Shown here: positions 1 through 64,000 of the stretch, piece after piece | Layout: every line of letters begins with the position of its first letter | How positions within the stretch are numbered: the first letter of the stretch is position 1 | Virus record (IMG/VR): IMGVR_UViG_3300042691_038938 | Length of the DNA: 64,000 nt | Source of the DNA: a virus | Taxonomy: Duplodnaviria > Caudoviricetes | Direction: 5' to 3' (one strand) | Translations under genes and position numbers: made by a program | The notes under the pieces: generated by a model | Databases searched by the model: none | What the model was told of the DNA's origin: nothing | Seen by the model: the letters and a program-made list of their open reading frames with translations, nothing else

Positions 1-618
1 TTGAAAGTTCCATTCCTGTTTACCAATCATACGTATGCCTCAATGGATCAGTATACTCCTAAAGGAATGTCTGGAGGAGGCGGTCCTGAGTTTTCAGCCT
101 CAATCATCTTGATGTTAAGTAAAGGAACTTTGCGTGATGAGACCAAGACTACTACTGGAATCATTGTTAGATCCAAGACTAGAAAGAATCGATTAGCTAA
201 GCCTATCGATATCGAGTTTCACATCTCCTTTCATAAGGGAATGAATCAATTTGTCGGCCTTGAGCAATTCGTGAGTTGGGAAAACTGTGGAGTAGGTAGA
301 GGAAATAAACTTACTGAAAAGGAGTTCTCAAAACTTAAACCTGATGAGCAGTCTCTCTGTTCAGAGTTCGACGTCGATGGAGAAAAGTTTTATTTTCTTC
401 CTAAGAAGCTAGGAAAGAACTATGTGATTCGACACAATGGTGACTTAGTACCAGTAAAAGATTTCTTTTCAGCTCGTCTCTTTACTCAAGAGGTCTTACA
501 GGAATTAGATGAAAAAGTAATCAAGCCAACTTTTAAGTTTCCTGAATCTCAAGACGAAATAGATCTTTTAGAGAATGATGAACTTGGAAATTTGACCGAC
601 GATGAGGACTCGCTCTAA
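1..618 (+). CDS. uvsX: RecA-like recombinase UvsX, C-terminal part (5' truncated by window)
   Basis: FTNHTY...MSGGGG loop motif of RecA/UvsX, then KTRKNR and a GM..F.GL pattern; directly upstream of gp41-like helicase. Confidence 0.85.
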   Translation: MKVPFLFTNHTYASMDQYTPKGMSGGGGPEFSASIILMLSKGTLRDETKTTTGIIVRSKTRKNRLAKPIDIEFHISFHKGMNQFVGLEQFVSWENCGVGRGNKLTEKEFSKLKPDEQSLCSEFDVDGEKFYFLPKKLGKNYVIRHNGDLVPVKDFFSARLFTQEVLQELDEKVIKPTFKFPESQDEIDLLENDELGNLTDDEDSL

Positions 619-934
619 TCTTCCTATAAAGTACTATTTAGGGCTTCATAATGAGGAAGGACTAAGTGATAAGTTTTCCATTCTTTTTGAGATCTCACAA
701 TACTTAATTAGGGTCCATGAATCCAAAGGAAAGACTCTTGATATAGAATCAATGAAGTTCTCGTCTAAATCTCTAAAATATGTTTTTGGAGATAGGATAA
801 AAGATGAAACCTTTAAGTTAACTCTAGTTAAATCATTAAAGGAACTTATTTCTGACGAGTATATTAGACCTCAGGGAGATTTCATGTTCTTTACTAAAAA
901 AAGCATAACACATTTTTACATCATAAATGATTGA
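602..934 (+). CDS. hypothetical protein
   Basis: 110-aa ORF overlapping both neighbours, in operon orientation. Confidence 0.65.
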   Translation: MRTRSNLPIKYYLGLHNEEGLSDKFSILFEISQYLIRVHESKGKTLDIESMKFSSKSLKYVFGDRIKDETFKLTLVKSLKELISDEYIRPQGDFMFFTKKSITHFYIIND

Positions 935-2408
935 TTTTACCGAAAATATCGACTCTTTAGAGCTAATGGTTTGGAACTTTGTCCTGAATCCCAATAACGA
1001 TTCAAGTGAGCTTCGTCCATCTAACCATGATTCTCTAAGAAGAGAGGAACTGATCACAATGATCAAGCCAAACTATTTTAATGATGACGATCGGTTAGAA
1101 TCATTCAAAGCAGCGTTAAAGTTTTTTAGGGAATATGAAAAGATTCCAAATCGAAAAGAACTAAGAAGCTATTTAGACTTGATCCATGTGAACCTAACAG
1201 AGGATGAGTTTGAAAACCTGTACTCATTCAACCTAAAAGAATACAATTATGACTATCTATATAGTTACGTCAGAGCCTTTATTCTTCTGAGGAATCTAAA
1301 TCTTACTGTTCAGGATCTATTTACTTATTTAAAGACGACTGTGATCGATCCTAAAAACATCGATAAAGTATCAGAAAAAGTTAGGAATGATATTTCAAAC
1401 AAGCTAGCGCTAAACTTTTCTAGTGCAGATACTGGCCTAAACTTCTTTAATCCAGACTCTCACATTCAAATCTCAAAAGAAGGAAGCCCTACCGGTTTTC
1501 CTTTTCTAGACAAGGTGCAAGGTGGTGGCTGGAATTCAAAGTCGCTAGTCGTTTTCCAGGGAAGACCAAAGGTTGGTAAGTCAATGGTATTAGGAAACAT
1601 CGCAGCACGATCCTTTCTTTCAGGCAATGTTACTGGCTTGGTGACAGTGGAATTAGCTGACCGTGCCTACATGAAAAGAATCGGCTCAAACATCCTAAGT
1701 ATCAAATCTGAGGATTATGCAAAGGTGACTGACTCTCAAGCGGCCGTCTTAATTCAACAAAAGATCGAAGAACTTCGTCTTTCTGGTAGACATGTTGGTG
1801 AACTGATAGTAAAGGAATTTCCTACTGGAGGAGCGACTGCTATTGACATTGAGAATTACTTTATTAGACTTGAACAAAAACTAAATAAGAAATTTAAGGT
1901 CATAGTGGTCGATTACTTGAATCTACTTAAACCCATCAACAATCAGAATGGTCTCTATGAAAAGATCAAAGCAATCTCCGAGGAACTTAGAGGAGTCGCG
2001 ATGAGAAACGAATGGTGTATAATCAGTGCCACTCAAATTCGTAGAGAGGACATTGATAACTTTGACTTAGGCATGGATTCAGTCGCAGAGTCCTTTGGAT
2101 TGATCCACACAGTGGACGCCCTATTTGGTCTAATGCGAAGCCCTCTTGAGAGCAGGATGAAGATCAAAGTAATAGCGAATAGAGATAACGGCTATGAAGA
2201 AAGCTATAAGTTCTATACGATGCACAAAGATTACTTTAGGCTTTCTGAAGAGAATGGAGTAAATAGTGAATTCTACAGCGACGACGAAGAAGTTAGTCGA
2301 CTTGCTGATGAATTAAGAAATGAATATTCTGAATTGAATACAAACTCAACGTCACCAGTCAATACCCCATCGGATGATGACTATGACTCCCTATTCAATT
2401 CAATCTAA
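927..2408 (+). CDS. DnaB-like replicative helicase (T4 gp41-like)
   Basis: Walker A GRPKVGKS, VKEFPTG, Walker B VIVVDYLNLL, SATQ and ESFG motifs. Confidence 0.93.
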   Translation: MIDFTENIDSLELMVWNFVLNPNNDSSELRPSNHDSLRREELITMIKPNYFNDDDRLESFKAALKFFREYEKIPNRKELRSYLDLIHVNLTEDEFENLYSFNLKEYNYDYLYSYVRAFILLRNLNLTVQDLFTYLKTTVIDPKNIDKVSEKVRNDISNKLALNFSSADTGLNFFNPDSHIQISKEGSPTGFPFLDKVQGGGWNSKSLVVFQGRPKVGKSMVLGNIAARSFLSGNVTGLVTVELADRAYMKRIGSNILSIKSEDYAKVTDSQAAVLIQQKIEELRLSGRHVGELIVKEFPTGGATAIDIENYFIRLEQKLNKKFKVIVVDYLNLLKPINNQNGLYEKIKAISEELRGVAMRNEWCIISATQIRREDIDNFDLGMDSVAESFGLIHTVDALFGLMRSPLESRMKIKVIANRDNGYEESYKFYTMHKDYFRLSEENGVNSEFYSDDEEVSRLADELRNEYSELNTNSTSPVNTPSDDDYDSLFNSI

Positions 2409-2424
2409 AAATAATCGAACATGA

Positions 2425-2982
2425 ATGACGATAGACGATTTTACAGAAGAATTTGAAAACGAAGAGACCCAGAGTTTTGAGATTCGCGAAGATAAAATAT
2501 TTAACAATAGCTATTATAACGGCGATAAACTAAAGGATTCTGATGAATATGAGTTTTCAAAAAAGATATCAGTCGCATCGGACTACTCAGATAACTACTT
2601 AAAGGACCTTTATGATTATGAAGAGCAGCTAGAATCAAAGTTCATACTTGATGCGATCTTTGATCTATTTCAAACGGACGAGATATTATTAACCTATACC
2701 TCTGCCCTTTCTAAGGACAAGAACTTGCCGAAGGTGAAACTCTCAAAAGAGGACATCAATCTCATCTTCAATACAGTTCATGAAAACTTGGATTTGGCTG
2801 CACATGGAATAAGTTTCTACAGTCCAATTTACATATTGGAAGCAATCTCATCAATCTCTTCAATGGAATATAAAAAGATATTTGATGCCTTGGAAACAGA
2901 CACTCAAGAAATCCTAATAATTGAACTAAATAAGAAATACCGATTCCTAGACGGAAAGATGAACAAAAAAAAGATACACTAA
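2425..2982 (+). CDS. hypothetical acidic protein
   Basis: 185-aa ORF in operon; C-terminal helices loosely resemble gp33 (weak). Confidence 0.6.
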   Translation: MTIDDFTEEFENEETQSFEIREDKIFNNSYYNGDKLKDSDEYEFSKKISVASDYSDNYLKDLYDYEEQLESKFILDAIFDLFQTDEILLTYTSALSKDKNLPKVKLSKEDINLIFNTVHENLDLAAHGISFYSPIYILEAISSISSMEYKKIFDALETDTQEILIIELNKKYRFLDGKMNKKKIH

Positions 2983-3209
2983 TGACTTGGATAAAATTTA
3001 CTCACACTGGTGGAACTTCATATCTTAATCTTGACCAGTACTATACTTTTGAGGAGACTGCACCCGCAGTTTTGACTTTCTATGATGCTGGTTCAGGATC
3101 GGCCACTAACTACACTTTCTCTTCAGCTTCTGCTTTGGCAACATTTGTTAAGAAACTTGAGAGCCTTTCTAGAGTAATTGATATTGATCAGTTATCTATA
3201 CAAGCATGA
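2982..3209 (+). CDS. hypothetical protein
   Basis: 75-aa ORF translationally coupled on both sides (TAATG and ATGA overlaps). Confidence 0.65.
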   Translation: MTWIKFTHTGGTSYLNLDQYYTFEETAPAVLTFYDAGSGSATNYTFSSASALATFVKKLESLSRVIDIDQLSIQA

Positions 3210-4312
3210 CATTAAAAGGAGTTCGCAAAATATTTGTCTTGGGTGATCTTCACCTAGGCGTAAGAAATAACTCGTTAGAGTGGTCGGAAATACAAAGCGA
3301 TTTTCTTCTGGACTTTTTCTTAAAGAAAGTAGATGAAGAAGGATTTGATCCTGAACAGGACATACTCGTACAGGTAGGGGATTGGAATCACGTCAGAGAA
3401 TCTACTAATACTAGAATCTATAAGCTTTCCTTGAAGATTGCTGAAAAGTTGACCTCCAAGTTCAAGAGAGGCGTTTTTGTGATCTTGGGAAATCATGATG
3501 TGTATTATAAAGATCGAACTGATACTCACTCACTAGAGGGATTTGATAAGATTTATGAAAACTTTCACGTATTCGAAGAGCCTGAGACACTGACGATAAA
3601 CTCCCATCGATTCTTAATGATGCCTTGGGTGGAAAACTTGGAAGATCTCAAGAAAAAGGTTTCATCTAGACCAGCAGACTTTGTTTTTTGTCATGCTGAC
3701 ATCAAGGGATTTAGCTTGAATTCCTTTCAAAAGCTTGAACACGGCCTAGAGGGAAAGGACTTGAGTCCATTCAAGAGAATTTATTCAGGTCACATCCACA
3801 TTCGACAAGAGAAGGGTAACGTGCTCTATGTCGGCACTCCATACGAGATGGACAGGGGAGATCGAGGAAACACTAAAGGCTTCTACGTACTAGACGTTAG
3901 CGGAAAAGAGGTTTCTGAAAAGTTCATTGAGAATACAGTATCCCCTAGACACGTAAAACACGACGTGTATGATCTTCTAAACTTAAACTTGGAAGAGATC
4001 GCTGAACTATTTAAGAACAACTTTGTGGATCTTACTATCGAGTCCTCTTTTTCTCAAAGATTTCCAATGTCTCAGTTTACTGAGATGATCAAGGATCTTG
4101 GGCATCGTCGAGCTGAATTTTTCTCCTATTCTAGAGAACAGCTTAAAAAGAACAGTGAGGTTGAGATAGATTCAAGCTATGAGTATAACATCTTTACAAT
4201 ACTAGATGAGAATCTTCGTGAAATGAACCTACCTGACAGTCAGGCATCTCTGATAAGCTCCACATTCAAGGAGATCTATGATTCTTTAAAAAACACTAAA
4301 CAATACGATTAA
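3206..4312 (+). CDS. Mre11/SbcD-like recombination nuclease (gp47)
   Basis: Metallophosphoesterase motifs GDLHLG, GDW, GNHD, FCHAD, SGHIH; adjacent to gp46. Confidence 0.93.
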   Translation: MTLKGVRKIFVLGDLHLGVRNNSLEWSEIQSDFLLDFFLKKVDEEGFDPEQDILVQVGDWNHVRESTNTRIYKLSLKIAEKLTSKFKRGVFVILGNHDVYYKDRTDTHSLEGFDKIYENFHVFEEPETLTINSHRFLMMPWVENLEDLKKKVSSRPADFVFCHADIKGFSLNSFQKLEHGLEGKDLSPFKRIYSGHIHIRQEKGNVLYVGTPYEMDRGDRGNTKGFYVLDVSGKEVSEKFIENTVSPRHVKHDVYDLLNLNLEEIAELFKNNFVDLTIESSFSQRFPMSQFTEMIKDLGHRRAEFFSYSREQLKKNSEVEIDSSYEYNIFTILDENLREMNLPDSQASLISSTFKEIYDSLKNTKQYD

Positions 4313-5979
4313 TGAGGTTACAGGAATTTTCTTATAAGAACATCATATCCTATGGAAACAAGCTTCAGACTTTTAAGTTTGATGACGGTCCTCGCCTCAT
4401 TCTAGTGGAGGGAGAAAACGGTGCTGGAAAGTCTTCTATCAAAGAAGCTCTGACCGTTTCAATATACGGCAGATCAGCTATTCGAAAGATGAAGGATATT
4501 CCAAACTGGATAAATCGAAACGCTTACACTAACGTAAAATTCGTCACTAATTCAGGAGAATCTATCGAAATAGACAGAGGAATCGATCCAAATTTTAGTG
4601 ACATCAAGATAAACGGTGCTCACTTCAATCTTCCAGACAAGAGAAAGGTCGATGAATTCATTGAGGAAGAACTAGTAAAGATCCCATTTACAGTCTTTTG
4701 TAATACAATCTCTCTTTCCTTTGATGACTTTAAGTCCTTTGCTAACTTAAGCAAGGACGATAAGAGAAAGATCATAGACCGAATATTTGGGATAGACATC
4801 CTAAGCGATATGCGAGCTAAGGTCAAGGACAAGCTTAGGGAAAACAAGTCAGAGCTTGACCTTCTTGAACTTGCGACTTCACGAAACGAATCAAATCTTT
4901 CTAATTATCGGGACCAGCTGGATTCCCTAAAGAATAGGCTTGCTAAAAAGAAAGAAGAACTCACTGAGAAGCTTCAAGCAGAGATTAAATCAAAAAAGAA
5001 AGAGGTAGACTCTGCACTACAAAAAAAGAACGATCACCAAACCAAGATAAAAGACAATGCTGCTCTGCTTACCAGTGCAAAACAGGACAGAGATAAGATG
5101 AAATCTTCTATTTCTGATCTTTCCTCTAAGTTAAATCTCTACTCAAAGAATAGGTGCCCTCATTGTCTAAATGACCTTCACTCTGACTCCTCAGTTGAGA
5201 TAAAAGAAAAGATTGAACAGAAATTAGACGCTCTAAAAAAGAGTCTTCCTGATGCTCAGAAGAAGGTGGAAGATCTAGATGAGCTTGCGACTTCTCTTCT
5301 TTTTGATAAAGGCGATATCGATTCAGACTACTTCAATCGAAAGGCTGAACTGAGCGGATTGGAGAACTCACTCGAGGCTGCTCAGGAGACAGACAATCCG
5401 GAAGAAGTGTCTTCAATCACCAAGATCATAACTGATCTAGAGACTCAAATGAAGACTGATCAGAACTCCTCTTACTCTTTGACTGAATCTCGTAATCTTT
5501 ATCTTAGGCTAGACGATCTCCTCTCTGATTCCGGAATAAAGAAATCAATGATCGACAAGATCATCCCTACCCTAAATAGTAGGATACTTGAGATTTCAGA
5601 AAAATTAGAATTTAAGTTTCAATTTGAGTTCAATAATGAGTTTGATCCGGTCATCACCTATTTAGGAATGCAGGTCTCACCAGACAGCCTCTCTAGCGGT
5701 CAGCGAAAAAAGATGAATCTAATCATCCTACTCGCTTTTATTGAGATCATCAAAATGAAACACAATCACATGAACGTGATGTTTTTAGATGAAATCTTTA
5801 GTTCTTTAGACAAGATCAATGTGTATAAAGCGATCGAGATCCTTAAAGAATACGCGATAAAATACAACATGACCATTTTTGTTGTGTCGCATGAAGCTTT
5901 ACCTGAAGAGTTCTTTGATTATAAAATCATGGTGAATCAAGTAGATCATTTTTCTGAGATGGAAATAATTAAAATCTAA
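4312..5979 (+). CDS. Rad50/SbcC-like ATPase (gp46)
   Basis: Walker A GENGAGKSS, coiled coil with CPHC zinc hook, signature LSSGQ, Walker B FLDEIF, H-loop SH. Confidence 0.95.
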   Translation: MRLQEFSYKNIISYGNKLQTFKFDDGPRLILVEGENGAGKSSIKEALTVSIYGRSAIRKMKDIPNWINRNAYTNVKFVTNSGESIEIDRGIDPNFSDIKINGAHFNLPDKRKVDEFIEEELVKIPFTVFCNTISLSFDDFKSFANLSKDDKRKIIDRIFGIDILSDMRAKVKDKLRENKSELDLLELATSRNESNLSNYRDQLDSLKNRLAKKKEELTEKLQAEIKSKKKEVDSALQKKNDHQTKIKDNAALLTSAKQDRDKMKSSISDLSSKLNLYSKNRCPHCLNDLHSDSSVEIKEKIEQKLDALKKSLPDAQKKVEDLDELATSLLFDKGDIDSDYFNRKAELSGLENSLEAAQETDNPEEVSSITKIITDLETQMKTDQNSSYSLTESRNLYLRLDDLLSDSGIKKSMIDKIIPTLNSRILEISEKLEFKFQFEFNNEFDPVITYLGMQVSPDSLSSGQRKKMNLIILLAFIEIIKMKHNHMNVMFLDEIFSSLDKINVYKAIEILKEYAIKYNMTIFVVSHEALPEEFFDYKIMVNQVDHFSEMEIIKI

Positions 5980-6009
5980 TCGAATCTTTGTATATTTATT
6001 CAAATCGTG

Positions 6010-6037
6010 AAACTTTTTTACGATCACTGAATATAAT
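6010..6037 (+). promoter_or_regulatory. putative early/middle promoter AAACTT-N16-TATAAT
   Basis: The same two-box pattern recurs at 29462, 55036 and 58972, each just upstream of a gene start. Confidence 0.5.
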
Positions 6038-6044
6038 ATATAGC

Positions 6045-6281
6045 ATGAAGACAAAGATTCACATCAATCAACATCATATTAGATCTAATAAGACCAGCGG
6101 TACTGATCTTCCTGTTGTGACTATAAAGCAGGGAAAGAAGAACACCTACTGCAATGAAGTGGAGATCATGGGACCTAGTAAAATAGTCTATGGTGGTCAT
6201 GGGTGTGATGCAAAAGCTTTACTTAGTTGTGGAGCTAGAGTAATTATTGAGACTGAAAGCGAAATTAAAATACTAAGATAA
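6045..6281 (+). CDS. conserved-type phage hypothetical protein (MKTKIHINQH...)
   Basis: ORF track start 5988 overlaps the promoter; the ATG at 6045 follows it. Confidence 0.65.
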   Translation: MKTKIHINQHHIRSNKTSGTDLPVVTIKQGKKNTYCNEVEIMGPSKIVYGGHGCDAKALLSCGARVIIETESEIKILR

Positions 6282-6282
6282 C

Positions 6283-7155
6283 ATGATAATCTATCAATCA
6301 AGAGGATTTGCAGAAGTATATGAGGAAGCTCTTTACGATCTAATCAAGCATCCTGAGTATACTACTCAACCTAGAGACATGAAGATCAAGGAGAACTGTG
6401 ACGTTGCTCTAGTAATTGAGGATCCTCTCTCTTGTCTATACACAAATCCAGAAAGGTCTTCCCAATCTAAATACATCGCTGCCGAGCTCCTATGGTATTT
6501 TATGGGCAGAAATGATGTTGAGTACATCTCAAAGTTTGCCAAGTTTTGGGAATCGATCAAAAACGATGATGATACTGTAAACTCATCGTATGGAAACCTT
6601 CTCTTTACTAACAAGAATGAGCATGGGTTAACTCAATATCAATGGGCATTAGAATCATTAGTTAAGGACAAGGATTCACGACAAGCGATCCTGCACTTTA
6701 ACTTGCCTATCCATCAGAGATACGGTAATAAGGATTTTGTTTGCACAGTATATGGGATCTTTCAGATTAGGAACAATAAGCTAAACTTTACCGTTCACAT
6801 GCGCAGCAATGACGTGATCTTAGGTCTTCCGACTGATGTTGCTTTCTTTGCGACTCTGCAGAGTCAGATGTTAAAACATCTAAGACACGAAGGTGGATAT
6901 ACTAATTTAGAGTTAGGCATATACACTCACATCGCGAACTCATTCCACGTTTACGAGAGACACTTTGATCTTGTTGAGCGAATGATCAAGCATAAGTTTG
7001 AGCCGGACTCAATTCCAAAAGTTGAGTGTAACTTAATTAAAACAGATGGCGCTCCGACATCAGCATTCAGTTACCTGTTTGATGTACAGGACAGGATCGT
7101 TGCAGCAACCGGCGATGACCTATTTGATTGGATCCTAACTAATTTGAACTCATGA
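6283..7155 (+). CDS. thymidylate-synthase-fold enzyme, probably dCMP hydroxymethylase-like (gp42-like)
   Basis: DFVCT catalytic Cys, MRSNDVILGLPTD with Asp at the Asn177-equivalent position, HVYERHF; these match T4 gp42 motifs as I recall them (DFMCT, MRSNDVVFGFRND, HVYSRHF). Confidence 0.75.
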   Translation: MIIYQSRGFAEVYEEALYDLIKHPEYTTQPRDMKIKENCDVALVIEDPLSCLYTNPERSSQSKYIAAELLWYFMGRNDVEYISKFAKFWESIKNDDDTVNSSYGNLLFTNKNEHGLTQYQWALESLVKDKDSRQAILHFNLPIHQRYGNKDFVCTVYGIFQIRNNKLNFTVHMRSNDVILGLPTDVAFFATLQSQMLKHLRHEGGYTNLELGIYTHIANSFHVYERHFDLVERMIKHKFEPDSIPKVECNLIKTDGAPTSAFSYLFDVQDRIVAATGDDLFDWILTNLNS

Positions 7156-7409
7156 AGAATCACATTAAAAGAATACTGATCACGATAGCTACGCTATCTT
7201 TAATCGCCTTAATATGTAACCTAACCTATGATTGGTCGGGACTGGACAAAAAGTTTGGAATGGAGTTCTCTTTCTTTCAATGGTATGCGATGGTGATACT
7301 CGCGAATCTACTCTTTCCAGGCAAAGACATTTTTAAACAACAAGAAGAAAAAAAAGATGACAACAAAGGACCTAAAATACCACGTGACATACCTTCGCAT
7401 GGCCTCTGA
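7152..7409 (+). CDS. small membrane protein
   Basis: Two hydrophobic segments; ATGA-coupled to the upstream gene. Confidence 0.6.
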   Translation: MKNHIKRILITIATLSLIALICNLTYDWSGLDKKFGMEFSFFQWYAMVILANLLFPGKDIFKQQEEKKDDNKGPKIPRDIPSHGL

Positions 7410-7776
7410 GTGGGCATCACTCTCTTGCTGTAAGCGAAAAAAGGTAGGCGCACTAATCGTTAAGGACGGTACGATAATCTCAGACGGATTTAATGGAACT
7501 CCTAAGGGGTTTCCAAATGACTGTGAAGACGCAGACGGCAACACTCATTGGTATGTTCTACACGCTGAGGCGAATGCCATGCTAAAGGTTGCTCGCTCTA
7601 CTCAAAGCACGGAAGGTGCGACCTTATATGTTACCTACTCTCCTTGTAAAGAGTGTTCAAAGATGATAGTCCAGTCTGGAATCAAGCGAGTGATCTATCG
7701 AGAGGAATACCGGGACCTTTCAGGAGTAAAGATATTAAGAGAGGCAGGAATAGATGTCGTTCAACTTTCAGTGTAA
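7357..7776 (+). CDS. dCMP deaminase
   Basis: VGALIV, GFNG, HAEANA and PCKEC zinc motifs. Confidence 0.92.
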   Translation: MTTKDLKYHVTYLRMASEWASLSCCKRKKVGALIVKDGTIISDGFNGTPKGFPNDCEDADGNTHWYVLHAEANAMLKVARSTQSTEGATLYVTYSPCKECSKMIVQSGIKRVIYREEYRDLSGVKILREAGIDVVQLSV

Positions 7777-8198
7777 TGGAAAAGAGAAACATGGACATAA
7801 TATTTGTTAAAGACTATAAGAGCTTCATTCAGAACTTTGGACAGAAAGAAAAGGATAACTACGTTCTAAATGTGAGCAAGTTGATCAAAGATAAATTTAG
7901 CACAAAATTCATAGTCCCAAACAAAGTACAGTCATTTCTCTTAAATTATGAGATAAAAAAGCTGCTAGACAAGGCAATCACGCTAAAGAATGATAAGTAC
8001 ACAAAGATAGTTTACTTGAATTCAAACTTATCCGCTGCTACCATCCTAAACACAATAGATTTTATTGAGGATGAGTACTCAGATTTTAAGTTTTCTTACT
8101 TCTTAGTGAATTCAGAAGAGTTAGGAATTGAAGACCTTGGAGAGTCAGTCAAGATAATAAATGGAGATCAATCGTCTCCCCACTCGTCTCCTAAGTAG
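7777..8198 (+). CDS. hypothetical protein
   Basis: ATG immediately after the deaminase stop (MEKRNMDIIF...); track start 7653 overlaps the deaminase. Confidence 0.6.
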
Positions 8199-8935
8199 TC
8201 AACAACGTCTTCTACTTTGTCCTTCCAGCTTTCTGGAAAAAATCCAGCTTCAAACTCATCCCAATTAGGTTCTTCAGAATCCTCTTCTTCATCGTATTCA
8301 TCTTCAGAATAACTCTCTTCGGGATACATTCCTGCATCCATCATGGCCGGTTCTTCGCTTGGATTCATTCCATACCCAAAATAGTCATCGCTAGGATTTG
8401 CACCGGCTTGAATGTTCTTTAACCATTTAAGGTCTTCTTTACTAGGCTGCCCAAACTCAGTAGGAAGCTCGGCAAGCATGGCTTTCATCTCCGCGTCCTC
8501 TTCTCCCTCTTCACCTGGGTTTGCGCCAGCCTCGTAAGATCTTAATTCGTCCTCAATCTCAGATAGAGACTTTTCCTCGTTGACGAATCTTTTGAATGAT
8601 TCATATGATTTACCCTCACTAGTTGGATCGTATTCGATCACAGGAACAGCTGTCCTGTATGGGTCTGTATACTTAAATGGTTTCTTGTTCTCCTGCTTGT
8701 AGACCAAATCGTGAGTCATTGCCTTGTAAGTAGGATTGTACACCTGGTTAGAGAATGCAGGATCCCTTTCAACAGTTCGTTGATAATCTGCTAATTTAGG
8801 ATTCTTGTTGATCTTTCTTCCTCTTTCGTCCCTTAGGGCGATCGCAGAAGAAGGACCTCCGAATCCAGGTTTCTTTAGATCCATGTAGTTATCAAAATCC
8901 ATGATGTCTCTACGATGAGCGTTGAACATTTCCAT
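8168..8935 (-). CDS. hypothetical acidic late protein
   Basis: Start moved to ATG 8935, downstream of the tail tube stop; D/E-rich C-terminus; internal SYESFKRFVNEE motif. Confidence 0.7.
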   Translation of the reverse strand: MEMFNAHRRDIMDFDNYMDLKKPGFGGPSSAIALRDERGRKINKNPKLADYQRTVERDPAFSNQVYNPTYKAMTHDLVYKQENKKPFKYTDPYRTAVPVIEYDPTSEGKSYESFKRFVNEEKSLSEIEDELRSYEAGANPGEEGEEDAEMKAMLAELPTEFGQPSKEDLKWLKNIQAGANPSDDYFGYGMNPSEEPAMMDAGMYPEESYSEDEYDEEEDSEEPNWDEFEAGFFPESWKDKVEDVVDYLGDEWGDD

Positions 8936-8951
8936 CCTCAATCTTAATTTT

Positions 8952-9530
8952 TTATACGATAATCTCGCCGATTCTAGTTTCTCGCCAGTAGTCAGCTCGA
9001 TATGTTGCACTAACTCCAAAAAGAGTGGTTCCTCCAGCATAATCTAGAGAAAGCTCACTCAGCTTAGTCGTCGGAAACACGGATGGAAACTTCCATTCTC
9101 TAAAGATGTCTCCTCGTTTGTTGAATACCACACATGCGATCTCACCAACATACTCTCTCTTGAGTCCTTGTGAACCCGTTTGAGGGTTGTACATGATATC
9201 GTTCCATGCTCTAAGGATGTTGTAAACGTATGCGTCGTTCTCCTCGTTCAAGTTGACTGTGAAGTCTATCACTAGATCAGCAGTCGTCTTGTCAGGAACT
9301 GCTCCAGCGTAGCTTCTACTAGCGAACTTATACTTTTGTTCAACCACTGTACCTGATGACTGGATCTCAGGCAAACCTGTGATCTTGGTCACGTGTTCTA
9401 CTAAAAGAGCAACATTCGGCCCTCCGATCACTGCCGGCGGAGTTATTACCACCTCAAATTGGTTCTGATATATGGGTTCGTAGTAGTTAACTGCTGCTAC
9501 TGAATTGGTCCAATACGGTAAACCTGCCAT
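8952..9530 (-). CDS. tail tube protein (gp19-like)
   Basis: 192 aa; FEV...RSYAG, FTVNL, LRAWNDIMYNPQTG, FPT..S...LDY and F.ADYW-type patterns typical of T4-like tube proteins. Confidence 0.8.
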   Translation of the reverse strand: MAGLPYWTNSVAAVNYYEPIYQNQFEVVITPPAVIGGPNVALLVEHVTKITGLPEIQSSGTVVEQKYKFASRSYAGAVPDKTTADLVIDFTVNLNEENDAYVYNILRAWNDIMYNPQTGSQGLKREYVGEIACVVFNKRGDIFREWKFPSVFPTTKLSELSLDYAGGTTLFGVSATYRADYWRETRIGEIIV

Positions 9531-9545
9531 TTCGTAATGATTATT

Positions 9546-10667
9546 TTAGTTATTTATTCGCGGAGAAGGCGGATTCTCATCAGCATCCTCTTCTTCCTGT
9601 TTAGTCTCTAGCTCTTCTCCCTCTTCTGGTTCTTCTACTGGAGTCGTCTTATTTAGATCAGGCTCAAATAGAGAATCAAAGTTGATGGTTGACTTGATTG
9701 CCACCTGAGACGAACGATTTGAATAAGTGTCGATCTGCACGGCGTCTCCTTTGAATTCCAATGATAAGGAAGGTAGAATAGTCTTGAATATCTGCTCATT
9801 CACGTTCTCAATCGGATCGTACACGATGATCTTAGAGATCGGTGGCTCACTCTTTTCGTCAATGATAAAGTTGTTAGTGAGTCCGCCAGACACAGCCACA
9901 CTGAAGCCCTCCCAGCTGTTTATCTCAGCTCCATCCAAGGTTGTCACCATTCCAGTAGAAAGCTTAAGAGTCACTCTAGGATTACCTGAATCTATACCGC
10001 TAGTCGAGACCTCACGTAAGACAGTTCGATTTGTGGTGAACCTCACGCTGAATCTAGTTCCACTAAAGTATCGATCATTTAATTCCTTTCTTTGGGCTGC
10101 AGTCAGGTAAGTTGTTCTTGCGGATTCTCCTATAGGTTTAGGTAATCCTTTTTGTCCAGGATTTAGTTGGTCTTGGCCCTTGTCTAATTGAGGCTGACCT
10201 TGATCCAATTGACCTTGACCGGCATCCAATCCTTCTTGTCCTTTACCCAATCCTTTTTGAGGTTCAGGCAAACCTGGTACTTCAGGATTCTTAGGTTCTT
10301 CGGGTTCTTCGGTTTTTTCAGGTTCAGTCTCCGGAGGCAAAGGTTCTCCTGCAATCACTGCTTCGAAAGCCGCAGCATAATCAGGATTGATCCTTTTCTT
10401 GATCTCCTCGTTTGCCAAGTCAATCTTTCTCTTTAGGAGATTTACCTCGCTTAGGATAACATAGGTCAGGGTAGCATAGCCTTCTTGAAATTTCATGTCA
10501 GGAAAGGCGTCCACTTGATGTAGCCTAGCCGAAACATCCTTCTGGTCAAAGACGGTTTCTCCGTCAACTATTGCCCACAAAAGGTCATAGCTTAGGATTG
10601 CCTGGAAGATGAATCCTCCGTCCCTAAGTCTGATTTCGTCTGATTCTGCCTCAAATATGCTATCCAT
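9546..10667 (-). CDS. hypothetical protein with P/E-rich linker and Q-x-x-L-x-x-G heptad repeats
   Basis: 373-aa ORF in a late minus-strand run. Confidence 0.75.
   Translation of the reverse strand: MDSIFEAESDEIRLRDGGFIFQAILSYDLLWAIVDGETVFDQKDVSARLHQVDAFPDMKFQEGYATLTYVILSEVNLLKRKIDLANEEIKKRINPDYAAAFEAVIAGEPLPPETEPEKTEEPEEPKNPEVPGLPEPQKGLGKGQEGLDAGQGQLDQGQPQLDKGQDQLNPGQKGLPKPIGESARTTYLTAAQRKELNDRYFSGTRFSVRFTTNRTVLREVSTSGIDSGNPRVTLKLSTGMVTTLDGAEINSWEGFSVAVSGGLTNNFIIDEKSEPPISKIIVYDPIENVNEQIFKTILPSLSLEFKGDAVQIDTYSNRSSQVAIKSTINFDSLFEPDLNKTTPVEEPEEGEELETKQEEEDADENPPSPRINN
9551..9558 (-). promoter_or_regulatory. late promoter-like AATAAATA
   Basis: Variant of the T4 TATAAATA late box, ~20 nt upstream of the tail tube start. 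Confidence 0.6.
10141..10260 (-). repeat. six tandem 7-aa repeats (QKGLGKG QEGLDAG QGQLDQG QPQLDKG QDQLNPG QKGLPKP)
   Basis: Read directly from the translation. Confidence 0.75.
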
Positions 10668-10918
10668 TACTTGCGATCTCTGACTCGTTTATAGTTTTTC
10701 CAAAGCTCATTATAGATATTACATGAGGCGCCTAAGAAGTTGATGATTCCAACAAACTTCTTTTTTTCTTCGCCCTCCATGTTAGCGACCTTTACTCCAA
10801 TCTTCTTGGCGTCATTAACTGTGAGTTCCTCGTCCTCGTCCTTACCTACTAACTTCTTTAGATCGCCCTTCTTTTCTAATAGAGCATATCTTTGAAAGCT
10901 TGTGATTGCTCTCTTCAT
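10667..10918 (-). CDS. small basic protein with capsid-targeting-like leader
   Basis: MKRAITSFQRYALLE N-terminus. Confidence 0.65.
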   Translation of the reverse strand: MKRAITSFQRYALLEKKGDLKKLVGKDEDEELTVNDAKKIGVKVANMEGEEKKKFVGIINFLGASCNIYNELWKNYKRVRDRK

Positions 10919-10927
10919 CGGTTTAGA

Positions 10928-11167
10928 TTATTTACGTTTTCCTCCGCCTACGATGTTCTTGTTCTTAGCCGTAGTCATGTACTGCTTAGTGTACTTATCG
11001 ATGTGTGGAGTTCCTTTACCTTTAACTGGTCCTTCAATCAATCCTTGGTTGATCTTCATAGATCCATTCTTATCGTTTGCAGAAACGTTTGCTTTTCCAC
11101 GGTACCCGCTTTCAGCCTTTTTGAATGCTGCCATAAACTGGTTGTAGTTCATAACTGGATTTGCCAT
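10928..11167 (-). CDS. small basic protein
   Basis: MANPVMNYNQFM leader; late box at 11187-11194. Confidence 0.65.
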   Translation of the reverse strand: MANPVMNYNQFMAAFKKAESGYRGKANVSANDKNGSMKINQGLIEGPVKGKGTPHIDKYTKQYMTTAKNKNIVGGGKRK

Positions 11168-11186
11168 TGTTACTTAATTTTTTTAT

Positions 11187-11194
11187 TATTTATC
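11187..11194 (-). promoter_or_regulatory. late promoter-like GATAAATA
   Basis: GATAAATAATAAAA, 20 nt upstream of ATG 11167. Confidence 0.65.
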
Positions 11195-11255
11195 TTACTT
11201 TAAAAGAAAAAACCGAAAATGTCTTGACATAATCTAATCAGATATTCTAAAAATA

Positions 11256-11284
11256 AAAAACCCCACTTTATCAGCGGGGTTTTT
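11256..11284. terminator. intrinsic terminator hairpin
   Basis: AAAAACCCC...GGGGTTTTT inverted repeat downstream of 11302..11694(-). Confidence 0.7.
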
Positions 11285-11301
11285 ATACTTTATTTAAAAA
11301 T

Positions 11302-11694
11302 TTATCCCTTAGGAAAAAATTGCTTTTTTAATTTAACTGCATACGCAACAGCGTCTGTCGCGGCCTTTTTAACTTCTGCATCTGTTCCATTTGGCCATCC
11401 AAATTCCTTCTTGTTTTTATTGCCATCTGAGTAAACAACATATTTCCAAGGATCAGTTAACTTTGAGTTAAGAAAAAGATTGACTCCTGTATTATGATCA
11501 GGATAACAAAAGTATCCCTTACCATATGATGAAAATCCAGACACATTTGGTTCATCAATGTATTTGAATCCAGCTGCAGCCATTCCTGGTTTTACAATTT
11601 GACCAAAGTGATCAAAATCCTTAACTCGCTCCATTTCAGCTTCTTCAGATTCATGAAGCTTACGCCAATTACTAAAATTTAAAACATTTCCCAT
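11302..11694 (-). CDS. putative internal head protein (capsid-targeting-like leader)
   Basis: MGNVLNFSNWRKLHESE leader; own late box at 11715-11722. Confidence 0.65.
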   Translation of the reverse strand: MGNVLNFSNWRKLHESEEAEMERVKDFDHFGQIVKPGMAAAGFKYIDEPNVSGFSSYGKGYFCYPDHNTGVNLFLNSKLTDPWKYVVYSDGNKNKKEFGWPNGTDAEVKKAATDAVAYAVKLKKQFFPKG

Positions 11695-11714
11695 ATTTTA
11701 AAAATATTTTTTAT

Positions 11715-11722
11715 TATTTATC
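11715..11722 (-). promoter_or_regulatory. late promoter-like GATAAATA
   Basis: Recurrent motif upstream of minus-strand late genes. Confidence 0.65.
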
Positions 11723-11743
11723 TTTTTAAAGGAGAGATTTTTA

Positions 11744-11795
11744 TAGTATAATAGACTTAACTACATAAATTAAACGCCATGAAAAAGTTAGTAAT
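11744..11795 (+). repeat. conserved upstream element copy 1 (TAGTATAATAGACTTAACTACATAAATTAAACGCCATGAAAAAGTTAG)
   Basis: Nearly identical to 13023-13074; contains a TATAAT box, leader and first codons. Confidence 0.85.
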
Positions 11796-12231
11796 TCTTT
11801 TAGTTCTATTGGTTTTAGCCGCTAAAGCCTTCTCTCAAACGATCACAATCGATGTTAAAGAAGCACAGTCTTACATTGATATAGGTCAGACCGACTTCCA
11901 AAGCGTTCTTGATGAACCTGATTGGGAAGACTTTCCTAGAACAACTAACTGTCGATATGTGATCGATTTACAGGACAGCACTTCAACCTTTTACCGAGAT
12001 GGAAAATTCGTAAGTGAGGTAAAGATTGACTATACTGAAGTATCTCCAGGTAAATACGTGATGACTACATACGACACTGCTGTTGAGTCTCACCGCTCAT
12101 CAATATCAGCACAAATGGTATTGGATACTAACGAGAAAACCGAAGAGTTTTTGTACAGCTACTATGACTTTATGGACGATAAGACGTATGTCGACATCCT
12201 AACTAAGTTCACGATAGTTCGACCTGTATAA
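11779..12231 (+). CDS. secreted protein (signal peptide, Gln at +1)
   Basis: MKKLVILLVLLVLAAKAFS|QT; likely beta-rich mature part. Confidence 0.75.
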   Translation: MKKLVILLVLLVLAAKAFSQTITIDVKEAQSYIDIGQTDFQSVLDEPDWEDFPRTTNCRYVIDLQDSTSTFYRDGKFVSEVKIDYTEVSPGKYVMTTYDTAVESHRSSISAQMVLDTNEKTEEFLYSYYDFMDDKTYVDILTKFTIVRPV

Positions 12232-12247
12232 TATCTCTAAAGACAAG

Positions 12248-12273
12248 AAAAGCTCCTCAATTGAGGAGCTTTT
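12248..12273. terminator. bidirectional terminator, perfect palindrome
   Basis: AAAAGCTCCTCAATTGAGGAGCTTTT between convergent genes. Confidence 0.85.
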
Positions 12274-12294
12274 TTAGTTTTATAAGGAAAGTAA

Positions 12295-12975
12295 TTAAGG
12301 CTTTTGAGTAGGAGTTGCCTTAGCTCTTTCCGTAGCAAGAAAATTACTTAGGAGAGAATGATCCTTTGAATACTTAACGTTGCCGTCTCCTCTAGGAACT
12401 CCGAAAGCTGCCGCAGCGTTACCGCCAGCCTCTCCAAGTTCTTTTTGTGAGATGATCGTCGCGATCCCTGCTGCAATCTGAGCCGCGTCACCATCGTTTG
12501 AAGGTTCTGCTCCAGATTGCACATCTAATTCATAATTTTTATCAGGTCCAATAGACATGATTTGTGACCATGAGCCATGACCTTTTAACACAACATCTCC
12601 GGCTAAATACTGAACACCATTCTTATAAACCAACGCTCTTAATACTCCGTTTTCTGCAGAGAATATCGCTTTTATGGTATTCACCTTTTTAGATTTATCA
12701 GCAGGGTCGAGTGAAGTCTTAAAGCTAATCACCTTGTAAGGTTGTCCAGTCTGTAGACCCATTTGTGTTGTGGTACCGGTAGTGGTTCCTACCATAGTCG
12801 TTAGTGTTTCAGCCTTTCCAGAATTTGTTCCAATTCGATTGAACGCTTTTGCGCTTTGTTCAGCTACAAATTGAATCTTATCAAGAGCTGCAAGATCAGC
12901 TGGAGTCGAACCTGTACCGGTCTCATCAGACTCGTATACTCTATACCAATTTCTAAAATTTAAAACGTGTGACAT
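12295..12975 (-). CDS. putative internal head protein (capsid-targeting-like leader)
   Basis: MSHVLNFRNWYRVYESD leader; late box at 12994-13001. Confidence 0.65.
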   Translation of the reverse strand: MSHVLNFRNWYRVYESDETGTGSTPADLAALDKIQFVAEQSAKAFNRIGTNSGKAETLTTMVGTTTGTTTQMGLQTGQPYKVISFKTSLDPADKSKKVNTIKAIFSAENGVLRALVYKNGVQYLAGDVVLKGHGSWSQIMSIGPDKNYELDVQSGAEPSNDGDAAQIAAGIATIISQKELGEAGGNAAAAFGVPRGDGNVKYSKDHSLLSNFLATERAKATPTQKP

Positions 12976-12993
12976 ACTAAAAATCTTTTTTGT

Positions 12994-13001
12994 TATTTAT
13001 C
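12994..13001 (-). promoter_or_regulatory. late promoter-like GATAAATA
   Basis: Recurrent motif. Confidence 0.65.
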
Positions 13002-13022
13002 TTTAAAAGTTAGCAACTTTTT

Positions 13023-13074
13023 TAGTATAATAGACTTAACCACATAAATTAAACACCATGAAAAAGTTAGCAAT
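13023..13074 (+). repeat. conserved upstream element copy 2 (TAGTATAATAGACTTAACCACATAAATTAAACACCATGAAAAAGTTAG)
   Basis: Two mismatches in 48 nt versus copy 1. Confidence 0.85.
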
Positions 13075-13597
13075 CATCTTGATCTTATTAGTAGTAGCAT
13101 TCGAGTCTTTCTCTCAAGTTCAATATGTAGAATCTTCAAAGTTAGATTCCCTAGTTTGGCATCGAATCAACTCTTACCTAGTCTCACTGGGCAAGACTCC
13201 AATCAAACACTTTGAGGACAGTCTCTCTCGAGAATACAGTTATGAAGTCACTAGAGTAAATGCTGACGCTGAGATGATCGCCCACAGCAAGAACGTAGGA
13301 TTGGTGACCACTGCTGAGTGCATCTATCAAGAGACTCACCGAGGCATGAATAGCGAGTTACAAGTGATGATTGATAAAAAAGAATATGATAAGATAGCAA
13401 AGCTTATCGTTGACTCTTGGATCGCTTCTGAGACCCATCGAAACCTGATCTCAATAAACAATTATGCTGCGACTACTGTGACTACTGTCCTGAAATACGA
13501 TAAGACCGGAAAGATCGCATCAGTCACCGCATCATGGCACGCAATCGACGATCCTAAGATCTGGACCACACGCAGCGGATATGTTTTTCGACCATAA
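13058..13597 (+). CDS. secreted CAP/SCP-domain-like protein
   Basis: Signal peptide ...AFESFS|QV; INSYLVSLGKTP, HSK, ECI and SWIASETHRNLI resemble CAP motifs (W..S.gH..N). Confidence 0.6.
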   Translation: MKKLAIILILLVVAFESFSQVQYVESSKLDSLVWHRINSYLVSLGKTPIKHFEDSLSREYSYEVTRVNADAEMIAHSKNVGLVTTAECIYQETHRGMNSELQVMIDKKEYDKIAKLIVDSWIASETHRNLISINNYAATTVTTVLKYDKTGKIASVTASWHAIDDPKIWTTRSGYVFRP

Positions 13598-13599
13598 CA

Positions 13600-13627
13600 A
13601 AAAAGGAGAGCAATTGCTCTCCTTTTT
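13600..13627. terminator. bidirectional terminator, perfect palindrome
   Basis: AAAAAGGAGAGCAATTGCTCTCCTTTTT between convergent genes. Confidence 0.85.
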
Positions 13628-13646
13628 CTATTTTAATAAGTAAGTA

Positions 13647-14978
13647 TTATTTCTTACCTACTGGCCTCTTTGCGCTAAAGTAATAAACTAGACATTCCAT
13701 TGCTTCTTTACCTCCTCTAGTAGAACCTGCAGTAGCAGTACTTCCAACTTTAGTTCCAACCTTTTCGATCTTAGGTTTTTGCTCGTTTGTTGCCAAGTTC
13801 AAGTCAACGAATCGACCGTTATTGTTAGGTCCTCCGGTAGATGCGATCTTCCACGTGATGGTGTAATCTTGGAAACCTGCATGACCTTGACCTGCCAATT
13901 GAGTGTTTAGCTCAGTCATGAAAGAGACTCCTCTGTCGTATGCTAATTTCTTGTTTTTAGCAGAGTCAGTTGTTCCTACTCCAGGATCAGTTGTTCCAGT
14001 AGTTACATCGTAACTCTTTTCCCAACCCGTAACGTTTTTGATCGCGCCGTATTCTGGGCTTGCTGAAGATATCAAATTAAATCCTGTAACAGTCTGGCCT
14101 TTAAACTTCTCAAGAATAGTCTTAGCAAGTTCTGCTACTTGCGTCTTACCTGCAGCAGTTAGGATAGATGATCCTACTTCAAATCCTACGTCTGCTTGAG
14201 TCTTATCTGCACTCACTCCTGCTGTAACTTTAGTCACATCAGTCTCAGTTCTAGTTGTAGTTGATCCTGAAGTGAGCTGAGGAATAAAGAAGATCACAGG
14301 ATCATCGACTCCTCCTGCTCCTGGAGTCAAGCTAATATCGAAAAATCCATCTGTGAAGTTATCTTCCTTCCCATTATACTGACCTGTGCTTGATCCAAAT
14401 GCCTTTGATTTTATGTTATATGAATTCATCGCTCTGATTGCATGTTCATATGACATGAATGCGTCATCGCCAACATTTCTTGCACTAATTACGCTGCCGC
14501 CAAAATACCAATCGCCTTTAGATGCGACATAACCTTCGTCTGGAGTAAATTTTACAGTATATCCAGCATCAGTGAATGATATTGAATTTGGGTCAAGCAT
14601 TTCAAATTCTTTTTCAGTAAACTGACCGGTAGCCGCTGTTAATAGCGTGGTTAGCAGAGTTGCTCCTACTTTTTCTATACTGCCGGCTTCAAGATTACCT
14701 CCATATTCTGTTACTGTTGATCCGCCGAGCAAACCAGAATGGCCTCCATTTTGATTAGAGATGCTCTTTAGTGAATTTGCAATTTTAACAATATTTTGAT
14801 TCTTATCATTAGCTGCAATAAATCCTCTTGCAAAGCCCCCATCAAAGATGATGTCCCTTAGATCAAGTTTATTAGCAATAGTAAGCTCTTGCTTAGGTAG
14901 CATCGGGTCGTTCTTTCCCTCAAAGATGGCAGCTTCATGTACAGCTCTCCACTTCTTGTAATTTAAAATGTATCCCAT
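13647..14978 (-). CDS. putative internal virion protein with C-terminal OmpA-like domain
   Basis: MGYILNYKKWRAVHEAA leader; C-terminal VGFEVGSSILT...NKKLAYDRG...RFVDL resembles OmpA_C. Confidence 0.6.
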   Translation of the reverse strand: MGYILNYKKWRAVHEAAIFEGKNDPMLPKQELTIANKLDLRDIIFDGGFARGFIAANDKNQNIVKIANSLKSISNQNGGHSGLLGGSTVTEYGGNLEAGSIEKVGATLLTTLLTAATGQFTEKEFEMLDPNSISFTDAGYTVKFTPDEGYVASKGDWYFGGSVISARNVGDDAFMSYEHAIRAMNSYNIKSKAFGSSTGQYNGKEDNFTDGFFDISLTPGAGGVDDPVIFFIPQLTSGSTTTRTETDVTKVTAGVSADKTQADVGFEVGSSILTAAGKTQVAELAKTILEKFKGQTVTGFNLISSASPEYGAIKNVTGWEKSYDVTTGTTDPGVGTTDSAKNKKLAYDRGVSFMTELNTQLAGQGHAGFQDYTITWKIASTGGPNNNGRFVDLNLATNEQKPKIEKVGTKVGSTATAGSTRGGKEAMECLVYYFSAKRPVGKK

Positions 14979-14997
14979 TTTTTAGTTAGTTTTTAGT

Positions 14998-15005
14998 TAT
15001 TTATT
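14998..15005 (-). promoter_or_regulatory. late promoter-like AATAAATA
   Basis: Recurrent motif upstream of ATG 14978. Confidence 0.6.
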
Positions 15006-15042
15006 CTTTAAAGCGGTCAAATTTTTTAGTATTTTATCTAAT

Positions 15043-15837
15043 ATGCCAGAATTAGCAGAGATAAAGATAATGGCGGACTACATCAATAAAGTCTGTCAGG
15101 AGAAGGATTTTACGAGCATCTCTTTCTCGGAGAGCGCACAGAGTAGAAAGTTAGGAATCACTCAACCCACTGACCTACAGATATTTAGGATTTCAGCTGA
15201 GTCTAGGGGCAAGGAGCTCATGCTCAGTCTCATTCAAGGAGGCGAAGTCTTTATGAAGATCTCCTTCTCAATGGGAATGTCGGGTCACTGGAGAGAGGTT
15301 CCTCCAGGATTTGAGCCTCCTAAGCACACGCATCTCCTATTTAATTACATAGGATTCGGATCCTTGTGCCTAGTTGACGTACGTCGATTCGCCAGATGGA
15401 AAGTAGTTGAAGACTGGTCCCAAAACCGTGGGCCCTGTCCAGTACACGATTTTACTGAGTTCAAGCACAACATCCTAGGAAACTTAGAGAAGCGAGAGTT
15501 TAATAAACCAATCCATCTTGTGCTCATGAATCAAAAGTATTTTAATGGAATAGGAAACTATCTCCGAGCCGAGATCCTCTTTCACGCCGATCAGGACCCT
15601 TTCATGGACGCTCGTACCGCTCTCTCAACAAATCCCGCAATCATTGAGCTTTGCGAAAGGCTTCCTAAAGAAGCATACGTTCTTGGAGGAGGTCAGCTAA
15701 AGGACTGGGAAAACCCATTTGAGGCCCCAGCTGGAGGATTTAATGAGTGGATGCAATGCTACGGTCGATCCAACCATATTGTGGACAAGAACGGTCGAAC
15801 CTTATGGTATCATGATTCCCAAGTCAAAACCAGTTAG
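15043..15837 (+). CDS. Fpg/Nei-family DNA glycosylase, NEIL1-like
   Basis: N-terminal PE catalytic motif, RGKEL, GMSG, H2TH motif QKYFNGIGNYLRAEIL, no zinc-finger cysteines, C-terminal DKNGRTLWY. Confidence 0.9.
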   Translation: MPELAEIKIMADYINKVCQEKDFTSISFSESAQSRKLGITQPTDLQIFRISAESRGKELMLSLIQGGEVFMKISFSMGMSGHWREVPPGFEPPKHTHLLFNYIGFGSLCLVDVRRFARWKVVEDWSQNRGPCPVHDFTEFKHNILGNLEKREFNKPIHLVLMNQKYFNGIGNYLRAEILFHADQDPFMDARTALSTNPAIIELCERLPKEAYVLGGGQLKDWENPFEAPAGGFNEWMQCYGRSNHIVDKNGRTLWYHDSQVKTS

Positions 15838-15874
15838 GATTCTAGAGTTCTATACTATGTCTTAAACTTTTACC

Positions 15875-16048
15875 ATGATTAAACGATTGATTAGGAAGAG
15901 ATTGACTCGAAGAGAAAAGATCATCACACAAGTATGTTGTATTCAGATCTTAGATGCAATGAAAAAGAGGGAAGCTGAGCTTAGTGATATCGAAAGAGAA
16001 GTCCTTCCTGAGATAGAGATGATAATCAAAAAACTCGAAGTAAAATAA
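15875..16048 (+). CDS. small hypothetical protein (57 aa, not in ORF track)
   Basis: MIKRLIRKRLTRREK...LEVK; its TAA overlaps the helicase ATG (TAATG). Confidence 0.6.
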   Translation: MIKRLIRKRLTRREKIITQVCCIQILDAMKKREAELSDIEREVLPEIEMIIKKLEVK

Positions 16049-17643
16049 TGAGTGAAATCACACTGGGCTTTGAGCCTCGCCCACAACAGGTTCAGATCCT
16101 GGACTTTGTGAAAGAATCCATCAAGGATAAGAAAAAATTCATCATGATTGACGCTCCCACTGGAGTAGGCAAGTCATATGCGGCCATCATGATCGCGGAC
16201 TGGTACCGAAAGGAAATCACCAAAAAGGCCAAGGTAGACATAGTCACAAATACTAAGATCTTACAGGATCAGTATATTAAAGACTTTGAGTTTGCTGCAA
16301 ACCTAAAGGGTAAGAACAATTATTGGTGTCGTCGTCAGGGTATGGGCTGCGGAGATGCACAGATCATAAATAAAGCAAACGAGAACAAGTGCGAGCCCTG
16401 TCCACACAGGATGGCCCAGTCCAAGTTTCTACGCAGCCCCTTGAGTCTCACTAACTTTCACCTCATCACTACCTACTCGATGTACTCGCCTGAGATGATG
16501 ATCCAACGCAAGTCTAGGTTACTCATAATCGACGAGGCACACGCCTTTGAGGAGACCTATTGTGACTTCATCTCTTCAGTCTATTCTGAACGTAGCATCA
16601 GGTTACTAGACGTCTGGAGAGACTGGATGGAAAAGGACTTAGATGGAATCACCTCTCTCAACGAGCTTTCAGAGTGGACTAGAACAGTCCTGGTTCCATT
16701 ACTCGCACAGAAGGCTGAAGAGTTACTAAGCGAGGCTAAGGAAACTCGAATAAAGAAGAAAAAGATAGACTTGATCAAGAAAGCCGACCATGTCGACAAG
16801 TCGATGTGTAAGTATAACAGGTTCGTCAATGATAAGGAAAACTACAAGACTAACTGGACTTTTGAAAAGGACTTAGATCAGCATGGCAAGACTAGAATCT
16901 TAGTCGAACCTATCTGGGGAAACATCTACCTAAAGGACATGTTTTGGAACCAGTACGATCATGTGATATTCATGTCAGGTACGCTACTTGATAGGGAACT
17001 TATCTCATTCATCATGGGAGTCAATGAAGAAGAATCATCTTACATGGCTCTTCCATGTCCGTTCAAGGCTGAGAAGAGACCTGTGATCTACTTAAAATTC
17101 GGCAAGATGTCCTATTACCATAAGAAAGAGACCTTTGCTAGAGCAGTGCCGGTGATCTCTAGGATACTTGAGAAAAACCATGAGGTAAAGGGAATCATCC
17201 ACACTGCAAACTACGAGTTTAGTAACTGGATCAAGGCCTCAATCAAGGACAAACGACTCATATTTCACGACTCGGCCACTAGAGAGAAGTCATTAGAGAA
17301 TCACCTTACTTCCAAGTTAGAGACTGTCCTAGTCTCTCCGTCAATGATAAATGGAGTCGACTTGAAGGATGAACTCTCCCGTTTTCAGGTGATCCTAAAG
17401 GTTCCCTTTCCTAACCTAGTGAGCACCAAGATCAAGAAGAGGCTTGAATCCAAGCCAGAATGGTACAATTGGAAGACTCTAGTCGACCTCTTACAGGCAT
17501 ATGGTAGATCAATTAGAAACGACGAGGACTGGGCAGAAACGTTCATCTTAGACGAATGCTTCGATCAGGTGTTAAATAATAAAACGGTGCCCAAATATTT
17601 TTTAGAGGCACTAAAAATTAAAAAGCTAGGAAACAAGGCATGA
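16048..17643 (+). CDS. DinG/Rad3-family SF2 helicase
   Basis: Q motif PRPQQ, DAPTGVGKS, Cys cluster, DEAH, SGT, SPSMINGVDL, QAYGRSIR. Confidence 0.9.
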   Translation: MSEITLGFEPRPQQVQILDFVKESIKDKKKFIMIDAPTGVGKSYAAIMIADWYRKEITKKAKVDIVTNTKILQDQYIKDFEFAANLKGKNNYWCRRQGMGCGDAQIINKANENKCEPCPHRMAQSKFLRSPLSLTNFHLITTYSMYSPEMMIQRKSRLLIIDEAHAFEETYCDFISSVYSERSIRLLDVWRDWMEKDLDGITSLNELSEWTRTVLVPLLAQKAEELLSEAKETRIKKKKIDLIKKADHVDKSMCKYNRFVNDKENYKTNWTFEKDLDQHGKTRILVEPIWGNIYLKDMFWNQYDHVIFMSGTLLDRELISFIMGVNEEESSYMALPCPFKAEKRPVIYLKFGKMSYYHKKETFARAVPVISRILEKNHEVKGIIHTANYEFSNWIKASIKDKRLIFHDSATREKSLENHLTSKLETVLVSPSMINGVDLKDELSRFQVILKVPFPNLVSTKIKKRLESKPEWYNWKTLVDLLQAYGRSIRNDEDWAETFILDECFDQVLNNKTVPKYFLEALKIKKLGNKA

Positions 17644-18815
17644 AATACTTAAGAATAAGTTATCCACAGCTTAGAACAGAGGTCTTGTCTGGGCTTACTA
17701 TCTCAACTGCGCTGGTTCCTGAAGCAATCTCATTTGCTCTACTCATTGGAGTGTCTCCAACTGCTGGTATATGGGCAGCCTTCTTCATGGCATTATCCAC
17801 TTCCCTTTTTGGAGGCAGGCCTGCCATAATAAGCGGTGCGACTGGCGCGACTGCAGTCATACTAGCGGCCCTTGTTTCTCTTCATGGAGAAGATAATCTA
17901 TACCTTGCTGTGATTTTAGCTGGAGTGATCCAGTTAATCTTGTGGATTAGCGGAGGTTGGAAAGTATTCAAGACGGTTCCTAAGATCGTAATTTCCGGAT
18001 TCCTAATTTCACTATCGATACTAATACTTCAAAGTCAATTCAAGTATTTTAAGATAGGTGGACTTTCGAGTATCCAACAGGTAATAATGGTAGGGATAGT
18101 TGTAGTATCAGCCGGCTCAATGTATGTTTCCAGTAAAAGATTCAAATTTCCTCCAGCAATCGCCGCAATATTGATGGGATCAGTTCTTAGTTCTTTCTTT
18201 GCTCTTCCTCTAATACAGGATCTTTCTGCTATATCAAATCGTTTACCTGAATTAGTCACTCCATCAGTTTCATTAGAGTCTTTATTACTAGTCTTGCCGT
18301 ATTCATTAGGTATGGCAATTTCCGGTCTTACTGAATCTCTAATCGCAGTAGATGAAGTCTGTCATAAACTAGGAACCCCAAAGGGAAAAGATCCAAAGTC
18401 TAAAGAAACCTTTGCTCAAGGCATAGGTAATATAGTGAGCGGCTTTTTTACTTCAATTGGAGGCTGTGTCCTCGTAGGTCAGACTAATTTAAACGTCGCA
18501 GCTGGCGCAAAATATCGAGTATCATCCCTAATTGCGAGCCTAGGTCTCTTATTGATCATACTCATTTTTGGAAAGTATATTCAGCTAATTCCTTTAGCTG
18601 GACTCATAGGAGTAATGATAATTGTAGTCTATGAAACTGGCGATTGGTCAAAACTTAAGGATAAAAATAGAGTAAATATAGCAACTCTTATCGTGACGAT
18701 AGCCGCTTCGCTAATCACTCACAATCTTGCGGTAGGAGTCTTGTTTGGAAGTATCACATACTACGCAATAAAAAAGTTAGTAAAGAATAATGGCAAAGAA
18801 AAAGATCGAGGATAA
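17640..18815 (+). CDS. SulP/SLC26-family anion (sulfate) permease lacking a STAS domain
   Basis: LSGLTISTALVPEAISFA, GGRPAIISGATGA, ETFAQGIGNIVSGFF, GGCVLVGQT; many hydrophobic segments. Confidence 0.88.
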   Translation: MKYLRISYPQLRTEVLSGLTISTALVPEAISFALLIGVSPTAGIWAAFFMALSTSLFGGRPAIISGATGATAVILAALVSLHGEDNLYLAVILAGVIQLILWISGGWKVFKTVPKIVISGFLISLSILILQSQFKYFKIGGLSSIQQVIMVGIVVVSAGSMYVSSKRFKFPPAIAAILMGSVLSSFFALPLIQDLSAISNRLPELVTPSVSLESLLLVLPYSLGMAISGLTESLIAVDEVCHKLGTPKGKDPKSKETFAQGIGNIVSGFFTSIGGCVLVGQTNLNVAAGAKYRVSSLIASLGLLLIILIFGKYIQLIPLAGLIGVMIIVVYETGDWSKLKDKNRVNIATLIVTIAASLITHNLAVGVLFGSITYYAIKKLVKNNGKEKDRG

Positions 18816-20661
18816 GTATCAAAAGCTAACAGATACTGAACACGTTCTTCTTAGACCCTCAATGTATATCGGATCAGTTGCGATCCACACCGGTGAGCAG
18901 CACTTATATGACGGTGAAAAGGTCTGGATAGAAGAAGTCAATTACAATCCAGGTTTCATAAAGATATTTGATGAGATCGTCTCAAACTCAGTTGACGAAC
19001 ACAGAAGAAATCCAAAACTAAACGAGATTAGAGTCACAATCGACCTAGATAAGGCCCATATCTCTATTTGGGACAACGGTGGAATCCCAGTTGAGAAACA
19101 TAAGGTCCACAAGGAATGGATCCCAGAGATGATCTTCTCAAACCTTAAGGCAGGATCCAATTTTGATGACTCAGAGCAGCGCACAGTCGCTGGAACCAAT
19201 GGAGTAGGGTCGACTTTAACTAACATATTCAGTAAAAAGTTCACGGTTTCAACCTGTGACGGCAAGAATCGCTTCGATCAGGTCTTTACTGATAACATGG
19301 GTAAGAGGACTGTTGCCAAAGTATCCCCAGCCAAGCGAGGATTCACAGAAATCTCATTCTTTCCCGACCTAGAGCGTTTTAAGATGAGAAGGATCGACGA
19401 AAAGTCCTTTGGAATACTCTTTAAACGTTGTTTGGACCTAGTTGCATGTAACAATAAGCTTACCCTAAAGCTAACTAAGATTCTGGACGGAAAAAAGAGC
19501 GATTTTGTGCTTAAATTTAAGAGCTTTGAGGAATATATTGCTCTCTACTCGCAAGATTACTTCTTTGAGGAGACTAAAGATTGGAAAATAGGTTTTGCAA
19601 GGTCAGAAAACGGCTTTCAAAACGTAAGTTTCGTCAATTCTGTTCATACTAAGGACGGCGGAACTCACGTTGAGTACATAACCAATCAGCTCATAGCCCA
19701 ACTGAGGGAAATGATCAAGAAGAAACATAAAGTAGACGTAAAACCTAGCGATATTCGTAATCATCTCTATGTTTTTATCGATTCTACGATAGTAAACTCA
19801 TTTTTTAGCTCCCAGACCAAGGAAAAGCTCATCACTGAGGTCAAGGATTTCGGAACCAAGCATGAAGTTACTGATAAGTTAGCAAAATTAGTGTTTAAGT
19901 CCGAAATAATCCAATCTGTGCTAGACTGGGTGGAGAAAAAGGCCCTAGCTCAAGAAAGAGCTGAGCTTCGAAAGCTAAATAAGGACTTAGACAAGACAAA
20001 AATCCCAAAACTGATCGACGCACAGAAAAAAGGTGATCGTGGACCTTGTATTTTAGGAATCTACGAAGGATTAAGTGCAGTATCAGCAGTTCGTAAGTTT
20101 AGGGACACTCAGACAATAGGTGCTTTCCCTCTAAAGGGTAAATTCATCAACGTAAGTGAGATGAAGAGCTCCGAAATCATTAAAAACGACGAAGCTGTGC
20201 AACTAATGGCCTCACTTGGACTAAAACTAGGAGAAGAGCCTAAAGGATTACGATACGGTCGCATCTATATCTATACTGATGCGGATCCAGACGGTAGCCA
20301 CATCGCTGCAACCCTAATAAACTTCTTCGATCGCTTCTGGCCGGAGCTTTTTGAGCAAGGTAGGGTCTACAAGGTGATGACTCCTCTTGTAGTGGCTAAA
20401 AAGGGTAAAGATTCCCTAAACTTCTACACCAATGAGGAGTTTGACGCTTGGGAGAAGAAAACCAAGACCTCAGGTTGGGAGATTGAGTACAAGAAGGGAC
20501 TTGGAGCCCTTGAGGACGCAGAATACGAAGAAATAATAAAGAATCCTTACTTAGTACAGATAAAGAACGATAAGGATTACAAGGGATCGCTAGAATCTTG
20601 GTTTGGGAGAGATTCTCAACCTAGGAAGGAAAAGATCCTCGGAAATAACGAAGAGAGATGA
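18790..20661 (+). CDS. DNA topoisomerase II ATPase/TOPRIM subunit (gp39+gp60-like)
   Basis: EHVLLRPSMYIG, EIVSNSVD, GTNGVG, EGLSA, PLKGKFIN, YTDADPDGSHI, YKKGLG. Confidence 0.95.
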   Translation: MAKKKIEDKYQKLTDTEHVLLRPSMYIGSVAIHTGEQHLYDGEKVWIEEVNYNPGFIKIFDEIVSNSVDEHRRNPKLNEIRVTIDLDKAHISIWDNGGIPVEKHKVHKEWIPEMIFSNLKAGSNFDDSEQRTVAGTNGVGSTLTNIFSKKFTVSTCDGKNRFDQVFTDNMGKRTVAKVSPAKRGFTEISFFPDLERFKMRRIDEKSFGILFKRCLDLVACNNKLTLKLTKILDGKKSDFVLKFKSFEEYIALYSQDYFFEETKDWKIGFARSENGFQNVSFVNSVHTKDGGTHVEYITNQLIAQLREMIKKKHKVDVKPSDIRNHLYVFIDSTIVNSFFSSQTKEKLITEVKDFGTKHEVTDKLAKLVFKSEIIQSVLDWVEKKALAQERAELRKLNKDLDKTKIPKLIDAQKKGDRGPCILGIYEGLSAVSAVRKFRDTQTIGAFPLKGKFINVSEMKSSEIIKNDEAVQLMASLGLKLGEEPKGLRYGRIYIYTDADPDGSHIAATLINFFDRFWPELFEQGRVYKVMTPLVVAKKGKDSLNFYTNEEFDAWEKKTKTSGWEIEYKKGLGALEDAEYEEIIKNPYLVQIKNDKDYKGSLESWFGRDSQPRKEKILGNNEER

Positions 20662-20771
20662 AATATCATAATGAACACCAAAGAGCTCCCAAATTTATCC
20701 TTATTTGGGTCATAATCCTAGTTGGATTCTTCGCTGGAATGACAGCAATCATCTCAACCGCAATAAAATAG
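20658..20771 (+). CDS. 37-aa membrane peptide (not in ORF track)
   Basis: MKYHNEHQRAPKFILIWVIILVGFFAGMTAIISTAIK; ATGA-coupled and fills the gap between the topoisomerase subunits. Confidence 0.5.
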   Translation: MKYHNEHQRAPKFILIWVIILVGFFAGMTAIISTAIK

Positions 20772-20777
20772 AGAAGA

Positions 20778-22151
20778 ATGGCAAAACCCATCATAAAAAC
20801 AGTAACTGACTACTTAGACAACGATTATAAGGAATATGCAGTCTATGTTGTCGAAGAGAGAGCAATACCTTCAGTGATTGACGGGTTCAAGCCCACTCAA
20901 CGTAAGGTGATATTCATTGCCAATAAGGTATGGAGAAACGGGAGTGAGAAACCACTAAAGATATTTCAGTTAGCCGGTAGAGTCGCAGCAGACGCCTTTT
21001 ATCACCATGGAGACGGATCCTTAAACTCTGCGATCATTGGAATGGCTCAAAGATTCAAAAACTCTATGCCTGTCCTAGAAGATATTGGACAGTTCGGTTC
21101 TTTGCGATCGCCGGAGGCGGCCGCTCCTCGATATATCGCAACTAGATTACATAAGAACTTTAGACTTCTATACAAGGACTTTGAGCTTCTTGAATCTAGA
21201 CACGAGGAGGGCAATGAGATCGAACCTAAATACTTTTTACCCATAATTCCTACTGTTCTCCTAAATGGAGGTAGCGGAATCGCAGTCGGCTTCTCAACCA
21301 ACATCCTAAATAGAAACCCTTTGCACCTAATTGATGCCTGCTTAAAGTCGCTGGAAGGTAAAAAATATACTGAGCCTGCACCATGGTATCAGGAATTTAG
21401 AGGAACATGTCAGCTATTAGATACTCCTGATGCTAAGTTCTCATGGCTATTTTCAGGCAAGTATGAGGTAAGGAACACATCCACTGTCACGATCAGCGAT
21501 CTTCCTCCTTCCGTTACCTATGAGAAGTTTGATCAATATCTAATAGATCTTGAGGATTCTCGTAGGATTGTGAGCTATGAAAACAACTGTAAGTCGAACA
21601 TAAGTTATACTATAAAGTTCAGAAGAGAGGACCTAAAAGCTCTTTCTGATTCTTCCAGGCTAAACCGATTCCTAAAGATGGAGGAGAAGCAGACTGAAAA
21701 CTTCACAGTATTAGATGAGTTCGGCAAGCTTAAAGTATTTACTTCAGCCAGTGAGATCATTGAGTATTTCGTCAGCTTTAGGCTCTCTTTCTACGATAAG
21801 CGTAAGCAGTACCTAATAGACAAAGCAGAACAAGAATTATTAGTCCTTTCAAACAAGGCCAGGTTCATCAAGGATATTATTGATGGCAAACTAAAGGTGA
21901 ACAATGTTCCTCGTAAGGAGATAGTTCTGTATTTACAGACTGCTGATTTTGATGAGGTAAACGGATCGTATCAGTATCTACTTTCTCTTCCTATCTATAC
22001 TCTTACTAAGGAGACGTATGAGGAATTGATCGAAGCTGAAAAGCAAAAAATTGAGGAAATCACTAGGCTAAAAGCGATGGAACCTAAACAAATGTATAGG
22101 GAAGATTTACAAGAATTGAAAAAAGCCCTACAAAAGGAGTATAATAACTAA
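20778..22151 (+). CDS. DNA topoisomerase II breakage-reunion subunit (gp52)
   Basis: RAIPSVIDGFKPTQRK, YHHGD, catalytic AAPRYI, GIAVGFST. Confidence 0.95.
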   Translation: MAKPIIKTVTDYLDNDYKEYAVYVVEERAIPSVIDGFKPTQRKVIFIANKVWRNGSEKPLKIFQLAGRVAADAFYHHGDGSLNSAIIGMAQRFKNSMPVLEDIGQFGSLRSPEAAAPRYIATRLHKNFRLLYKDFELLESRHEEGNEIEPKYFLPIIPTVLLNGGSGIAVGFSTNILNRNPLHLIDACLKSLEGKKYTEPAPWYQEFRGTCQLLDTPDAKFSWLFSGKYEVRNTSTVTISDLPPSVTYEKFDQYLIDLEDSRRIVSYENNCKSNISYTIKFRREDLKALSDSSRLNRFLKMEEKQTENFTVLDEFGKLKVFTSASEIIEYFVSFRLSFYDKRKQYLIDKAEQELLVLSNKARFIKDIIDGKLKVNNVPRKEIVLYLQTADFDEVNGSYQYLLSLPIYTLTKETYEELIEAEKQKIEEITRLKAMEPKQMYREDLQELKKALQKEYNN

Positions 22152-22154
22152 AAT

Positions 22155-22394
22155 ATGGCAGAATTCTCAAAACAATACTGTGAAAGAAAGTTTCCTGAGA
22201 TGCCAGGAGACTTTGATATCCTGGAAATGGCTAAGGATCTTTCTAACGGCAACTATGTTCCCATGATCTGTGAGGGTTATGGATTCATCGCTATAGGTAA
22301 GGACGAGACTGGATCGATAGTGCTCGCATTTCCTGAAGATTCTAACCCGACTCCATCAGCGATTTGGAAACCTTATGAGGAAGTCGTAGTTTAA
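22155..22394 (+). CDS. hypothetical protein
   Basis: 79-aa ORF in operon. Confidence 0.65.
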   Translation: MAEFSKQYCERKFPEMPGDFDILEMAKDLSNGNYVPMICEGYGFIAIGKDETGSIVLAFPEDSNPTPSAIWKPYEEVVV

Positions 22395-22410
22395 TAGAAA
22401 AACTTAAACG

Positions 22411-22677
22411 ATGAAGCTTCTTACTTTACTTACTTTTTTCACAAGCATGGGTATAGCCTTATCCCAGGAACCCATCATAAATGATTATGTCGTGGCTACG
22501 CCAGACAGATCTAAAGTCTGGATAATAAACAATCCGACTGGTCAATTAATATACGACAACTGGCAACAGAATCCAGAATACAATGGAATTAGGCCAAGTG
22601 TTGCCCTAGTTGAGGACCTGGAACCATATCGTAGGAGGGTAAAAAAGATGACTAAAAATTCTAAAAAAAGCAAATAA
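22411..22677 (+). CDS. small secreted protein (signal peptide, Gln at +1)
   Basis: MKLLTLLTFFTSMGIALS|QE. Confidence 0.6.
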   Translation: MKLLTLLTFFTSMGIALSQEPIINDYVVATPDRSKVWIINNPTGQLIYDNWQQNPEYNGIRPSVALVEDLEPYRRRVKKMTKNSKKSK

Positions 22678-22678
22678 T

Positions 22679-23107
22679 ATGACTATTGCACAAGCATTAA
22701 AAGAAAAGAACAAAAAGGTGACTAAGTTATCTAGTATGTGGGACAGACTTCAGCGTTACAACGTGGTGAATGAGGGAGAGGCTAAACCGTATACTAGCGA
22801 AAATACTTGGGAGGAGATCAATCGATTAACTAGCGAACTGATAGAATTAAAGACTAGAATTCATGCGGCGTCTGAGCCTGTTCGAGCTAAGATCTTTATG
22901 CTTTCTGAACTAAAGAGCAAGGCACAACGACTAAAGGGTATGAACACAAACAATGGAACCTATAGAGATCGTTATTCTGAAACAACTATCTCACAAGTAG
23001 CAGAGTTTGATGTGCTTTGGAAGGACGGAATGGTTGAACTTATCGAAATGGAAATAGAAACTATTCAGGAAGAACTAGATAAGTTTAACCATACAACGAA
23101 CATCTAG
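22679..23107 (+). CDS. coiled-coil protein, DIP1984/DUF6847-like
   Basis: MTIAQALKEKN start, long helices, ELDKFNHTTNI end (EL...N..T.I pattern). Confidence 0.55.
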   Translation: MTIAQALKEKNKKVTKLSSMWDRLQRYNVVNEGEAKPYTSENTWEEINRLTSELIELKTRIHAASEPVRAKIFMLSELKSKAQRLKGMNTNNGTYRDRYSETTISQVAEFDVLWKDGMVELIEMEIETIQEELDKFNHTTNI

Positions 23108-23300
23108 GGCGGGCCCAAGACTAGGGAGCGGACTATTAGTATGTGAAGCAGCAAAGCTTTGTACAACTTCTAGACTTTAAAGGATGTTAGATGGTGATTG
23201 TGAGGGTCAAGATTCAAGATTCATAATGGTTCAACACTCTTCTGTCAAACATCAAAACTCTGGATTACTTTTAGACCATCACTTTTCACGGGCTTGCCCT
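23106..23300 (+). ncRNA. candidate structured RNA / long structured 3' UTR
   Basis: Ends pair as an 11-bp stem (AGGGCGGGCCC 23106-23116 with GGGCTTGCCCT 23290-23300, two G-U pairs); clustered TCAA motifs at 23205-23260; strong terminator follows. Confidence 0.45.
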
Positions 23301-23311
23301 CCTATATATAG

Positions 23312-23339
23312 AAGAAGAGGATCTTTCGATCCTCTTCTT
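23312..23339. terminator. bidirectional terminator
   Basis: AAGAAGAGGATC-TTTC-GATCCTCTTCTT, 12-bp perfect stem between convergent units. Confidence 0.85.
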
Positions 23340-23341
23340 TG

Positions 23342-24271
23342 TTATAATATGATTTCTAAGATCTTTTCAGCGACGCTAATAAATTGATCACTAGTTAATA
23401 CTGGTTCTCCAGGCTGAGTCGAAACTAATGCATACACGATTCTGCTTCTATCTGAGATTCCTATTACTGCATGATCATCGTTATCGTTACTATCTCCTCC
23501 ATCGTCGTCTTCAAATTCGTGAGTTATGCCATCCGAACTTCCTGGAATCAAGATCAGGTGATTTATCGTAGGGTCTGTGTCCAATGGATCTTCCAAATTA
23601 GTCTTATAGAAAAGGGTCCAGCCAGGTATGACTTCTTCAATTGATCCGCCATTAACCGTGTCTTCATCTGAACCTACATTACCTGTTATCGAAAATTCTG
23701 ATACTGATGTATTGTCAGCAACCATCACAAAGAGTCCAGGATACATGTTTGTGAAGTACTTTGATCCTGGTCCAAAGTAAGAGTTTCCGTCGCTTACTAT
23801 ACCATCCATTGGAGGACTTGTGTATTCGTTCTCATCATCTTCATTATCAGCCTGAGTGTGAGTGTACGGTATGCTGGTTGCTGCTAATGGATTATCCTCG
23901 TCTATCCCACCTTCTTTAATGATATCATACAGATTAGTCAAGTTAGTGTTCAAGTAGTTTCCACCGTCGTACATATCGTCTCCTCCGTCGTTTATTCCTG
24001 GCAAAGGATCGCCAGTCTCCCCGCTCGTAGTGTAATCGTCCCAAAAAAGATAGATGTTCGGCACAAGAGCAGTGATTTCAGAATACTTAGCATTCAATTT
24101 ACTTAAAGCTAGATCTATCCACTCGCTAGTTTGGATTCTGCTGCCGCCTCCTACTCCTCCTTGAGCTTGAAGTCTCATGCGCATTGCTTGCTCATATAGA
24201 GCCTGTTGTTCAAAGAAAGATCGCAAGTCCTTTTGTTCTCTGCTCTCTTCTCCCCAATTTATAAATGACAT
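23342..24271 (-). CDS. acidic D/G-rich hypothetical protein, probably virion-associated
   Basis: 309-aa ORF downstream of the capsid genes on the same strand. Confidence 0.7.
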   Translation of the reverse strand: MSFINWGEESREQKDLRSFFEQQALYEQAMRMRLQAQGGVGGGSRIQTSEWIDLALSKLNAKYSEITALVPNIYLFWDDYTTSGETGDPLPGINDGGDDMYDGGNYLNTNLTNLYDIIKEGGIDEDNPLAATSIPYTHTQADNEDDENEYTSPPMDGIVSDGNSYFGPGSKYFTNMYPGLFVMVADNTSVSEFSITGNVGSDEDTVNGGSIEEVIPGWTLFYKTNLEDPLDTDPTINHLILIPGSSDGITHEFEDDDGGDSNDNDDHAVIGISDRSRIVYALVSTQPGEPVLTSDQFISVAEKILEIIL

Positions 24272-24280
24272 AATAAAAGA

Positions 24281-24643
24281 TTATTTTAGTGTAAGCAAGT
24301 ATTTTAGCTTATTTACTGCAGCAAGCAGCTCATCTCTCAGGTTTAAGAGATCACTATCTCGTTGAGGATTTAACTGATTATTAAGAGACAATAGGAAATC
24401 TGTAATAGTCTCTAAGAACTCATCCTGGTTCATCTCGCCGATGTTTGATAAGATAATTTGATCATCCTTTTCTACTGCAAGACGTCCATATTTTCCCATG
24501 TATATCTCTACGAAATCATCAGTCAGAGCGCTAAATGTATCGTATGCTTCTCCATATGCTTGGTGTCGTGCGTAGGATTGGGTCTGCCAGTGTAGTACTT
24601 TAAACTGTGACTGTATGCCCAAGAACATTGATATGATTGTCAT
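24281..24643 (-). CDS. ferritin/Dps-like protein (DUF5856-like)
   Basis: LHWQT..YARHQA...Y....D.FVE.Y.G.YGR and NLRDELLA..NKLKYLLTLK patterns. Confidence 0.75.
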   Translation of the reverse strand: MTIISMFLGIQSQFKVLHWQTQSYARHQAYGEAYDTFSALTDDFVEIYMGKYGRLAVEKDDQIILSNIGEMNQDEFLETITDFLLSLNNQLNPQRDSDLLNLRDELLAAVNKLKYLLTLK

Positions 24644-24658
24644 CTTGTGAGTTTTTAT

Positions 24659-24666
24659 TATTTATC
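24659..24666 (-). promoter_or_regulatory. late promoter-like GATAAATA
   Basis: Recurrent motif upstream of ATG 24643. Confidence 0.65.
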
Positions 24667-24675
24667 TCTATAAAC

Positions 24676-24706
24676 AAAAAAAGAGGACTCTTACGAATCC
24701 TCTTTC
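24676..24706 (-). terminator. intrinsic terminator after the major capsid gene
   Basis: Minus strand GAGGATTC-GTAA-GAGTCCTC followed by a T7 tract. Confidence 0.85.
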
Positions 24707-24726
24707 TATATTTGCTTTTATTCAGA

Positions 24727-26394
24727 TTAGCTGAATGAAGGAGCAACACCACCAGTAAGAACTGCGATATCACCTTGGATATCCATGTTCACATACTGAG
24801 TTTCAGGATGCCATCCACCCTCTGTGATCGCGTAACGAGATTTCATACCGATCTTAGGAGAGAATGTTCCTTCAGAGATAGTCTGAAGAGATTCAGCCAT
24901 GATGTACGGCATGAATTTAACTCCAGGCTCCTCGTCTGCACCTTTACGTCCGATACAGATTCTTGGATCTCCCCAAGATAAGTTAGGATCAACGTAAACT
25001 TGTACACCGTAAACTTTACCAGCTGGGTAAAGGTTACCTGCAACACCGCCCATATCAGTAGGTACAGTTGCAATAGAGTAACCAGCAACGTCAGCCAAAG
25101 CAGAAGCAAGGCGACCGTTGGTTACCATGAATGTACCAGCACCGAAACGACCTCTGTGGTAGATTAGGTTAGCAAGTTCAAGAACTTTAGTAACCAATCT
25201 TCTTTGCAATGTAGAAACGTTTTCGAATCCACCTGCACCAGCAGCTAGGTCAAGAGTAGTGATTCCAGCACCCTCAACTAGCGCGATCTCACCGTTGTGA
25301 TAATCAGCCAATTGGAATACTCGGTCAACCAATCTCTTATTGATAGATTGAGCAAGCTCGTTAACTGCTACGTTCTCTAACATAGAGATAACGTCGTAGT
25401 TCCAAACTCTGTTCAAGTCTTGGATCTGCTCAACAGTTGCAGAGATTGATACTTGATCAGTCTCAGCTTCAACGAACTTAGTGAACATTCTAAGACCCAT
25501 TTGACGGAACTTAGAGTTCTCACCAGCTTCTCTCTTCATTGATCCAGGAACGTTTCCTGTACCAGGAAGGTAAGAACCATTGAATTGGCTGCTAGTTGAA
25601 GATGTACCAGCATCCCAGTAATCAGCATCAGAAACTGATGTGAAACCAGAAATGTGGTTCTCTAAAGCAGAAACCAACTGAACGTTAGCTGGAACAATTG
25701 CAGCAGAAGTATCACCAGCAATAGTGAAAGTAACACCATTCAACTGAGTTGCAAGAGAATCACTAGTTCCATCGTCTTCAAGGATACGAACAATTGCCGT
25801 TCCGTCTACACGAGAGAATCCAACGAAATCTGCAGATCCACCCCAACCTGCACCACCGGGAGTAACAGCGTCACCCGCAACAGCACTGTTGAAAGTAGAG
25901 TAGTCAAAACCTACAAGTTTAACCAAGTAAGGTTCGAACTCAGAACCAGAAGTACGACCTCCAGCATATAGATAATCCAAGTAAGGAAGGAATCCAACTG
26001 GAGAATCCATAGGGATAACTGGAACTAGGTCGAAACCAATAGTTTTTGCTGCTACTTGAATAGCAACTGGTAAAAGTGATGGAAATTTATCACCAGAACC
26101 GTTAGCGCTAGCTGAGAAAGAATTCTTAGCTCCTGCAGTGAACGGAGTCATTGCTGATGTTGGAGCTGATGGGTTCCCCATGAAACCACCAAGAGATCCT
26201 GGTGTTTGGAAGAACACTCCTGGAGAAGAATTCTCGAATACAGGTGCTGTGTTGTCGAAGATCGCGTGGTTGTGAGCGTACTCAGCTAACCAAGGCGTGT
26301 TCTCAACGTTCGCACCATATCCTTCAAGAATCGGCTTCCAGGTGTTTGTCAAACGAGTGTCGTTTGAACGTCTGAAAATTTTAGTACGTGCCAT
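24727..26394 (-). CDS. major capsid protein (gp23-like)
   Basis: WKPILE, IGFDLVPVIPMDSPVG, AINELAQSIN-like region, GAGTFMVT, KFMPYI, PKIGMKSRYA. Confidence 0.93.
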   Translation of the reverse strand: MARTKIFRRSNDTRLTNTWKPILEGYGANVENTPWLAEYAHNHAIFDNTAPVFENSSPGVFFQTPGSLGGFMGNPSAPTSAMTPFTAGAKNSFSASANGSGDKFPSLLPVAIQVAAKTIGFDLVPVIPMDSPVGFLPYLDYLYAGGRTSGSEFEPYLVKLVGFDYSTFNSAVAGDAVTPGGAGWGGSADFVGFSRVDGTAIVRILEDDGTSDSLATQLNGVTFTIAGDTSAAIVPANVQLVSALENHISGFTSVSDADYWDAGTSSTSSQFNGSYLPGTGNVPGSMKREAGENSKFRQMGLRMFTKFVEAETDQVSISATVEQIQDLNRVWNYDVISMLENVAVNELAQSINKRLVDRVFQLADYHNGEIALVEGAGITTLDLAAGAGGFENVSTLQRRLVTKVLELANLIYHRGRFGAGTFMVTNGRLASALADVAGYSIATVPTDMGGVAGNLYPAGKVYGVQVYVDPNLSWGDPRICIGRKGADEEPGVKFMPYIMAESLQTISEGTFSPKIGMKSRYAITEGGWHPETQYVNMDIQGDIAVLTGGVAPSFS

Positions 26395-26423
26395 TTTTAT
26401 ACACTGATTTTTTTAGTTGTTTA

Positions 26424-28394
26424 TTACCCTCGGTAGTTTGCTCCTCTGAGCATGTTCTCTAGGTAATTTTGAGAGTAACCTCTCTGCATCTCAACAACCT
26501 GATTTACAGGTACTAGGCCTTCTGTACTTTGGCTCTCGTTGAGTTGTTGCATTTTATTATTTTGTTTTTGAATTTCAATTCTTTCGTTAACTCCTCTTAG
26601 GTCTACTTCGTCCCAGAAAGCTTTAACTTGATATGGAGTGTTCACTGAATAAAGCTGAGCTTTTGCGTGAATTCTTCCTTGCTCGCTCTCATTCATCTCG
26701 TTCCAGATAGGTTTGTACTCAGCTGGCATGAATCGTAAGTAAGTAGGAATGTTTTGCTCTTTGTGATTGATCACTGCTTCCATGATTCCAGTGATATCAT
26801 TCTCATTGAACCATACTGATCCGTTAAGAGCTTCTACGATAGCTTGTTTAGTTCCTGCTTCAAGACCAAAGAAAGATTTCTTGTTTGCCTCACTCATAAC
26901 CTTTAAGAAAGGATATTTGTTTTCAAGCACTGCTTTAGAAGACTTATCGTTTACTTCAGTGATCACTCGGTCAACTTTAGAGATAAGGTTATCGATTGAG
27001 CTAGACTCATTCAATCCGCTAACTCCTCCAAGAACGTTTCTAGTTCTTAGTTTAGTTCCGTCTGTTAAAGACTCGGCAATGTACTCAGAGTATCCAATAG
27101 ATTGTCCAAGTTTTTCAGATAAGTACTGAGCGTATTCTCTGTTCAAGTTAACGTTCTCAGAAACGTATTCAGTAAATTCAATTCCTCGGTTAGCACCTTC
27201 AGCAACGTATTCTGTGTACTGGATGTTTTTGTCAAGCTCCTCAGCCAAGTAGTTTTGGTACTTGATAGAATTGTTTAAGCTCTCTTTAATGTATTCAGAA
27301 TAGTTGATAGACTGATTCAATTTCTCAGAAACATAATCTTGGTAGTTTACTGAACGGTTCAACATCTCTCCAAGGTAAGAAGAATATTCGATACCATTGT
27401 TCGCTGTCTCAGCAACGTGCTCAGTATAATTAATAGACTGATTTACCTTGTGAGAAAGATAATCAGCGTAATTGATTACTCCCTCAAGAGATTCTGCCAA
27501 GTAATTAACATAGCTTCTCAAATCAGAGTCAGTACTTGGAGAATTTTGTGATGATTCAAGCACGGATCTGTGATTCTTCAATTCTTTCTTAATACCAGTG
27601 AACTGTTTTTGCAGAACTTCGGAATACTTATCCATCTGCTCTTTTGTTACAAACTCTGCCATTGTGTTGTTATTTTTTTGTTCTTGTATAGTTCGCTGGA
27701 AATTGTTTCCTGAACTATTTTCTAGTTTATTTATCTTGTAAACTTTAAAATTGTCTGCAAAGTTTAAACTTTCAGATAAGTCAACTAGTCCAGATTTTTG
27801 TATTAAGGAATTTTCTTTCATTGATGAGTAACTCTCGTTAATCATCGAGAAGTTAGACTTAAGAGATTCGCTCACAGTCTGACGAAGAACAGCCTCAGTA
27901 AAACCAGGCTCTCCGACTAAATCGTAAGTAAATATTCTTTGTAATTTTACTGCTCCGCTCTCGCTTACTTGACCTGCGGCTCTAGAAGAGATCGACAATT
28001 GAACTCCTCCATCGATGAGTGCTTTGGCAAGCTTTCCATGAGGAGTGTTCTCCAAGAGTCTTACTTTAATATGGACCTTGTTTCCTCCGTCATAATTAAG
28101 ACCCTCAATGATGTGTGATGCCTCGCTCAACTTAGCCTCAAAGTGCTGAGGGTGATCGATTGTTCCAACCAACTGTCTTTTTGAGATCTTGTCCTGCAAG
28201 TAAGTAAGATGAGGAAGGTATTCAGTCTTTTCGTATACCCTACGATTGTTATTCATCTGACCAAACACGGCACATACTCCTTCGAGTACTGTTCCTGCCG
28301 ATCCGGTGTTCTGAACTTGGAGTTTTTCTCCAACGTTCTCTACGATTAGCACCCAATCATTACGATCGATTTGTGCTGAGTTAGGATTCATCAA
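26424..28394 (-). CDS. prohead protease (gp21-like) fused to scaffold/core-like repeat domain
   Basis: LEGVCAVFGQMNNNRRVY, GTIDHP, ENTPHGK, SISSRAAG, TYDLVGEPGF, followed by 14-aa Tyr-rich repeats. Confidence 0.88.
   Translation of the reverse strand: MMNPNSAQIDRNDWVLIVENVGEKLQVQNTGSAGTVLEGVCAVFGQMNNNRRVYEKTEYLPHLTYLQDKISKRQLVGTIDHPQHFEAKLSEASHIIEGLNYDGGNKVHIKVRLLENTPHGKLAKALIDGGVQLSISSRAAGQVSESGAVKLQRIFTYDLVGEPGFTEAVLRQTVSESLKSNFSMINESYSSMKENSLIQKSGLVDLSESLNFADNFKVYKINKLENSSGNNFQRTIQEQKNNNTMAEFVTKEQMDKYSEVLQKQFTGIKKELKNHRSVLESSQNSPSTDSDLRSYVNYLAESLEGVINYADYLSHKVNQSINYTEHVAETANNGIEYSSYLGEMLNRSVNYQDYVSEKLNQSINYSEYIKESLNNSIKYQNYLAEELDKNIQYTEYVAEGANRGIEFTEYVSENVNLNREYAQYLSEKLGQSIGYSEYIAESLTDGTKLRTRNVLGGVSGLNESSSIDNLISKVDRVITEVNDKSSKAVLENKYPFLKVMSEANKKSFFGLEAGTKQAIVEALNGSVWFNENDITGIMEAVINHKEQNIPTYLRFMPAEYKPIWNEMNESEQGRIHAKAQLYSVNTPYQVKAFWDEVDLRGVNERIEIQKQNNKMQQLNESQSTEGLVPVNQVVEMQRGYSQNYLENMLRGANYRG
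27066..27512 (-). repeat. ~10.5 tandem 14-aa repeats (Y-x-[ED]-Y-[LVI]-x-E-x-L-N-x-S-I-x)
   Basis: Read directly from the translation, YVNYLAESL through YSEYIAESL. Confidence 0.85.
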
Positions 28395-28411
28395 AGCCTA
28401 AAATTTTTTAT

Positions 28412-28419
28412 TATTTATT
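28412..28419 (-). promoter_or_regulatory. late promoter-like AATAAATA
   Basis: Upstream of the protease start. Confidence 0.65.
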
Positions 28420-28438
28420 ATGGCTTTGAGTAATTTTT

Positions 28439-29443
28439 CTAAGTTTTAGACTCGCAGTCTAACATTAGTGCTCTTAATTTATCAGATTTTTCTTTACTTA
28501 AGGAATAAACGTCAGGCACAGAGACATCGAACTTGACTAAATATTCCCCTACCTTTCCCTTATCGTCCTTAATTCCGCTATTGGGTATGGAGAACTTTAA
28601 GTTATTTAGAGTCTTTGGTCCATTTATCGATGCTTCGTATTTCTTATTGAATAGAGTCTCGATCTGTACTTTTTCTTCCCCGAATAGGACCTTACTTAAC
28701 GGCACCTCTATCGTGTGAACTATTTTATTCTCCTCAATTGATATTTTTTCGGGAATCTTGAACTCTATCGTCAGGTACAGATCACCAACTAGAGGTATCT
28801 GTTCCAGTTCTCCCCAAATATTGGTTCTGGTCACAACTTCTTCGTTGCCTAGTCCTGAGACTCTGACTACAGTAAAGGTCTTTCCCTTTTCTTTCTTGAT
28901 CTGAAAGTGGGTCGCTCTAAGGTCTATCGCTATTGTGATCTCCTTTTCCTCGTCCTCAACCAAGTAGTTTATTAGGTTTGATACTTTTCCAGTATAATTT
29001 ATCTTTTTTCTGGTGAACTCAAGCTTTATCTTTGTGCCAATTAGTGCATCTGATAGATCTATTTCATGATTTAACTTGATGTCCAGGTGATTGGTAGTCG
29101 GTGGCGGCGCGTGAGTTCTTCCTTGGGTCTTTTTTTCTCTATTTGATCTCTCTCTCCGCCAATCCTCGTTCTTAAAGTTATTCATGAATTCCTCAAAACC
29201 GAATCCTCCGCCCTGTCCTCCTTGACGAGGCCCTCCTCCAAAGTTTCTAGAGTCGTACTCTTGTCTCTTTTTAGAATCGCTCAGAACCGAGTAGGCCTCT
29301 GCCAACCTTTTAAACTTTTCTTCTGCTTGTGAATCATCCTTATTTTTATCAGGATGATACTGTAGAGCCAGCTTACGATATGCCTTTTTTATCTCGGCTT
29401 CGTTTGCAGTTCTTGCAACCCCTAAAACTGAATAATAGTCCAA
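28439..29443 (-). CDS. DnaJ/CbpA-type co-chaperone (J domain, G/F linker, no zinc finger)
   Basis: [23 protein letters not shown]-rich linker, C-terminal GDLY. Confidence 0.9.
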
Positions 29444-29461
29444 TTAACTTGATTATTTTCT

Positions 29462-29489
29462 AAACCTAGTGTTCTCTATATTGTATAAC
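29462..29489 (+). promoter_or_regulatory. putative promoter AAACCT-N16-TATAAC driving the glycan cluster
   Basis: Two-box motif 18 nt upstream of ATG 29508. Confidence 0.5.
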
Positions 29490-29507
29490 AAAAAAAGAAA
29501 AAGTTTC

Positions 29508-30122
29508 ATGTCTCTAATTAAGACGTTAAAGGAATTCGCTGGCATACATACTGGAAAAAAGATAATAGTTTGCGGCTGCGGAGTCTCGCTAGTAGATTTT
29601 AAGGAACATCACCAAGATTTCATAACGATTGGGGTGAATGACGTTAGTGAGCTATTCGATCCCACATATCTACTAGTCACTGATCATTCAGGAAGGTTCA
29701 GCTCTGATAGGAGACGAAGAGTTCACGGAACCAATGCAAAATACGTGTTTACTTGTGCTAAGGGTTGGTATCACAAAAACCTAGTCCATTTTGAATTAGG
29801 AAGCAGGTCCCTTACTAACCTTGACCATCCTGATAGAATAGATCATTACATGAATTCTCCGTATGCTGCTGCGATCCTTGCCTACAAGATGGGAGCGAAG
29901 AATATCGGCCTGATTGGAGTCGATTTTACAGATGGCCATTTCTATAATCTAAAGGACGGTAAACATCCTATAGTGAAATCAAACTACCTTAACAAAGTGA
30001 ATTCAGCCTATCAGACTCTTAGCAGCGAGCTTGCTAAGAGAGGCACAACGCTAGTCAACCTAAGTCCAATCAGCAACCTCGCAATACGAAAAATAAGCTT
30101 GGAGGAGTTTAAAAAGATATGA
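29508..30122 (+). CDS. MptE/Maf (DUF115)-like protein, candidate nonulosonate transferase
   Basis: IIVCGCGVSL, TIGVN, AAILAYKMGAKNIGLIGVDF, LVNLS; typical DUF115 pattern (IiG.GpSL...LaY.MG.k.I.LiG.D). Confidence 0.65.
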   Translation: MSLIKTLKEFAGIHTGKKIIVCGCGVSLVDFKEHHQDFITIGVNDVSELFDPTYLLVTDHSGRFSSDRRRRVHGTNAKYVFTCAKGWYHKNLVHFELGSRSLTNLDHPDRIDHYMNSPYAAAILAYKMGAKNIGLIGVDFTDGHFYNLKDGKHPIVKSNYLNKVNSAYQTLSSELAKRGTTLVNLSPISNLAIRKISLEEFKKI

Positions 30123-30748
30123 AGATAATAATACCCGCTCGAATGGGATCCAAGGGTCTTCCATTTAAGAATAGAACGTTGTTTAAGTACACGGCAGAAT
30201 CGATTCCTAATGAATTAAGAGGAGACACATTCGTCACGACGGACGATTCAGATATCATGATAATGGCTAGAGCTCATGGTTTCAATGTCATCGACCGACC
30301 CTTTTGCCTTGCTCAAGATACAACTTCCACTAAAGATGTCTTGATCCATGCACTGGGTGAAATTAATCCCGATCCTTACGAGGATGTCATTGTTCTCTAT
30401 CTTACTTATCCTCAGCGTTCCTGGAAAGACGTTAAGTCTGCTATGGAGTACGCCGATTCACTAGATTTCAGCGTTAACTCTCTACTCTGTAAAAAGGAAT
30501 GCCCGAGCCCATACTTGATGATGTTTGAGAAGGGACCATTTGGTACCCAAGTCATCCCACACGACCTATATCGACGCCAAGACTATCCTTCCTGTTTTGA
30601 GATAAGTCACTTTGTCATAATCTTTAAGGCGCATTACATAAATAACTTAAATAGTAATCTGTATTCTGAAACTACTGTTTTCTATGGAATAGACGATGTA
30701 GTTGACGTTGACTTACAGAGAGACCTAAATCAATTTTATGAAAATTAA
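30119..30748 (+). CDS. acylneuraminate/nonulosonate cytidylyltransferase (NeuA-like)
   Basis: IIIPARMGSKGLPFKN, VTTDD, IDRP..LAQD, LYLTYPQR, DVD. Confidence 0.9.
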   Translation: MKIIIPARMGSKGLPFKNRTLFKYTAESIPNELRGDTFVTTDDSDIMIMARAHGFNVIDRPFCLAQDTTSTKDVLIHALGEINPDPYEDVIVLYLTYPQRSWKDVKSAMEYADSLDFSVNSLLCKKECPSPYLMMFEKGPFGTQVIPHDLYRRQDYPSCFEISHFVIIFKAHYINNLNSNLYSETTVFYGIDDVVDVDLQRDLNQFYEN

Positions 30749-32447
30749 CTTAGCAATAGACTGTCTAGAAGGATATGAATTTAATGCTATTACCTCAATA
30801 CATTCATTCCTGAATACTAACAAATGGTTTGATGGTAAGATATACATAATAGTGCCCAAGCATTCTGTGATTACTTCTAGAATCTCTTCGGAAATTCTAT
30901 CAATCTATGAGAATTTTGAGATAGTCAATGCTCAAGAAGATTTGAATTTTTCAAATGAATTAAGTAAAGCCTCTTCTGACTTAACAAAGATTCAAACTAT
31001 TCTTTCAATCAAAAGCCTTTACATTAAAGAGGAACGTGTCCTATTCATTTCAAGTGGGTGTCTCATCTTCAAGGACTTGAGTAAATTACTAGGCACCAAC
31101 GAAGTAACGCTGATTAGCAATCCATCAGCAGAAATAGACTTTTCTGTATTCTATCGAAATAAGATAGCTAATTCTTCTCTATCAATCTCTCAATTACTCA
31201 ATCAGGTTTTTACTGATCGTAATTCAATACTTTCCCTGTTTCAAACTAACCAAAAGATCACAACTGTTTTGGGAGAAACTTCTTCTAGTTTTAATGATAG
31301 GGTCTTTCTAAAGAAGAAATCAGTCTTAAATCTTCTTAATTTCATTAAATATGACACATTAAGAGGAGAATCTAGGAACTATTCTAAGATAAACTATATT
31401 TGGATTCAGCATCAAAAGGTAGTCAAAAACATCCTAAAAAGACCGGCATCCTTCAAAGGAAAGAGGACTTTAAATAAAAGTCTCTCCCCTAAACTTGATG
31501 GACTACTTAATTCTCCACAGGCTCAGCCAACTCAAAATAAGAACATCCAGTCGGCCACAAAGGAAGTAAATCTAAATAAGGCGAGAAGTCTCTTAAGAGT
31601 CAGGGAAACGGATAAGAGATACTTACTTAATGAGAAGAAAAAAGCAGAGAGTCTTTCTCAATATCATGAAACTGTCTCACAATATTCTGAGACTCCTCCT
31701 CGACACGATTATGCTACTGCTTGTGTGATAGCATTTTTAGATCGGCATGAGATGGTTGAACTTAATGTCAAGCTTCTAAGCCAACAAAGTTTGGTACCTG
31801 CGATAGTCCTAGTTGCTTCAAATCCAACAGATGCTGCATTTGCTAATGGGTTAATTGAAAGATATCCTAACGTGTTCGTCACCTACTATCAAAATTATCC
31901 AATAGGCGGAAAGTGGAGAGCCGGGGTAAAGTATGCACAGCGTCTGAACGTTAGAGGACTGATGATACTCGGATCAGATGATCTACTATCACTAGATTAC
32001 TTTAAGAAGTGTTACTCAATGATTGATCGCGGTAACGGATCGAGCGGGACTGGCGTGGACCTGGTCGGCAATCGTAGCTGGTTTATATACGATACCTCAC
32101 GGAAGCTCTACAATCTTTCTTACTTGCCTAGCGTGAAAATATTTTTAGGCGGAGGAAAGATGTTCTCTAAGAACTTTTTAGATGCAGTTGACTGGGAGAT
32201 ATTTAAACCACTACGACCAGTTCACCTGGACGAGTATGGATATGAATTGATTGAAGCATTTAGTAATTCAATGTCTCTAATATCTCAAGATAATTTTATT
32301 TTAAGTATAAAAGGAAGCTGGGAAGTCATTAATTCAACTGATGCTATACTTAAAGCTAGGAATCGAATAAGAGTAATTGATGTTACGACACGGCTCTCTA
32401 CAATACTCAATAATCTTAAAATAGATCGTAAAGAAATTGAAATATGA
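30738..32447 (+). CDS. two-domain glycosyltransferase-like protein
   Basis: N-terminal GT8-like start (A.TSIHSFL..N); C-terminal GT-A region with GGKWRAG and ILGSDDLL. Confidence 0.6.
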   Translation: MKINLAIDCLEGYEFNAITSIHSFLNTNKWFDGKIYIIVPKHSVITSRISSEILSIYENFEIVNAQEDLNFSNELSKASSDLTKIQTILSIKSLYIKEERVLFISSGCLIFKDLSKLLGTNEVTLISNPSAEIDFSVFYRNKIANSSLSISQLLNQVFTDRNSILSLFQTNQKITTVLGETSSSFNDRVFLKKKSVLNLLNFIKYDTLRGESRNYSKINYIWIQHQKVVKNILKRPASFKGKRTLNKSLSPKLDGLLNSPQAQPTQNKNIQSATKEVNLNKARSLLRVRETDKRYLLNEKKKAESLSQYHETVSQYSETPPRHDYATACVIAFLDRHEMVELNVKLLSQQSLVPAIVLVASNPTDAAFANGLIERYPNVFVTYYQNYPIGGKWRAGVKYAQRLNVRGLMILGSDDLLSLDYFKKCYSMIDRGNGSSGTGVDLVGNRSWFIYDTSRKLYNLSYLPSVKIFLGGGKMFSKNFLDAVDWEIFKPLRPVHLDEYGYELIEAFSNSMSLISQDNFILSIKGSWEVINSTDAILKARNRIRVIDVTTRLSTILNNLKIDRKEIEI

Positions 32448-33349
32448 TAACTTTAAGAAACGTAATAGCGTACCTATCTGAAAAAATGGATCTTGAAATA
32501 ATTTATGGAAATGTTGGTGAAGATCAATCGATCTCTAAAATAATAAAATTTGATCCGGCAAACCTGGACAATTCAATTCTTTTTTGGATAAGTGAAAAGA
32601 ACCTTCCACAGACAAGGGATCTTGTTACTGGGACTTTGATAGCTCCACGATCAATCGCTCGTCCTAATAATTTTAATGGAACTCTATTGATTTGTGAAAA
32701 TCCTAGAAAGGCATTTAGCTTAATAATTAACGAATTCTTCAAGCCTAGCAATAATTTGATTCCAATTGGTTCTTTAGTCACGATCATGTCAAATGTCCCA
32801 AAAAGCTCTAAAGTAGGAAAAGGGACAATTATTGAAAAAGGGGTGACAATCGGTGAAAACGTAGTCATTGGATACAATAATGTCATTCTATCAGGAACAG
32901 TCATTGGAGATAACGTTAAGGTAGGTTCGAACAACACGATAGGAGCGGTCGGCTTTGGTTACGAAAGGGGAGAGAATGGAGAATATGAACTGATTTCTCA
33001 CATAGGAAACGTTGTAATTGAGGATGACGTTGAGATAGGAAACAATAATTGCATTGATAGAGCGGTTCTTGGATCAACCCTTCTCTGTAAAAATTCCAAG
33101 ATAGATAACCTAGTTCATATCGCACATGGAGTAAAGATAGGAAGAAATTCTCTAGTCATCGCAAATTCCATGATTGCTGGAAGCTCTGAGATAGGCGATG
33201 ACGTATGGATCGCGCCCTCAACTTCTGTGATAAACGGTAAAACTGTGGGATCAAGATCGATGACTGGCTTAGGTTCAGTCGTGATTTCAAACGTGGATGA
33301 AGGCTCATTAGTGGTCGGAGTCCCAGCAAAAAAGATAAAAGACATATAA
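32444..33349 (+). CDS. LpxD-like hexapeptide-repeat acyltransferase
   Basis: Left-handed beta-helix repeats; IG.VGFG, HIGNVVIEDDVEIGNNNCIDRA, KIDNLVHIAHG. Confidence 0.85.
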   Translation: MITLRNVIAYLSEKMDLEIIYGNVGEDQSISKIIKFDPANLDNSILFWISEKNLPQTRDLVTGTLIAPRSIARPNNFNGTLLICENPRKAFSLIINEFFKPSNNLIPIGSLVTIMSNVPKSSKVGKGTIIEKGVTIGENVVIGYNNVILSGTVIGDNVKVGSNNTIGAVGFGYERGENGEYELISHIGNVVIEDDVEIGNNNCIDRAVLGSTLLCKNSKIDNLVHIAHGVKIGRNSLVIANSMIAGSSEIGDDVWIAPSTSVINGKTVGSRSMTGLGSVVISNVDEGSLVVGVPAKKIKDI

Positions 33350-35109
33350 TGTGCGGAATAAGCGGAATAATTTTTAAAGAGCATTGCACTGACTTCACTC
33401 AAGCTAGACTCGAATTGGAACACATGAAATCCTCACAGCATCTGAGAGGACCTGATTCTTCTGGTGAGTTTAATGATACTAAAGTATTTTTAGCTCATAA
33501 TAGACTTTCGATACTTGATCTTAGTCCAGCAGGAAATCAGCCCATGCAAAATGAGGATTGGGTGATAGTCTTTAACGGGGAGATCTATAATTATGTGGAA
33601 CTAAGAGACGAGCTCATAGGATTAGGTGAGACCTTTATCGGTTCTTCTGATACTGAGGTTCTCTTGACCTGTATATCTAGGTTTGGAATCCAGGAAGCAC
33701 TACAAAAGATAAACGGTATCTTCTCATTTTGTGCATACAATAAATACACAAAGGAGGTTCATCTAGTTAGGGACAGACTCGGCGAGAAGCCTCTTTTTTA
33801 CTACGTGGATGAGAATTCGACCCTTTACTTTTCATCGAATCCTTCAGCGATAGTGAATTCATTACCTCAAGTAGACTGGCATCTTGATTACGAAGGACTA
33901 TGGGAATATTTTGTCCTCGGAGGAATTTTTTCCGATAAGACTCTATTCAAAGGGATCAATCGACTTGATTCTGCTTCCGTCTTAAGCTATGTTAATAACG
34001 AAATAACTATATCTAAGTATTGGACACCAGTATTTCAGCCTAATTTGACTGATTCTGATCTTGACTCGCTAATCAGAGAAGCGATAACGAGCCGAACAGT
34101 CTCAGACGTCCCAATTGTTCTGTTCTTAAGTGGAGGAGTTGACTCCAGTGCAGTTGCTGCTGTGCTTAAAGACACTGATGCAGTTCACCTGATATCAGAT
34201 GAGGTTGATTCTGCGAGAAAGGTCGCTGAAAAATTCAAAATGAGATTCAAAGTAGTCCAACCGGCGAGTTTAGACATCTCGGAAACGTTATTCAAGTATT
34301 CTGAATTTTCAGGAGAGGCAACGATGGCAGGATTCATTCCTTATGTGACAAGCAAAGCAATTTCTGGTGAATATAAGGTGGCAATAAGCGCGAATGGAGC
34401 AGATGAACTGTTTTTTGGATATCTTAGAATTCCCACACCAAAAATAAAAAATGAATTCTTTGATAAGTTAAGCAAAAGACGAAACATCAACATAAATCGT
34501 CGGTCAAGTCAGCCAGATGGACAGATTGCTGAAATCTTTAGACACCCTGACAATTTTTCTATTCCTCTTTCAGGAAAAGTTAGTTCAATGGCTGATCTAT
34601 TGAGATTGATTGAGCTAGAATTAAAGGATTTCAACCAAAATGAAGACTTTCCACAGTCTTCAAAATACAGATGGCTCGAACTAATGACCTACGTAAAGGG
34701 CGATCTTAATAACACTCTAGATTTTGCAAGCATGGCAAACTCCTTAGAGGTAAGGGCTCCTTTCTTAGATTATCGACTAGTTGAGGCCGCTTTAAGCTTG
34801 GATGAGACTCGACACATTAATATCAAAAATGGAAGAAAACACTTTTTAAAGAAGATCTTAGATTCTGAAGGAGTCGATGAATCGATTTGGAATAGGGATA
34901 AACTGGGATTTAGTCTCATTTCTTCCTATTTCAATAGCATAGAATCGATCAAAGACTTAGCAGTAAAGGAGCTCAAAAGAGAAGGGTTTTTGTCTATTTC
35001 ATGTACTAAAGGTAATTTAGGAAGAGACCTTCAATACTTAAGAAGTTCTGCCTTGGGATTTTTAGCTTGGAAAAAGGCGTGGATCGACAACGGAAAAGTA
35101 AAAAAATAA
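33349..35109 (+). CDS. asparagine synthase (glutamine-hydrolysing)-like amidotransferase
   Basis: MCGI, RGPD, HNRLSILDL, FNGEIYNY, RDRLGEKPL, LSGGVDSS, GADELFFGY, SLEVRAPFLD. Confidence 0.93.
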   Translation: MCGISGIIFKEHCTDFTQARLELEHMKSSQHLRGPDSSGEFNDTKVFLAHNRLSILDLSPAGNQPMQNEDWVIVFNGEIYNYVELRDELIGLGETFIGSSDTEVLLTCISRFGIQEALQKINGIFSFCAYNKYTKEVHLVRDRLGEKPLFYYVDENSTLYFSSNPSAIVNSLPQVDWHLDYEGLWEYFVLGGIFSDKTLFKGINRLDSASVLSYVNNEITISKYWTPVFQPNLTDSDLDSLIREAITSRTVSDVPIVLFLSGGVDSSAVAAVLKDTDAVHLISDEVDSARKVAEKFKMRFKVVQPASLDISETLFKYSEFSGEATMAGFIPYVTSKAISGEYKVAISANGADELFFGYLRIPTPKIKNEFFDKLSKRRNININRRSSQPDGQIAEIFRHPDNFSIPLSGKVSSMADLLRLIELELKDFNQNEDFPQSSKYRWLELMTYVKGDLNNTLDFASMANSLEVRAPFLDYRLVEAALSLDETRHINIKNGRKHFLKKILDSEGVDESIWNRDKLGFSLISSYFNSIESIKDLAVKELKREGFLSISCTKGNLGRDLQYLRSSALGFLAWKKAWIDNGKVKK

Positions 35110-35115
35110 GAATCG

Positions 35116-35739
35116 ATGACAGTATTAATATTATCTCCACACACGGATGATGCTGAGCTCGGTTGCGGAGGAACGATATCGCGTCTCATTGAGGAAGGTC
35201 ACTCAGTATGGGTTGCAATATTCTCAACCTGTGATGAGTCGCTTCCTCCTGGATTTTCTCCAGGGACCTTAAAAACTGAGAGCATAAATTCGTTAGTCTC
35301 ATTGGGTTTAAATAAGGATCAAATCATCCATTATGACTATCAAGTTAGAGTCTTTAACTACAGTAGACAGTCAATATTAGAAGATCTAGTACAGTTAAAG
35401 AAGAAGATGTTGCCTGATCTTGTATTCATTCCTTCACTAGATGATTATCATCAAGATCATAAGACCGTTGCTGAGGAAGGAGTTAGGTGTTTCAAAAACG
35501 GCTGCTCAATCCTTTCTTATGAATTGATATGGAACAACACTGGATTTAAGAATCAGCTTTACTATGTCTTAGAGGAAAGGCATATCAAGAACAAAATAAA
35601 AGCTCTTAAGAATTATGAAACGCAACAAGGAAGATCATATCTCTCTGAAGAATTTATTCGCTCCTTAGCTAAGGTTCGGGGAATACAAAATGGCGTAGAT
35701 CTGGCTGAAGCATATGAAGTCATACGATATAAAATATAA
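35116..35739 (+). CDS. PIG-L/LmbE-family deacetylase
   Basis: SPHTDDAELGCGG and HQDH motifs. Confidence 0.9.
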   Translation: MTVLILSPHTDDAELGCGGTISRLIEEGHSVWVAIFSTCDESLPPGFSPGTLKTESINSLVSLGLNKDQIIHYDYQVRVFNYSRQSILEDLVQLKKKMLPDLVFIPSLDDYHQDHKTVAEEGVRCFKNGCSILSYELIWNNTGFKNQLYYVLEERHIKNKIKALKNYETQQGRSYLSEEFIRSLAKVRGIQNGVDLAEAYEVIRYKI

Positions 35740-35748
35740 TACATACAA

Positions 35749-36495
35749 ATGCAATCATTATCTAAATTTACCAATTCACCTATTATTATTGGAGGCTGTG
35801 GCAGATCTGGAACAACTCTTCTTGCTGCAATTCTTTCATCTCATCCAAGTATCTATTCATATACTTACGAAACTATGGCATTCTGTCCCAGTGCATGGAT
35901 GGATCCCTTAAATAGAAACGTTCCATTTAGTCTTTCCATTCTAGAGGAAGTACTCATTGACTCTCCTCCAAGTAAAGAGAACAATAGATTTTTAGAAAAG
36001 ACCCCTAGAAATACCCTTGTCTATAAAAGAATAGCCGACTATTTTAATGATCAAGTTAAGATCATAAATCTTGTAAGAGACGGTCGAGATGTTGTTCTAT
36101 CGAAGTATCCAGGAAAGGAAGACACACAATACGTAACTGCTGACTTTTGGAAAACTGAAATTGAGTATGGGATTGAGTGTGAAGATTTTCCATGGTTTAA
36201 AACATTTAGATATGAAGATTTAATTCTTAATTTTAAGGAAACTCTTCTCGATATCTGTGAATTTTGTGAGATTGAATACTGTGATCAATTGACTAACTAC
36301 ACTGACTTTACAAAATATAAAGAATCTGATGCTTGGAGCCATCGTAAAATTCAAAGCCCTCATCAAAAGTCAATTGGAAAATGGAAGAATCACATGGATC
36401 ATATTGAAGTAAAAAAGTTGAATTCAGACCCACACAATATTGATTTATTAAAAAAATATAACTATGAAATTATTAGTGATTGTTCCAGCATATAA
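35749..36495 (+). CDS. sulfotransferase (PAPS-dependent, Sulfotransfer_3-like)
   Basis: GCGRSGTTLL 5'-PSB loop, EKTP, VRDGRDV 3'-PB motif, RYEDL. Confidence 0.88.
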   Translation: MQSLSKFTNSPIIIGGCGRSGTTLLAAILSSHPSIYSYTYETMAFCPSAWMDPLNRNVPFSLSILEEVLIDSPPSKENNRFLEKTPRNTLVYKRIADYFNDQVKIINLVRDGRDVVLSKYPGKEDTQYVTADFWKTEIEYGIECEDFPWFKTFRYEDLILNFKETLLDICEFCEIEYCDQLTNYTDFTKYKESDAWSHRKIQSPHQKSIGKWKNHMDHIEVKKLNSDPHNIDLLKKYNYEIISDCSSI

Positions 36496-37150
36496 CGCTC
36501 AGTCTTTTATAAAGGAGAGTATTTCTTCGATATTATCGCAAAATATTTTAATTCAAGTTGTTGTGATAGACGACGGATCAATCGATAAAACAGTTTCTCA
36601 AATTCCTAAAAATTCAAACATCAATGTGATACGAAACCTCAAAAACATGGGAACGTATTATTCAATTAATCGAGCTCTAGTTTCCTCAGCTTCCGATCCT
36701 TCATGGACCCACTTTACCGTTCATGGAGCAGACGATGTTTCCCTTCCTGGAAGATTTAAAGCACAGCTTTCTAAATTTTCAAACGGAATCTTAGCAGTCG
36801 GCTGTGGTTACAATAGAGTTGACCACTCAACTGGGAAAGTAATGAGTACTACCTTGAAGACTGATGAATCAGTTCTAATTTTTTCAAGAAAGGTTTTTGA
36901 ATCCATTGGATACTATGCGACTCACAGAGTAGGAAGCGATACTGAATACAAGAAGCGCCTCTTACTATGTCATCCAAAATCCATTTCGACAGTTCCTAGG
37001 GTACTAATAAAATCCTATTTACATGGAGAAAACTTGACTAAAAAAATACCGCTCGGTGGATCAGTTAGAAAGAAGGTAGTAGAGTCATTTACCTCGAGTC
37101 ACAGAGAAATGGTTAAAACTAAAAATTATTATCAGAAATTCAATCCATGA
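36464..37150 (+). CDS. glycosyltransferase family 2
   Basis: VIVPAYN, VIDDGSID, NMGTYYSIN, GADD, SDTEY. Confidence 0.88.
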   Translation: MKLLVIVPAYNAQSFIKESISSILSQNILIQVVVIDDGSIDKTVSQIPKNSNINVIRNLKNMGTYYSINRALVSSASDPSWTHFTVHGADDVSLPGRFKAQLSKFSNGILAVGCGYNRVDHSTGKVMSTTLKTDESVLIFSRKVFESIGYYATHRVGSDTEYKKRLLLCHPKSISTVPRVLIKSYLHGENLTKKIPLGGSVRKKVVESFTSSHREMVKTKNYYQKFNP

Positions 37151-37974
37151 AATTAGGAGTAGCATACATAGTGTTCGACGGGATAGAGCTTCTTGAACAT
37201 TCAATAAGACAGATACGCCCTCACGTTGATCACATCAACGTGATCTATCAAAATCATTCATGGTTTGGCACTCCCATCTCAAAGGAAGATTTAATCAAGC
37301 TCAAGTCTCTAACGTCGGCTCGACTTATAGATGAGCTCACACTATTTAACGACTTTTCTCCCATTCGAGTCAAGAATCATCAGGGAATAATGAAGGCAAA
37401 GGGATACGAGCGAACCAAGCGACAGTTGGGTCTAAGTATCACTCTTAATCGTGGGTGCACTCATTATCTTTGCATGGACGTTGATGAATTCTACAAGTCA
37501 GAAGAATTTGCTAAGGCTAAGTCTGAGATAATCAGCAAAGGATATGACCAGACCGCCGTTAGACTCATCAATTACGTCAACGTTCCTATCGTTCATCGAG
37601 GATATGATTCCATCAGGGTTCCTTTCATCTGTAGGATAGACCGTTCGACTAAGATGACTCCTTCATTCTTCGTTAAGTGTGATCCTACTAGGGGACTTAC
37701 TAGCGCAAGTAAGAATAAACATGAATTCGCTCCAAGCATTATCACAATGCATCACATGGAAACAGTAAGAAAGAATCTGACCCTAAAGTATGACTCTACC
37801 ACTCGAGCAGTATTTGCTCGCGCTAGAACTTCTGAGCTAGTTGATAGTATTAAGAATGTAAACGAGAAAAGTTCTAATTTCAGTTTTAAGAAGATAATAT
37901 TTCCTGGACTGAATTCGATAAAACTGATTCAGTGTGAGAACATATTTAATATACCTTATCAAAAATGGAAATAA
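37147..37974 (+). CDS. GT-A fold glycosyltransferase-like protein
   Basis: LGVAYIVFDG start, CMDVDEFY DxD motif, MHHM. Confidence 0.65.
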   Translation: MKLGVAYIVFDGIELLEHSIRQIRPHVDHINVIYQNHSWFGTPISKEDLIKLKSLTSARLIDELTLFNDFSPIRVKNHQGIMKAKGYERTKRQLGLSITLNRGCTHYLCMDVDEFYKSEEFAKAKSEIISKGYDQTAVRLINYVNVPIVHRGYDSIRVPFICRIDRSTKMTPSFFVKCDPTRGLTSASKNKHEFAPSIITMHHMETVRKNLTLKYDSTTRAVFARARTSELVDSIKNVNEKSSNFSFKKIIFPGLNSIKLIQCENIFNIPYQKWK

Positions 37975-37983
37975 TTTTAAGAA

Positions 37984-38667
37984 ATGTCTAAAATAGCTTT
38001 GGAATTTACAACAACTGCCTGTAATCGGCCTTCAGTATTAAACGCAACATATGCATCATATTGTAAGAATCTTACAGGCATAGACTTTTCAAAAAGCACA
38101 GTATATTTGAATGTTGATCCTGCGCCTGATTCTAAAAATATTCAAATGGTAGAGGAAGTTGCAAGGAAATATTTCGGCACAGTTATTGTTAATTATTCAT
38201 CTTCTCCTAATTTTGCAGCAGCGGCTCTTTGGTGTTTTTCTCAAGTAAAGGGTGAATTTTTTTTTCATTTGGAAGACGATTGGAAACTTATGAAGGCTAT
38301 TAACATCCATTCGATGATCTCAAAACTAGGAACATCTAATTTACAGTGTGTATTAAATAAGGGAAGGACTTCAATTACAATAAAGGAGACTGGTGAACCA
38401 TGTTTTGTTCCTTCTCTAATCGCAACGCAATATTGGAAAAAATATCTAACTAACTTTAGACTTGATATTAATCCTGAATATCAAATGAAAGTTCTTTTTA
38501 AAAATAAGTCGACTGGTTTATTTAAAAATCGCTCAATTTATTATAATCCGGCTCAAGAGCTTTCAAAAGATATTGGTCGATCATGGTTAATGGCAAATAA
38601 ACTAGCTAGAAGTTATACTCCGGGAGCAAAATGGTCTCCTTGGATAAAATGGAGAAATAAAAAATGA
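37984..38667 (+). CDS. GT-A fold glycosyltransferase-like protein
   Basis: TTACNRP, LNVD, FFHLEDDW motif. Confidence 0.65.
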   Translation: MSKIALEFTTTACNRPSVLNATYASYCKNLTGIDFSKSTVYLNVDPAPDSKNIQMVEEVARKYFGTVIVNYSSSPNFAAAALWCFSQVKGEFFFHLEDDWKLMKAINIHSMISKLGTSNLQCVLNKGRTSITIKETGEPCFVPSLIATQYWKKYLTNFRLDINPEYQMKVLFKNKSTGLFKNRSIYYNPAQELSKDIGRSWLMANKLARSYTPGAKWSPWIKWRNKK

Positions 38668-39548
38668 AAACACTAATCATTGCTGAGATCGGAATTAATT
38701 ATGCATATGGTGAGTCTCAATCTCTCTTTATGGATAATATAAAGAGACTTATCGACGTAGCGAAAGTTTCTGGTGTAGATTACGTTAAGTTTCAAAAACG
38801 CAATCCTGAATCTTGCGTTCCTCAAAATGAGAGAGATAAACCTAAAAGGGTTCCTTGGAGAAAAGAAGAGACTACCTATCTGCATTATAAAAAAGACATT
38901 GAGCTTTGGCAAAAGGAATTTGATGAGATCGACGATTACTGTCGAGAAAAGGAGATAGGCTGGTTCGCGTCAGTCTGGGACAAGGATTCAGTGGATTTCA
39001 TGAGAAGATACACAAGTCCTTTACCGAACGGCAAGTGGGGAATCATGCTTAAGATACCATCTGCGTTAATCACGGATCTTAGCCTAGTACAATACGCTAA
39101 AGAGTGTTCAGATTTTCTTCTCATCTCTACTGGCATGAGCAGGCAGAGTGAGATCGATCTTGCTATCGAGACAGGCGAGCCAGATGTAGTGTTCCATACA
39201 AATTCAACCTACCCTTCTCCAGTATCAGAGCTAAAATTAGATTACATACCATATCTCAATCACATCTCAATTGAATTTAAGAAGAAGTTTGAAGTAGGGT
39301 ATTCCGGTCATGAGTTTGGGCTAAACACCACTCTTGCTGCTAATCTTTTGGGCGCAAGGTGGATTGAACGACACATAACATTAGACCGAACTCACTGGGG
39401 TAGCGATCAGATGGCCTCAGTTGAACCGCAAGGCTTGATTAAATTGGTAAAGAGCATTAGAGACATTGAGCTCTCCAGGGGAGGATATGGCGCTAGAGAA
39501 GTCCTAGCCTCAGAAAAAGAAAAAAGAAAAACACTTAGAGGAAAATGA
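38664..39548 (+). CDS. N-acylneuraminate/nonulosonate synthase (NeuB-like, no antifreeze-like domain)
   Basis: IIAEIGIN, VKFQKR, KIPSA, ISTGMS, HTNSTYP, GYSGHE, ERHITLDR, GSDQ.AS.EP. Confidence 0.92.
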   Translation: MKTLIIAEIGINYAYGESQSLFMDNIKRLIDVAKVSGVDYVKFQKRNPESCVPQNERDKPKRVPWRKEETTYLHYKKDIELWQKEFDEIDDYCREKEIGWFASVWDKDSVDFMRRYTSPLPNGKWGIMLKIPSALITDLSLVQYAKECSDFLLISTGMSRQSEIDLAIETGEPDVVFHTNSTYPSPVSELKLDYIPYLNHISIEFKKKFEVGYSGHEFGLNTTLAANLLGARWIERHITLDRTHWGSDQMASVEPQGLIKLVKSIRDIELSRGGYGAREVLASEKEKRKTLRGK

Positions 39549-39844
39549 AGATAACTCCAAAAAAGATCCTTCAGTTCTTTGAAGGCAACATCAAGATGTT
39601 GGGAGACATGTTTTATCTCCTACCTGAACATGAAAAAGAACAAGTATTCTTTAGATCTCAGATCTGTAAGGAAGAGTGTGTGAAGCTAGGATATTGCGTT
39701 TACTGCGGTTGCGACGTCCCGGGAAAGCTGTATGTAAAAGAGTCTTGTAATGGAGGAGAAAGATTTCCTGATCTCATGTCAAAGAAGGACTGGGAAGAGT
39801 ATAAAAAGGAAAATAACATTGAGGTAAATGATCTATTACATTGA
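39545..39844 (+). CDS. small Cys-rich protein
   Basis: C-x3-C...CVYCGC...C; inside the glycan operon. Confidence 0.65.
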   Translation: MKITPKKILQFFEGNIKMLGDMFYLLPEHEKEQVFFRSQICKEECVKLGYCVYCGCDVPGKLYVKESCNGGERFPDLMSKKDWEEYKKENNIEVNDLLH

Positions 39845-40127
39845 CATTGACGACACGATATGTACTCTATCTGAGTCCATGAACTATGGATCAGCTACAC
39901 CCATTCCAAAAGCCATTGAGAAGGTGAATCGTCTCTATGAAGAAGGCCATCGCATCGTCTTCTGGACTGCTAGAGGGACTGTTAGTGGCAAGGATTGGAG
40001 ACAGTTAACTGAGAGTCAACTCATCTCTTGGGAAGTAAAATATCATGAGCTCAAATTCGGTAAACCTGCATACGATTTCTTCATAGACGATAAAAACATC
40101 AATTCGAATGATTGGCTCAGCAAGTAA
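39828..40127 (+). CDS. minimal HAD phosphatase
   Basis: DIDDTI motif I, WTARG motif II, GKP..D.FIDDK motifs III/IV. Confidence 0.88.
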   Translation: MIYYIDIDDTICTLSESMNYGSATPIPKAIEKVNRLYEEGHRIVFWTARGTVSGKDWRQLTESQLISWEVKYHELKFGKPAYDFFIDDKNINSNDWLSK

Positions 40128-40719
40128 CGTAAAGGTACTTGTCCTAGGCAACGATCCTCAGATCAACACCATTGATTTTGACAGATTGAAGCCTGAAGTG
40201 ATCACACTGGGCGTGAATAGGATCTGGTTGAAACACATACCTGACTATCTTTTTTTCAATGATATTCAGATCTTGACTGAGATTGAAAGACATCCTGAAA
40301 TAATGGCTCAACTTCAATCTAATACTAAGTGTTTTTCTAGTGATTGGATTAGGCATAAATTAAAAAGAACCATTCCTCAATGGATAGAAATACACCGACG
40401 AACCAACGCGATCTCTTTTCCAGACTCTGTAAGTACTGCAATAAATATCTTTTCATCTAATTTTTTAACTGATAAGCGGGTGACTTATTACCTTGCTGGA
40501 GTTTCCCTAAAATGGACTAATCCTAGTCACTTTTGGAAGGAGATGGAATACGAATCATTGAATAAACACGGTCAAGATTGGTACACCACGCGATTTGTTA
40601 AAATGTCGGAAAACTTTAGAAAGATAAAGGCCAGAGGAATACGCGTAATCTCAGTGAATCCCAACTCCAATCTAAATAAGATGTTTCGTTATGAGAGCAT
40701 TGATAACCTTTATAAGTGA
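40108..40719 (+). CDS. second MptE/Maf (DUF115)-like protein
   Basis: VLVLGNDPQI, TLGVNRI, YYLAGVSL, VISVNPNS. Confidence 0.55.
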   Translation: MIGSASNVKVLVLGNDPQINTIDFDRLKPEVITLGVNRIWLKHIPDYLFFNDIQILTEIERHPEIMAQLQSNTKCFSSDWIRHKLKRTIPQWIEIHRRTNAISFPDSVSTAINIFSSNFLTDKRVTYYLAGVSLKWTNPSHFWKEMEYESLNKHGQDWYTTRFVKMSENFRKIKARGIRVISVNPNSNLNKMFRYESIDNLYK

Positions 40720-41307
40720 TTACCCAGGAATGAGTGAGATTGCAGTAGTCACTGCGCTAAGTGCTCCAACTAGTCCAAGTATTGCGCTAGGTAGCTCAAA
40801 CTTTAGTTTAGACGCTATCAAGATCAAATTAGTCAGTGCCGATGTTGCGATAGAAAGGCTCTTCAATAGAGTCTTTTTAGTCTGAGTCGCTACTCCTAAC
40901 GTATACGCAGGATTAGCACTAGATGGGGGCACTGAGATTGATGGAGGAACTACAACTAATGCTGCAACTGTCTGTGCCTCAGTAGGGATAGAATCGATCG
41001 CCTCTTTCGCGATCTTATACTCCTGTTTCATCTTTGTGATGTCCTCCTCCACTGCAGGTTTTATGTTCTTCTTCATTGTTTCAACCGCCTCCTTCGCTTT
41101 GGCATCAGCTTCAGCTTTAGCCTCTTCTTCTGACATTCCTCTTTCCACGTTTTCTTTACGTTCATCCTCAATAAGTTTAAGGTAATTTGCCATTCCCTCA
41201 TCCTTCTTTACCAGATTTTCGATGACGGTGTCTGTATTGAGTCCAGGAATGCTCTCTCCTAAATCTCCTAATTTTAACGCGGAAGATAATTGTGCTTCTA
41301 TTGCCAT
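40720..41307 (-). CDS. hypothetical protein (coiled coil plus hydrophobic C-terminus)
   Basis: Last gene of the baseplate operon; abuts the convergent glycan operon. Confidence 0.7.
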   Translation of the reverse strand: MAIEAQLSSALKLGDLGESIPGLNTDTVIENLVKKDEGMANYLKLIEDERKENVERGMSEEEAKAEADAKAKEAVETMKKNIKPAVEEDITKMKQEYKIAKEAIDSIPTEAQTVAALVVVPPSISVPPSSANPAYTLGVATQTKKTLLKSLSIATSALTNLILIASKLKFELPSAILGLVGALSAVTTAISLIPG

Positions 41308-41309
41308 AA

Positions 41310-41966
41310 TTATTTAGTTTTTGAAGTCTTGCTCAAGAGAGCACTAGGTAAAGGTAGAGCCGGTGGCGCTCCAGCCGATGGGTGAGTGTGAGTGTCAAAG
41401 AAAGTCTTAAATGAGTCTCCCTTGATCACAGATTCGGCGGCGTCTTTTCCAAGCTCAATATTTGGAGAATCGATCACTACTTTATTTGAAGTCTTTACTG
41501 TGATCAGGTTATTAGGATCGATGTTTATGCTTGCCTCCTTTATTGATATCGTGAGTCCCTTACCCACAGTAAACCAGATCTTTAATTCTTGATCTCCATC
41601 AAAAAGGATCACATGAGAGCCGTCATACTCACTATTGAGCTCATCCTTTACGTCCTGTGCAAGTTCCTGAATCGCAAAGTATTCTGGAGAATAAGGATTA
41701 CCGTTGTCGAATCTTACTGCGACCACACTATTTACCTTGGGAACTGATACTGATCCTCCGCCTCCTCCTTGTCCAAAAAAGACTGATCTGTTCTTAGGGT
41801 AGGCCCACGGCAAGTCCTCTGCAGCGATGTCATCATGCACTCCAAAGACTCTGACCCTAGCTCTGCCCTCTTTGCGAGGATCGTCTATTGCCACAATGGT
41901 TCCCAAGAACTGTTTGTCTAAGAAGTCCTCTGCGTCCCTATTCGATATGTCGTGATTCGTCATCAT
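41310..41966 (-). CDS. baseplate central spike protein, gp5 OB-fold type
   Basis: GTIVAIDDP..GRARVRVFGVH, LPWA, VPKVNSVVAVRFDNG, C-terminal HTH motif (HTHP); no lysozyme domain. Confidence 0.85.
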   Translation of the reverse strand: MMTNHDISNRDAEDFLDKQFLGTIVAIDDPRKEGRARVRVFGVHDDIAAEDLPWAYPKNRSVFFGQGGGGGSVSVPKVNSVVAVRFDNGNPYSPEYFAIQELAQDVKDELNSEYDGSHVILFDGDQELKIWFTVGKGLTISIKEASINIDPNNLITVKTSNKVVIDSPNIELGKDAAESVIKGDSFKTFFDTHTHPSAGAPPALPLPSALLSKTSKTK

Positions 41967-41995
41967 TAAATTATATCCTGTTTCTCCATTGAGTT

Positions 41996-43075
41996 TTATT
42001 GACCGTATATGTTTCCTAAATCCTTAGTCGTCGGGTTTATGAACTGGGTTGCTGCAGCTAGGCTTGGATTGATCAAGCCACCGATTGATTCAAGAGAAGA
42101 CTTGAATTGGTCAGCTGCGCTACCGATTGCCTTTCCTACTAGAGGTAGATTACTTGCGCTATTCAGCACGTTCGCTCCTTGTGAGTTAATGTTTCTGTAA
42201 CTCCATGGGTTATTTACTTCCGACATTGACGGATCGTCTACTAGCTTAGTTCCGTCCTGATACTCGCTCTCTTCCTCAAAGAAGCCGATGTTTATGCTGA
42301 ATGCGTTTGTCGCAGCTTCTTTTCCAGCAGAGACTCCTAATGATGCACCTCCTGCGAAACTCTTCGTAAAGTCAAAAGTACACTGTCGACACTTGAATTT
42401 AATATAGCCGAACTGTTTTAGCACGCTAGCAACGTCTAGTTCACTAGAAAAGGCGCTTCCTGCATTTGCCAATTGGGTAGCGATAGTGTTTATTCCGCCA
42501 GTATTGATTCCAAACGTGTTTGCTAGGGCACCGACATTTCCTCCTAATGTGTATCGAATGTTCCTAACTTCGGCCACATAGATGTCCATTGCAAACCACT
42601 GCAGGTTATCCGGCAGTCTCTCCTTTAGGTGAGTCTTATCGAATATCGCTCCTCTATAGAGGTTAGCCAACTCAGTTATCCTAAGGTCAATCGCCTCTAG
42701 TGTGCTTATTGTGATTGAAGTTTCTTTACTTCCTTTGGCAATGTCCGTTCCCTTAGTCCACATTGAATCAAGACCGGTGATCGACTGAAAGTACCATGGT
42801 GCATTAAAAGTAATGTATTCTAAGATCTCCTTAAAGGTCTTGATCTGTGCTTCTTTGTCCTTGTGACCGACTGATCCAAAGTATCGCTGTGCGCTGTTAG
42901 ACGCCTCTGGCTTTGCAAAAAGTGGGCTTGTCCAGAGTATGTCTCCGAAGGGCGCAGCTTCCTCAAACCTAAAATCGATTGAAAAAGTCAAGTAAGTCGG
43001 CTCGTCGTATCGATCGAAGTTTAAGCCTTTTCTAAAGGTATTTACCTTGTTCTGTATTCCGTAAAAGTTATGCAT
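41996..43075 (-). CDS. putative baseplate/tube-related structural protein
   Basis: Position in the baseplate operon; TLEAIDLRIT...YR pattern is tube-like (weak). Confidence 0.45.
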   Translation of the reverse strand: MHNFYGIQNKVNTFRKGLNFDRYDEPTYLTFSIDFRFEEAAPFGDILWTSPLFAKPEASNSAQRYFGSVGHKDKEAQIKTFKEILEYITFNAPWYFQSITGLDSMWTKGTDIAKGSKETSITISTLEAIDLRITELANLYRGAIFDKTHLKERLPDNLQWFAMDIYVAEVRNIRYTLGGNVGALANTFGINTGGINTIATQLANAGSAFSSELDVASVLKQFGYIKFKCRQCTFDFTKSFAGGASLGVSAGKEAATNAFSINIGFFEEESEYQDGTKLVDDPSMSEVNNPWSYRNINSQGANVLNSASNLPLVGKAIGSAADQFKSSLESIGGLINPSLAAATQFINPTTKDLGNIYGQ

Positions 43076-44561
43076 TTAGGGTCGTGATTGTTTTTGATGG
43101 AGTCCACTCTCTCTTCGTTAGAAATAGTTCTGTCCAGAATAGCATCTTGTCCTTAGGATCAAAGTAATACCTGGCTCCCTTAACGTAATATTTCCCACTT
43201 AATTGAGTGTCAATGGATTCTGATCCTAATTCTTTATTTTGAGCGTTAGCCGTATTCTCTTCCAAGTTAGCATCCTTTCTGAGCTTTTCAGCCATCTTTA
43301 CTGTTATGAATAGCGGAATAGCTGATCCTCGAATCACATTGAAATTGATTCCTTTTAATCTCACCTTAAGTTGCAGCTTTTCTAATTCTTGCATGTTATG
43401 AGTATTAAAGACTCGAGCAGCATTCCAGTGTTCGTGAGTGTTTCCATAGTTAATGTCCATCCATTTCTTATGACCTACCTCAGTCATTCCCTCGTTCTGA
43501 GGAACTAGCATGGCGTCTTCTGATGCTCCTGGAGAAGTAAGCGGAACCGTCCAAAAAGTCTTGAACTTTTTGGCCTCATCGGGTTCTACTTGATCGTAAT
43601 AATAGATCTGTTTCTTGTAACCGGAAGATCTTAAAACGTTTCCCTGATCAGAGATCAAATTCGCTTCATAGATGTAATTTATCTTATTCTTATAACCTAC
43701 CTGGTTTGTCAGAAAGTTAACGACCGTGTCTTCAGATATTCCCTGTTTTAACTGAGAATTCTTTTGAGTCTGGTCAGAGTCTGCTTGCAAAGCGTCTGCC
43801 CATGAATTAAAGGTCAGGTCAGTCTCTGCTGGAACTATTTGTGTGTTCACTTCAATTAGAGCTAACATGAGTTCTTTACTAATGAATGATGTAAAGAACG
43901 ACTCATCGTTTTGATAAGCGTGCTCTGCTACATGTCGAATAAAATTTAGAGGACTGCTACAGAAATTTATCCAAGTCATGGCATCGGCCGGTGAGTAGTC
44001 GTTCTCTACAAAACCTAGACCCAATTCTTGACAGATCTGTTGAAGAGCTTCCTTTGATGTAGAATTAGGATAACTCTTAGCCGCGTTATTGTGTAACCTA
44101 GGAATAAACAGCTCCCCAGAAACAAGATAAGTTATGTTCTTAGTCAGCTCTACGTTGTCTCCTGAATTACGAGGAGCTATCGACTTCATGCTAGCAATCA
44201 GGAAGTCCGCTCTTACTGGTTTTAAGTTTGGATTAGGAGACTTTAGATATACGCTTGCAAGCAAATGCTTTTTAGGATATGTGTTTCCTGAAAACTCTCC
44301 AGCCGAATCCTTAAAGATGAGAGTAAGCTTAGGTAAGAAAGCAGTCTCATCAATAGTCATCGATTCAATATTTGTGACTACCTGTCCTCCTATTTTCACA
44401 AAGGGCACAGTTGATCCCGCCTTTTGAGCAACATCAGGATACACAGTCGACTCTTTAGTTATGGAAGGAGTCGTAGAATCTTTCGATGTATCCAAATCAA
44501 AAAGATCAACCATCTTGATCGATGGTTGAATAGTAGTCTTTAATGTCTGTTTAAATGCCAT
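43068..44561 (-). CDS. putative baseplate hub protein
   Basis: 497 aa, between gp53-like and gp5 genes; ends GKYYV...H/Y.F...TELFL as in hub-type proteins. Confidence 0.5.
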   Translation of the reverse strand: MAFKQTLKTTIQPSIKMVDLFDLDTSKDSTTPSITKESTVYPDVAQKAGSTVPFVKIGGQVVTNIESMTIDETAFLPKLTLIFKDSAGEFSGNTYPKKHLLASVYLKSPNPNLKPVRADFLIASMKSIAPRNSGDNVELTKNITYLVSGELFIPRLHNNAAKSYPNSTSKEALQQICQELGLGFVENDYSPADAMTWINFCSSPLNFIRHVAEHAYQNDESFFTSFISKELMLALIEVNTQIVPAETDLTFNSWADALQADSDQTQKNSQLKQGISEDTVVNFLTNQVGYKNKINYIYEANLISDQGNVLRSSGYKKQIYYYDQVEPDEAKKFKTFWTVPLTSPGASEDAMLVPQNEGMTEVGHKKWMDINYGNTHEHWNAARVFNTHNMQELEKLQLKVRLKGINFNVIRGSAIPLFITVKMAEKLRKDANLEENTANAQNKELGSESIDTQLSGKYYVKGARYYFDPKDKMLFWTELFLTKREWTPSKTITTLNA

Positions 44562-44563
44562 CT

Positions 44564-45148
44564 TTAGAACTTTCCTTTATTCTTTAACTGATCTTGTACT
44601 CGGCTTCGTGCCAATGAATTGCTCTGGGTGGAACTAGCGTTTTGAGTCATGTCTGGACCAAAAAGCACGATACCGTCAACTACTCTCACGTTCTGTGCAC
44701 CAGTAAGGTTCACGTTTGGAGGAACCACTTCAGAGACTTTAGTCCTTAGTGATTCAAGTCGTCTCTTGTCCTTGTCCGACTTGGGATTCATTATCTTCTG
44801 TTCGTTCTTCTTTTGAGGTTCAGTCCCTTTTTCTGGAACAGTGGTCGGAGCGACTATCATCTTTCGAATCTTATTGATTGACGGAACTAAAAGTATCTCT
44901 CCCAAGTCAAGTGAGAAGGGATTAGAGATTCCATTATACTTAAGAAGAACATCCCAGTTATCGTATTCTGAGTATACTTTCATCGACATTAGATCAGGTC
45001 TCATTACTTCAAACTCACTCACAAAAATGTTTCCTAGTGCGATACCGTTCTCGTCGAATTTATAGGTCGCACTCATCAGGTCTGCGATCGATTCGCCATT
45101 CACATTCTTAATAAAGCTCTTAGTTCTTAATAGTTTACTTACGATCAT
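44564..45148 (-). CDS. baseplate wedge gp53-like (LysM-like) protein
   Basis: RPDLMS.KVY....WDVLLKYNGISNPF.L..GEIL.VP. Confidence 0.75.
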   Translation of the reverse strand: MIVSKLLRTKSFIKNVNGESIADLMSATYKFDENGIALGNIFVSEFEVMRPDLMSMKVYSEYDNWDVLLKYNGISNPFSLDLGEILLVPSINKIRKMIVAPTTVPEKGTEPQKKNEQKIMNPKSDKDKRRLESLRTKVSEVVPPNVNLTGAQNVRVVDGIVLFGPDMTQNASSTQSNSLARSRVQDQLKNKGKF

Positions 45149-45149
45149 C

Positions 45150-47027
45150 TTAATCCTTTGTTTTTAGTTCTTGGAAGTAGCTTGGAAGTATTCCAGAGTT
45201 TGCGAATCCATCTCCATATGCTCTTTGTACGCTGCGCTTAAAGTAATCGCTAAGAGCGGACGGAGCGGCAGTATTCGTCACTGCACCCGAAGATTTTACC
45301 ATGTCCTGGACTGCCTGTATGCCCGAATCAATGGCTGAACCTTGAGCATTAGATAGTCGAATGCTGTTGTATTCTCCATAGGAGTTGTATGCACTGGCCG
45401 GATCCTGTAACTTGGTGAAAGTCATGTCACCTCCACCCATGTTAAACATGGACTCAATGTCCTGTTTCGCTCGAGGTCGACCTGGCTCCAGGCTAAGGCT
45501 AAACTTTACTCCTACTGGAAAGTCACTGTCTCCCAACTCCTCAGTAAACGCTACTGTTGTAGTCTTTAAACACAGATTTCCTATTACTGCGACTGGATCC
45601 ATTGGGTTACCTACCGTGAGGTGCCATTCTCCCACTGCTCGACCGTCAAGAAGCGCACGTAGGACAAGAGGTTTTTGATAGAGTCCAGAGAGTCTGGCTG
45701 AGACTATGTCCTGCAAGACAGGATTTTTTCCAGCGGCAGTCGTTAGCTTTGTTATAGTTTCTTCTAGATTGGTCGCTGCATCAAACTCAGATCCTAGGCT
45801 ATCTAAGAAGTTCTTTAATTCTGATGCCTTTTCAACAGTCAGTCCTCCTAACTGGGTCAACATGTCCTTTGCTCCCTCAATCGCATTTCCCTGTTCAAGC
45901 TTTTCATTATTTAATCCTAGTGCCAGATAGCCGGTCTTTTGAAAGTATCGATACGATCCTCCCCAAAACAGAGCTCGGTTGTAGGTCAAGGACAGGAAGT
46001 TGCTCATTAGGTCAAGCATGGCCACTTTAGGATTCACGTTTCCATAAGATCTCATGGTGTATTCAAAGTCTAGTTTAATCTGGTGAGTGAATACATATCC
46101 TTTCTCTCTAAGCTTGGTCTTGTCGATGACATTGATCGGCCCTAGTACTCGGTTCCAATATGCACCGTTCTGCCACGAGTCCTTAACGAACTGTTGTAGA
46201 GTCGCGTCATATCCGCTGGCTTCAAAAGGATTGTTTGGGTTCTGAAAGAAGATCGCAGTAAGAGCTGCCCGAAGAGTCTCAGCGTCCTTCTTTACTCCAA
46301 GAGCGTCAAGTACCTTTCCGGCCTCAACCTCATTTCCTTCAACGTCCTGTACGGTTGCGGTCGCATCGTCCTTCCAGTTAAATCCATAGCTCATTCCCAA
46401 GATGCTGCTTAATGTGTTGCCGGATCCTCCTCCCCACCAAGTCACGGCTTGCGCCAAAGGAATCAGTGGCAGGTTTTGCTGAGCGACTCCCAAGTTGTCC
46501 TCAACAGGAATCGGATATCGTCTCAGGGTAAGCAATCTATTGTTAGGAATCTTCCCATAGTACTTACACCATAAAAAGTCATTGTATTGGTATGGAGAAG
46601 GATATAACGGCCCTTCCTTACTTGACGCTTTCTTTTGTGATTCAGCGATTATGATCGATGCAGTAGGGTTCTCAATCACCTTCCTTCTCTCTTCATGCAG
46701 GACGTCTGCTCCAAGTATTGAGCTCTGGTAGGTGAACCTGTGTTTAGTAACATCATAGACTCCTGCCGAAACATCAGACGCTCCGCTTGCGAAATGAGCG
46801 TACCTAAATATGTAAAAAGGATTGAATAATGAATCCGTTCCTATCACAGGAATCGCTGATCCTGCAGGACCGTCTGCTCCTCCTAAGTAACTTCCGTTTA
46901 TGTAAGTAGAAGTACTGTCTGCAATCGCAGAATCAGTCAAGCCGAGTATTCCCCTAGCCTGAGCTTCAGTTGGATCCACATTCTGTAGAATGTTATTGTT
47001 ATCTCCCTGATTGGGCCAAATTGACAT
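45150..47027 (-). CDS. putative baseplate/tail structural protein
   Basis: First gene of the baseplate operon, behind an exact TATAAATA box. Confidence 0.5.
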   Translation of the reverse strand: MSIWPNQGDNNNILQNVDPTEAQARGILGLTDSAIADSTSTYINGSYLGGADGPAGSAIPVIGTDSLFNPFYIFRYAHFASGASDVSAGVYDVTKHRFTYQSSILGADVLHEERRKVIENPTASIIIAESQKKASSKEGPLYPSPYQYNDFLWCKYYGKIPNNRLLTLRRYPIPVEDNLGVAQQNLPLIPLAQAVTWWGGGSGNTLSSILGMSYGFNWKDDATATVQDVEGNEVEAGKVLDALGVKKDAETLRAALTAIFFQNPNNPFEASGYDATLQQFVKDSWQNGAYWNRVLGPINVIDKTKLREKGYVFTHQIKLDFEYTMRSYGNVNPKVAMLDLMSNFLSLTYNRALFWGGSYRYFQKTGYLALGLNNEKLEQGNAIEGAKDMLTQLGGLTVEKASELKNFLDSLGSEFDAATNLEETITKLTTAAGKNPVLQDIVSARLSGLYQKPLVLRALLDGRAVGEWHLTVGNPMDPVAVIGNLCLKTTTVAFTEELGDSDFPVGVKFSLSLEPGRPRAKQDIESMFNMGGGDMTFTKLQDPASAYNSYGEYNSIRLSNAQGSAIDSGIQAVQDMVKSSGAVTNTAAPSALSDYFKRSVQRAYGDGFANSGILPSYFQELKTKD

Positions 47028-47043
47028 AATAATTCCTTTTTAT

Positions 47044-47051
47044 TATTTATA
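47044..47051 (-). promoter_or_regulatory. T4-consensus late promoter TATAAATA
   Basis: Exact match 17 nt upstream of ATG 47027. Confidence 0.75.
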
Positions 47052-47071
47052 GTCGACCCTTTACTGGGTGA

Positions 47072-49030
47072 TCAGTCTCGGTTTTTCAAAAAATCGTTAA
47101 AGCTTGAAATCTTTTGTACCATCGATTTCTTCTTGGTTTTCTTACCCTTTGGCTTTCTTCCCGGACCAGCAAGAGCAAAGGTATCCATGTTAGAGTCTAC
47201 CATTGTGCCTGGAGTCTGGAATGCTGTTCCTGGAGAGACTCCTCCCTCGCTCTCCTTCATCTCAGCCGACTTGTAAAACTTAGGGCCCTCATTATCTCCA
47301 TAAGGAGTTAGTCCAACTACGTCTAACCTAGCCTTTGCTGTCGCCTTTTTAAGACCCTTATCAAAGTCTCGACCTGCTTGCTTTCCTCTAGTCACTAGGA
47401 CTCCTGCTTTGATTATGCTTGCGAGTCCATTGAATATTGCCTGGTTCTGCTTAGCGTTCTTTGCAGCGACTACTGCATCCCCTGCATCAGGGATTCCGGC
47501 AAAAAGTCCTACGACCAACTGCCCTAGTCCCTTAAGAATGTTCTTTAGCGGACTCTCTGCAATACGATCCTTTTCGCTTACGGCTAGCTTTATTTTAACG
47601 TATAGTGGAAGCTTTAGGTCTGGCTTTAACTGGATTCCCTTAAAGTTACCCATGTTAAAGTCCTTAGAGAGATAGCTATTCTTGATCTGTTTTTCTTTCT
47701 CAGCAGCAATGGCCTCTACTTTAGTCACGGCTGATGTTCTGTCCCTGTCTGAAAGTTCTCCGTCCTCTGAGCTCTTGATGTATTTTAGGATCCACTCCTT
47801 ACTTAAGGAAAGATACGTTAGCTGGTCTTCCTCTAGCGCGCTCTCTTTTGAAGAGCTCGCTTTAAATTGAGCTGCTCTACTTAAGCTATTAAACTCGTTA
47901 GTGATAGCATTTTCCATCCACGCAGAGTTCTTCTTGTCCAGTGCCTTGAATAGCTTATAATAGTCTCCTCCTGGAGGAGAAACTTCCCCATTCACAATAG
48001 GAGGAAGTAACGCAAGGTTAAGTGCCGAGATTAAATTGTTCTTGATCAAGTTCTTTCGACGAAGACTCGGCTTCTCAACTTTTCCAAGTTGTTCCTCTTT
48101 CTTTTTTATTGCTTTATCGTAGACCGCTTGATATCCTAGTGCGTCTATTAGAGGCTTCCAATCTATGTTCAATTGATATAGTCCTTCTGGCGTGTTTGGG
48201 ATATCGTAAATTCTCTTTTTATCTTCAGCCATCGCATCGGCAATCTCCTTAGCTATCAAATCGTTTGCCTTTTGCAAGATCTTTTCGATCTTTTTTCTAT
48301 TTGATGCGCCTACTGATTTTTTAGCCTCCTCAACGATCTCAGGATTAGACTTAAGAATTCCTTTAAACATCGATTTCTTTAGAGTCTGCTCGTTTCCGTT
48401 CTGATCAGTTATGATGAACTCGTCCGACTTTACTGCATTGTGAACTCCTCCTACTAGCTTTATCTTATAGACTGGAGTTCCCTCCCTCGTTGAGAACTTC
48501 AGCTCAGTTCCGTTCTCTTTGAAATAGAGCATAAGAGCAGTCTCAGTGTCGTAATCTGGTGCAGTGCTTGCGTAACTAAATATTTTATGGATCTTATAGA
48601 TACGACTTGAGAGTTCAGCTTCTCTAGTTTTTAAGGCATAAAACTTCTTAAATGAGTCCTCAGGTTTTATCTTTTTCTTTTCTGCTGAGATCTGACTGAT
48701 CGTCTTTCTAGTCCTCTTCACGAACTCGTCAACCATTCCGATCTTTTCAGGCTCGACCAACATCATGAGAATCCTTTGAAGTTCAGGCTGATTTTGAATC
48801 TTTTCTAGTAGATTGACGTCAATCTTTTCTAATGCCTTTTCTAAAGAGTCAAAGGATGTTGTCCTAGCGGTGTCGTCGACTGGATCACCTCCTATTCCGC
48901 TCGAAATTAGCTCCCGAATCTCATCGAACTCAGAACTTGATTCGTCCTTCTTTGACGAAGTCTCAGCTTCCGCTTCAAAAACGGGAGTGACTGTTCCCAG
49001 CCAATGTTTTAAGTATTCTCCAAAGCTCAT
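47072..49030 (-). CDS. large helical hypothetical late protein
   Basis: 652 aa, K/E-rich; late box at 49050-49057. Confidence 0.75.
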   Translation of the reverse strand: MSFGEYLKHWLGTVTPVFEAEAETSSKKDESSSEFDEIRELISSGIGGDPVDDTARTTSFDSLEKALEKIDVNLLEKIQNQPELQRILMMLVEPEKIGMVDEFVKRTRKTISQISAEKKKIKPEDSFKKFYALKTREAELSSRIYKIHKIFSYASTAPDYDTETALMLYFKENGTELKFSTREGTPVYKIKLVGGVHNAVKSDEFIITDQNGNEQTLKKSMFKGILKSNPEIVEEAKKSVGASNRKKIEKILQKANDLIAKEIADAMAEDKKRIYDIPNTPEGLYQLNIDWKPLIDALGYQAVYDKAIKKKEEQLGKVEKPSLRRKNLIKNNLISALNLALLPPIVNGEVSPPGGDYYKLFKALDKKNSAWMENAITNEFNSLSRAAQFKASSSKESALEEDQLTYLSLSKEWILKYIKSSEDGELSDRDRTSAVTKVEAIAAEKEKQIKNSYLSKDFNMGNFKGIQLKPDLKLPLYVKIKLAVSEKDRIAESPLKNILKGLGQLVVGLFAGIPDAGDAVVAAKNAKQNQAIFNGLASIIKAGVLVTRGKQAGRDFDKGLKKATAKARLDVVGLTPYGDNEGPKFYKSAEMKESEGGVSPGTAFQTPGTMVDSNMDTFALAGPGRKPKGKKTKKKSMVQKISSFNDFLKNRD

Positions 49031-49048
49031 CCGATCGATCAGTTTTTA

Positions 49049-49243
49049 TTATTTATCTTTCTTTTTAAACCTGTCATATGGGATGACCCAAAGTTTTCTC
49101 TTGATCTCTCCTTTCATGAAATCATATACTGAATTTCCATCACTTCCCTCTTCAGGATGTTGAAGAAGAGCGTTTTCCAAGGGAGCCTTACCCTTTCGAT
49201 AGTCTTCGTAGTTTTTCCAGGATGAATGCTTCTTCTTTGCCAT
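49049..49243 (-). CDS. small basic hypothetical protein
   Basis: 64-aa ORF in operon. Confidence 0.55.
   Translation of the reverse strand: MAKKKHSSWKNYEDYRKGKAPLENALLQHPEEGSDGNSVYDFMKGEIKRKLWVIPYDRFKKKDK
49050..49057 (-). promoter_or_regulatory. late promoter-like GATAAATA
   Basis: Recurrent motif. Confidence 0.6.
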
Positions 49244-49253
49244 TTCTTCTTTG

Positions 49254-50813
49254 TTATTTTAGGGTAGTGTATTCTCCGTTGATGAAGTGAAGGTGTTGGG
49301 CCTTTCCATCCTCATGGATTATCACATGAGACTGCAGCCAAGCGCTAGGTCCGATATTGTAACCCACTCTAAGCTCAGTTGAAGTTCCTACCGCAAGCGC
49401 ACCATCCTTTCTTCCAGGTGAGTGGTAGTGACCGACTATTATCTTAGTATTTAGCTTTCTAAACTGTTGTAGGGAGCCTCGGCTGCCTCCTGAGCCTATG
49501 TCTCCATGTTGACCCAGCTCCCAACCGTTTACGATATAGCTATCGCTTCTTCCCAAAGTCGTAAAGTGTGGATACTTTTTCTTGATTACCCAAGGAATCA
49601 CTCCCTGCGGAGCCTCTCCATTTAGGATTGCCGCTGAGAACTGCATGTATTCCAAGGAATTCTTTGGTGTCAGGGTCTTTCTCCAATCGGTGTTCTTTAA
49701 CCACCGATCCACGAAATCATCATGATTGCTTCGAACTATCACAGTATTGTATTCCGCGAAATCAGATAGACCCTTAAGAAGATCTTCTATCTCTTTCTTC
49801 AGAGAATTAGTACCTTCCATCTCTTTTTGATATTGAATAAAAGGATCCTTTTCCTCGTGATGAGATATTGATTTGCCGTCAAATACGTCATGTAGAACAA
49901 CATGGTCTGGCTTCATCTTAGCCATGAAATCAAGAGTCTTGTCGAGTACCTCTTGGTCGTGATGACCGTAGTGTAGGTCTCCAAGGACGATTGCTGATAC
50001 TTTTTCTGCTCTATCCACTTCACCGTTTTCTACTCTATAGAACAGGTCAGTGAATGAACCGTTATCCGTTGCTGTTACTTGCCGCATGAAGAAGGAACCT
50101 TCGTCCTTTATCTCAACGATAACGAATCCCAATGTGTGGTGAAACTCTCCCTTCTTACCTGATTTAGAATCAGTATAGTTCTTCATGGTGCAAGCTCCAG
50201 TAGTGACCATCATCTTGGGTTCATGACCTTCTAGAACAGGAATCATTTCCAGCTGCATCTTTGGTGAGCCGAAAACGCAAGAGTTTATGCCGCTCATTCC
50301 TTCAAGTCCAGTCATGGGATTCACAGCAGTTGGCTGGATCTTCACGTCAGACATGATCGATACTCTCTTATGAATGTCATGGCGATTCGCATCTAAATAC
50401 TTAACGACTGAACTGTGCCATTTCTCTTCCATCGTTTGCGCGTTAGTCCAGACGCTGGTCGGATTTTTATATCGACCTGCAATCACATGAATGTCAGCAT
50501 TGATGAATTCGGCATACGCCTCAATGTTTTTTAAGAATTGATTATGAACTGGAGTATTGTTTTGAGCCCAAGTAATGATGAATCTCTTAGACTTCTTATT
50601 GTGTTCTCTAGCCTGAGCGATCTTAAACTGTTCTGGTTCAGGTATGCTTTTGGAAGTTATTCCCAATTTTGATACCCATTTCTCTATTGTTCTCTGAGTG
50701 ACTCCAAATCGATCGCTTAACGAATTCATTCGAACGACCCACTTGAGATCTTTGTTTAGATAGGTTTCAGATATGTAAGTTTTATCAATTTCTTCTAGGT
50801 TATTAAACCTCAT
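49254..50813 (-). CDS. metallophosphoesterase-fold nuclease, T5 A1-like, with N-terminal HTH
   Basis: ITWAQNNTPVH, LGDLHYG, HDVFDG, RSNHDD, HGD, GHYHSP; N-terminal FGVTQRTIEKW HTH. Confidence 0.65.
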   Translation of the reverse strand: MRFNNLEEIDKTYISETYLNKDLKWVVRMNSLSDRFGVTQRTIEKWVSKLGITSKSIPEPEQFKIAQAREHNKKSKRFIITWAQNNTPVHNQFLKNIEAYAEFINADIHVIAGRYKNPTSVWTNAQTMEEKWHSSVVKYLDANRHDIHKRVSIMSDVKIQPTAVNPMTGLEGMSGINSCVFGSPKMQLEMIPVLEGHEPKMMVTTGACTMKNYTDSKSGKKGEFHHTLGFVIVEIKDEGSFFMRQVTATDNGSFTDLFYRVENGEVDRAEKVSAIVLGDLHYGHHDQEVLDKTLDFMAKMKPDHVVLHDVFDGKSISHHEEKDPFIQYQKEMEGTNSLKKEIEDLLKGLSDFAEYNTVIVRSNHDDFVDRWLKNTDWRKTLTPKNSLEYMQFSAAILNGEAPQGVIPWVIKKKYPHFTTLGRSDSYIVNGWELGQHGDIGSGGSRGSLQQFRKLNTKIIVGHYHSPGRKDGALAVGTSTELRVGYNIGPSAWLQSHVIIHEDGKAQHLHFINGEYTTLK

Positions 50814-50840
50814 ATTGATAACATTTTTTTATTCAGATCG

Positions 50841-52715
50841 CTATTCTATCTCTTCAGACTCTTCTTTATTAAAATCATCTTCAGATAACCTAGCGTCCTG
50901 GTTTTCCATGATTGGAGTTCGGATCCCCAATTCTTTTTGTAGGTTAAAAAAGTCAGACTCAATCGAGTCTGGAACCAGTTTCTTATACTCTGCAAAATTG
51001 GAATGTTTTATCGAGTCAAACACTTCCTCAGACTTTATAAAGCTTGGAAGCTCAACTATCTTAAACTCCTTCGATATCCTCAAAGGAATGTCTCTTTTTC
51101 TTATGTAATCTAATTGGATCGCATAGTCCTTCAATCGACGCGACGTCGTTCCCCACAGGATCGGCTCATAGTCGGGACGAAGTATCTTTATGATCTCTTC
51201 TAGGTTTCCTACAGAGACCACTTTTACGTCAGCGATTAGACTTGAATACTCCTGCTGAACCTTATTGAGCAACATCGTCGTGGTGGTTAGAGTGAGCGGG
51301 GACATCTTAGTCTGTCTCTCTCCCTTAATGGCTATAAAAACGACCTTTTTTCCGTTTTTCTCCTTCATTAACTTGGCTGACTTAATGTGGCCCATCGTCA
51401 CAGGTTGAAAAGCTCCGACTAGAATGTTTACCTCAGTGGGTTCCACTCTCTCTGCTGAGTTTTTTGCGAATTCCTTCTCACTCATGGCAGAAAAGTCTTG
51501 CGGCATTCCCAGGAACTGGCTGAAGCTTGGGAAAAGGCCTTCATACACTGCGTCCCCCATAATAATGTTCTTGATCTTCTGTACTATTAGATTGAGTTGG
51601 GATACTAGTTCCGGAGTAAAGAATCCTGCACTAGATTTCTTACGCACCTTTCTAAAGAAATTAAGTAGGATCTTATAAATCTCTTTATTTGTCTCGTTCT
51701 TACTGATTGAATCTACCACTTCAGGGTCCCCAATCAAGTCAACGTCCAATTCGAACTCAGGTCTCTTTAGGTAATCGGGAATCTCTAAGCTTAATCCATC
51801 GTACTTTTCAGAATACTCCTTCAGGAAGTCTTTGAACATAGAATTGATCAGCTTAATGTACTTTTCTTCGTATGTCTCGCAGTCCTCTATCTTCTTCTTT
51901 ACGTCCTCAATATCATACATCTCAAAGTGATTCATTAGATCGATCACAATCAACCATATGTAATCTTGGGAGGATGTGGATTTCTTTTGAGTGTTCTCAC
52001 CGACTCTCTTTTGAAAGAGCGGATCTACCATCTTTGCTAGGAAGACATCATGTTCAGCGTCGTCTCCATAAAATCGAAAGACGATTGTTTCTAATTCTCT
52101 ATCGTTAAGCTCGACTAGTGAGTCTGGATCCAATACTGAAAGCACATGCTTGGTGAAGGATTTAGTCTTAAATTTTTCTTCCAGTTCTCTAGGATCAGCG
52201 TAAACGAATTCAAGTATCTTAGTCTTCTGTTCATCGTCTAGGTTTCCTTCAAAGATGATAGGCTGAACGTCTACTTCTAGGTAGCTTGCCCATCTGCTCA
52301 ATTGATCCTTCGACTGTAGTGTTTCCAAGATGTTTCCAGACTCGTCCATTCTGTGAATGTAAGAGAGAACTAGGCCATTCTTTGGAGCTCCTACTTTTCT
52401 GCTAATCATTGAGTCTCCTCGACTAAAGAACTCAAAACCGAAAAAGAAGTTAGCTGGAATTCTCTGTCTCTTGTCCATCAAGAGCTCCTCGAAGTGTCTG
52501 ATTGCAGGATTGTAGTATTTCATCAATACTCTATCAACATAGGTGATCTCACCAGACTTCTTGAAGTATTTGAATGAGTCATCCTTTGTCTTTTTGACTC
52601 CAAAGAATGCACCGTCCACCTTTTCGTTAACGATCACGTATTTGTTTAAGAGGCCTGTCAAGAAGGCTTCACCCTTCTTTTCGTATATCTCTTTAAGATT
52701 GTTTATTCCTGCCAT
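50841..52715 (-). CDS. fusion of ATP-dependent ligase-like adenylyltransferase domain and HIGH-type nucleotidyltransferase
   Basis: N-terminal EKVDG (KxDG), GFEF, ETIVFR, AKMVD; C-terminal GAFQPVTMGH. Confidence 0.65.
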   Translation of the reverse strand: MAGINNLKEIYEKKGEAFLTGLLNKYVIVNEKVDGAFFGVKKTKDDSFKYFKKSGEITYVDRVLMKYYNPAIRHFEELLMDKRQRIPANFFFGFEFFSRGDSMISRKVGAPKNGLVLSYIHRMDESGNILETLQSKDQLSRWASYLEVDVQPIIFEGNLDDEQKTKILEFVYADPRELEEKFKTKSFTKHVLSVLDPDSLVELNDRELETIVFRFYGDDAEHDVFLAKMVDPLFQKRVGENTQKKSTSSQDYIWLIVIDLMNHFEMYDIEDVKKKIEDCETYEEKYIKLINSMFKDFLKEYSEKYDGLSLEIPDYLKRPEFELDVDLIGDPEVVDSISKNETNKEIYKILLNFFRKVRKKSSAGFFTPELVSQLNLIVQKIKNIIMGDAVYEGLFPSFSQFLGMPQDFSAMSEKEFAKNSAERVEPTEVNILVGAFQPVTMGHIKSAKLMKEKNGKKVVFIAIKGERQTKMSPLTLTTTTMLLNKVQQEYSSLIADVKVVSVGNLEEIIKILRPDYEPILWGTTSRRLKDYAIQLDYIRKRDIPLRISKEFKIVELPSFIKSEEVFDSIKHSNFAEYKKLVPDSIESDFFNLQKELGIRTPIMENQDARLSEDDFNKEESEEIE

Positions 52716-52725
52716 CAGTCAGTCT

Positions 52726-53283
52726 TTAGATCTCGGCTTTAGGTTCTTCAGTAGGAGCTTGACCTGGAGTCTTTTCCTTGGCTTCAACCTTTGGCTCTGA
52801 TTTTTTCTGTTTTGCTTTATTTATTGAGTCTCTAATACTCTTCGCGTCCATACCTATTGAAATGGTCGCAACGTTGTCTGAATCTTCTTTGTTCTCAGAG
52901 AAGTACTCAGCAATCTTTTTTAGGTTCATATTTAGATCACTACCGAATCCTCCAGCCTTTTCTATCTTGTCCTTAAGGCTTTCAGTGGCTTCAAATGAAC
53001 CTGTATATGCGATCGACCAGCAGTAAAATCTTACTTGCTCGCCGTTTCCTGAATAATATCTTTGCAGTTCTTTAATTCTTTGAATGGCACCGTTTGCGTC
53101 TCTAGAAGTAAGAGCCTTTCCCAAGTAATCAGATGGAACTCCGAATCTCACGCGGTCTGATAGCACATCCATTAGCTCCTCTATTCGTTGGATTAAGGTC
53201 TCTGCCTTGTAGCCTCTTAAAGATTTAGACGATTCTTCAGCTTCGTTCACGTACTGAAAATAGCTTCGCATATATTTTGCCAT
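52726..53283 (-). CDS. putative internal head protein (capsid-targeting-like leader)
   Basis: MAKYMRSYFQYVNEAEE leader; late box at 53301-53308. Confidence 0.6.
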   Translation of the reverse strand: MAKYMRSYFQYVNEAEESSKSLRGYKAETLIQRIEELMDVLSDRVRFGVPSDYLGKALTSRDANGAIQRIKELQRYYSGNGEQVRFYCWSIAYTGSFEATESLKDKIEKAGGFGSDLNMNLKKIAEYFSENKEDSDNVATISIGMDAKSIRDSINKAKQKKSEPKVEAKEKTPGQAPTEEPKAEI

Positions 53284-53300
53284 TTCAAAATATTTTTTAT

Positions 53301-53308
53301 TATTTATT
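53301..53308 (-). promoter_or_regulatory. late promoter-like AATAAATA
   Basis: Recurrent motif overlapping the stop of the upstream gene. Confidence 0.6.
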
Positions 53309-53912
53309 AAGAAGAGACAGAGTTATTTATTAGACCATTCAACCTTGCGTTAAATTCAGCAACGCTGTCCTCATTGAAATGATTTACCATTTTGTCAAAC
53401 TCATTGTTCTTTGAAGAATCAGTAATCTGTGGTTTGAATTCTGAAAATATCCTTTCAAAGAGTTCCTTTTCGCTCTCTGCATTCTCAAAGTTTCCAAAGT
53501 AGTCTTTCTCTCTTCTAGTGATCTCAATCTCTTCAGCTCTCTCAACATATAGGACTTTGCTGTTCTGATAAAGGTCACTCATTAGGATCTTCTTAAACTC
53601 TTCCAATAACCGAATCGCGCCCATTCTCTCTCGATAGATCGACCACACATAGGCTGAGAAGATGCAACGATCAAAGACTAGGATGTGATCCTTTAAGAGA
53701 GTCTGATTGAGCTCAAGTATCGTAAGCACGTTCGCAATGCTAAAGTAATGAACTCCTGGCCCAGTCTCCTGATCCTTCATCTTCAAGGCTTCAATATATT
53801 TTGCGAATTGAAACTTGTAGTAATGAACCCTAGGATCAGTGTTCTGTTCAAGAAACTTTTCGATTAGAAAAGTCTTTCCGCTATGTCTATGGCCTTCTAT
53901 TATTAGTATCAT
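53307..53912 (-). CDS. P-loop nucleotide monophosphate kinase (thymidylate/dNMP kinase-like)
   Basis: IIEGHRHSGKT Walker A, VFDRCIFSAYVW (DR motif). Confidence 0.75.
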   Translation of the reverse strand: MILIIEGHRHSGKTFLIEKFLEQNTDPRVHYYKFQFAKYIEALKMKDQETGPGVHYFSIANVLTILELNQTLLKDHILVFDRCIFSAYVWSIYRERMGAIRLLEEFKKILMSDLYQNSKVLYVERAEEIEITRREKDYFGNFENAESEKELFERIFSEFKPQITDSSKNNEFDKMVNHFNEDSVAEFNARLNGLINNSVSS

Positions 53913-54502
53913 CTCTTTAATTCTATTCTTCTTGATTCTCCTGCAGTAAAACTGTGGAGCGATATCACCTTTGATTTATCCACTAGCTGCATGTTTAAAG
54001 TCATTAAACTACTCAATGAGGTTGCGGATCTTTGGATAGTCAAAACGTATTCATGGAAAAATTGCTGGTATTTCTTTAGCTGTTCTAATGAATCCTCATA
54101 TACTCTTATCTCTTTGATGGTTGGAGTTTTTTCTAACTCAGACTTAAGAATAAGGATCTTCTCGGTCTTTCTGCCCAAGAAGTAGCAGCGATCGAAGGAG
54201 ATACCGTATTTTTCTAATAGGTGATCGACACAATGCTTAAGCTCCTCTATCCTATGTGTGATTAGTATAGTTATTGCGGTCGGGTCCTTTGAAGCTCTTA
54301 GCCAATCATCGTATACTGGTTCAATTAACTGAATGTTATGGATTTCAGGATCCATTGAGCTAGGGTGATCGTAAAACGAATAAGGATCGGGAAAATCAAG
54401 TTCCGGATTGAGCCTTTCTACTGAGAATCGATCAGTGTAGCCTGGCATTCTAAACAGTGTTTCATCAAAATCAAACACAAAAATCTTAGTAATATCTTTC
54501 AT
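53909..54502 (-). CDS. HAD-superfamily phosphatase
   Basis: FDFDETLF motif I, ITHR motif II, K, YEDS motif IV; start moved to ATG 54502. Confidence 0.8.
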   Translation of the reverse strand: MKDITKIFVFDFDETLFRMPGYTDRFSVERLNPELDFPDPYSFYDHPSSMDPEIHNIQLIEPVYDDWLRASKDPTAITILITHRIEELKHCVDHLLEKYGISFDRCYFLGRKTEKILILKSELEKTPTIKEIRVYEDSLEQLKKYQQFFHEYVLTIQRSATSLSSLMTLNMQLVDKSKVISLHSFTAGESRRIELKR

Positions 54503-54515
54503 GATATATTTTATT

Positions 54516-54523
54516 GATAAATA
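54516..54523 (+). promoter_or_regulatory. late promoter-like GATAAATA
   Basis: Upstream of ATG 54546. Confidence 0.6.
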
Positions 54524-54545
54524 ATAAAAAGTTTTGATCTCTAAG

Positions 54546-55037
54546 ATGGGAAAATACATCAAGCTATTTGAGGACTATGAAAACGAACTAAAGAATTCGG
54601 ACGAAGAGACCTCTCACAACTGGACCGACATTCGTGATGCCGTCCAGATGAGACTGCCCTTCGTGATAATAGTCTTCAAGAACTCTGATTCATACCTATC
54701 TGCGTTGGACTCTGAACTGATCGGTGGAGACTACATCAAGCAAAAAGCCCTAATGAGTAAGGACGGAACGCTTGTTAAGTACCCTTCGATCTTCATGGTT
54801 GTCCAGGACGACGAGACCTTTAAGAATAAGATACCAAAGATATTCGATGCATTTAAGACTAAGGTGATCTTTTTGGGTAAAAAGGGAGACGACCAGATTG
54901 ACTGTTATTACTCAGATGGATCTAACGTACAAGCAGGTAATGAGATAGTGTCCTCCTTAGGAAAGGATGAGATGGACAACAACGACCACTTTGAGATAGG
55001 ATCAACTAATTACATGTTTGTTGACTTCGTCGGATAA
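54546..55037 (+). CDS. hypothetical protein with capsid-targeting-like leader
   Basis: MGKYIKLFEDYENE. Confidence 0.65.
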   Translation: MGKYIKLFEDYENELKNSDEETSHNWTDIRDAVQMRLPFVIIVFKNSDSYLSALDSELIGGDYIKQKALMSKDGTLVKYPSIFMVVQDDETFKNKIPKIFDAFKTKVIFLGKKGDDQIDCYYSDGSNVQAGNEIVSSLGKDEMDNNDHFEIGSTNYMFVDFVG

Positions 55038-55062
55038 ACCTAGCTCTCATTTTGAGTATAAC
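55036..55062 (+). promoter_or_regulatory. putative promoter AAACCT-N15-TATAAC
   Basis: Two-box motif upstream of the uvsY-like gene. Confidence 0.5.
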
Positions 55063-55083
55063 ATAAGATAAAGTCAAGACTCG

Positions 55084-55518
55084 ATGAACGAAGAAACCAA
55101 GCAAAAGATCTCCGCTAAATTTCAGGAACGACGTGCTGATATCTCAAAAGAGATCTATGCTAACATAGAAAAGCTCTCCAACCTAAAGACTCTAAAGGAG
55201 GCTCAGGTCAACATGCTCTCCCTACGTCAGCGACTGCTTGAGGACAATCACACTTTGCTGGAACACATCACGATATTGCGTAAGAAATATCGAGAAGAAC
55301 GAGCGGTCGAGCTTGAGAACGTTTCTAGAAACCTGCAGCTCAGGTATCAGGCAAACGAGAAGACTGTCGTGATTGACGGTCGTACTTCTGCGACTAAAGA
55401 ATCTCTTGAAATGTTTGAGACCCAAGTCTCCTTCTTCAATGAGTCGATCAAGACCATCGATAACATCATCTTCGGGATCAAGACGAGACTTGATATAGAA
55501 AAGACCTTAGGTCTATAA
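55084..55518 (+). CDS. UvsY-like recombination mediator
   Basis: Helical 144 aa, C-terminal SIKTIDNIIFGIKTRLDIEK, immediately upstream of UvsW as in T4-like phages. Confidence 0.55.
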   Translation: MNEETKQKISAKFQERRADISKEIYANIEKLSNLKTLKEAQVNMLSLRQRLLEDNHTLLEHITILRKKYREERAVELENVSRNLQLRYQANEKTVVIDGRTSATKESLEMFETQVSFFNESIKTIDNIIFGIKTRLDIEKTLGL

Positions 55519-55528
55519 AATCTTCATT

Positions 55529-57103
55529 GTGTTAAAGTTTAAGCTCACACCCGACCGTAAATTCATTAAGCTTGTAGATTTTAATCTCAATATGGAAAGG
55601 ACTGCGCTCTTTAATTTCTTTAAGAAGAAATCGAAGAAGGCTGCATTCAATGTGCTTGTTGATCGTGGCATCTGGGACGGAATGGATCCATTCATCACTA
55701 AGAACGGAGAGATCGCAGTTGGTTTATGGAAGGAAATCTATAATTTTTCTGAAAGGAGCGGTTTTGAGTGTGAGATCGAGGGAGCAGAAGGTTTTGTGAA
55801 TAAGAACCTAGATAGGGACAAGTATTTAGGATATGTCAAGAACTTATTAGACGGAATAGTCGACGAACGCGGCAACCCAATCATTCCTCGAGACTATCAG
55901 GTAGAAGGAGCATTTAGAGCAATAAAGTATAAGTTCTGTACTCAAGAGTTGGCGACTTCTGCTGGAAAGACTCTGATCTTCTATATCTATAACTCATTCC
56001 TAAGAGACGGCGGCAAGATCAGTAAGGAGAAAAAGTCACTCATTATTGTGCCGAACATCTCACTAGTCGGTCAGACTGCCGAAAAGTTCATCATGTACGC
56101 CAAGCCTGGAAAGGAGTGGAATGTCTGTTCGATTGGAGGTAAGGATAAGTTCACTCAGGAAAGATTCGATCAAGCAGAGATAGTGATATCCACATATCAG
56201 AGCTTAGTGAACCTGGATCCTAACCTGTTCAAATCATTCTCAGTCGTGCAAGTGGATGAAGTTCACAAGTCAAAGGGTAATTCCATTCGGGACATACTGC
56301 TCTCTTGTACTAATTGGGAATATCGGTTGGGTCTTTCAGGAACGGTGAAATTAGACGAGCAATTCTCAGACTTTTTCAGAGTTCAAGAGAACGTTGGACC
56401 ACTAGTGATGGTGCTCTCAGCAAAACATCTCATCGATAATGGTTATTCACCTAACATCAAGATCAAGATGGTGGAGGTGATGTATGATACGACAGACCCT
56501 CAGATCCAGAAATACTGGCACCTAAAGTCTACCGGCAAGGACATGTACAAGAATCCCAAGGATTTCGGTAGGGACATGTTGGCAATCGAAAAGGGAATCA
56601 TCTTTGAGAGCAAGGAAAGATTAGATTTCATTAGCGATCTAGTAAGAAAGTTTGAAAAGAACTCTCTCATACTCTTTTCAGACGTAAAGAACGGCTATGG
56701 CAAACTGATCCAGTCAAAGTTACTTGAGTGGAATCCGGATACTTTTTACATCGACGGTGAGGTAGACTCACTTGATCGAGACAAGTTTAAGGATATATTG
56801 GAATCTAAGGACGGAGTGGTGATAGTAGCGTCGTATGGAACCTTTGCTACTGGAATCGATTCCAAGAACCTGCACCACATCATACTCGCAGAGTCAACTA
56901 AGGCCGAGGTTACTCTTCGACAAGCGATAGGCCGAGGTATGCGAAAGCTCGCGGAAAAGACTAATGTGATGGTTTGGGATCTAGTCGATCAGCTAGATGG
57001 ATATTCAGTAAAGCATTCAAAGGTAAGAAAGGAGATCTATCAAGAACAGAAGTTTGAGATATCTAAGAGTCAAGTAGACTTAACAAAAAAGCGATCTGAG
57101 TAG
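55529..57103 (+). CDS. uvsW: UvsW-like SF2 helicase
   Basis: PRDYQ, ATSAGKT, DEVH, GLSGT, ASYGTFATGID, QAIGRGMR. Confidence 0.92.
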   Translation: MLKFKLTPDRKFIKLVDFNLNMERTALFNFFKKKSKKAAFNVLVDRGIWDGMDPFITKNGEIAVGLWKEIYNFSERSGFECEIEGAEGFVNKNLDRDKYLGYVKNLLDGIVDERGNPIIPRDYQVEGAFRAIKYKFCTQELATSAGKTLIFYIYNSFLRDGGKISKEKKSLIIVPNISLVGQTAEKFIMYAKPGKEWNVCSIGGKDKFTQERFDQAEIVISTYQSLVNLDPNLFKSFSVVQVDEVHKSKGNSIRDILLSCTNWEYRLGLSGTVKLDEQFSDFFRVQENVGPLVMVLSAKHLIDNGYSPNIKIKMVEVMYDTTDPQIQKYWHLKSTGKDMYKNPKDFGRDMLAIEKGIIFESKERLDFISDLVRKFEKNSLILFSDVKNGYGKLIQSKLLEWNPDTFYIDGEVDSLDRDKFKDILESKDGVVIVASYGTFATGIDSKNLHHIILAESTKAEVTLRQAIGRGMRKLAEKTNVMVWDLVDQLDGYSVKHSKVRKEIYQEQKFEISKSQVDLTKKRSE

Positions 57104-57112
57104 ATCGCTTTT
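57087..57112. terminator. bidirectional terminator
   Basis: AAAAGCGATCT-GAGT-AGATCGCTTTT between convergent genes. Confidence 0.8.
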
Positions 57113-57133
57113 CACATCTATTGAAAACTAAGA

Positions 57134-57475
57134 TCAGTAGTTACTCATGTCCCAATTAGGTTCATCTTCGCCAGTCTCAGGATTTCTTAAAAGGTCTAGC
57201 GCGTGTTCTAAACCTGCCTTTATATCCTCAATTGAATTATAAGAAGACATTCCACTAACAAACATTTTAGCTAGCTTACGATCTCCGCTTAATTCTGTAA
57301 ACAACATCTCTAATTGAGTTTGCTCTTCTGGAGTAAGCTCATCATATTGAGCCTTTTGTCCCCTTCCTCCAACTAGTTCAGATCTAAGTCGAGTTGATTT
57401 ACTCTCTGGCTCTGAGCCATAATAGTATCCTTCATTTATGAATCGACCGAAAGGTTTTACATGATTTCTTTTCAT
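57134..57475 (-). CDS. putative internal head protein (capsid-targeting-like leader)
   Basis: MKRNHVKPFGRFINEG leader; AATAAATA at 57494-57501. Confidence 0.6.
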   Translation of the reverse strand: MKRNHVKPFGRFINEGYYYGSEPESKSTRLRSELVGGRGQKAQYDELTPEEQTQLEMLFTELSGDRKLAKMFVSGMSSYNSIEDIKAGLEHALDLLRNPETGEDEPNWDMSNY

Positions 57476-57492
57476 GAGTATTATTATTTTTT

Positions 57493-58257
57493 TTATTTAT
57501 TTAGCTTCTCAGCATTTTCAATCTTTTCAAAAACTTTTTCTATCTTCTTGATTATAGGGTGCCGAACGATATCATCAGTCGATAGCCGAGCCATACCAAT
57601 CTCCTCAATCTCCACGAAATATTCCATCAAGATCTCAAGCGCGCTCTTTTGATTCTTATTAACTGACTTTTGCTTGATGTCTCCTAAGAAGACCATCTTT
57701 GAATTCATTCCGATCCTGGTGATTAGAGTATGCAGGTGATCCTTTGCGATCTGCTGAGCCTCATCTATCAAGATGATTGAATCGTCTAACGTGACTCCTA
57801 GAGCAAACTTTATCGGCAGGATCTCGATCTTTCCGGCCGCCTTAAGAAACTCGGTCGCAGGCTTGCCAATCACTTTATGAAAGTTAGAGATGAATGGATA
57901 CATGTACATCTCCATCTTCTCCTCAAGAGTTCCCTTTAAGTAACCTATCTCCTCGTCCTTAGGAACGTTGACTGACTTTATTAGGATGATCTTTTTATAG
58001 GTTCCTGGATCGTCCTTTAAGTACTTGAGAGCTCTAGCGCAAGAGAGGTATGTCTTACCCGTCCCTGGAGGACCTGTCACTATCGATATATCGTGATTCT
58101 CAATGGCGTTTATTGCATCCTTTTGTGCCTTTGATCTACATTTTATGTCTATCCTTTCGTTAAAATTCTTTGAAGTCTCAATCGCTTCTCTCTCCTTGGA
58201 CCACAGGTCAAAGTCTTCTTGTTCTTCCTTGTTTAGTTGATTCTTTTTTCTTGCCAT
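57493..58257 (-). CDS. phoH: PhoH-family ATPase
   Basis: GPPGTGKT, IGYLKGTLEEK, DEAQ, RIG, GD..Q, DIVRHP. Confidence 0.92.
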   Translation of the reverse strand: MARKKNQLNKEEQEDFDLWSKEREAIETSKNFNERIDIKCRSKAQKDAINAIENHDISIVTGPPGTGKTYLSCARALKYLKDDPGTYKKIILIKSVNVPKDEEIGYLKGTLEEKMEMYMYPFISNFHKVIGKPATEFLKAAGKIEILPIKFALGVTLDDSIILIDEAQQIAKDHLHTLITRIGMNSKMVFLGDIKQKSVNKNQKSALEILMEYFVEIEEIGMARLSTDDIVRHPIIKKIEKVFEKIENAEKLNK

Positions 58258-58260
58258 GCA

Positions 58261-58887
58261 TCAGTATATTTTAGCAGCGATCACGACACCAAGTATTATC
58301 CTAGAGTAGTGTAACTGAAAGTTAAGAAAGCCAGTAACGGCTTTGAATTGTCTTTCTGAGTATTCAGTAGACTTTATTGAGGCCTCACTCAGTTTCTGTA
58401 AGCCTAATTTTATTTTGGATGTTAAGACAGTATCGTATATTCCCAAGAACTCGTTAAGTATCTCGCCGAAGTCTAGGCTCAACATGTGGTCGCAACCAAG
58501 TTCCTTAGTGAATTTTTTACCTAGTTTTATTGCTTTGCTCTTTTGGATCAGGTCATCTTCTTCTAGCGCCTTGTCGATGGTAAGTCGAATCGCATCCATC
58601 TTCTTGATCCTTTCAGACTCTTCCGCTATCCAATCAAGGTCATCCCTTGAGACAGATATCGCAACCTTTGAGTCATTATCATAATAATAAAAGCTTACGG
58701 TTTCAGTCATTCCGCTCTCTCCTATCATGTCAATTAGAAGCGGAGATATTCCCAACTGTAAGTAATCTTTCCCTTTCTCCTCTAACTTAATGTCGTATTC
58801 TTCGAACGGAAATACCGACATAAAGGGAAGGGCTGAGAACAGGTCTTTCGTCTTGTCTAGACTGCTTTCGTTTTCGAGCTCTTCCAT
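58261..58887 (-). CDS. hypothetical protein
   Basis: 208-aa ORF with late box at 58904-58911. Confidence 0.7.
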   Translation of the reverse strand: MEELENESSLDKTKDLFSALPFMSVFPFEEYDIKLEEKGKDYLQLGISPLLIDMIGESGMTETVSFYYYDNDSKVAISVSRDDLDWIAEESERIKKMDAIRLTIDKALEEDDLIQKSKAIKLGKKFTKELGCDHMLSLDFGEILNEFLGIYDTVLTSKIKLGLQKLSEASIKSTEYSERQFKAVTGFLNFQLHYSRIILGVVIAAKIY

Positions 58888-58903
58888 AACTGAGTCTTTT
58901 TAT

Positions 58904-58911
58904 TATTTATC
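58904..58911 (-). promoter_or_regulatory. late promoter-like GATAAATA
   Basis: Recurrent motif. Confidence 0.6.
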
Positions 58912-58971
58912 TGACTTTTACAGGTCTTAAGTTTAAGGTCCCTCGAAGATTTAGTATTTTATTTAAGATCA

Positions 58972-58998
58972 AAACTTAAGCGTCTAAAAAAGTATAAC
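58972..58998 (+). promoter_or_regulatory. putative promoter AAACTT-N15-TATAAC
   Basis: Directly upstream of the polymerase fragment ATG. Confidence 0.5.
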
Positions 58999-59004
58999 TT
59001 TTAT

Positions 59005-60438
59005 ATGGAGGACAAATCAAAGAAAATAAAAAAGCTGGATCTAAAGCAGAATGCGATCAAGATCCTAATTAACTCGATATACGGAGCATTCGGTAACAAG
59101 TGGTTCTATTTTTACAATCCGGATATCGCTCAATCGATCACCCTTCAGGGTCAAGACCTAATAAAGTTCTCCATCAAGGCTGTGAATCACTATTTTCAAG
59201 AGAGATGGCACCTCGATAAGGAGCTGCACAGTCTACTTGGACTTGATGGATATACTATAAACAAGATAGATGATGTCGCAGCGATCTATACTGACACTGA
59301 CTCGATCTATGTACAGTTTGACTCTGCGATAGATTCGATAATCGGTGCAAACTTCACAAAGGAAGAGATCCTTAACATCTGTATCAATATCGACAAACAT
59401 CGACTCTCTAGTTATTTCGACCAGTGTTTCGAAAGATACGGAAAGATATTCAATACGAAGAACCGACTTAAATTCAAATTGGAAAACCTTTCTGAACACG
59501 GAATCTGGTTAAAGAAGAAGAACTATGCTATTCGAGTGGCATATGAACCCAATCCTAGCTATGAGACTATTCCTCAAGAGAAGAGATACCTTGTGATCAA
59601 GGGTCTCGAATCCATCAAGGGATCGTATCCAATCTGGGCCAGAAAAAAGCTTGAATCGCTTTACTCATTTATTCTAAATCGAGGTAAACGTCTCGACATT
59701 GAGAAGGACATCATTCCGACTCTTCTTGAGATCAAGAAAGAGTTCATGAGCCTGCATCCAGACGAGCTTGCATTCAACTATAAGATTAGGGTCTATAATA
59801 AATACGTAGCGAGTGAGGCTAAGCTCGACTTAAAGAAGGGCATATCAATATTCCCAAGAGCAGCTGCCATCTACAATCACACTCTAATCAAGACCAGTCT
59901 GACTGATCGCTATCCAAAGTTGAGAGAAGGTGACAAGATCAAGTTTTATTACTGTAATCCTGAAGAGAATGACGGTGGATTTGACGTGTTCGCCTATTCT
60001 CCAGGTTCTTATCCTGATGAAATCGTTCCCAAGATGGACATGAATCTGCAGTTCTTCTCACTAATCGTCGAACCCATCAATAGGTTTCTTTTTGCGATGA
60101 ACCTAGGTCAACTCGATCAAAACTTAAAAAGAGCAATTGAAGTGGTCACGATCAAGAGCAAGAAAGTTCTATCTCAAAACCTAACTCATCCTCTCTTTGT
60201 AGTAGATCAAGCTAGTCTACAATACGAGCCTGTGCCCGAGAAGTTTTGGACAACTATTGGTAATCCAGAGAAGGAGGTCGAGACGCAAGACTTTCAAGAA
60301 TATCTTAGCGTCATTACTCGATATGGTCTAAACTCAGTAATAGTCCCAGAGCCAGAGCTTGAAAAGTACATCAAGCGTCTCTCTAAAAAGAAGGAAAAGG
60401 TAGAGTCTGAACTTGAGGTAGAGGAAGAAAATGTTTGA
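59005..60438 (+). CDS. family B DNA polymerase, C-terminal half (split gp43)
   Basis: Starts at motif B (KQNAIKILINSIYGAFGN), SITLQGQ, motif C YTDTDS, KKNYA, IKGLE; no exonuclease domain or motif A. Confidence 0.9.
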   Translation: MEDKSKKIKKLDLKQNAIKILINSIYGAFGNKWFYFYNPDIAQSITLQGQDLIKFSIKAVNHYFQERWHLDKELHSLLGLDGYTINKIDDVAAIYTDTDSIYVQFDSAIDSIIGANFTKEEILNICINIDKHRLSSYFDQCFERYGKIFNTKNRLKFKLENLSEHGIWLKKKNYAIRVAYEPNPSYETIPQEKRYLVIKGLESIKGSYPIWARKKLESLYSFILNRGKRLDIEKDIIPTLLEIKKEFMSLHPDELAFNYKIRVYNKYVASEAKLDLKKGISIFPRAAAIYNHTLIKTSLTDRYPKLREGDKIKFYYCNPEENDGGFDVFAYSPGSYPDEIVPKMDMNLQFFSLIVEPINRFLFAMNLGQLDQNLKRAIEVVTIKSKKVLSQNLTHPLFVVDQASLQYEPVPEKFWTTIGNPEKEVETQDFQEYLSVITRYGLNSVIVPEPELEKYIKRLSKKKEKVESELEVEEENV

Positions 60439-61564
60439 TATCTTGACCAATTACAGTATACCTGAATTTGTTAGAGACCTCCTAAAAAAGAGGTTTCCTG
60501 GAGACAGGTTAAAACAGACTGTACACGACGCTGGAGATAAGCTTAACTTTGCATGCCCTTACTGTGGGGATTCCAAGACTGATTCCAAGAAGAAGAGAGG
60601 TAACCTCTATCCTGAGAGAGGATTCTATAAGTGTTACAACGACGGGTGTTCCATCAAGGTGGATACTGCAAAGTTCGTCTCAAAATACGCTCAGACGTAT
60701 GGATTAGAGATCCCAAGCGTCAAGGCTGTTGAACCGCAATGGGTACACAACACTTCCAAGAAGAAAAAAGGCTCCCTTATCGAGCTCCTAATAAATCGAA
60801 ACATCGGATCATCCCTATTAGAAATAGATTATCTGGTCTCTAGGTTTTCTTTAACTCCCTGCAAAGAGGCCGACTTTGGATCTAGAATAGGGCAGTTTGT
60901 GGAGAGTCGAGGACTTAAAGGAATACCCACATTTGATGACTGTTGCTACTTCGATTCAAGCCAGAACAAGGTGTATCTCTTTAACGTCGACCTAAAATCA
61001 AAGAAGATCTTGGGATTTGCTATTCGTCGATTAGACCAAGTGAGCGGTCCAAAGTACTTGATCAAGAACTATGCTGAACTAAAGAAAAACGGGCTAGTTC
61101 CTTCGCTAAACGATGAGGTGATAGGGGACATAGATTCTCTGAATAATTACTTTAACGTTTTTAACGTTGACTTCACCAAGCCAGTCTTTGTGACTGAGGG
61201 TCAGATTGATGCAATGTTTCTTCAAAACGCGATAGCCACGACTGGAGTCTCTAAGAGTAAGCTGCTTCTTGAGAACCTTCTCTCTAAGAACTCTGCCCTC
61301 ATCTTCTTCGATAGTGACCTTGCTGGAAAAAAGCAGTCGATTGAGCTCATTAAGAAAGGATATCGAGTCTTCCTATGGAGCAAGGTGATGAATGACTTAA
61401 AAATAAAGTACAAAGCCGATCGATTTGAAGTGTCTCTAATAAAAGACGTTAACGACTTGTTCCAATTCATTCATTCAAGAGAAGAAGGGTTCGGGTTTGA
61501 CGAATTTAACTCATTTGTTCTAGATTACTTTTCAGAATCGCCTCTAGATCTCATCTTGGTGTAG
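60431..61564 (+). CDS. DNA primase (gp61-like)
   Basis: Zinc ribbon CPYCGD...CYNDGC; TOPRIM VTEGQIDAMF and FFDSD. Confidence 0.88.
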   Translation: MFDILTNYSIPEFVRDLLKKRFPGDRLKQTVHDAGDKLNFACPYCGDSKTDSKKKRGNLYPERGFYKCYNDGCSIKVDTAKFVSKYAQTYGLEIPSVKAVEPQWVHNTSKKKKGSLIELLINRNIGSSLLEIDYLVSRFSLTPCKEADFGSRIGQFVESRGLKGIPTFDDCCYFDSSQNKVYLFNVDLKSKKILGFAIRRLDQVSGPKYLIKNYAELKKNGLVPSLNDEVIGDIDSLNNYFNVFNVDFTKPVFVTEGQIDAMFLQNAIATTGVSKSKLLLENLLSKNSALIFFDSDLAGKKQSIELIKKGYRVFLWSKVMNDLKIKYKADRFEVSLIKDVNDLFQFIHSREEGFGFDEFNSFVLDYFSESPLDLILV

Positions 61565-61571
61565 ATAAATA
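61564..61571 (+). promoter_or_regulatory. late promoter-like GATAAATA
   Basis: Upstream of ATG 61591. Confidence 0.6.
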
Positions 61572-61590
61572 ACAAAAAGATCAAAAATTC

Positions 61591-61896
61591 ATGAAAAGAA
61601 GAATTTTATCGCTTAGAGACTATCGTCTTTATGAGTCTATCGATGAAAACGTTGACTTAAACATTGATACTGCTATCCTAGATGAGCTAGTTGAACTCGT
61701 TGGATCAGAAGAGGACGTTGAAGAGGCTGCAAAAGCTGCTTTTGAGGACTTATCGGCTGCCGCTAAATCTAATCAAGTTGAAATGACGGAAGGCGACGTT
61801 CCTGAAAAGCTAGCGATGGCTGCATTACTAGTAAAACTTGTTGAAATGGGAAAACTCGATCCAACTAATGCTGATAAGCTCATGGAAAAAGTATAA
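61591..61896 (+). CDS. putative internal head protein (capsid-targeting-like leader)
   Basis: MKRRILSLRDYRLYESID leader, then acidic helices. Confidence 0.6.
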   Translation: MKRRILSLRDYRLYESIDENVDLNIDTAILDELVELVGSEEDVEEAAKAAFEDLSAAAKSNQVEMTEGDVPEKLAMAALLVKLVEMGKLDPTNADKLMEKV

Positions 61897-61927
61897 TCCT
61901 TTACTTTTGTCATATAAAGGTTTGTCT

Positions 61928-61962
61928 AACCTCACTCGCTGCCACAAGAGTGAGGTTTTTTT
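61928..61962 (+). terminator. intrinsic terminator
   Basis: AACCTCACTC...GAGTGAGGTT followed by a T tract. Confidence 0.8.
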
Positions 61963-61967
61963 ATTTA

Positions 61968-61975
61968 GATAAATA
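61968..61975 (+). promoter_or_regulatory. late promoter-like GATAAATA
   Basis: Just upstream of the gp4-like ATG. Confidence 0.55.
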
Positions 61976-61981
61976 ATCTAT

Positions 61982-62482
61982 ATGAAAGAGAAGAGAGACA
62001 TACATGATTTCTTAAAACCACAAAGAGGAAAGGTCAAACAAGGATACTTTACTCCTCACAATCCTGAGAAATACAAGGGAGACGTGACCAAGATCATCTA
62101 TCGATCCAGTTGGGAACTTAAGTTTCTTCAGTATTGTGATAACAACGATCTAGTCGTTGAATATGCGTCTGAGCCAACTGGAATCGGGTATTGGAATCCT
62201 ATTCTTAAGAAGGAATCAACATACTGGGTAGACTGTTACATGGCTACTCGTTCACCCGAAGGAGTGATAACTAAGTGGATCATAGAGGTCAAACCCAATA
62301 AGTATCTCACTCCGCCTGAACCTCCAACTCGGCTTACTGAGAAAGCGACTCTTAATTATGCTCGTCATGCTAAGGCATACGTCATCAATGACGCTAAGTT
62401 CAAAGCAGCTAAAGTATACGCCAAGAAAAATAACATGCGTTTTGGGATCATAACAGAAAACTTTCTGTTCAACAAGGTGTAA
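61982..62482 (+). CDS. head completion nuclease (gp4-like, TnsA-N fold)
   Basis: QGYFTPHNPEKYKGD, YRSSWE.KF..YCD, ASEP, IEVKP, F.IITE. Confidence 0.9.
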   Translation: MKEKRDIHDFLKPQRGKVKQGYFTPHNPEKYKGDVTKIIYRSSWELKFLQYCDNNDLVVEYASEPTGIGYWNPILKKESTYWVDCYMATRSPEGVITKWIIEVKPNKYLTPPEPPTRLTEKATLNYARHAKAYVINDAKFKAAKVYAKKNNMRFGIITENFLFNKV

Positions 62483-62491
62483 AAGATAGTA

Positions 62492-63112
62492 TTGAAAAGA
62501 TTTAATCAAATAGAGAAGAATGATGGATCTATGACTTATGCAAGAGTCGCAGAAGAAGTGGGTATCTCTCAAAATCGGTTACGAATAATTCCAGGAAGGT
62601 TTTATGCACTAAAGACAATGGTGCCAACTCCGAACATCAATGAAGAATTCGTTAGACTTTGGACCAAGAAAAACTATTTGGACCTGAATCCAGTCGGACT
62701 TTTACTCTTTCATGAGAATTGGAAGGAGACCAACTTGATCTTGAATTTAAAGGTAATTCCGCCAGTTGCTCTTAACAAGATCCTTGAGACATATTGGGAG
62801 TTTTCTTTGGTGAATGGACTGGCTAACTTATTCAAGCCGGACGGATCTTTAATTCCTCTTGAAGAGAGAAGACTTATCGATCAACGATTCTATTTAATCA
62901 CTCCGACTACGTTAAGCAATGTATTAGGGATAGATAACTTAAATTACGCAATAAATAAATATGATATGGACTATGTCCTTGAGGCAAGGCTGATCGATTG
63001 GGATAACTATGGAAAGTTAGTCAATCCTCAGCTTTCACCGGAAGGACTCTATCCAGATCCAATAAATATAGCAAAAGTCTTTGAAGACTTTTTAGAAAAC
63101 TCAATAAAGTAA
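62492..63112 (+). CDS. gp2-like DNA end protector (tentative); TTG start
   Basis: PGRFY...D.NPV.L...LNL..IPP pattern resembles gp2; adjacent to gp4. Confidence 0.45.
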   Translation: MKRFNQIEKNDGSMTYARVAEEVGISQNRLRIIPGRFYALKTMVPTPNINEEFVRLWTKKNYLDLNPVGLLLFHENWKETNLILNLKVIPPVALNKILETYWEFSLVNGLANLFKPDGSLIPLEERRLIDQRFYLITPTTLSNVLGIDNLNYAINKYDMDYVLEARLIDWDNYGKLVNPQLSPEGLYPDPINIAKVFEDFLENSIK

Positions 63113-63113
63113 G

Positions 63114-64000
63114 ATGGCAGGATTTTTAGACACAAATGGAAGAAGAGCAGGAAGCGCACTAGCCGGACTCAGTAAGTTCGGAACTCGACATGAGGATCTT
63201 CTTCTTAGAAACTCACAGGCAATAGGATTCATTGAGAGTCAGCTCCAGGCCAGATCAAACAAGATGAGTGCAAACGACGAACTCTTAAAGTTTTCAATGG
63301 CTATTTCTGATACGACATCTCAGCTTCGAACCAAGGCGATCGCCTTCTTTCAACTGGATTATGTTGTGAAGAGGGAACGACTTAGAGACGTCGCAGCAAA
63401 CGGCGAGATCGAATTCATTCTTGAGACTATTGTGGATGACATGATCGTGTACGATGATGAGGGCCGATTCATATATCCTAAGGACTTGACAGGCAAGATG
63501 CTTTATCGAGGAAACACTAAGGAAGAACGTTTAAACTTTCAGGAAGGAGTACTTAATAAGTATAGAGACAATTTTGAGAAGATCTCAACTGCTTGGGGAT
63601 TTAGTGAAGGAATATCTGCATGGCAGTATGCCTTTCAATTCCTAGTCGAAGGACACCTTTCTTTTGAGATCATCTACGACGATTTAGACAAACCTAAAGA
63701 AGTCATAGGATTCAAAGAATTGGATCCTGCCAGCATTGCTCCACAGTTACAGAAGGATACTAATGGTAAAGTATTTCTTCAGTGGTTACAATACGACCCA
63801 GCTTCAGGTTCTACTCGAGTCCTAAACGATTCACAGGTGATCTATATCTCTTATGCAAACCACTTTAGGACCAAGAGAGTCTCCTTTGTTGAGCGACTGA
63901 TCAGATCATTCAATCTATTAAGAATCATCGAGCACAGTAAAGTTATTTGGCACGTGATGAATGCGCCGATTCGCTTGACAACATCAGTTCCTATCGGAAG
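63114..64000 (+). CDS. portal protein (gp20-like), 3' truncated by window; not in ORF track
   Basis: Open frame MAGFLDTNGRR... to the window end with EIEFILETIVDD, FLVEGHL, ELDP, YISY, RSFNLLRIIEHSKVIWHVMNAPIR (compare gp20 LRMIEDA.VIYR..RAPERR). Confidence 0.85.
   Translation, partial: MAGFLDTNGRRAGSALAGLSKFGTRHEDLLLRNSQAIGFIESQLQARSNKMSANDELLKFSMAISDTTSQLRTKAIAFFQLDYVVKRERLRDVAANGEIEFILETIVDDMIVYDDEGRFIYPKDLTGKMLYRGNTKEERLNFQEGVLNKYRDNFEKISTAWGFSEGISAWQYAFQFLVEGHLSFEIIYDDLDKPKEVIGFKELDPASIAPQLQKDTNGKVFLQWLQYDPASGSTRVLNDSQVIYISYANHFRTKRVSFVERLIRSFNLLRIIEHSKVIWHVMNAPIRLTTSVPIG

What the first reader, a model, noticed from the sequence alone, without database searches (positions are those of the whole stretch)
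23106..23339. Candidate ~195-nt structured RNA with clustered UCAA motifs behind a DIP1984-like coiled-coil gene
Seen: in an otherwise tightly packed genome, ~200 nt lie between the stop of 22679..23107 and a strong terminator. The two ends pair as an 11-bp GC-rich stem with two G-U pairs. GATGGT (23180-23185) can pair with ACCATC (23275-23280). The enclosed region has TCAAG-AT-TCAAG-AT-TCATA...TCAAC...TCAAA-CA-TCAAA. Inference: a processed ncRNA presenting repeated single-stranded motifs, such as a protein sponge, an antitoxin-like RNA against a host RNase/Abi toxin, or a partner of the upstream protein.
Basis: partly seen in the sequence, partly recalled or inferred. Interest (0 to 1): 0.7.

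Follow-up and report, generated by a model that had tools for sequence, protein, structure and literature searches.

The report
Conserved, probably circular, phage RNA
The gap behind a small helical-protein gene in this freshwater jumbo phage encodes a conserved ~200-base non-coding RNA that appears head-to-tail joined (circular) in river RNA samples, and the same protein-plus-RNA pair sits at the front of RtcB RNA-repair operons in some bacteria, so it looks like an undescribed RNA-protein module of RNA damage control.

Summary
Window 23102-23311 (+) encodes a structured non-coding RNA. A homologous element follows the stop codon of the 142-aa DUF6847/DIP1984-like gene in essentially every homologous locus with enough downstream sequence: over 150 phage contigs, two huge phages, and 26-33%-identical genes in Victivallales/Lentisphaerae genomes.

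Architecture: a long closing rod (P1) and a hairpin (P2), both with strong covariation. They enclose a ~100-nt loop with no consistent helix, built of about 7-nt repeats (GAU..., then UYAA...) and ending in a near-invariant UCAAAACUC. There is no Rfam match, and the 67-aa ORF is not conserved.

In four river metatranscriptomes, one ~200-nt contig covers only this RNA. Three of the four wrap around, with 23303-23311 joined to 23102-23108, giving a 201-204-nt circle or tandem form.

In several bacteria the pair lies behind a sigma-54 promoter, next to RtcR and directly before the RNA ligase RtcB. That is the slot held by Ro60/Y RNA in Salmonella.

Best reading: an excised, ligated RNA partner of the DUF6847 protein that acts in RNA damage and repair, borrowed by phages. 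Its exact function, and binding to the protein, are inferred, not shown. The scan's first stage noted this same stretch once more in another window read.

The parts
22679..23107 (+). 142-aa helical protein gene (DUF6847 / DIP1984-like); the RNA starts at or just before its stop codon
   Evidence: Pfam DUF6847 at 26.4 bits and NCBIfam DIP1984_fam at 35 bits, both below cut-off. AlphaFold model has pLDDT 90; its only clear fold match is PDB 3KDQ, a C. diphtheriae protein of unknown function (TM 0.7-0.8). 1871 clusters in the 50%-identity library match at E<=1e-3.
23102..23311 (+). The RNA as seen in metatranscriptome contigs; a head-to-tail joined form of 201-204 nt
   Evidence: Contigs of 200-231 nt with 0-1 mismatches cover only this stretch in 4 of 4 RNA runs. 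Joints: 23303->23103 (X15) and 23305->23102 (X16). In X20 the piece ends at 23311 and runs on with GGCGGGCCCAAGACT, which is 23108-23122.
23106..23141 (+). P1 rod, 5' strand (outer 11 bp = 23106-23116)
   Evidence: Fold, RNAalifold on the subclade, covariation count (helices 1-6).
23145..23160 (+). P2 hairpin GAAGC-AGCAAA-GCUUU
   Evidence: Covaries: AUACC-UAU-GGUAU in L169, GAAC/GUUC in L171, GAC/GUC, AUGGU/ACCAU and others (helix 7).
23162..23166 (+). Conserved UACAA (YUACA) after P2
   Evidence: Alignments.
23183..23203 (+). GAU-repeat half of the loop (GAUG..GAUGGUGAUUGUGA), period 6-7 nt
   Evidence: Core consensus from 79 unique elements; also present in the Victivallales copies as UGAUAUUGAUAA.
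23207..23260 (+). UYAA heptad array ending in the near-invariant UCAAAACUC (23252-23260)
   Evidence: A 7-nt spacing dominates in phage and bacterial copies. No consistent helix: the highest mean pair probability is 0.13.
23264..23300 (+). P1 rod, 3' strand (outer 11 bp = 23290-23300)
23310..23339 (.). Intrinsic terminator hairpin shared by the convergent genes; it lies outside the mature RNA
   Evidence: 13-bp stem. An equivalent terminator, or tRNA genes, follows the element in relatives. The X14 contig runs into its 5' arm, consistent with a precursor.

Best explanation
Shown:
- Window 23102-23311 encodes a member of a large, undescribed family of ~165-210-nt non-coding RNAs.
- The family member always lies directly 3' of a DUF6847/DIP1984-like gene.
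- Its two ends pair into a long rod (P1). The rod closes a ~100-nt loop with no consistent helix that holds one hairpin (P2) and a tandem array of ~7-nt repeats.
- In river RNA libraries the RNA is present as a discrete species without its neighbours.

Shown only at the level of assembled contigs: in three of four libraries its 3' end is joined to its 5' end.

Inferred mechanism:
- The RNA is cut out of the 3' end of the gene's transcript at the foot of P1. P1 holds the two ends side by side, and an RNA ligase seals them into a 201-204-nt circle.
- In the bacterial copies the ligase would be RtcB, encoded immediately downstream. In the phages it would be a phage Rnl-family ligase or a host ligase.
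- The exonuclease-resistant circle displays the repeat array as a multivalent single-stranded platform and works together with the DUF6847 protein as a ribonucleoprotein.
- In bacteria this module is switched on by RtcR/sigma-54 together with RtcB when RNA is damaged. It takes the place that Ro60 and Y RNA hold in the Salmonella rsr-yrlBA-rtcBA operon.
- Jumbo phages of freshwater Bacteroidota have taken the protein-RNA pair without RtcB. They presumably use it to blunt or survive host attacks on RNA during infection.

Not resolved: whether the array binds the protein, soaks up a ribonuclease, or splints broken RNA.
For: Conservation:
- An element with the same order of parts follows the gene in 3 of 3, then about 80 of 80 viral loci and about 80 metagenome loci. 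Exceptions are truncated contigs or small insertions.
- It also follows the gene in close relatives, in 462-kb and 595-kb phages, and in genes only 26-33% identical in Victivallales/Lentisphaerae.

Specificity: a covariance model built from 5 close relatives finds full-length matches in distant clades at the expected spot. It finds exactly one copy per 67-207-kb phage record.

Structure:
- 81.7% of cells are paired against 56.6% in shuffles (0 of 500 shuffles reach it).
- The covariation score is 0.573 against 0.191, and 0.05-0.11 when partners are slid.
- 38 of 39 pairs show double changes.
- Cognate ends pair better than non-cognate ends in 75 of 102 elements.

Non-coding: the ORF is not conserved, and there is no Rfam or tRNA match.

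Transcript and circle.

Repair context:
- RtcR lies divergently, then the gene, the RNA, and RtcB in L188, L189, L191 and L197.
- Ro60, gene, RNA, RtcB in L198.
- Gene, RNA, RtcB in L214 and L217.
- RtcR, gene, RNA in L216.
- A TGGCAC-N5-TTGCT promoter sits just upstream of the gene.

Ligases in the phages: Rnl-family matches in 5 of 5 phage records, RtcB in 0 of 5.
Against: - Circularity rests on Logan contigs of 3-8x depth from runs that may belong to one campaign.
- In a de Bruijn graph, a minority of chimeric reads can close a linear RNA into a cycle.
- The three junctions differ (linkers AUAUCUAG, AUAUAUAG, UCUAG), and one run shows only a linear form.
- No tool here tests RNA-protein binding. 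Adjacency alone does not prove a complex.
- The phages lack RtcB, and three candidate host genome bins also lack it. The ligase in infection is therefore unknown.
- The processing nuclease and the end chemistry are unknown.
- About half of the Victivallales-type loci are not next to RtcB or RtcR.
- The covariation alignment was fitted to the model's structure.
Confidence: 0.6

Rival explanations
1. It is a linear, stable RNA derived from the 3' untranslated region, or a cis-acting stabiliser of the upstream mRNA. The wrap-around contigs are artefacts of template switching at paired ends or of graph assembly.
For: - One of the four runs (X14) gives a purely linear contig that runs into the terminator.
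- Depth is low and the junctions are heterogeneous.
- The element abuts the stop codon and a terminator in most loci.
Against: - Three of four independent samples close the cycle at nearly the same place, with 0-2 nt of shared sequence at the joint.
- At 3-8x depth the junction words must make up a sizeable share of the reads.
- The upstream ORF is not covered at all, which argues against a simple role as a 3' untranslated region.
- A ligase gene lies next to the RNA in bacteria.
Confidence: 0.2
2. It is a decoy or sentinel substrate for RNA-cutting toxins and acts on its own. The UYAA heptads fit the anticodon-loop pattern Y-U-NNN-R-A with anticodon YAA (tRNA-Leu for UUR codons). They would draw anticodon nucleases or similar ribonucleases, and cuts could be resealed by RtcB or Rnl.
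For: - Heptamer consensus U-U-Y-A-A-R-A with strict 7-nt spacing in phages and bacteria.
- RtcR/RtcB operons respond to cleaved tRNAs (abstracts of PMC7790460 and PMC10159003, as listed).
- Phages are known to counter tRNA-cutting defences (PMC7824862).
Against: - The heptads have no closing stems, so they are not anticodon stem-loops.
- The pattern is loose and the sequence is A/U-rich.
- No nuclease is identified.
- The idea does not explain the strict linkage to the DUF6847 gene.
Confidence: 0.12
3. It is a divergent Y RNA that binds Ro60 (Rsr).
For: - It holds the same operon slot as yrlA/yrlB.
- It has a long stem formed by the 5' and 3' ends.
- One locus (L198) has Ro60 directly upstream.
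- Some phage clades begin with GGGCGA, reminiscent of the GNCGAA motif (sequences).
Against: - No match to any Rfam family, Y RNA families included, even at E<=10.
- ARAGORN finds no tRNA-like gene in the window.
- No Ro60 in the window. Only 1 of 5 phage records has one, about 127 kb away from the RNA.
- Most RtcR/RtcB loci lack Ro60.
Confidence: 0.04
4. It is a type III toxin-antitoxin-like pair, in which the repeat RNA neutralises the DUF6847 protein.
For: A small protein gene lies next to a tandem-repeat RNA with a terminator. Phages are known to mimic ToxI (own knowledge).
Against: - The order is protein then RNA.
- The repeats are 7 nt, not about 36 nt.
- The protein fold is a helical bundle with no nuclease-like match, and no catalytic His is conserved across the family.
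- The pair sits inside a damage-induced repair operon.
Confidence: 0.03
5. The stretch encodes the 67-aa protein at 23184..23387.
For: The frame is open in the window.
Against: The frame is broken in relatives that are 65-75% identical in the neighbouring gene. There is no Pfam match.
Confidence: 0.01

Closest known systems
Bacterial Y RNAs (YrlA/YrlB) with Ro60/Rsr in the Salmonella rsr-yrlBA-rtcBA operon (PMC4201824; PMC7790460)
   Same: - A non-coding RNA gene sits between a small RNA-associated protein gene and rtcB, in an operon driven by RtcR and sigma-54.
- The 5' and 3' ends pair into a long stem that closes a large functional loop.
- Copies also occur in phages.
   Different: - No sequence or covariance-model similarity.
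- No tRNA-like T and D arms.
- The GNCGAA motif is absent in the window.
- The partner gene is DUF6847, not Ro60.
- The loop is a 7-nt repeat array.
- The RNA appears circular.
Ligase-made circular RNAs: archaeal and metazoan tRNA-intron circles (RtcB), archaeal C/D box sRNA circles (Rnl; PMC9014305), Bacillus DucS (PMC10504365)
   Same: A head-to-tail joined small RNA whose ends are brought together by a helix, with an RNA ligase gene at hand.
   Different: Here the RNA is a dedicated, conserved gene paired with a specific protein gene, shared between bacterial repair operons and phages. It is neither a by-product of splicing nor a circular isoform of a known sRNA.
Multi-site sponge RNAs (CsrB/RsmZ, CrcZ) and type III antitoxin ToxI
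   Same: Many copies of a short single-stranded motif on one stable RNA. ToxI is also encoded next to its protein partner.
   Different: The motif is UYAA(GAU) with strict 7-nt spacing and is not displayed in hairpin loops. No CsrA, Hfq/Crc or ToxN partner is present, and the gene order and repeat length differ from ToxI.
6S RNA
   Same: About 190 nt, with a closing stem and a large unpaired central region.
   Different: No Rfam 6S match. One side is a true terminal loop, not a bubble between two helices. The RNA is linked to a repair operon, not to RNA polymerase.
Viroid-like circles and Obelisks
   Same: A small circular RNA with a rod-like stem, seen as cyclic contigs in metatranscriptomes.
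   Different: It is encoded in DNA as a single-copy gene in phage and bacterial genomes. It has no known ribozyme and no sign of being a replicon.

Membership tests
Any Rfam 15 family | Covariance-model match | tested here: not met
   No match in 23100-23340 at E<=10. None on the Victivallales copies except one chance-level miRNA-precursor match (MIR2606, 26.9 bits against a 139.7-bit threshold, E=3.6) over the L189 element.
Y RNA (YrlA-like) | Encoded next to a Ro60/TROVE gene on the same strand | tested here: not met
   No Ro60 in the window (tblastn). A TROVE match occurs in 1 of 5 phage records, far from the RNA. The feature is met only in the bacterial locus L198.
Y RNA (YrlA-like) | GNCGAAN0-1G motif near the 5' end (PMC4201824) | tested here: not met
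   The window starts with AGGGCGGGCCC. Some clades have GGGCGA, which is only a partial match.
Y RNA (YrlA-like) | tRNA-like domain with T and D stem-loops | tested here: not met
   ARAGORN finds nothing, there is no Rfam match, and the core has no consistent helices.
Y RNA (YrlA-like) | Long stem formed by the 5' and 3' ends | tested here: met
   P1 rod with covariation.
Circular RNA | Head-to-tail junction in RNA that is absent from the DNA | tested here: inconclusive
   The junction is present in contigs of 3 of 4 RNA runs and is not present in the window DNA.
Circular RNA | Resistance to 3' exonuclease (RNase R) or anomalous gel migration | not testable with these tools
   Needs a bench experiment.
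Type III toxin-antitoxin (ToxIN-like) | Tandem ~34-45-nt repeats and a terminator upstream of an endoribonuclease toxin gene | tested here: not met
   The repeats are 7 nt, the RNA is downstream of the gene, and the fold is a helical bundle matching only 3KDQ.
DUF6847 / DIP1984 protein family (upstream gene) | Profile match above the curated cut-off | tested here: inconclusive
   Pfam 26.4 bits against a cut-off of 27; NCBIfam 35 against 70. Many homologues carry PF20935.
DUF6847 / DIP1984 protein family (upstream gene) | Same fold as the solved member 3KDQ | tested here: met
   Foldseek TM 0.71-0.81 at probability 1.00, with no other clear match.
RtcR-controlled RNA repair operon (bacterial copies) | Divergent RtcR, a sigma-54 promoter, and RtcB downstream | tested here: met
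   L188, L189, L191 and L197 have all three; L190 has the promoter, its neighbours were not scanned. L214 and L217 have RtcB; L216 has RtcR. Not met in the phage window.

The most novel reading that the evidence does not exclude
This is a genetically encoded circular RNA: a rod plus a 7-nt repeat array, made by cutting at the foot of the rod and sealing with RtcB or a phage ligase. With the DUF6847 protein it forms a previously unknown ribonucleoprotein of the bacterial RNA-damage response. It would serve as a self-renewing decoy or sentinel for RNA-cutting toxins, because a cut circle can be resealed. Jumbo phages would have captured it as a counter-defence.
Probability: 0.25. Interest if true: 0.95.

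Novelty: new variant of a known kind. Interest (0 to 1): 0.85.

Why it matters
- **Function for an orphan protein family.** DUF6847/DIP1984 has about 1,900 sequence clusters and a solved structure but no known role. This gives it an RNA partner and a pathway.
- **A new player in Rtc operons.** It would be a second, unrelated counterpart of the Ro60/Y RNA pair in these RNA-repair operons. What RtcB acts on in bacteria is still an open question.
- **A rare kind of RNA.** If the circle is confirmed, it would be one of very few dedicated circular non-coding RNAs in bacteria and, as far as the searches here show, the first conserved one in DNA phages. RtcB would then have a natural substrate encoded in its own operon.
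- **A lead for phage biology.** The module is widespread in freshwater jumbo and huge phages and is likely to bear on how they cope with host attacks on RNA.

Tried and rejected
- **Rfam and ARAGORN** on the window and on bacterial copies found nothing.
- **blastn against phage records** found no match.
- **Folding energy** as evidence is weak without the terminator.
- **Helices inside the core:** averaged pair probabilities never exceed 0.13, and the two core helices of the model are poorly supported at 65-73% paired. I treat the core as unpaired.
- **An endless reading frame around the circle:** 201 and 204 are multiples of 3, but the frame of the 67-aa ORF meets TAA at 23178. Rejected by reading the sequence.
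- **6S RNA, tmRNA and tRNA-like 3' ends:** some clades end in GCCC-A-CCA, but the window does not, and no model matches.
- **T4 species 1/2 RNA analogy:** not followed up.
- **PHROGs** has no family for the protein.
- **Literature:** no paper mentions DUF6847, and only one mentions DIP1984 in passing. PMC5062991 and PMC10870794 are not held.
- **The look-up of encoding contigs** for P0121, P0133 and P0003 gave short contigs or no DNA.
- **RtcB** was not found in 5 phage records or in 3 candidate host bins. These are incomplete sources, so this is not proof of absence.
- **Parts of the laid stretch without RNA contigs** (the ORF and the downstream gene) are contig-level observations only.

Full report
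**What is in the window.**
- The stretch lies between two convergent genes: 22679..23107 (+) and 23342..24271 (-).
- The surrounding genome is that of a large lytic phage. It has T4-type topoisomerase II subunits at 18790-22151, a major head protein and a head protease. No whole genome is held for it.
- The upstream 142-aa protein scores just under the cut-offs of Pfam DUF6847 and NCBIfam DIP1984_fam.
- Its AlphaFold model (pLDDT 90) is a helical bundle with a small beta hairpin. The only clear structural match is PDB 3KDQ, a C. diphtheriae protein of unknown function.

**The observation.**
- The 11-bp G+C-rich closing helix with two G-U pairs, the UCAA cluster and the terminator are all present.
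Its proposed partner ACCATC belongs to the 3' strand of the closing rod, and the proposed pair is not kept in relatives.
- Without the terminator the folding z-score is only -1.9, so energy alone proves little.

**Conservation.**
- A first scan found three viral contigs whose homologous gene is only 39% identical. They carry a ~190-nt non-coding stretch after the stop codon with the same parts: a G-rich 5' end pairing with a C-rich 3' end, the words UACAACUU and GGUGAU, and a run of UCAA motifs.
- The protein has at least 159 close homologues, nearly all 140-145 aa. An exhaustive profile search finds 1871 clusters.
- Scans with a protein alignment returned 80 viral, 80 metagenome and 29 genome loci.
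- In practically every locus with enough downstream sequence, the element follows the stop codon within 0-10 nt. It is followed by an intrinsic terminator or by tRNA genes.
- Exceptions are small insertions: an extra ~118 nt in L004, and a short CxxC ORF in L030-L032.
- Relatives 65-87% identical in the protein keep the ~230-nt gap even where the downstream gene differs.
- Two huge phages of 462 and 595 kb also carry the gene and the element.

**Structure.**
- The closing rod has entirely different sequences in different clades but always pairs.
- Cognate ends pair better than shuffled or non-cognate ends: median -20.9 against about -14 kcal/mol, better in 75 of 102.
- RNAalifold on five close relatives gives 39 pairs, 14 of them with compensatory changes.
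- A covariance model from those five (R1) finds full-length matches in distant clades at the expected place. It finds exactly one copy per phage record of 67-207 kb.
- On 21 diverse elements aligned to the model:
  - 81.7% of cells pair against 56.6% in shuffles (0 of 500);
  - the covariation score is 0.573 against 0.191, and 0.05-0.11 when partners are slid;
  - 38 of the 39 pairs show double changes, including every pair of P1 and P2.
- That alignment was fitted to the model's structure, which inflates these numbers somewhat.
- Inside the rod, a core of about 78 conserved positions shows no consistent helix. The consensus is GAUGUAUGAUUAUGAUAAUGUUCAUUCAAAAUUCAAGAUUCAAGAGUUCAAAAAUUAAUAUGUCAAAACUUAAAACUC, and the highest averaged pair probability is 0.13.
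- The core is periodic. UYAA motifs are spaced 7 nt apart far more often than any other distance, in phage copies (138 cases) and in Victivallales copies (33 of about 60). The unit reads roughly U-U-Y-A-A-R-A, often UCAAGAU.
- The 5' half of the loop keeps the GAU part of the unit, and the 3' half keeps the UYAA part.
- The 67-aa ORF is not conserved.

**Expression and topology.**
- Six river metatranscriptome runs hold about a quarter of the words of 22679-23345.
- I laid four of them on 22300-23700. Each gave a single contig of 200-231 nt with 0-1 mismatches, covering only 23102-23315. None lay on the upstream ORF or on the downstream gene.
- Three contigs wrap around:
  - 23303 joined to 23103 (201 nt);
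  - 23305 joined to 23102 (204 nt, with 2 nt of ambiguity);
  - a piece ending at 23311 that continues with GGCGGGCCCAAGACT, the sequence at 23108-23122 (204 nt).
- The fourth contig is linear (23116-23315) and enters the terminator arm, as a precursor would.
- The window DNA has no repeat that could produce these joints.
- The simplest reading is that a large share of this RNA is head-to-tail joined, that is, circular. The joint would lie in a small loop capping the rod: ...GCCCUCCU(AU)|(A)UCUAGGGCGGG...
- Caveats:
  - these are low-depth contigs, possibly from one sampling campaign;
  - the junction sequences differ slightly;
  - a few chimeric reads can close a cycle in an assembly graph;

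**Genomic context in bacteria.**
- The most distant homologues (26-33% identity; alignment) lie in Victivallales/Lentisphaerae genome bins. They carry the RNA too, with GC-rich, perfectly covarying rods (GAGAAA.../...UUUCUC), UGAUAUUGAUAA, seven consecutive UYAA heptads and CUCAAAACUUAAAACU.
- In L188, L189, L191 and L197 the order is: RtcR (divergent), gene, RNA, RtcB.
- In L198 it is: Ro60, gene, RNA, RtcB.
- In L214 and L217 it is: gene, RNA, RtcB. L217 lies at about 665 kb on its contig.
- In L216 it is: RtcR, gene, RNA, then an AAA/STAND NTPase.
- A canonical sigma-54 promoter, TGGCAC-N5-TTGCT, lies just upstream of the gene in L188-L191, L197 and L216; L214 has one about 320 nt upstream.
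- This is the position that rsr and the Y RNAs yrlB/yrlA hold in the Salmonella rsr-yrlBA-rtcBA operon (PMC4201824, PMC7790460).
- Other loci of this group have unrelated neighbours.
- Nine of 301 sampled genomes of that phylum carry the gene. None of 400 other Bacteroidota genomes does. In Bacteroidota the module is therefore phage-borne. The bins that hold it are Crocinitomicaceae, Cryomorphaceae and other Flavobacteriales, which are probably the hosts.
- The phages have no RtcB (0 of 5 records, three of them complete). All five have Rnl-family ligase matches. One has a TROVE protein far from the RNA. Three candidate host bins also lack RtcB.

**Interpretation.**
- Shown: a large, undescribed RNA family with a covarying rod and hairpin; a periodic core with no consistent helix; strict linkage to one protein family across phages and bacteria; a discrete transcript; and a repair-operon context in bacteria.
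- Shown at contig level only: head-to-tail joining.
- Inferred:
  - excision at the foot of the rod and sealing by a ligase (RtcB where it is encoded next door, another ligase in phage infection);
  - a complex with the DUF6847 protein;
  - a role in coping with RNA damage;
  - use by phages against host attacks on RNA.
- The protein keeps conserved Lys, Asn, Gln and Asp residues but no catalytic His across the family. This fits a binder better than a nuclease.
- The heptads fit the anticodon-loop pattern Y-U-NNN-R-A with anticodon YAA. That suggests a decoy for anticodon nucleases, but the pattern is loose and the heptads have no stems. I keep this as a minor rival and as part of the novel case.

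**Comparison with what is known.**
- It works most like a Y RNA: operon slot, stem formed by the ends, large functional loop, and presence in phages.
- It fails the Y RNA membership tests: no Ro60 neighbour in most loci, no GNCGAA motif in the window, no tRNA-like domain and no Rfam match.
- It is not a type III antitoxin, a 6S RNA or a viroid-like replicon.
- Ligase-made circles are known in archaea and animals, and one bacterial sRNA (DucS) has a circular form. I found no report of a dedicated circular RNA gene paired with a protein gene in rtc operons or in phages.

**Verdict.** This is a real, widespread and previously undescribed RNA-protein module with a probable circular RNA. Its function is unresolved but clearly tied to RNA repair.

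Noticed in passing
window 23342-24271 (-): The 309-aa acidic protein downstream of the RNA has no Pfam or PHROG match. It is missing in relatives L166-L168, where the DUF5856 gene follows the RNA directly. It is therefore a variable insert at this junction.
   Followed up: partly
window 24281-24643 (-): A DUF5856 protein (PHROG 858, annotated as a starvation-inducible transcriptional regulator) lies just before the major head gene and is conserved in relatives.
   Followed up: no
L040, L071-L073, L082 (just after the element): In several phage clades the RNA is followed directly by tRNA genes instead of a terminator. It may therefore be co-transcribed and processed with tRNAs there.
   Followed up: no
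L030-L032, about 1938-2125: A short ORF with CxxC...CxxC (zinc-ribbon-like) is inserted between the DUF6847-like gene and the RNA.
   Followed up: no
L004 and L084, first ~120 nt after the stop codon: An extra G+C-rich ~118-nt segment of unknown nature precedes the element in this clade.
   Followed up: no
L201 (G005:C1:186749-186970): One related jumbo phage encodes a 583-aa protein with a TROVE (Ro60) domain about 127 kb from the RNA gene.
   Followed up: no
L005-L021 and similar, 3' end of the element: In one phage clade the rod ends in GCCC-(A/G)-CCA-UAC. This is like a tRNA acceptor end with discriminator base and CCA, and hints at RNase P-type processing in that clade. The window has UCCUAUAU instead.
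   Followed up: partly
L226 (LR756511.1), about 930-1025: In a 595-kb phage a tiny lysine-rich ORF (MAKGKTPKKEPKKAPKK...) lies between the gene and the RNA.
   Followed up: no
control genomes: The Pfam DUF6847 model matches Deinococcus radiodurans, the classic Ro60/Y RNA organism. The location of that gene relative to rsr could not be read with these tools.
   Followed up: no
L189 about 2160-2215 and other Victivallales loci: A strong terminator-like hairpin lies between the RNA and rtcB. Expression of rtcB may therefore depend on read-through, as in loci that set an RNA-to-protein ratio.
   Followed up: no

Follow-up and report, generated by a model that had tools for sequence, protein, structure and literature searches.

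The block of genes between the DnaJ gene and the baseplate genes of this freshwater jumbo phage is best explained as a self-contained glycan-assembly island of the phage, conserved across its clade. Its products are an activated sialic-acid-like sugar and a decorated glycan. No published description of such an island was found in the literature.

Layout and gene content of the island

Fourteen intact ORFs on the + strand extend from 29469/29508 to 40719, corresponding to 29508-40719 of the window (the whole 64,000-nt stretch of DNA analysed); gene callers start the first of them, o01, at the ATG at 29508. An earlier note on this DNA had listed 14 co-oriented, mostly overlapping ORFs, and all were recovered when the ORFs were re-checked. 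Most junctions are overlaps or gaps of 0-10 nt, and the frames are unbroken and translationally coupled. The island would take up about 5% of a genome of roughly 213 kb, and its GC content is 0.36-0.38 versus 0.37-0.45 elsewhere in the window. The flanks named in that note were matched as well, with DnaJ, the prohead protease (phrog_207) and the MCP (phrog_138) to the left and, to the right, a gp5-like hub (phrog_430).

Between the divergent DnaJ and o01 genes, about 20 nt ahead of the ATG of o01, lies the motif ATATTGTATAA (29478..29488, +). It occurs once in the window, and its core TATTGTATAA or a near variant lies upstream of o01 in 11 relatives, which makes it a candidate promoter or operator of the cassette on sequence grounds. 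Many other window genes, including the protease and tail/baseplate genes, are preceded by GATAAATAATAAAAA; the island does not carry this sequence and has its own upstream element instead.

The NeuB, NeuA-type, HAD, LpxD-like, AsnB, PIG-L and sulfotransferase calls of the earlier note were backed by profile or structure matches. The CMP-sugar (NeuA/PseF/KdsB-type) cytidylyltransferase o02 (30119..30748, +) matched PF02348 with 26 bits (cut-off 22.6) over its N-terminal half only, and TIGR03584 PseF at 1.7e-10, under the family cut-off. The short NeuB-family nonulosonate (or nonulosonate-9-phosphate) synthase o11 (38664..39548, +) gave 185 bits with PF03102 across residues 29-273 of 294; it lacks an SAF domain, matches PDB 6ncs at 2.8e-18 and has more than 93 relatives in IMG/VR. 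The 99-aa protein o12 (39545..39844, +; phrog_13610) carries six Cys that are invariant in the alignment (C41 x3 C45 x5 C51 x2 C54 x C56 x11 C68) and is a core gene specific to the clade. The minimal HAD sugar-phosphate phosphatase o13 (39828..40127, +; DxDxT) matched phrog_1238 at 5e-28, falls in the NCBIfam EcbF-BcbF / BT0820 phosphatases and has PDB matches to 9iqw (2.9e-10), 2obb and 1xpj. Among 43 phage loci outside the clade, NeuB is adjoined by a cytidylyltransferase in 41 and by a HAD phosphatase in 33. NeuB, the small phosphatase and the cytidylyltransferase would together yield a CMP-activated nonulosonic acid from a phosphorylated mannose-type sugar and the PEP and CTP of the host. 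Because neither NeuC nor upstream Pse/Leg-type enzymes are present in the island and the phosphatase travels with NeuB, the simplest product would be a Kdn or Neu-type sugar made through the 9-phosphate.

Four tailoring genes follow o03. The LpxD-like N-acyltransferase o04 (32444..33349, +), with an LpxD-type N-terminal domain, passed the LpxD subfamily model NF002060 (211.4 bits, cut-off 207), failed TIGR01853 (180.7 against 242.5) and gave 73.5 bits with Hexapep. The AsnB-type glutamine-dependent amidotransferase o05 (33349..35109, +) scored 324.9 with TIGR01536 (cut-off 267.1) and contains GATase_6/7 and Asn_synthase domains. The PIG-L/LmbE-type de-N-acetylase o06 (35116..35739, +; PF02585, 62.4 bits) and the PAPS-type sulfotransferase o07 (35749..36495, +; PF13469, PF00685) exceeded the Pfam cut-offs, as did the GT2 call below. 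Relatives of o07 at 69-98% were found only on small metagenome contigs, and no cellular homolog exceeds 43% identity. The sugar-precursor enzymes of the island are acidic and would tailor soluble precursors: PIG-L would remove an N-acetyl group, the LpxD-like enzyme would re-acylate the amine, AsnB would amidate a carboxylate, and the sulfotransferase would add sulfate from PAPS.

The Maf/DUF115-like pair of the earlier note, o01 and o14, gave no significant match in the Pfam search, and their AlphaFold models adopt a GT42/Maf fold. At the conserved 5′ end, o01 (29508..30122, +; GT42/Maf/MptE fold, AF2 pLDDT 88) found Maf 5mu5 (3.6e-4) and Cst-II (4.7e-4) by Foldseek, the best structural match being Maf, the flagellin nonulosonate transferase. 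It also matched the phrog_4603 sialyltransferase (1.7e-5), has orthologs of 47-64% identity in relatives, and from its model is a candidate nonulosonate transferase. At the conserved 3′ end, o14 (40108..40719, +; pLDDT 94) has a GT42 (Cst-I/Cst-II) fold, with Foldseek matches to Cst-II (1.4e-5) and Cst-I (3.9e-5) and 37 orthologs. By hhalign the two are distant paralogs (92%, E 6e-7); against Maf 5mu5, Cst-II/Cst-I GT42 and MptE kinase their models gave E 1e-5 to 4e-4 and TM of about 0.5.

The four GT-like proteins noted earlier all proved to be of GT-A type. The basic, two-domain o03 (30738..32447, +; GT8-like N-terminal, GT2-like C-terminal) had no match in the Pfam search and was assigned from ESM Atlas features and structure; its orthologs in L002 and L003 are 37-40% identical. 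The basic o08 (36464..37150, +) is a GT2 glycosyltransferase (PF00535, 62.1 bits). The GT-A-fold o09 (37147..37974, +) belongs to a large phage-specific family and bears a DxD-like MDVDEF motif; its Atlas structure resembles viral clusters (TM 0.87-0.89) and has GT2 and GT17 among its neighbours, and its 19 orthologs, carried by many clade members, align with a mean column identity of 70%. The basic o10 (37984..38667, +) was assigned a GT-A fold from ESM Atlas structure and features, with GT2-type neighbours. All six transferases are strongly basic (pI 9.4-9.8; o01, 9.6) and would assemble the oligosaccharide. Judged by gene content, this tailed phage carries the complete activation, transfer and tailoring set that the earlier note had described, and the steps through the assembled glycan are very probably as given here.

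No export or priming genes were found in the island, and none of the 218 cassette proteins is a polytopic membrane protein of the Wzx/Wzy/WecA/WbaP type. The earlier statement that export genes are missing thus holds for the island, which has no polytopic protein of its own, and needs qualifying for the window, which encodes one 9-TM protein. This protein (17640..18815, +), encoded in the replication operon, belongs to the STAS-less SulP sulfate permeases (PF00916, 127 bits; about nine hydrophobic segments) and is no glycan exporter. It could possibly feed sulfate to o07.

Conserved ends and a shuffled middle in related phages

More than 40 contigs from related, uncultured phages carry the island at the identical site, with protein identities of 45-90%; the arrangement MCP-protease-DnaJ, island, gp5 baseplate is fixed in relatives with MCPs 57-74% identical. 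The ends, o01-o02 and NeuB-Cys6-HAD-o14, are conserved. The middle varies, its 218 proteins forming 73 clusters, among them DegT aminotransferases, UDP-glucose dehydrogenases, GT2, WbqC, methyltransferases and acetyltransferases. L035, the nearest by flanks (71-87% identity), has o09 as its sole middle gene in common with the window, whereas the more distant L002, L003, L005 and L011 have o03-o06, o08 and o09 in common, so the middle modules are shuffled between phages. The gene order around o07 is repeated in L111; in relatives the sulfotransferase is swapped for a SAM methyltransferase-like gene, whose L002 product matches methyltransferases at 9e-7. Since the GT42/Maf-fold pair is retained whatever the middle encodes, its acceptor is probably constant. 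Maf places a nonulosonate on flagellin; similarly, o01 and o14 would act on the constant acceptor, nonulosonate first, and the variable enzymes would extend.

The earlier note would have given way to a degrading capsule/LPS fragment taken up recently from a host. In favour of this rival, an inactive or decaying fragment, the single enzymes do fall in bacterial polysaccharide families. Such a capture is, however, contradicted by the 14 of 14 intact, coupled frames and by the shared site in the >40 syntenic contigs. The GC content near that of the window and the distance of the closest cellular sulfotransferases also speak against it, as do identical copies in several runs with separate sample and study codes. 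Furthermore, among the best 120 of the 650 metagenomic relatives of the o01 family there was no bacterial organism name. We therefore regard a captured fragment as extremely improbable; the data support an island that is ancestral to the phage clade and under selection.

The acceptor of the glycan

Virion proteins and modified DNA, the two acceptors proposed earlier, are the leading candidates here too. We tentatively favour virion proteins assembled in the cytoplasm (fibres and/or capsid), at somewhat less than an even chance; each phage lineage would then bear its own surface glycan. Six near-complete phages from outside the clade carry the NulO triad; four of them (G002, G018, G031, G039) lack both a thymidylate-synthase homolog and a Tet/JBP match (the Tet/JBP search having no positive control), so a non-DNA acceptor for the NulO sugar must exist in phages. 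In the clade genome G001, a second operon with APS kinase and sulfotransferase runs convergent to the genes of two fibre-like proteins, which consist of YadA-head-like NNTASGxxSTVGGG repeats and contain 25-27% Ser+Thr. Sulfate and carboxylate groups would be more in keeping with a surface glycan than with DNA that has to be packaged, and mycobacteriophage capsid and tail-tube glycosylation (cited in PMC12619734) is a precedent. Against virion proteins, no acceptor protein was found, the MCP and other structural proteins of the window have no Ser/Thr-rich tail, and the island lacks the GATAAATAATAAAAA that stands before the protease and tail/baseplate genes. The position beside structural genes is weak evidence because DNA-glycosylation clusters have also been reported from such neighbourhoods (bioRxiv 10.1101/2023.12.21.572611).

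Alternatively, dC may be replaced by 5-hydroxymethyl-dC, to which the basic transferases would add a nonulosonate-containing glycan after replication, the variable middle reflecting an arms race in which restriction systems, both modification-dependent and classical, are the opponents. We consider this possible but unlikely. The earlier note had named modified bases as an alternative; the case was understated given a hydroxymethylase-type gene and the G003 operon. The thymidylate-synthase homolog at 6283..7155 (+) is closer to CMP/dCMP hydroxymethylases (MilA 6e-20, T4 gp42 3e-19) than to ThyA (1e-12) in PDB, and shares with T4 gp42 DFVCT, MRSND and the Asp at T4 D179. This signature (Asp three residues ahead of the catalytic Cys, MRSND, Asp at D179; criteria from PMC13326640) recurs in the homologs of five clade contigs, G003 and G029, and the enzyme would place 5hmC, a possible glycan acceptor, in the phage DNA. 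In G003, a distant 425-kb phage, the NulO and o01 homologs lie in one tight DNA-modification operon: HAD_2, C5 DNA methylase, cytidylyltransferase::RgpF, GT2, GT25, NeuB, HAD, o01-like, dNMP-kinase-like, TS homolog and MazG. The surroundings of the hydroxymethylase gene yielded no T4-type DNA glycosyltransferase. Among the DNA glycosyltransferases found by Pyle et al., small GT-A enzymes specific to phages are the most frequent. The basic transferases suit a polyanionic partner (DNA, membrane) at least as well as protein. Against DNA, known DNA glycans reach a trisaccharide at most (PMC13326640; bioRxiv 10.1101/2023.12.21.572611), far below seven transferase domains with N-acyl, amide and sulfate tailoring. 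An anionic nonulosonate and sulfate at each C would burden packaging, the hydroxymethylase gene lies 22 kb from the island, and in L132 and L134 the TS homologs that adjoin the NulO genes belong to the canonical ThyA type; the four phages above count on the same side. We know of no GT42-fold enzyme acting on DNA.

The earlier step from absent Wzx/Wzy/ABC genes to a cytoplasmic acceptor is unsafe because the host's own exporters could move the glycan. Assembly of the LOS type, whether on lipid A-core or on undecaprenyl carriers primed by the host, would rely on host export and needs no dedicated flippase, and its enzymes typically have GT8-, GT25- and GT42-like folds such as those observed here. 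The enzymes might accordingly work at the host inner-membrane face on lipid A-core or a host-primed polyprenol carrier, with export by host MsbA/Lpt or O-glycosylation machinery; we rate this proposal as rather unlikely. The cell surface would be altered, for example excluding superinfection or sparing progeny loss on debris. The GT8-, GT25-, GT2- and GT42-like folds with an LpxD-like enzyme are typical of LOS/LPS biosynthesis, and the basic transferases resemble peripheral-membrane enzymes. In many unrelated aquatic phage contigs, too, the NulO triad lies beside PhoH and is accompanied by GT29 sialyltransferases, GDP-mannose dehydratases and DegT enzymes. On the other hand, the island's share of the genome is a heavy cost for a lytic phage acting briefly, its fixed site falls within the morphogenesis module, and o01 and o14 are conserved though the presumed underlying glycan varies.

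Compared with known systems, the island differs from real O-antigen and capsule loci in that ~38 cassettes of widely differing content hold no Wzx, Wzy, ABC transporter, ligase or priming transferase, which weighs against envelope remodelling; it is like them in its conserved flanks and variable centre, which weighs for it. Known DNA arabinosylation clusters follow a like logic, combining a 1xpj-like small HAD with a nucleotidyltransferase and glycosyltransferases, alongside a TS homolog and a kinase (PMC13326640); this and the match of o13 to 1xpj, 2obb and 9iqw speak for the DNA alternative.

Gene content and the predicted sugar pathway

The glycan island at 29508-40719 was found to hold 14 intact genes (o01 to o14), all on the plus strand, and the inventory of families that the earlier note had drawn up was borne out by profile and structure searches. 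Start and stop codons overlap at most of the gene junctions, and the same gene calls were made on public contigs. Curated thresholds were passed by NeuB (o11), the AsnB-type amidotransferase (o05), PIG-L (o06), the sulfotransferase (o07), a GT2 glycosyltransferase and the CTP_transf_3 cytidylyltransferase (o02). NeuB gave a near-full-length TIM-barrel match to PF03102 (185.2 bits against a cut-off of 22.1, profile positions 1-237 of 241); the protein stops at residue 294 with the NeuB domain only, and a C-terminal SAF domain was not found in it. The match of o02 to PF02348 (26, cut-off 22.6) covered residues 3-81 only, and its score against the PseF profile was 40.9 (cut-off 205.7). The hexapeptide acyltransferase o04 reached the cut-off of the LpxD subfamily NF002060 (211.4 against 207) and scored 180.7 with the LpxD equivalog TIGR01853 (cut-off 242.5). 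An AsnB-type enzyme is defined by a class II glutaminase domain with an N-terminal cysteine plus a PP-loop synthetase domain, and both were present in o05 (N-terminus MCGI; TIGR01536, 324.9 against 267.1). The 99-aa HAD phosphatase o13 matched phrog_1238, the NCBIfam 'capsule biosynthesis phosphatase' and BT0820 families, and PDB entries 9iqw, 2obb and 1xpj.

No Pfam match reached its cut-off for o01, o14, o03, o09 or o10, which were assigned from structure-level evidence. On this evidence o03 is a two-domain glycosyltransferase, and o09 and o10 are GT-A enzymes from phage-specific families. The remote paralogs o01 and o14 gave confident predicted models matching Maf, Cst-I/Cst-II and MptE; for the Foldseek matches to GT42 enzymes, E was 1.4e-5 (TM 0.46-0.55) with o14 and 4.7e-4 with o01. 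Profile searches of PDB sequences with o01, o14 and o09 returned no match, and o01 fell short of the Maf/DUF115 family (PF01973, 17.2 bits, cut-off 34.6). With about 205 aa against the 632 aa of Maf, o01 aligned over the core alone, with a TM of 0.21 when normalised to the target.

Two further features of the 3′ part of the island were observed. The clade-specific 99-aa protein o12 (39545-39844, +) has six invariant cysteines, spaced C x3 C x5 C x2 C x C x11 C, perhaps as ligands of a metal or an Fe-S cluster. At 40719/40720 the o14 stop codon (+) adjoins, with zero spacer, that of the final baseplate-operon gene (195 aa, -), and no terminator-like hairpin was found at this junction.

Outside the clade of related phages, a cytidylyltransferase was found beside NeuB in 41 of 43 loci and a small HAD protein in 33 of 43, and the loci with all three often carried GT29 sialyltransferases, GDP-mannose dehydratases and DegT enzymes as well. 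From this tight coupling of NeuB to the phosphatase we infer that a phosphorylated substrate would pass through a 9-phosphate intermediate to a nonulosonate; neither a NeuC-type epimerase nor Pse/Leg upstream enzymes were found in the window. Bacteroides makes Kdn, and animals make Neu5Ac, by such a 9-phosphate route. Since NeuB fell below the equivalog cut-offs for N-acetylneuraminate synthase (TIGR03569, 161.8 against 399.65) and PseI (TIGR03586, 119.3 against 340.25), the predicted sugar is described here as a nonulosonate in the broad sense. Family membership and synteny lend good support to the predicted mechanism as far as the assembled glycan.

The phage and its clade-wide island

The window belongs to a large myophage with a T4-like major head protein (phrog_138), a prohead protease (phrog_207), a J-domain protein and a gp5-like hub (phrog_430). 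The tail tube gene (phrog_45, 8952-9530, -) and two unannotated neighbours (8168-10667, -) directly follow nucleotide-metabolism genes, so the structural genes are spread over several blocks. The major capsid protein (MCP) is 36% identical to that of a 462-kb uncultured phage and about 31% to those of Lak megaphages; LR756500, with the nearest GenBank MCP (36% identity), was rejected as a syntenic relative since its gene order differs. A nucleotide search against GenBank phages gave no match to the window, and its NeuB and o01 were found in no cultured phage. Freshwater and lake metagenomes repeatedly contain this DNA, the matches listed coming from 18 studies, and the longest contig on record bearing the o01 protein measures 213 kb. 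Genes for GroES (Cpn10), GroEL (Cpn60), an Hc1 histone-like protein (PF07432), UvdE, ribonucleotide reductase and a B-family polymerase were found on contigs of this phage that lie about 4.6 to 26.5 kb upstream of the window start. In having DnaJ, Hc1, an aquatic habitat and no RNA polymerase gene in the stretches examined, the phage matches the 'moraphages' of PMC12619734, which reports four unexplained glycosyltransferase orthogroups in the moraphage core genome and mentions neither sialic acid nor NeuB.

The motif GATAAATAATAAAAA, which resembles the T4 late promoter TATAAATA, was found at 13 sites in the window against 0.74 expected, 8-30 nt upstream of start codons (for example 24652, 28405, 47037, 49043, 53294 and 58897 on the minus strand, 54516 and 61564 on the plus strand). 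It precedes protease, tail and baseplate genes among others and is absent before the glycan island; a second motif class, (T-rich)AGTATAAT/C, lies upstream of other window genes. A scan of the window for sigma-70 promoters and terminators stayed at or below shuffle level. The host is plausibly a member of the Bacteroidota; the -7 promoter motif of that phylum, TAnnTTTG, was not enriched in the window (45 sites, 63 expected).

With NeuB as the sole query more than 93 IMG/VR contigs were obtained, and the combination of NeuB, small HAD, cytidylyltransferase and o01/o14 recovered more than 90, together with 650 o01-family proteins. Within the related clade (NeuB 56-85% and MCP 57-74% identical) the island always occupies one site, with DnaJ, protease and MCP on one side and the gp5 baseplate operon on the other. 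It always starts with o01-o02 and ends with NeuB-(o12)-HAD-o14, often with o09 just before, and 1 to 13 or more genes lie between these ends. The 218 middle proteins fell into 73 clusters, among them DegT aminotransferases, UDP-glucose dehydrogenases, GT2 enzymes, WbqC, methyltransferases and acetyltransferases. The composition of the middle departs from the phage phylogeny: the nearest relative by flanks (71-87%) has only o09 of its middle in common with the window, and the module of LpxD-like, AsnB, PIG-L and GT2 genes is common to the window and five more distant loci (L002, L003, L005, L011 and L111). In some phages with this module, the slot of the sulfotransferase holds a SAM methyltransferase-like gene. 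A 95-99% identical variant was observed in the freshwater run X9, whose contigs, at a coverage too low for a deletion to be called, span the island except for 35010-36611. This gap takes in the last part of PIG-L, the whole sulfotransferase gene and the first part of GT2, and the run may represent a strain that has another gene in the sulfotransferase slot.

The earlier note had named a recently captured, degrading host fragment as one finding that would overturn its reading, and the neighbourhood comparison for which it had called contradicted this. Recent host capture was excluded, since the site is conserved, o07 shares no more than 43% identity with its nearest cellular homologs, none of the best-listed 120 of the 650 o01 relatives bears a bacterial organism name, and three runs listed under separate samples contain identical copies of the island. 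Gene comparison thus confirms an island that occurs across the clade, is conserved at its ends and variable between them, and centres on a nonulosonate that the phage is predicted to make in CMP-activated form. Such a design marks a molecular surface under diversifying selection, whether the acceptor is the virion or DNA.

Candidate acceptors of the glycan

A cytoplasmic acceptor had earlier been deduced from the missing export genes. This does not follow, since LOS-type assembly relies on the host's MsbA/Lpt. In LOS sialylation of Campylobacter and Neisseria (NeuBCA with Cst-I/Cst-II), the acceptor is put together on the inner side of the membrane with no dedicated flippase, and a glycan destined for the host envelope could be made in the same way. 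A Wzx/Wzy or ABC locus contains a flippase, polymerase or transporter plus a priming polyprenyl-phosphate transferase, and the island lacks these. A hydropathy scan of the window cassette revealed no protein with at least two TM segments, and only one small protein with four such segments appeared among the 218 cassette proteins of relatives. Unlike real O-antigen loci, all of some 38 very different cassettes are without a Wzx/Wzy/ABC/priming-type membrane protein, and we regard the host envelope as a rather improbable acceptor.

DNA containing 5-hydroxymethylcytosine (5hmC) is an unlikely acceptor too, although a serious candidate. A thymidylate synthase (TS) homolog at 6283-7155 (+), followed by a dCMP deaminase (7357-7776), is nearer to MilA and T4 gp42 than to ThyA and carries the gp42-type dCMP hydroxymethylase signature (DFVCT, MRSND, GLPTD; criteria from PMC13326640), as do its orthologs on five clade contigs; the phage DNA probably contains 5hmC. 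A Fpg/Nei-type DNA glycosylase (Fapy_DNA_glyco, H2TH and Neil1 DNA-binding domains) is encoded at 15043-15837 (+) of this phage with probable modified cytosine. In a 425-kb phage (G003, IMGVR_UViG_3300035208_004923) a candidate nonulosonate DNA-modification pathway was found as a tight operon (L064:4343-13720) of HAD_2, C5 DNA methylase, a cytidylyltransferase::RgpF fusion, GT2, GT25, NeuB, HAD, an o01-like protein, a dNMP-kinase-like protein, a gp42-type TS homolog and MazG. Its NeuB is about 50% identical to that of the island, whose HAD, cytidylyltransferase and o01 have homologs there as well, and its nonulosonate genes lie between the C5 DNA methylase and the last three genes. A related DNA-modification frame without NeuB was observed at a further locus (L108). 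All six transferase-like island proteins have a pI of 9.4-9.8, also across orthologs, and the seven precursor-level enzymes one of 5.0-6.6, a charge split which suggests tailoring on soluble precursors and assembly on a polyanionic partner.

It could then be that the island, or at least its homolog in G003, puts a nonulosonate glycan on 5hmC ('sialylated' DNA), with the GT42/Maf-fold enzymes as DNA glycosyltransferases and swappable tailoring diversifying the product against restriction systems; taken as a whole, we consider this proposal fairly unlikely. Clusters for DNA glycosylation are recognised by a hydroxymethyl- or hydroxy-pyrimidine synthase with glycosyltransferases, dNMP kinase and dCTPase beside it; the window has the synthase signature but 22 kb from the island, and such clustering was seen in the distant G003. 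Four of six near-complete nonulosonate phages outside the clade had no TS homolog and no Tet/JBP match, the latter search having been run without a positive control. A general association of TS homologs with phage nonulosonate genes was rejected, as it was found in G003 alone and those near such genes at two other loci (L132, L134) are ordinary ThyA. The island's seven transferase domains, together with its tailoring by acyl, amide and sulfate groups, go beyond any known DNA glycan, and sulfate and carboxylate groups would be poor cargo in a packed capsid.

Virion proteins are the acceptor that we favour, tentatively and at somewhat less than an even chance; an acceptor outside these three groups is quite improbable. 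The virion is favoured by the fixed site within the morphogenesis module and by the modelled resemblance of o01 to Maf, and the retention of both o01 and o14 while the middle varies argues for a constant acceptor of these two enzymes. A clade relative (G001) also has a second sulfation operon with APS kinase and sulfotransferase (L142:13603-16385, -), which converges on two fibre-like proteins of 638 and 463 aa (L142:9938-13252; 177937-181251 of the G001 contig). These are rich in Ser and Thr (25-27%), with NNTASGxxSTVGGG repeats of about 14 residues, YadA-head/Hep_Hag-like, and many N-x-T/S sequons, which again points to virion proteins. The MCP and the further structural proteins of the window showed no Ser/Thr-rich tails, and large fibre-like ORFs on the upstream contigs (to about 42.6 kb before the window) were not unusually Ser/Thr-rich. 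Between a helicase gene and topoisomerase II genes, at 17640-18815 (+), the window encodes a STAS-less SulP sulfate permease of 391 aa, so that the phage appears to invest in sulfate supply; a pattern search of IMG/VR gave no relative of this permease.

Relation to known systems

Virus-encoded glycosylation of virions (mycobacteriophages, giant viruses) and of DNA (T-even phages, newer glycosyltransferase clusters) is already known. In the literature we found no description of such an island, of nonulosonate-modified DNA, or of a lineage of tailed phages that produces CMP-nonulosonate for itself and has a recombining O-antigen-like island at a fixed structural-module site. Should the virion be the acceptor, freshwater jumbo phages would wear lineage-specific, sialic-acid-like and sometimes sulfated coats, with a bearing on adsorption, particle or mucus attachment, grazing and decay. 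Should it be DNA, the modification would represent a new class of hypermodified DNA, the GT42/Maf fold would have a new activity, and enzymes for DNA glyco-engineering could be drawn from the island. With either acceptor, NeuB, small HAD, cytidylyltransferase and o01/o14 form a simple bioinformatic handle for such systems.

By analogy, the Kdn-9-phosphate route of B. thetaiotaomicron and the animal NANS/NANP/CMAS route would correspond to the island in combining synthase, HAD phosphatase and cytidylyltransferase without an epimerase, but the island phosphatase is of the minimal BT0820/EcbF type and its assignment is independent of any KdsC-type match. LOS sialylation in Campylobacter and Neisseria likewise joins GT42-fold transferases (PDB 1ro7, 2p2v) to NeuB and a CMP-synthetase; the island, in contrast, lacks NeuC, has the HAD phosphatase, and is phage-encoded within a morphogenesis module, and o01/o14 are 13-17% identical to Cst.

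Phage DNA glycosylation clusters (T4 gp42 with alpha/beta-GT; RB69/DLP3 arabinosyl-5hoC, PMC13326640; Pyle et al., bioRxiv 10.1101/2023.12.21.572611) resemble the window in their hydroxymethylase-type TS homolog and the island in small HAD, nucleotidyltransferase and glycosyltransferase genes, LPS-related glycosyltransferases and high diversity between phages. Their known products contain one to three neutral sugar residues derived from UDP-sugars, whereas the island combines a putative CMP-nonulosonate and seven transferase domains with acyl, amide and sulfate tailoring, and in the window it lies 22 kb away from the hydroxymethylase gene.

Mycobacteriophage-type virion glycosylation is defined by glycosyltransferase genes beside capsid or tail genes, Ser/Thr-rich C-terminal acceptor tails on capsid and tail tube, and demonstrated virion glycans; the island shares the position (Freeman et al. 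2023, as cited in PMC12619734). In the mycobacteriophages, the acceptor is proposed to be cytoplasmic, the glycan is a surface coat, and the systems comprise one to few glycosyltransferase genes that use host nucleotide sugars, with no nonulosonate pathway or tailoring enzymes. Their acceptors are Ser/Thr-rich C-terminal extensions of capsid and tail tube, none of which was found in the window.

Bacterial flagellin glycosylation islands are like the present one in their NeuB-family synthase, CMP-activation and Maf-fold transferase, and in being hypervariable around conserved core genes. Maf places the nonulosonate directly on a cytoplasmic protein, flagellin (structure 5mu5). By comparison, o01/o14 consist of the catalytic core only (about 205 against 632 aa), without flanking acceptor-binding domains, and neither Pse/Leg upstream enzymes nor flagellin occur here. 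Giant viruses (Mimivirus fibrils, chlorovirus MCP) make their own rare sugars and glycosylate their own virions, and the content of their clusters varies by clade, as does that of the phage island; those clusters, however, belong to eukaryotic viruses and produce other sugars (viosamine, bacillosamine, rhamnose).

Follow-up and report, generated by a model that had tools for sequence, protein, structure and literature searches.

A predicted three-enzyme, phosphosugar-dependent route to a CMP-activated nonulosonate in a large phage

Introduction

Which nine-carbon acidic sugar might a phage make if it carries a NeuB-family synthase, a small HAD phosphatase and a NeuA-type CMP-nonulosonate synthetase, and no NeuC alongside them? 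The question is raised by a 64-kb stretch of DNA (hereafter the window) from IMG/VR record IMGVR_UViG_3300042691_038938, for which the original prediction, made from the sequence of the window, was a KDN-type route passing through a 9-phosphate. The source is a large freshwater T4-like phage.

A bacterial precedent exists. In the account of Wang et al. 2008 given in PMC6200933, Bacteroides thetaiotaomicron makes CMP-KDN with the KDN-9-P synthase BT1714, the KDN-9-P phosphatase BT1713 and a CMP-KDN synthetase. By pathway logic the phage module is similar, combining a NeuB-family synthase that would act on a sugar 6-phosphate with a cap-less (C0) HAD and a NeuA-type synthetase, without NeuC; it differs in its viral setting and in its phosphatase, which comes from another HAD lineage (phrog_1238, EcbF/BcbF, BT0820-like). 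A phosphorylated substrate, followed by dephosphorylation, is also characteristic of vertebrate NANS and NANP and of the Prymnesium parvum Kdn-9-P synthetase (PMC6200933).

Two sets served for comparison: 80 related phage loci, with NeuBs of 39-85% identity, and the 80 nearest cellular NeuBs (43-54%). A megablast search of GenBank phages with the operon gave no match, tblastn matched only two uncultured records and a search of the ESM Atlas added nothing; among uncultured phages the module is common.

Results and Discussion

The synthase

The synthase gene (38664..39548, + strand) encodes 294 amino acids that align to positions 1-237 of the 241 in PF03102 (E 1.8e-54; 185.2 bits against a cut-off of 22.1), placing the product in the NeuB family. 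The catalytic and metal-binding residue set of that family is present: E8, K42, Q44, K130, S133, S155, Y183, S214, H216, E235, H237 and D248 are common to the phage protein and canonical NeuBs. In its TIM-barrel family and its metal- and PEP-binding residues the enzyme thus resembles Neisseria meningitidis NeuB (PDB code 1xuz), Campylobacter jejuni PseI (8h2c) and LegI. In contrast to these, it falls far below the equivalog cut-offs, scoring 161.8 against 399.65 for the N-acetylneuraminate synthase model TIGR03569 (NeuB_NnaB; alignment over positions 1-276 of a 329-position model) and 119.3 against 340.25 for the pseudaminic acid synthase model TIGR03586 (PseI). Nor does it have the C-terminal antifreeze-like (SAF) domain, whose absence was correctly predicted: Pfam yields no SAF match in the protein, and a SAF profile derived from canonical NeuBs has zero matches in the 64-kb window or in the 80 related phage loci. 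In N. meningitidis NeuB the SAF domain supplies an arginine that contacts the N-acetyl group.

The phage enzyme further differs from the canonical ones in possessing extra invariant basic residues. K45 and R46, immediately after the K-x-Q substrate motif, are specific to its clade, in which positions 61 and 76 are invariably Lys or Arg; the counterparts of K45/R46, 61 and 76 in canonical enzymes are T/F, Y and L. From the alignment it is plausible that these clade-specific residues serve as phosphate ligands. Human NANS has KFQK and SGHE motifs too, which we do not use as evidence; NANS retains the antifreeze-like domain, and NANP, also a HAD, has a cap.

Cellular relatives and phylogeny

All 80 of the closest cellular NeuBs are likewise SAF-less, at ~290-310 amino acids, and in 73 of their loci a phosphatase of the KdsC/BT1713 type adjoins NeuB, fused to NeuA in 65 cases and separate in eight. 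PDB matches of this phosphatase domain include KdsC enzymes and 3e81, which we take to be BT1713, the KDN-9-P phosphatase of B. thetaiotaomicron. Stand-alone KdsC-type neighbours in Bacteroidia were considered as a more direct anchor to that organism and set aside: their best PDB match is 3e81, at a distance too great for orthology.

A phylogeny had been suggested as a check on the predicted route, and the maximum likelihood tree separates a SAF-less clade (57 phage plus cellular rows) from the SAF-bearing NeuBs with full support (UFBoot 100, SH-aLRT 100). This clade holds the phage NeuB together with the phosphatase-linked cellular NeuBs, including those of the Streptomyces Kdn-operon type. 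Genomic neighbourhoods divide in the same way, with a phosphatase near 74 of 81 cellular clade members versus 2 of 32 canonical NeuBs, and an Epimerase_2 gene near 1 of 81 versus 14 of 32. For an enzyme of the KDN-9-P synthase type (BT1714, P. parvum), which by definition takes mannose-6-phosphate and rejects free Man and ManNAc, one expects a phosphatase and a CMP-synthetase but no NeuC nearby; the surroundings of the phage NeuB in the window agree with this.

The Streptomyces loci, with a NeuE-like gene, NeuA/HAD and NeuB in that order, match SCO4879-4881 (PMC3479208), a cluster that has been assigned to a Kdn-containing teichulosonic acid (PMC13011467, PMC11481543). The single NeuB of a complete Streptomyces genome is of the operon type. 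The Streptomyces enzyme, SAF-less, ~44% identical to that of the phage and within the same strongly supported clade, is also paired with NeuA and a phosphatase; unlike the phage HAD, however, the Streptomyces phosphatase is of the KdsC type and forms one protein with NeuA, with a wall polymer as the product. Genetics and polymer chemistry point to this Streptomyces NeuB being a KDN-9-P synthase.

The phosphatase

The second gene after NeuB does encode a minimal HAD phosphatase, as originally read (39828..40127, + strand; phrog_1238, 5e-28). It is cap-less and 99 residues long and has all the catalytic motifs: motif I is DIDDT, motifs II-IV are present, and D6, D8, T10, T47, K79, D83 and D88 are 97-100% conserved among 70 homologues, as expected of the HAD superfamily. 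The protein lies outside the KdsC/BT1713 (YrbI, '8KDO') family, since a KdsC-type profile made from the domains of the cellular NeuA fusions matches none of the phage HADs. Weak NCBIfam matches to the EcbF/BcbF and BT0820 families and a match to PDB entry 9iqw, 'capsule biosynthesis protein' (2.9e-10), for which our literature search found no paper, indicate its affinities instead. The phage HAD would therefore be a non-orthologous replacement for the cellular phosphatase.

Linkage to NeuB is strong. The HAD accompanies NeuB in 70 of the 80 related viral loci, upstream or downstream and in several gene orders, the gap having a median of 283 bp and not exceeding 50 bp in 21 loci; these loci differ in genomic context, and the linkage is kept in the absence of other phosphosugar genes nearby. 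Several, not all, of the ten loci missing the HAD are short. At one locus (L046) a single ORF joins NeuA (E 2.5e-50) to a phage-type HAD (E 1.3e-48). Elsewhere, HAD homologues in other phages accompany a cupin isomerase, a PfkB sugar kinase and an epimerase, which suggests that the family acts in sugar-phosphate pathways. Since the HAD is not of the KdsC/BT1713 type, and since a search with the HAD itself recovered 60 viral loci of which ~40 lack a NeuB within 6 kb, it is from the linkage that we infer a nonulosonate 9-phosphate as its target.

NeuA and the candidate transferase

The position given for NeuA proved right. The gene (30119..30748, + strand) exceeds the PF02348 cut-off (26.0 bits against 22.6) and matches CMP-Neu5Ac synthetases in the PDB (8e-11; 6ifd and 1eyr at 1e-9 to 1e-10), while its score for the PseF equivalog is 40.9 against a cut-off of 205.7. 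A profile of the phage NeuAs matches the N-terminal halves of the cellular NeuA-phosphatase fusions at 1e-30 to 1e-48. Adjoining NeuA, here and in 13-21 related loci, is a gene for a DUF115/MptE-like protein (29469..30122, + strand), a candidate nonulosonate transferase with a weak match to PF01973 and one to phrog_4603, 'alpha-2,3-sialyltransferase' (1.7e-5).

Proposed pathway and alternatives

Taken together, these observations suggest a three-enzyme phosphosugar pathway by which the phage probably converts a hexose-6-phosphate of the host into CMP-KDN, a nine-carbon acidic sugar in activated form. The SAF-less NeuB would condense PEP with the hexose-6-phosphate, most likely mannose-6-phosphate, to a nonulosonate-9-phosphate (KDN-9-P); the cap-less HAD would strip the 9-phosphate; NeuA would then form CMP-KDN, and the neighbouring DUF115-like and other glycosyltransferases would transfer the sugar onto a glycan, perhaps on the virion or the infected cell surface. 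The 9-phosphate route as first put forward is thus favoured by the NeuB-HAD linkage, the NeuA-HAD fusion, the phosphatase-linked SAF-less relatives and the clade split. KDN is preferred as the product because of the Streptomyces Kdn link and the absence of any source of ManNAc.

That absence was part of the original prediction, which reported no UDP-GlcNAc 2-epimerase and no Pse/Leg dehydratase or aminotransferase. For this phage it holds over the 64-kb window, within a ~213-kb contig: tblastn with phage proteins detected no NeuC/WecB-like protein, Gmd-type dehydratase, DegT aminotransferase or UDP-sugar dehydrogenase there, and Pfam no sugar kinase, SIS isomerase or NanE in the whole operon. 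It extends to two near-complete jumbo phages that carry the module, G004 (100% complete) and G005 (97%), where NeuC, NanE and DegT are all lacking; NanE is also absent from four related phage genomes and from the complete, operon-bearing Streptomyces genome.

The pattern bears on whether NeuB might instead use an unphosphorylated sugar, ManNAc or a Leg/Pse precursor, provided by the host or by other phage genes, the HAD then belonging to another pathway or being a general sugar-phosphate phosphatase. Some relatives do seem to invite that reading: Epimerase_2 genes are found in nine related loci and dehydratase or aminotransferase genes in ~29, the HAD has homologues in the ~40 viral loci without NeuB, and such clusters bear the annotation neuA/neuB/neuC in a study of Lake Biwa phages (10.1101/655167). 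We considered these genes as a Leg/Pse-type supply and rejected the idea, however, since the bit scores of the Epimerase_2 genes fit non-hydrolysing WecB (229-310, cut-off 210) and not the NeuC model (57-69, cut-off 236), and the tested members of the dehydratase cluster are best matched by Gmd (one above cut-off) or are Fcl-like, resembling GDP-fucose synthase, the fourth being weak and non-specific. By these scores the WecB and Gmd/Fcl genes are predicted to feed other sugars. With the HAD tied to NeuB where no other phosphosugar gene is near, a NeuA-HAD fusion in existence and cellular relatives that pair with a phosphatase and not with NeuC, an unphosphorylated substrate is very unlikely.

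Within the 9-phosphate logic the substrate could differ. ManNAc-6-phosphate, formed by a host NanE from GlcNAc-6-P, would lead through Neu5Ac-9-P to CMP-Neu5Ac as in vertebrates, whose NANS and phosphatase use the same chemistry (PMC6200933). A putative ManNAc-6-P 2-epimerase, SCO4873, reported in the S. coelicolor cluster (PMC3479208) would fit such a route, and the PIG-L de-N-acetylase and N-acyltransferase of the phage operon could remodel the N-acetyl group. Against this, Kdn rather than Neu5Ac is what the Streptomyces polymer contains (PMC11481543). Genes for the deacetylase and acyltransferase turn up in just 4-7 of the 80 loci, hence outside the core, NanE is missing from the phage and Streptomyces genomes searched for it, and the phage enzyme lacks the very domain from which the N-acetyl-contacting arginine of N. 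meningitidis NeuB derives; we regard the Neu5Ac-9-P variant as unlikely. Condensation of PEP with some other host sugar phosphate, such as heptose-7-phosphate, to a longer or otherwise atypical ulosonic acid phosphate, which would in that case be dephosphorylated by the HAD, gains something from the heptose-like modules (isomerase, PfkB kinase, epimerase) in which HAD relatives occur. It seems highly improbable, given that neither the operon nor the recurrent neighbours of phage NeuB include a SIS/GmhA-type isomerase or sugar kinase, and that the nine-carbon Kdn of Streptomyces is the one product of known chemistry that can be tied to the clade.

If CMP-KDN is indeed made from a central metabolite by three small enzymes, this would explain how many phages have a self-sufficient nonulosonate pathway without NeuC. 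A second, unrelated phosphatase family would join the pathway. Current annotation, as in the Lake Biwa viromes (10.1101/655167), treats phage neuA and neuB as normal genes for sialic acid (Neu5Ac). More tentatively, and at somewhat under even chances in our estimation, the SAF-less NeuBs with an invariant K-F-Q-K-R motif may constitute a distinct and very large family of sugar-phosphate-dependent nonulosonate synthases, spread over Streptomyces, Chloroflexota, Planctomycetota, Bacteroidota and thousands of phages, for which the phages recruited an unrelated 100-residue HAD as dedicated 9-phosphatase. In that event many phages would be making sugars of the CMP-KDN type, hitherto overlooked, with which to decorate their virions or the surface of the infected cell. 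Absence of SAF, the KFQKR motif and a phosphatase neighbour are candidate sequence markers of such synthases. The enzymes are small and easily expressed; they could serve in the enzymatic synthesis of KDN glycans.

Other genes of the operon

Between NeuB and the HAD lies a gene for a 99-residue Cys-rich protein (39545..39844, + strand; phrog_13610, E 1.6e-19). It was considered as a detached or split SAF domain and rejected (hhalign probability 0.3); the gene occupies the same position in 34-35 related loci, and six Cys are conserved. Following the HAD, here and in 36 related loci, is a conserved 203-residue protein (40108..40719, + strand), possibly a second DUF115-like transferase: it has no Pfam or PDB match and is weakly similar to the N-terminus of the protein encoded at 29469-30122.

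The interval from NeuA to NeuB (30738..38667, + strand) is a variable cassette. Its Pfam and NCBIfam matches reveal an LpxD-like acyltransferase, an AsnB-type amidotransferase, a PIG-L deacetylase, a sulfotransferase and a GT2 glycosyltransferase, besides a 569-residue protein and two others of unknown type. Individual cassette genes are present in 0-18 of the 80 related loci and other cassettes take their place elsewhere; the cassette's likely role is in making or modifying further sugars of the glycan.

Organisation of the operon

The window, DNA of a T4-like phage, encodes a gp23-type capsid protein, a prohead protease, DnaB, topoisomerase II subunits and SbcCD-like proteins. Its plus-strand glycan operon (29469-40719), bordered at one end by DnaJ and the capsid genes and at the other by those of the baseplate, opens with a DUF115/MptE-like protein (29469-30122), followed by the CMP-nonulosonate synthetase NeuA (30119-30748), a 569-aa protein directly after it (30738-32447), an LpxD-like acyltransferase, an AsnB-type amidotransferase, a PIG-L deacetylase, a sulfotransferase (35749-36495), a GT2 glycosyltransferase and two further proteins. 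Then come the sialic-acid-type synthase NeuB (38664-39548; PF03102, E 1.8e-54), a Cys-rich 99-aa protein (39545-39844; phrog_13610), the HAD phosphatase (39828-40127) and, last, a 203-aa protein (40108-40719).

The original prediction had described a short NeuB without the C-terminal antifreeze-like (SAF) domain, a minimal HAD phosphatase two genes later and NeuA at 30119, with no UDP-GlcNAc 2-epimerase or Pse/Leg dehydratase or aminotransferase in the window, and each of these features was borne out. Of the 329 positions of the NeuB_NnaB model, the NeuB match reaches no further than 276; no SAF domain was found in the protein, and its scores lie far under both the Neu5Ac-synthase and PseI equivalog cut-offs. 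The HAD, of 99 aa, has all four catalytic motifs. Homologues of WecB/NeuC, Gmd-type dehydratases, DegT aminotransferases and UDP-sugar dehydrogenases were all absent from the 64-kb window, itself part of a contig of about 213 kb.

Several accessory proteins recur with the module. The phrog_13610 protein, which has six conserved cysteines and no Pfam match, occupies the same slot between NeuB and HAD in 34-35 related phage loci; the idea that it is a detached SAF domain was tested and ruled out. In 36 related loci the HAD is followed by the 203-aa protein, which weakly resembles the DUF115-like protein at its N-terminus and is a possible second nonulosonate transferase. The commonest accessory (42/80 loci) is a family of about 275 aa, again without a Pfam match, found in the window at 37147-37974 (+) and in relatives after NeuA, at the position of 30738-32447; two copies per locus are frequent, one adjoining NeuA and one adjoining NeuB. 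A SulP-family sulfate permease (17640-18815, +) lies about 17 kb from the sulfotransferase of the operon.

Linkage of the phosphatase to NeuB

A scan of IMG/VR yielded 80 loci, many of them short fragments, whose NeuBs are 39-85% identical to that of the window; in the protein database NeuB relatives number more than 8000. Of these viral loci, 70 have a homologue of the 99-aa HAD and 53 have NeuA. The HAD is mostly the next or next-but-one gene after NeuB (median gap 283 bp), being upstream in six loci, and the pairing is kept in contexts as varied as those adjoining baseplate genes, those adjoining PhoH and the 380-425-kb jumbo phages. Between NeuA and NeuB, genes are exchanged freely from locus to locus. 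In one phage locus (L046:2724-3725, +) a single 333-aa ORF carries NeuA at residues 2-219 (E 2.5e-50) and the phage-type HAD at residues 228-324 (E 1.3e-48), paralleling the bacterial NeuA-KdsC fusions, although the phosphatase is unrelated.

A control search with the HAD as query found about 40 viral loci (37-58% identity) without NeuB within 6 kb, where the neighbours are a cupin-type sugar-phosphate isomerase, a PfkB sugar kinase and an NAD-dependent epimerase, or else a phosphomannomutase-like gene. Given these neighbours, the group is predicted to consist of small phage sugar-phosphate phosphatases, with one branch dedicated to the NeuB module. The isomerase/PfkB/epimerase modules (L108-L119, e.g. 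L115:5642-7061), often with two HAD copies, look like a phage heptose-type nucleotide-sugar pathway.

Two loci (L036:12409-13143 and L075:11451-12203) have, right after NeuA, a second, very divergent and truncated NeuB-like ORF of 244-250 aa, whose branch in the tree is very long. The NeuA homologue of a 425-kb jumbo phage (L064:6435-8639) is 734 aa long and so has large extra domains.

A distinct clade of SAF-less synthases

The phylogeny covered 28 phage-type NeuBs (the window, 26 phage loci and a Flavobacteriales MAG, L145), 29 cellular clade members, 23 Bacteroidia NeuBs passing the NeuB_NnaB equivalog cut-off and further Bacteroidia NeuB-family genes, the characterised BT1714, NANS and P. 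parvum enzymes lying outside this sampling. The SAF-less phage and cellular sequences (57 rows) fall on one side of a branch, apart from canonical NeuBs, with SH-aLRT 100 in a quick tree and UFBoot 100/SH-aLRT 100 in a more careful one whose bootstrap was still short of full convergence. Nested within this group, 25 rows that include the window and L145 form a phage clade supported at 100/100.

Genomic neighbourhoods follow the same division. A phosphatase lies within 4 kb of 74/81 cellular and 64/78 phage members of the clade but of only 2/32 canonical NeuBs, whose loci had short flanks. Epimerase_2 is near 14/32 canonical NeuBs, even within the 1.5 kb of flank covered for them, and near 1/81 cellular clade members. 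Catalytic residues are common to both groups. Immediately after the K-x-Q motif the clade has invariant K45 and R46 where canonical enzymes have T and F, and SGHE is found in place of the canonical SDHT; positions 61 and 76 are always K/R in the clade. These clade-specific basic residues (K45, R46, 61 and 76) are predicted phosphate ligands.

Cellular relatives

Scanning of 185,579 species genomes gave, as the closest 80 cellular loci, 38 from Streptomyces, 17 from Chloroflexota, 7 from Bacteroidota, 5 from Planctomycetota and others. Their NeuBs share 43-54% identity with that of the phage, and all are about 290-310 aa long and without SAF. In 65 of the 80 a NeuA with a C-terminal HAD fusion lies just upstream of NeuB, and 8 more have a separate HAD. 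The fused HAD domain is of the KdsC/YrbI type, its PDB matches being 3mmz, KdsC enzymes and 3e81/3e84/3e8m; these last three entries are the KDN-9-P phosphatase BT1713 of B. thetaiotaomicron.

In Streptomyces the genes run DUF6716 (NeuE-like), NeuA/HAD, NeuB, as in SCO4879-SCO4881 (PMC3479208), and SCO4873-4882 is cited as the biosynthetic cluster of teichulosonic acid (PMC13011467), a Gal-Kdn polymer (PMC11481543). The proposed tie between the NeuB of Streptomyces and KDN-9-P synthesis draws on this published genetics and chemistry. In a complete Streptomyces genome of 10.3 Mb there is a single NeuB, of the SAF-less type, and no NanE. In L145 (5603-9149) a phage-type NeuB (54% identity) and small HAD stand right after a Wzz/tyrosine-kinase capsule gene, which suggests gene exchange with Flavobacteriales, or a host lineage among them. 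In L147 and L150 (Chloroflexota, Saprospirales) TagF-like (Glyphos_transf) proteins come after the NeuA/HAD-NeuB pair; they are possible polymerases of KDN-containing polymers beyond Streptomyces.

Precursor supply

Some related loci do have Epimerase_2, dehydratase and aminotransferase genes. Their first reading, as a Leg-type supply pathway, was contradicted by NCBIfam scores of the members tested: all four tested epimerases pass the cut-off of non-hydrolysing WecB (229-310 bits vs 210) and fail the NeuC model (57-69 bits vs 236). Among four dehydratase-cluster proteins tested, one is a GDP-mannose 4,6-dehydratase (462 bits vs 415), another falls just under that cut-off (404 bits), a third is GDP-fucose-synthase-like and the last gave weak, non-specific matches (top score LegB, 88 bits vs 475). 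Genes that also recur around the module encode GT2 and GT11 transferases, a methyltransferase, a pyruvyl transferase, a dioxygenase and MptE/CST-I-like proteins; sugar kinase, SIS isomerase and NanE are not among them.

The search for precursor genes beyond the window extended to whole records of five module-bearing phage genomes (G004, 100% complete; G005, 97%; G001, 81% and the closest long relative; G002 and G003). Epimerase_2 and DegT were found in G003 and neither was found in the other four; no NanE was found in G001, G003, G004 or G005. With the tested epimerases WecB, most tested dehydratase-cluster proteins of Gmd/GDP-fucose type and NanE missing from the four genomes searched for it, the variable cassettes probably feed other sugars of the glycan, and the NeuA, NeuB and HAD core would have to draw its sugar from the host.

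Proposed pathway and alternatives

As originally predicted, a three-enzyme route is the best reading, favoured comparatively by gene linkage, the fusions, the clade split and the phosphatase neighbours. NeuB would condense PEP with a host hexose-6-phosphate, the HAD would remove the terminal phosphate from the product, and NeuA would activate the result. We consider such a phosphosugar route quite probable. Good evidence that the pathway needs a phosphatase is that two different phosphatases took the same position and each is also fused to NeuA somewhere. A rival is that NeuB takes an unphosphorylated host sugar, leaving the HAD another job.

As to the product, we lean slightly towards KDN, on four grounds: Man-6-P is a universal metabolite, the window encodes no source of ManNAc or ManNAc-6-P, Kdn is the sole chemically known product linked to the clade, and in N. 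meningitidis NeuB it is the SAF domain, missing here, that contacts the N-acetyl group. Rivals that also fit a phosphosugar substrate are Neu5Ac-9-P made from ManNAc-6-P and a product of another sugar phosphate, such as heptose-7-P.

For the KDN route itself, B. thetaiotaomicron and Prymnesium are established cases (PMC6200933), and phage neuA/neuB clusters have been noticed before, annotated as Neu5Ac genes (10.1101/655167); a limited full-text literature search found no papers on the NeuB-HAD module of phages or on the clade of SAF-less NeuBs. B. thetaiotaomicron and Streptomyces use a KdsC-type phosphatase, whereas in the phages and one Flavobacteriales capsule locus an unrelated cap-less HAD appears to replace it, which is what is new here. 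No phage HAD was matched by the KdsC-domain profile, their nearest relatives being the EcbF/BcbF, BT0820 and 9iqw families.
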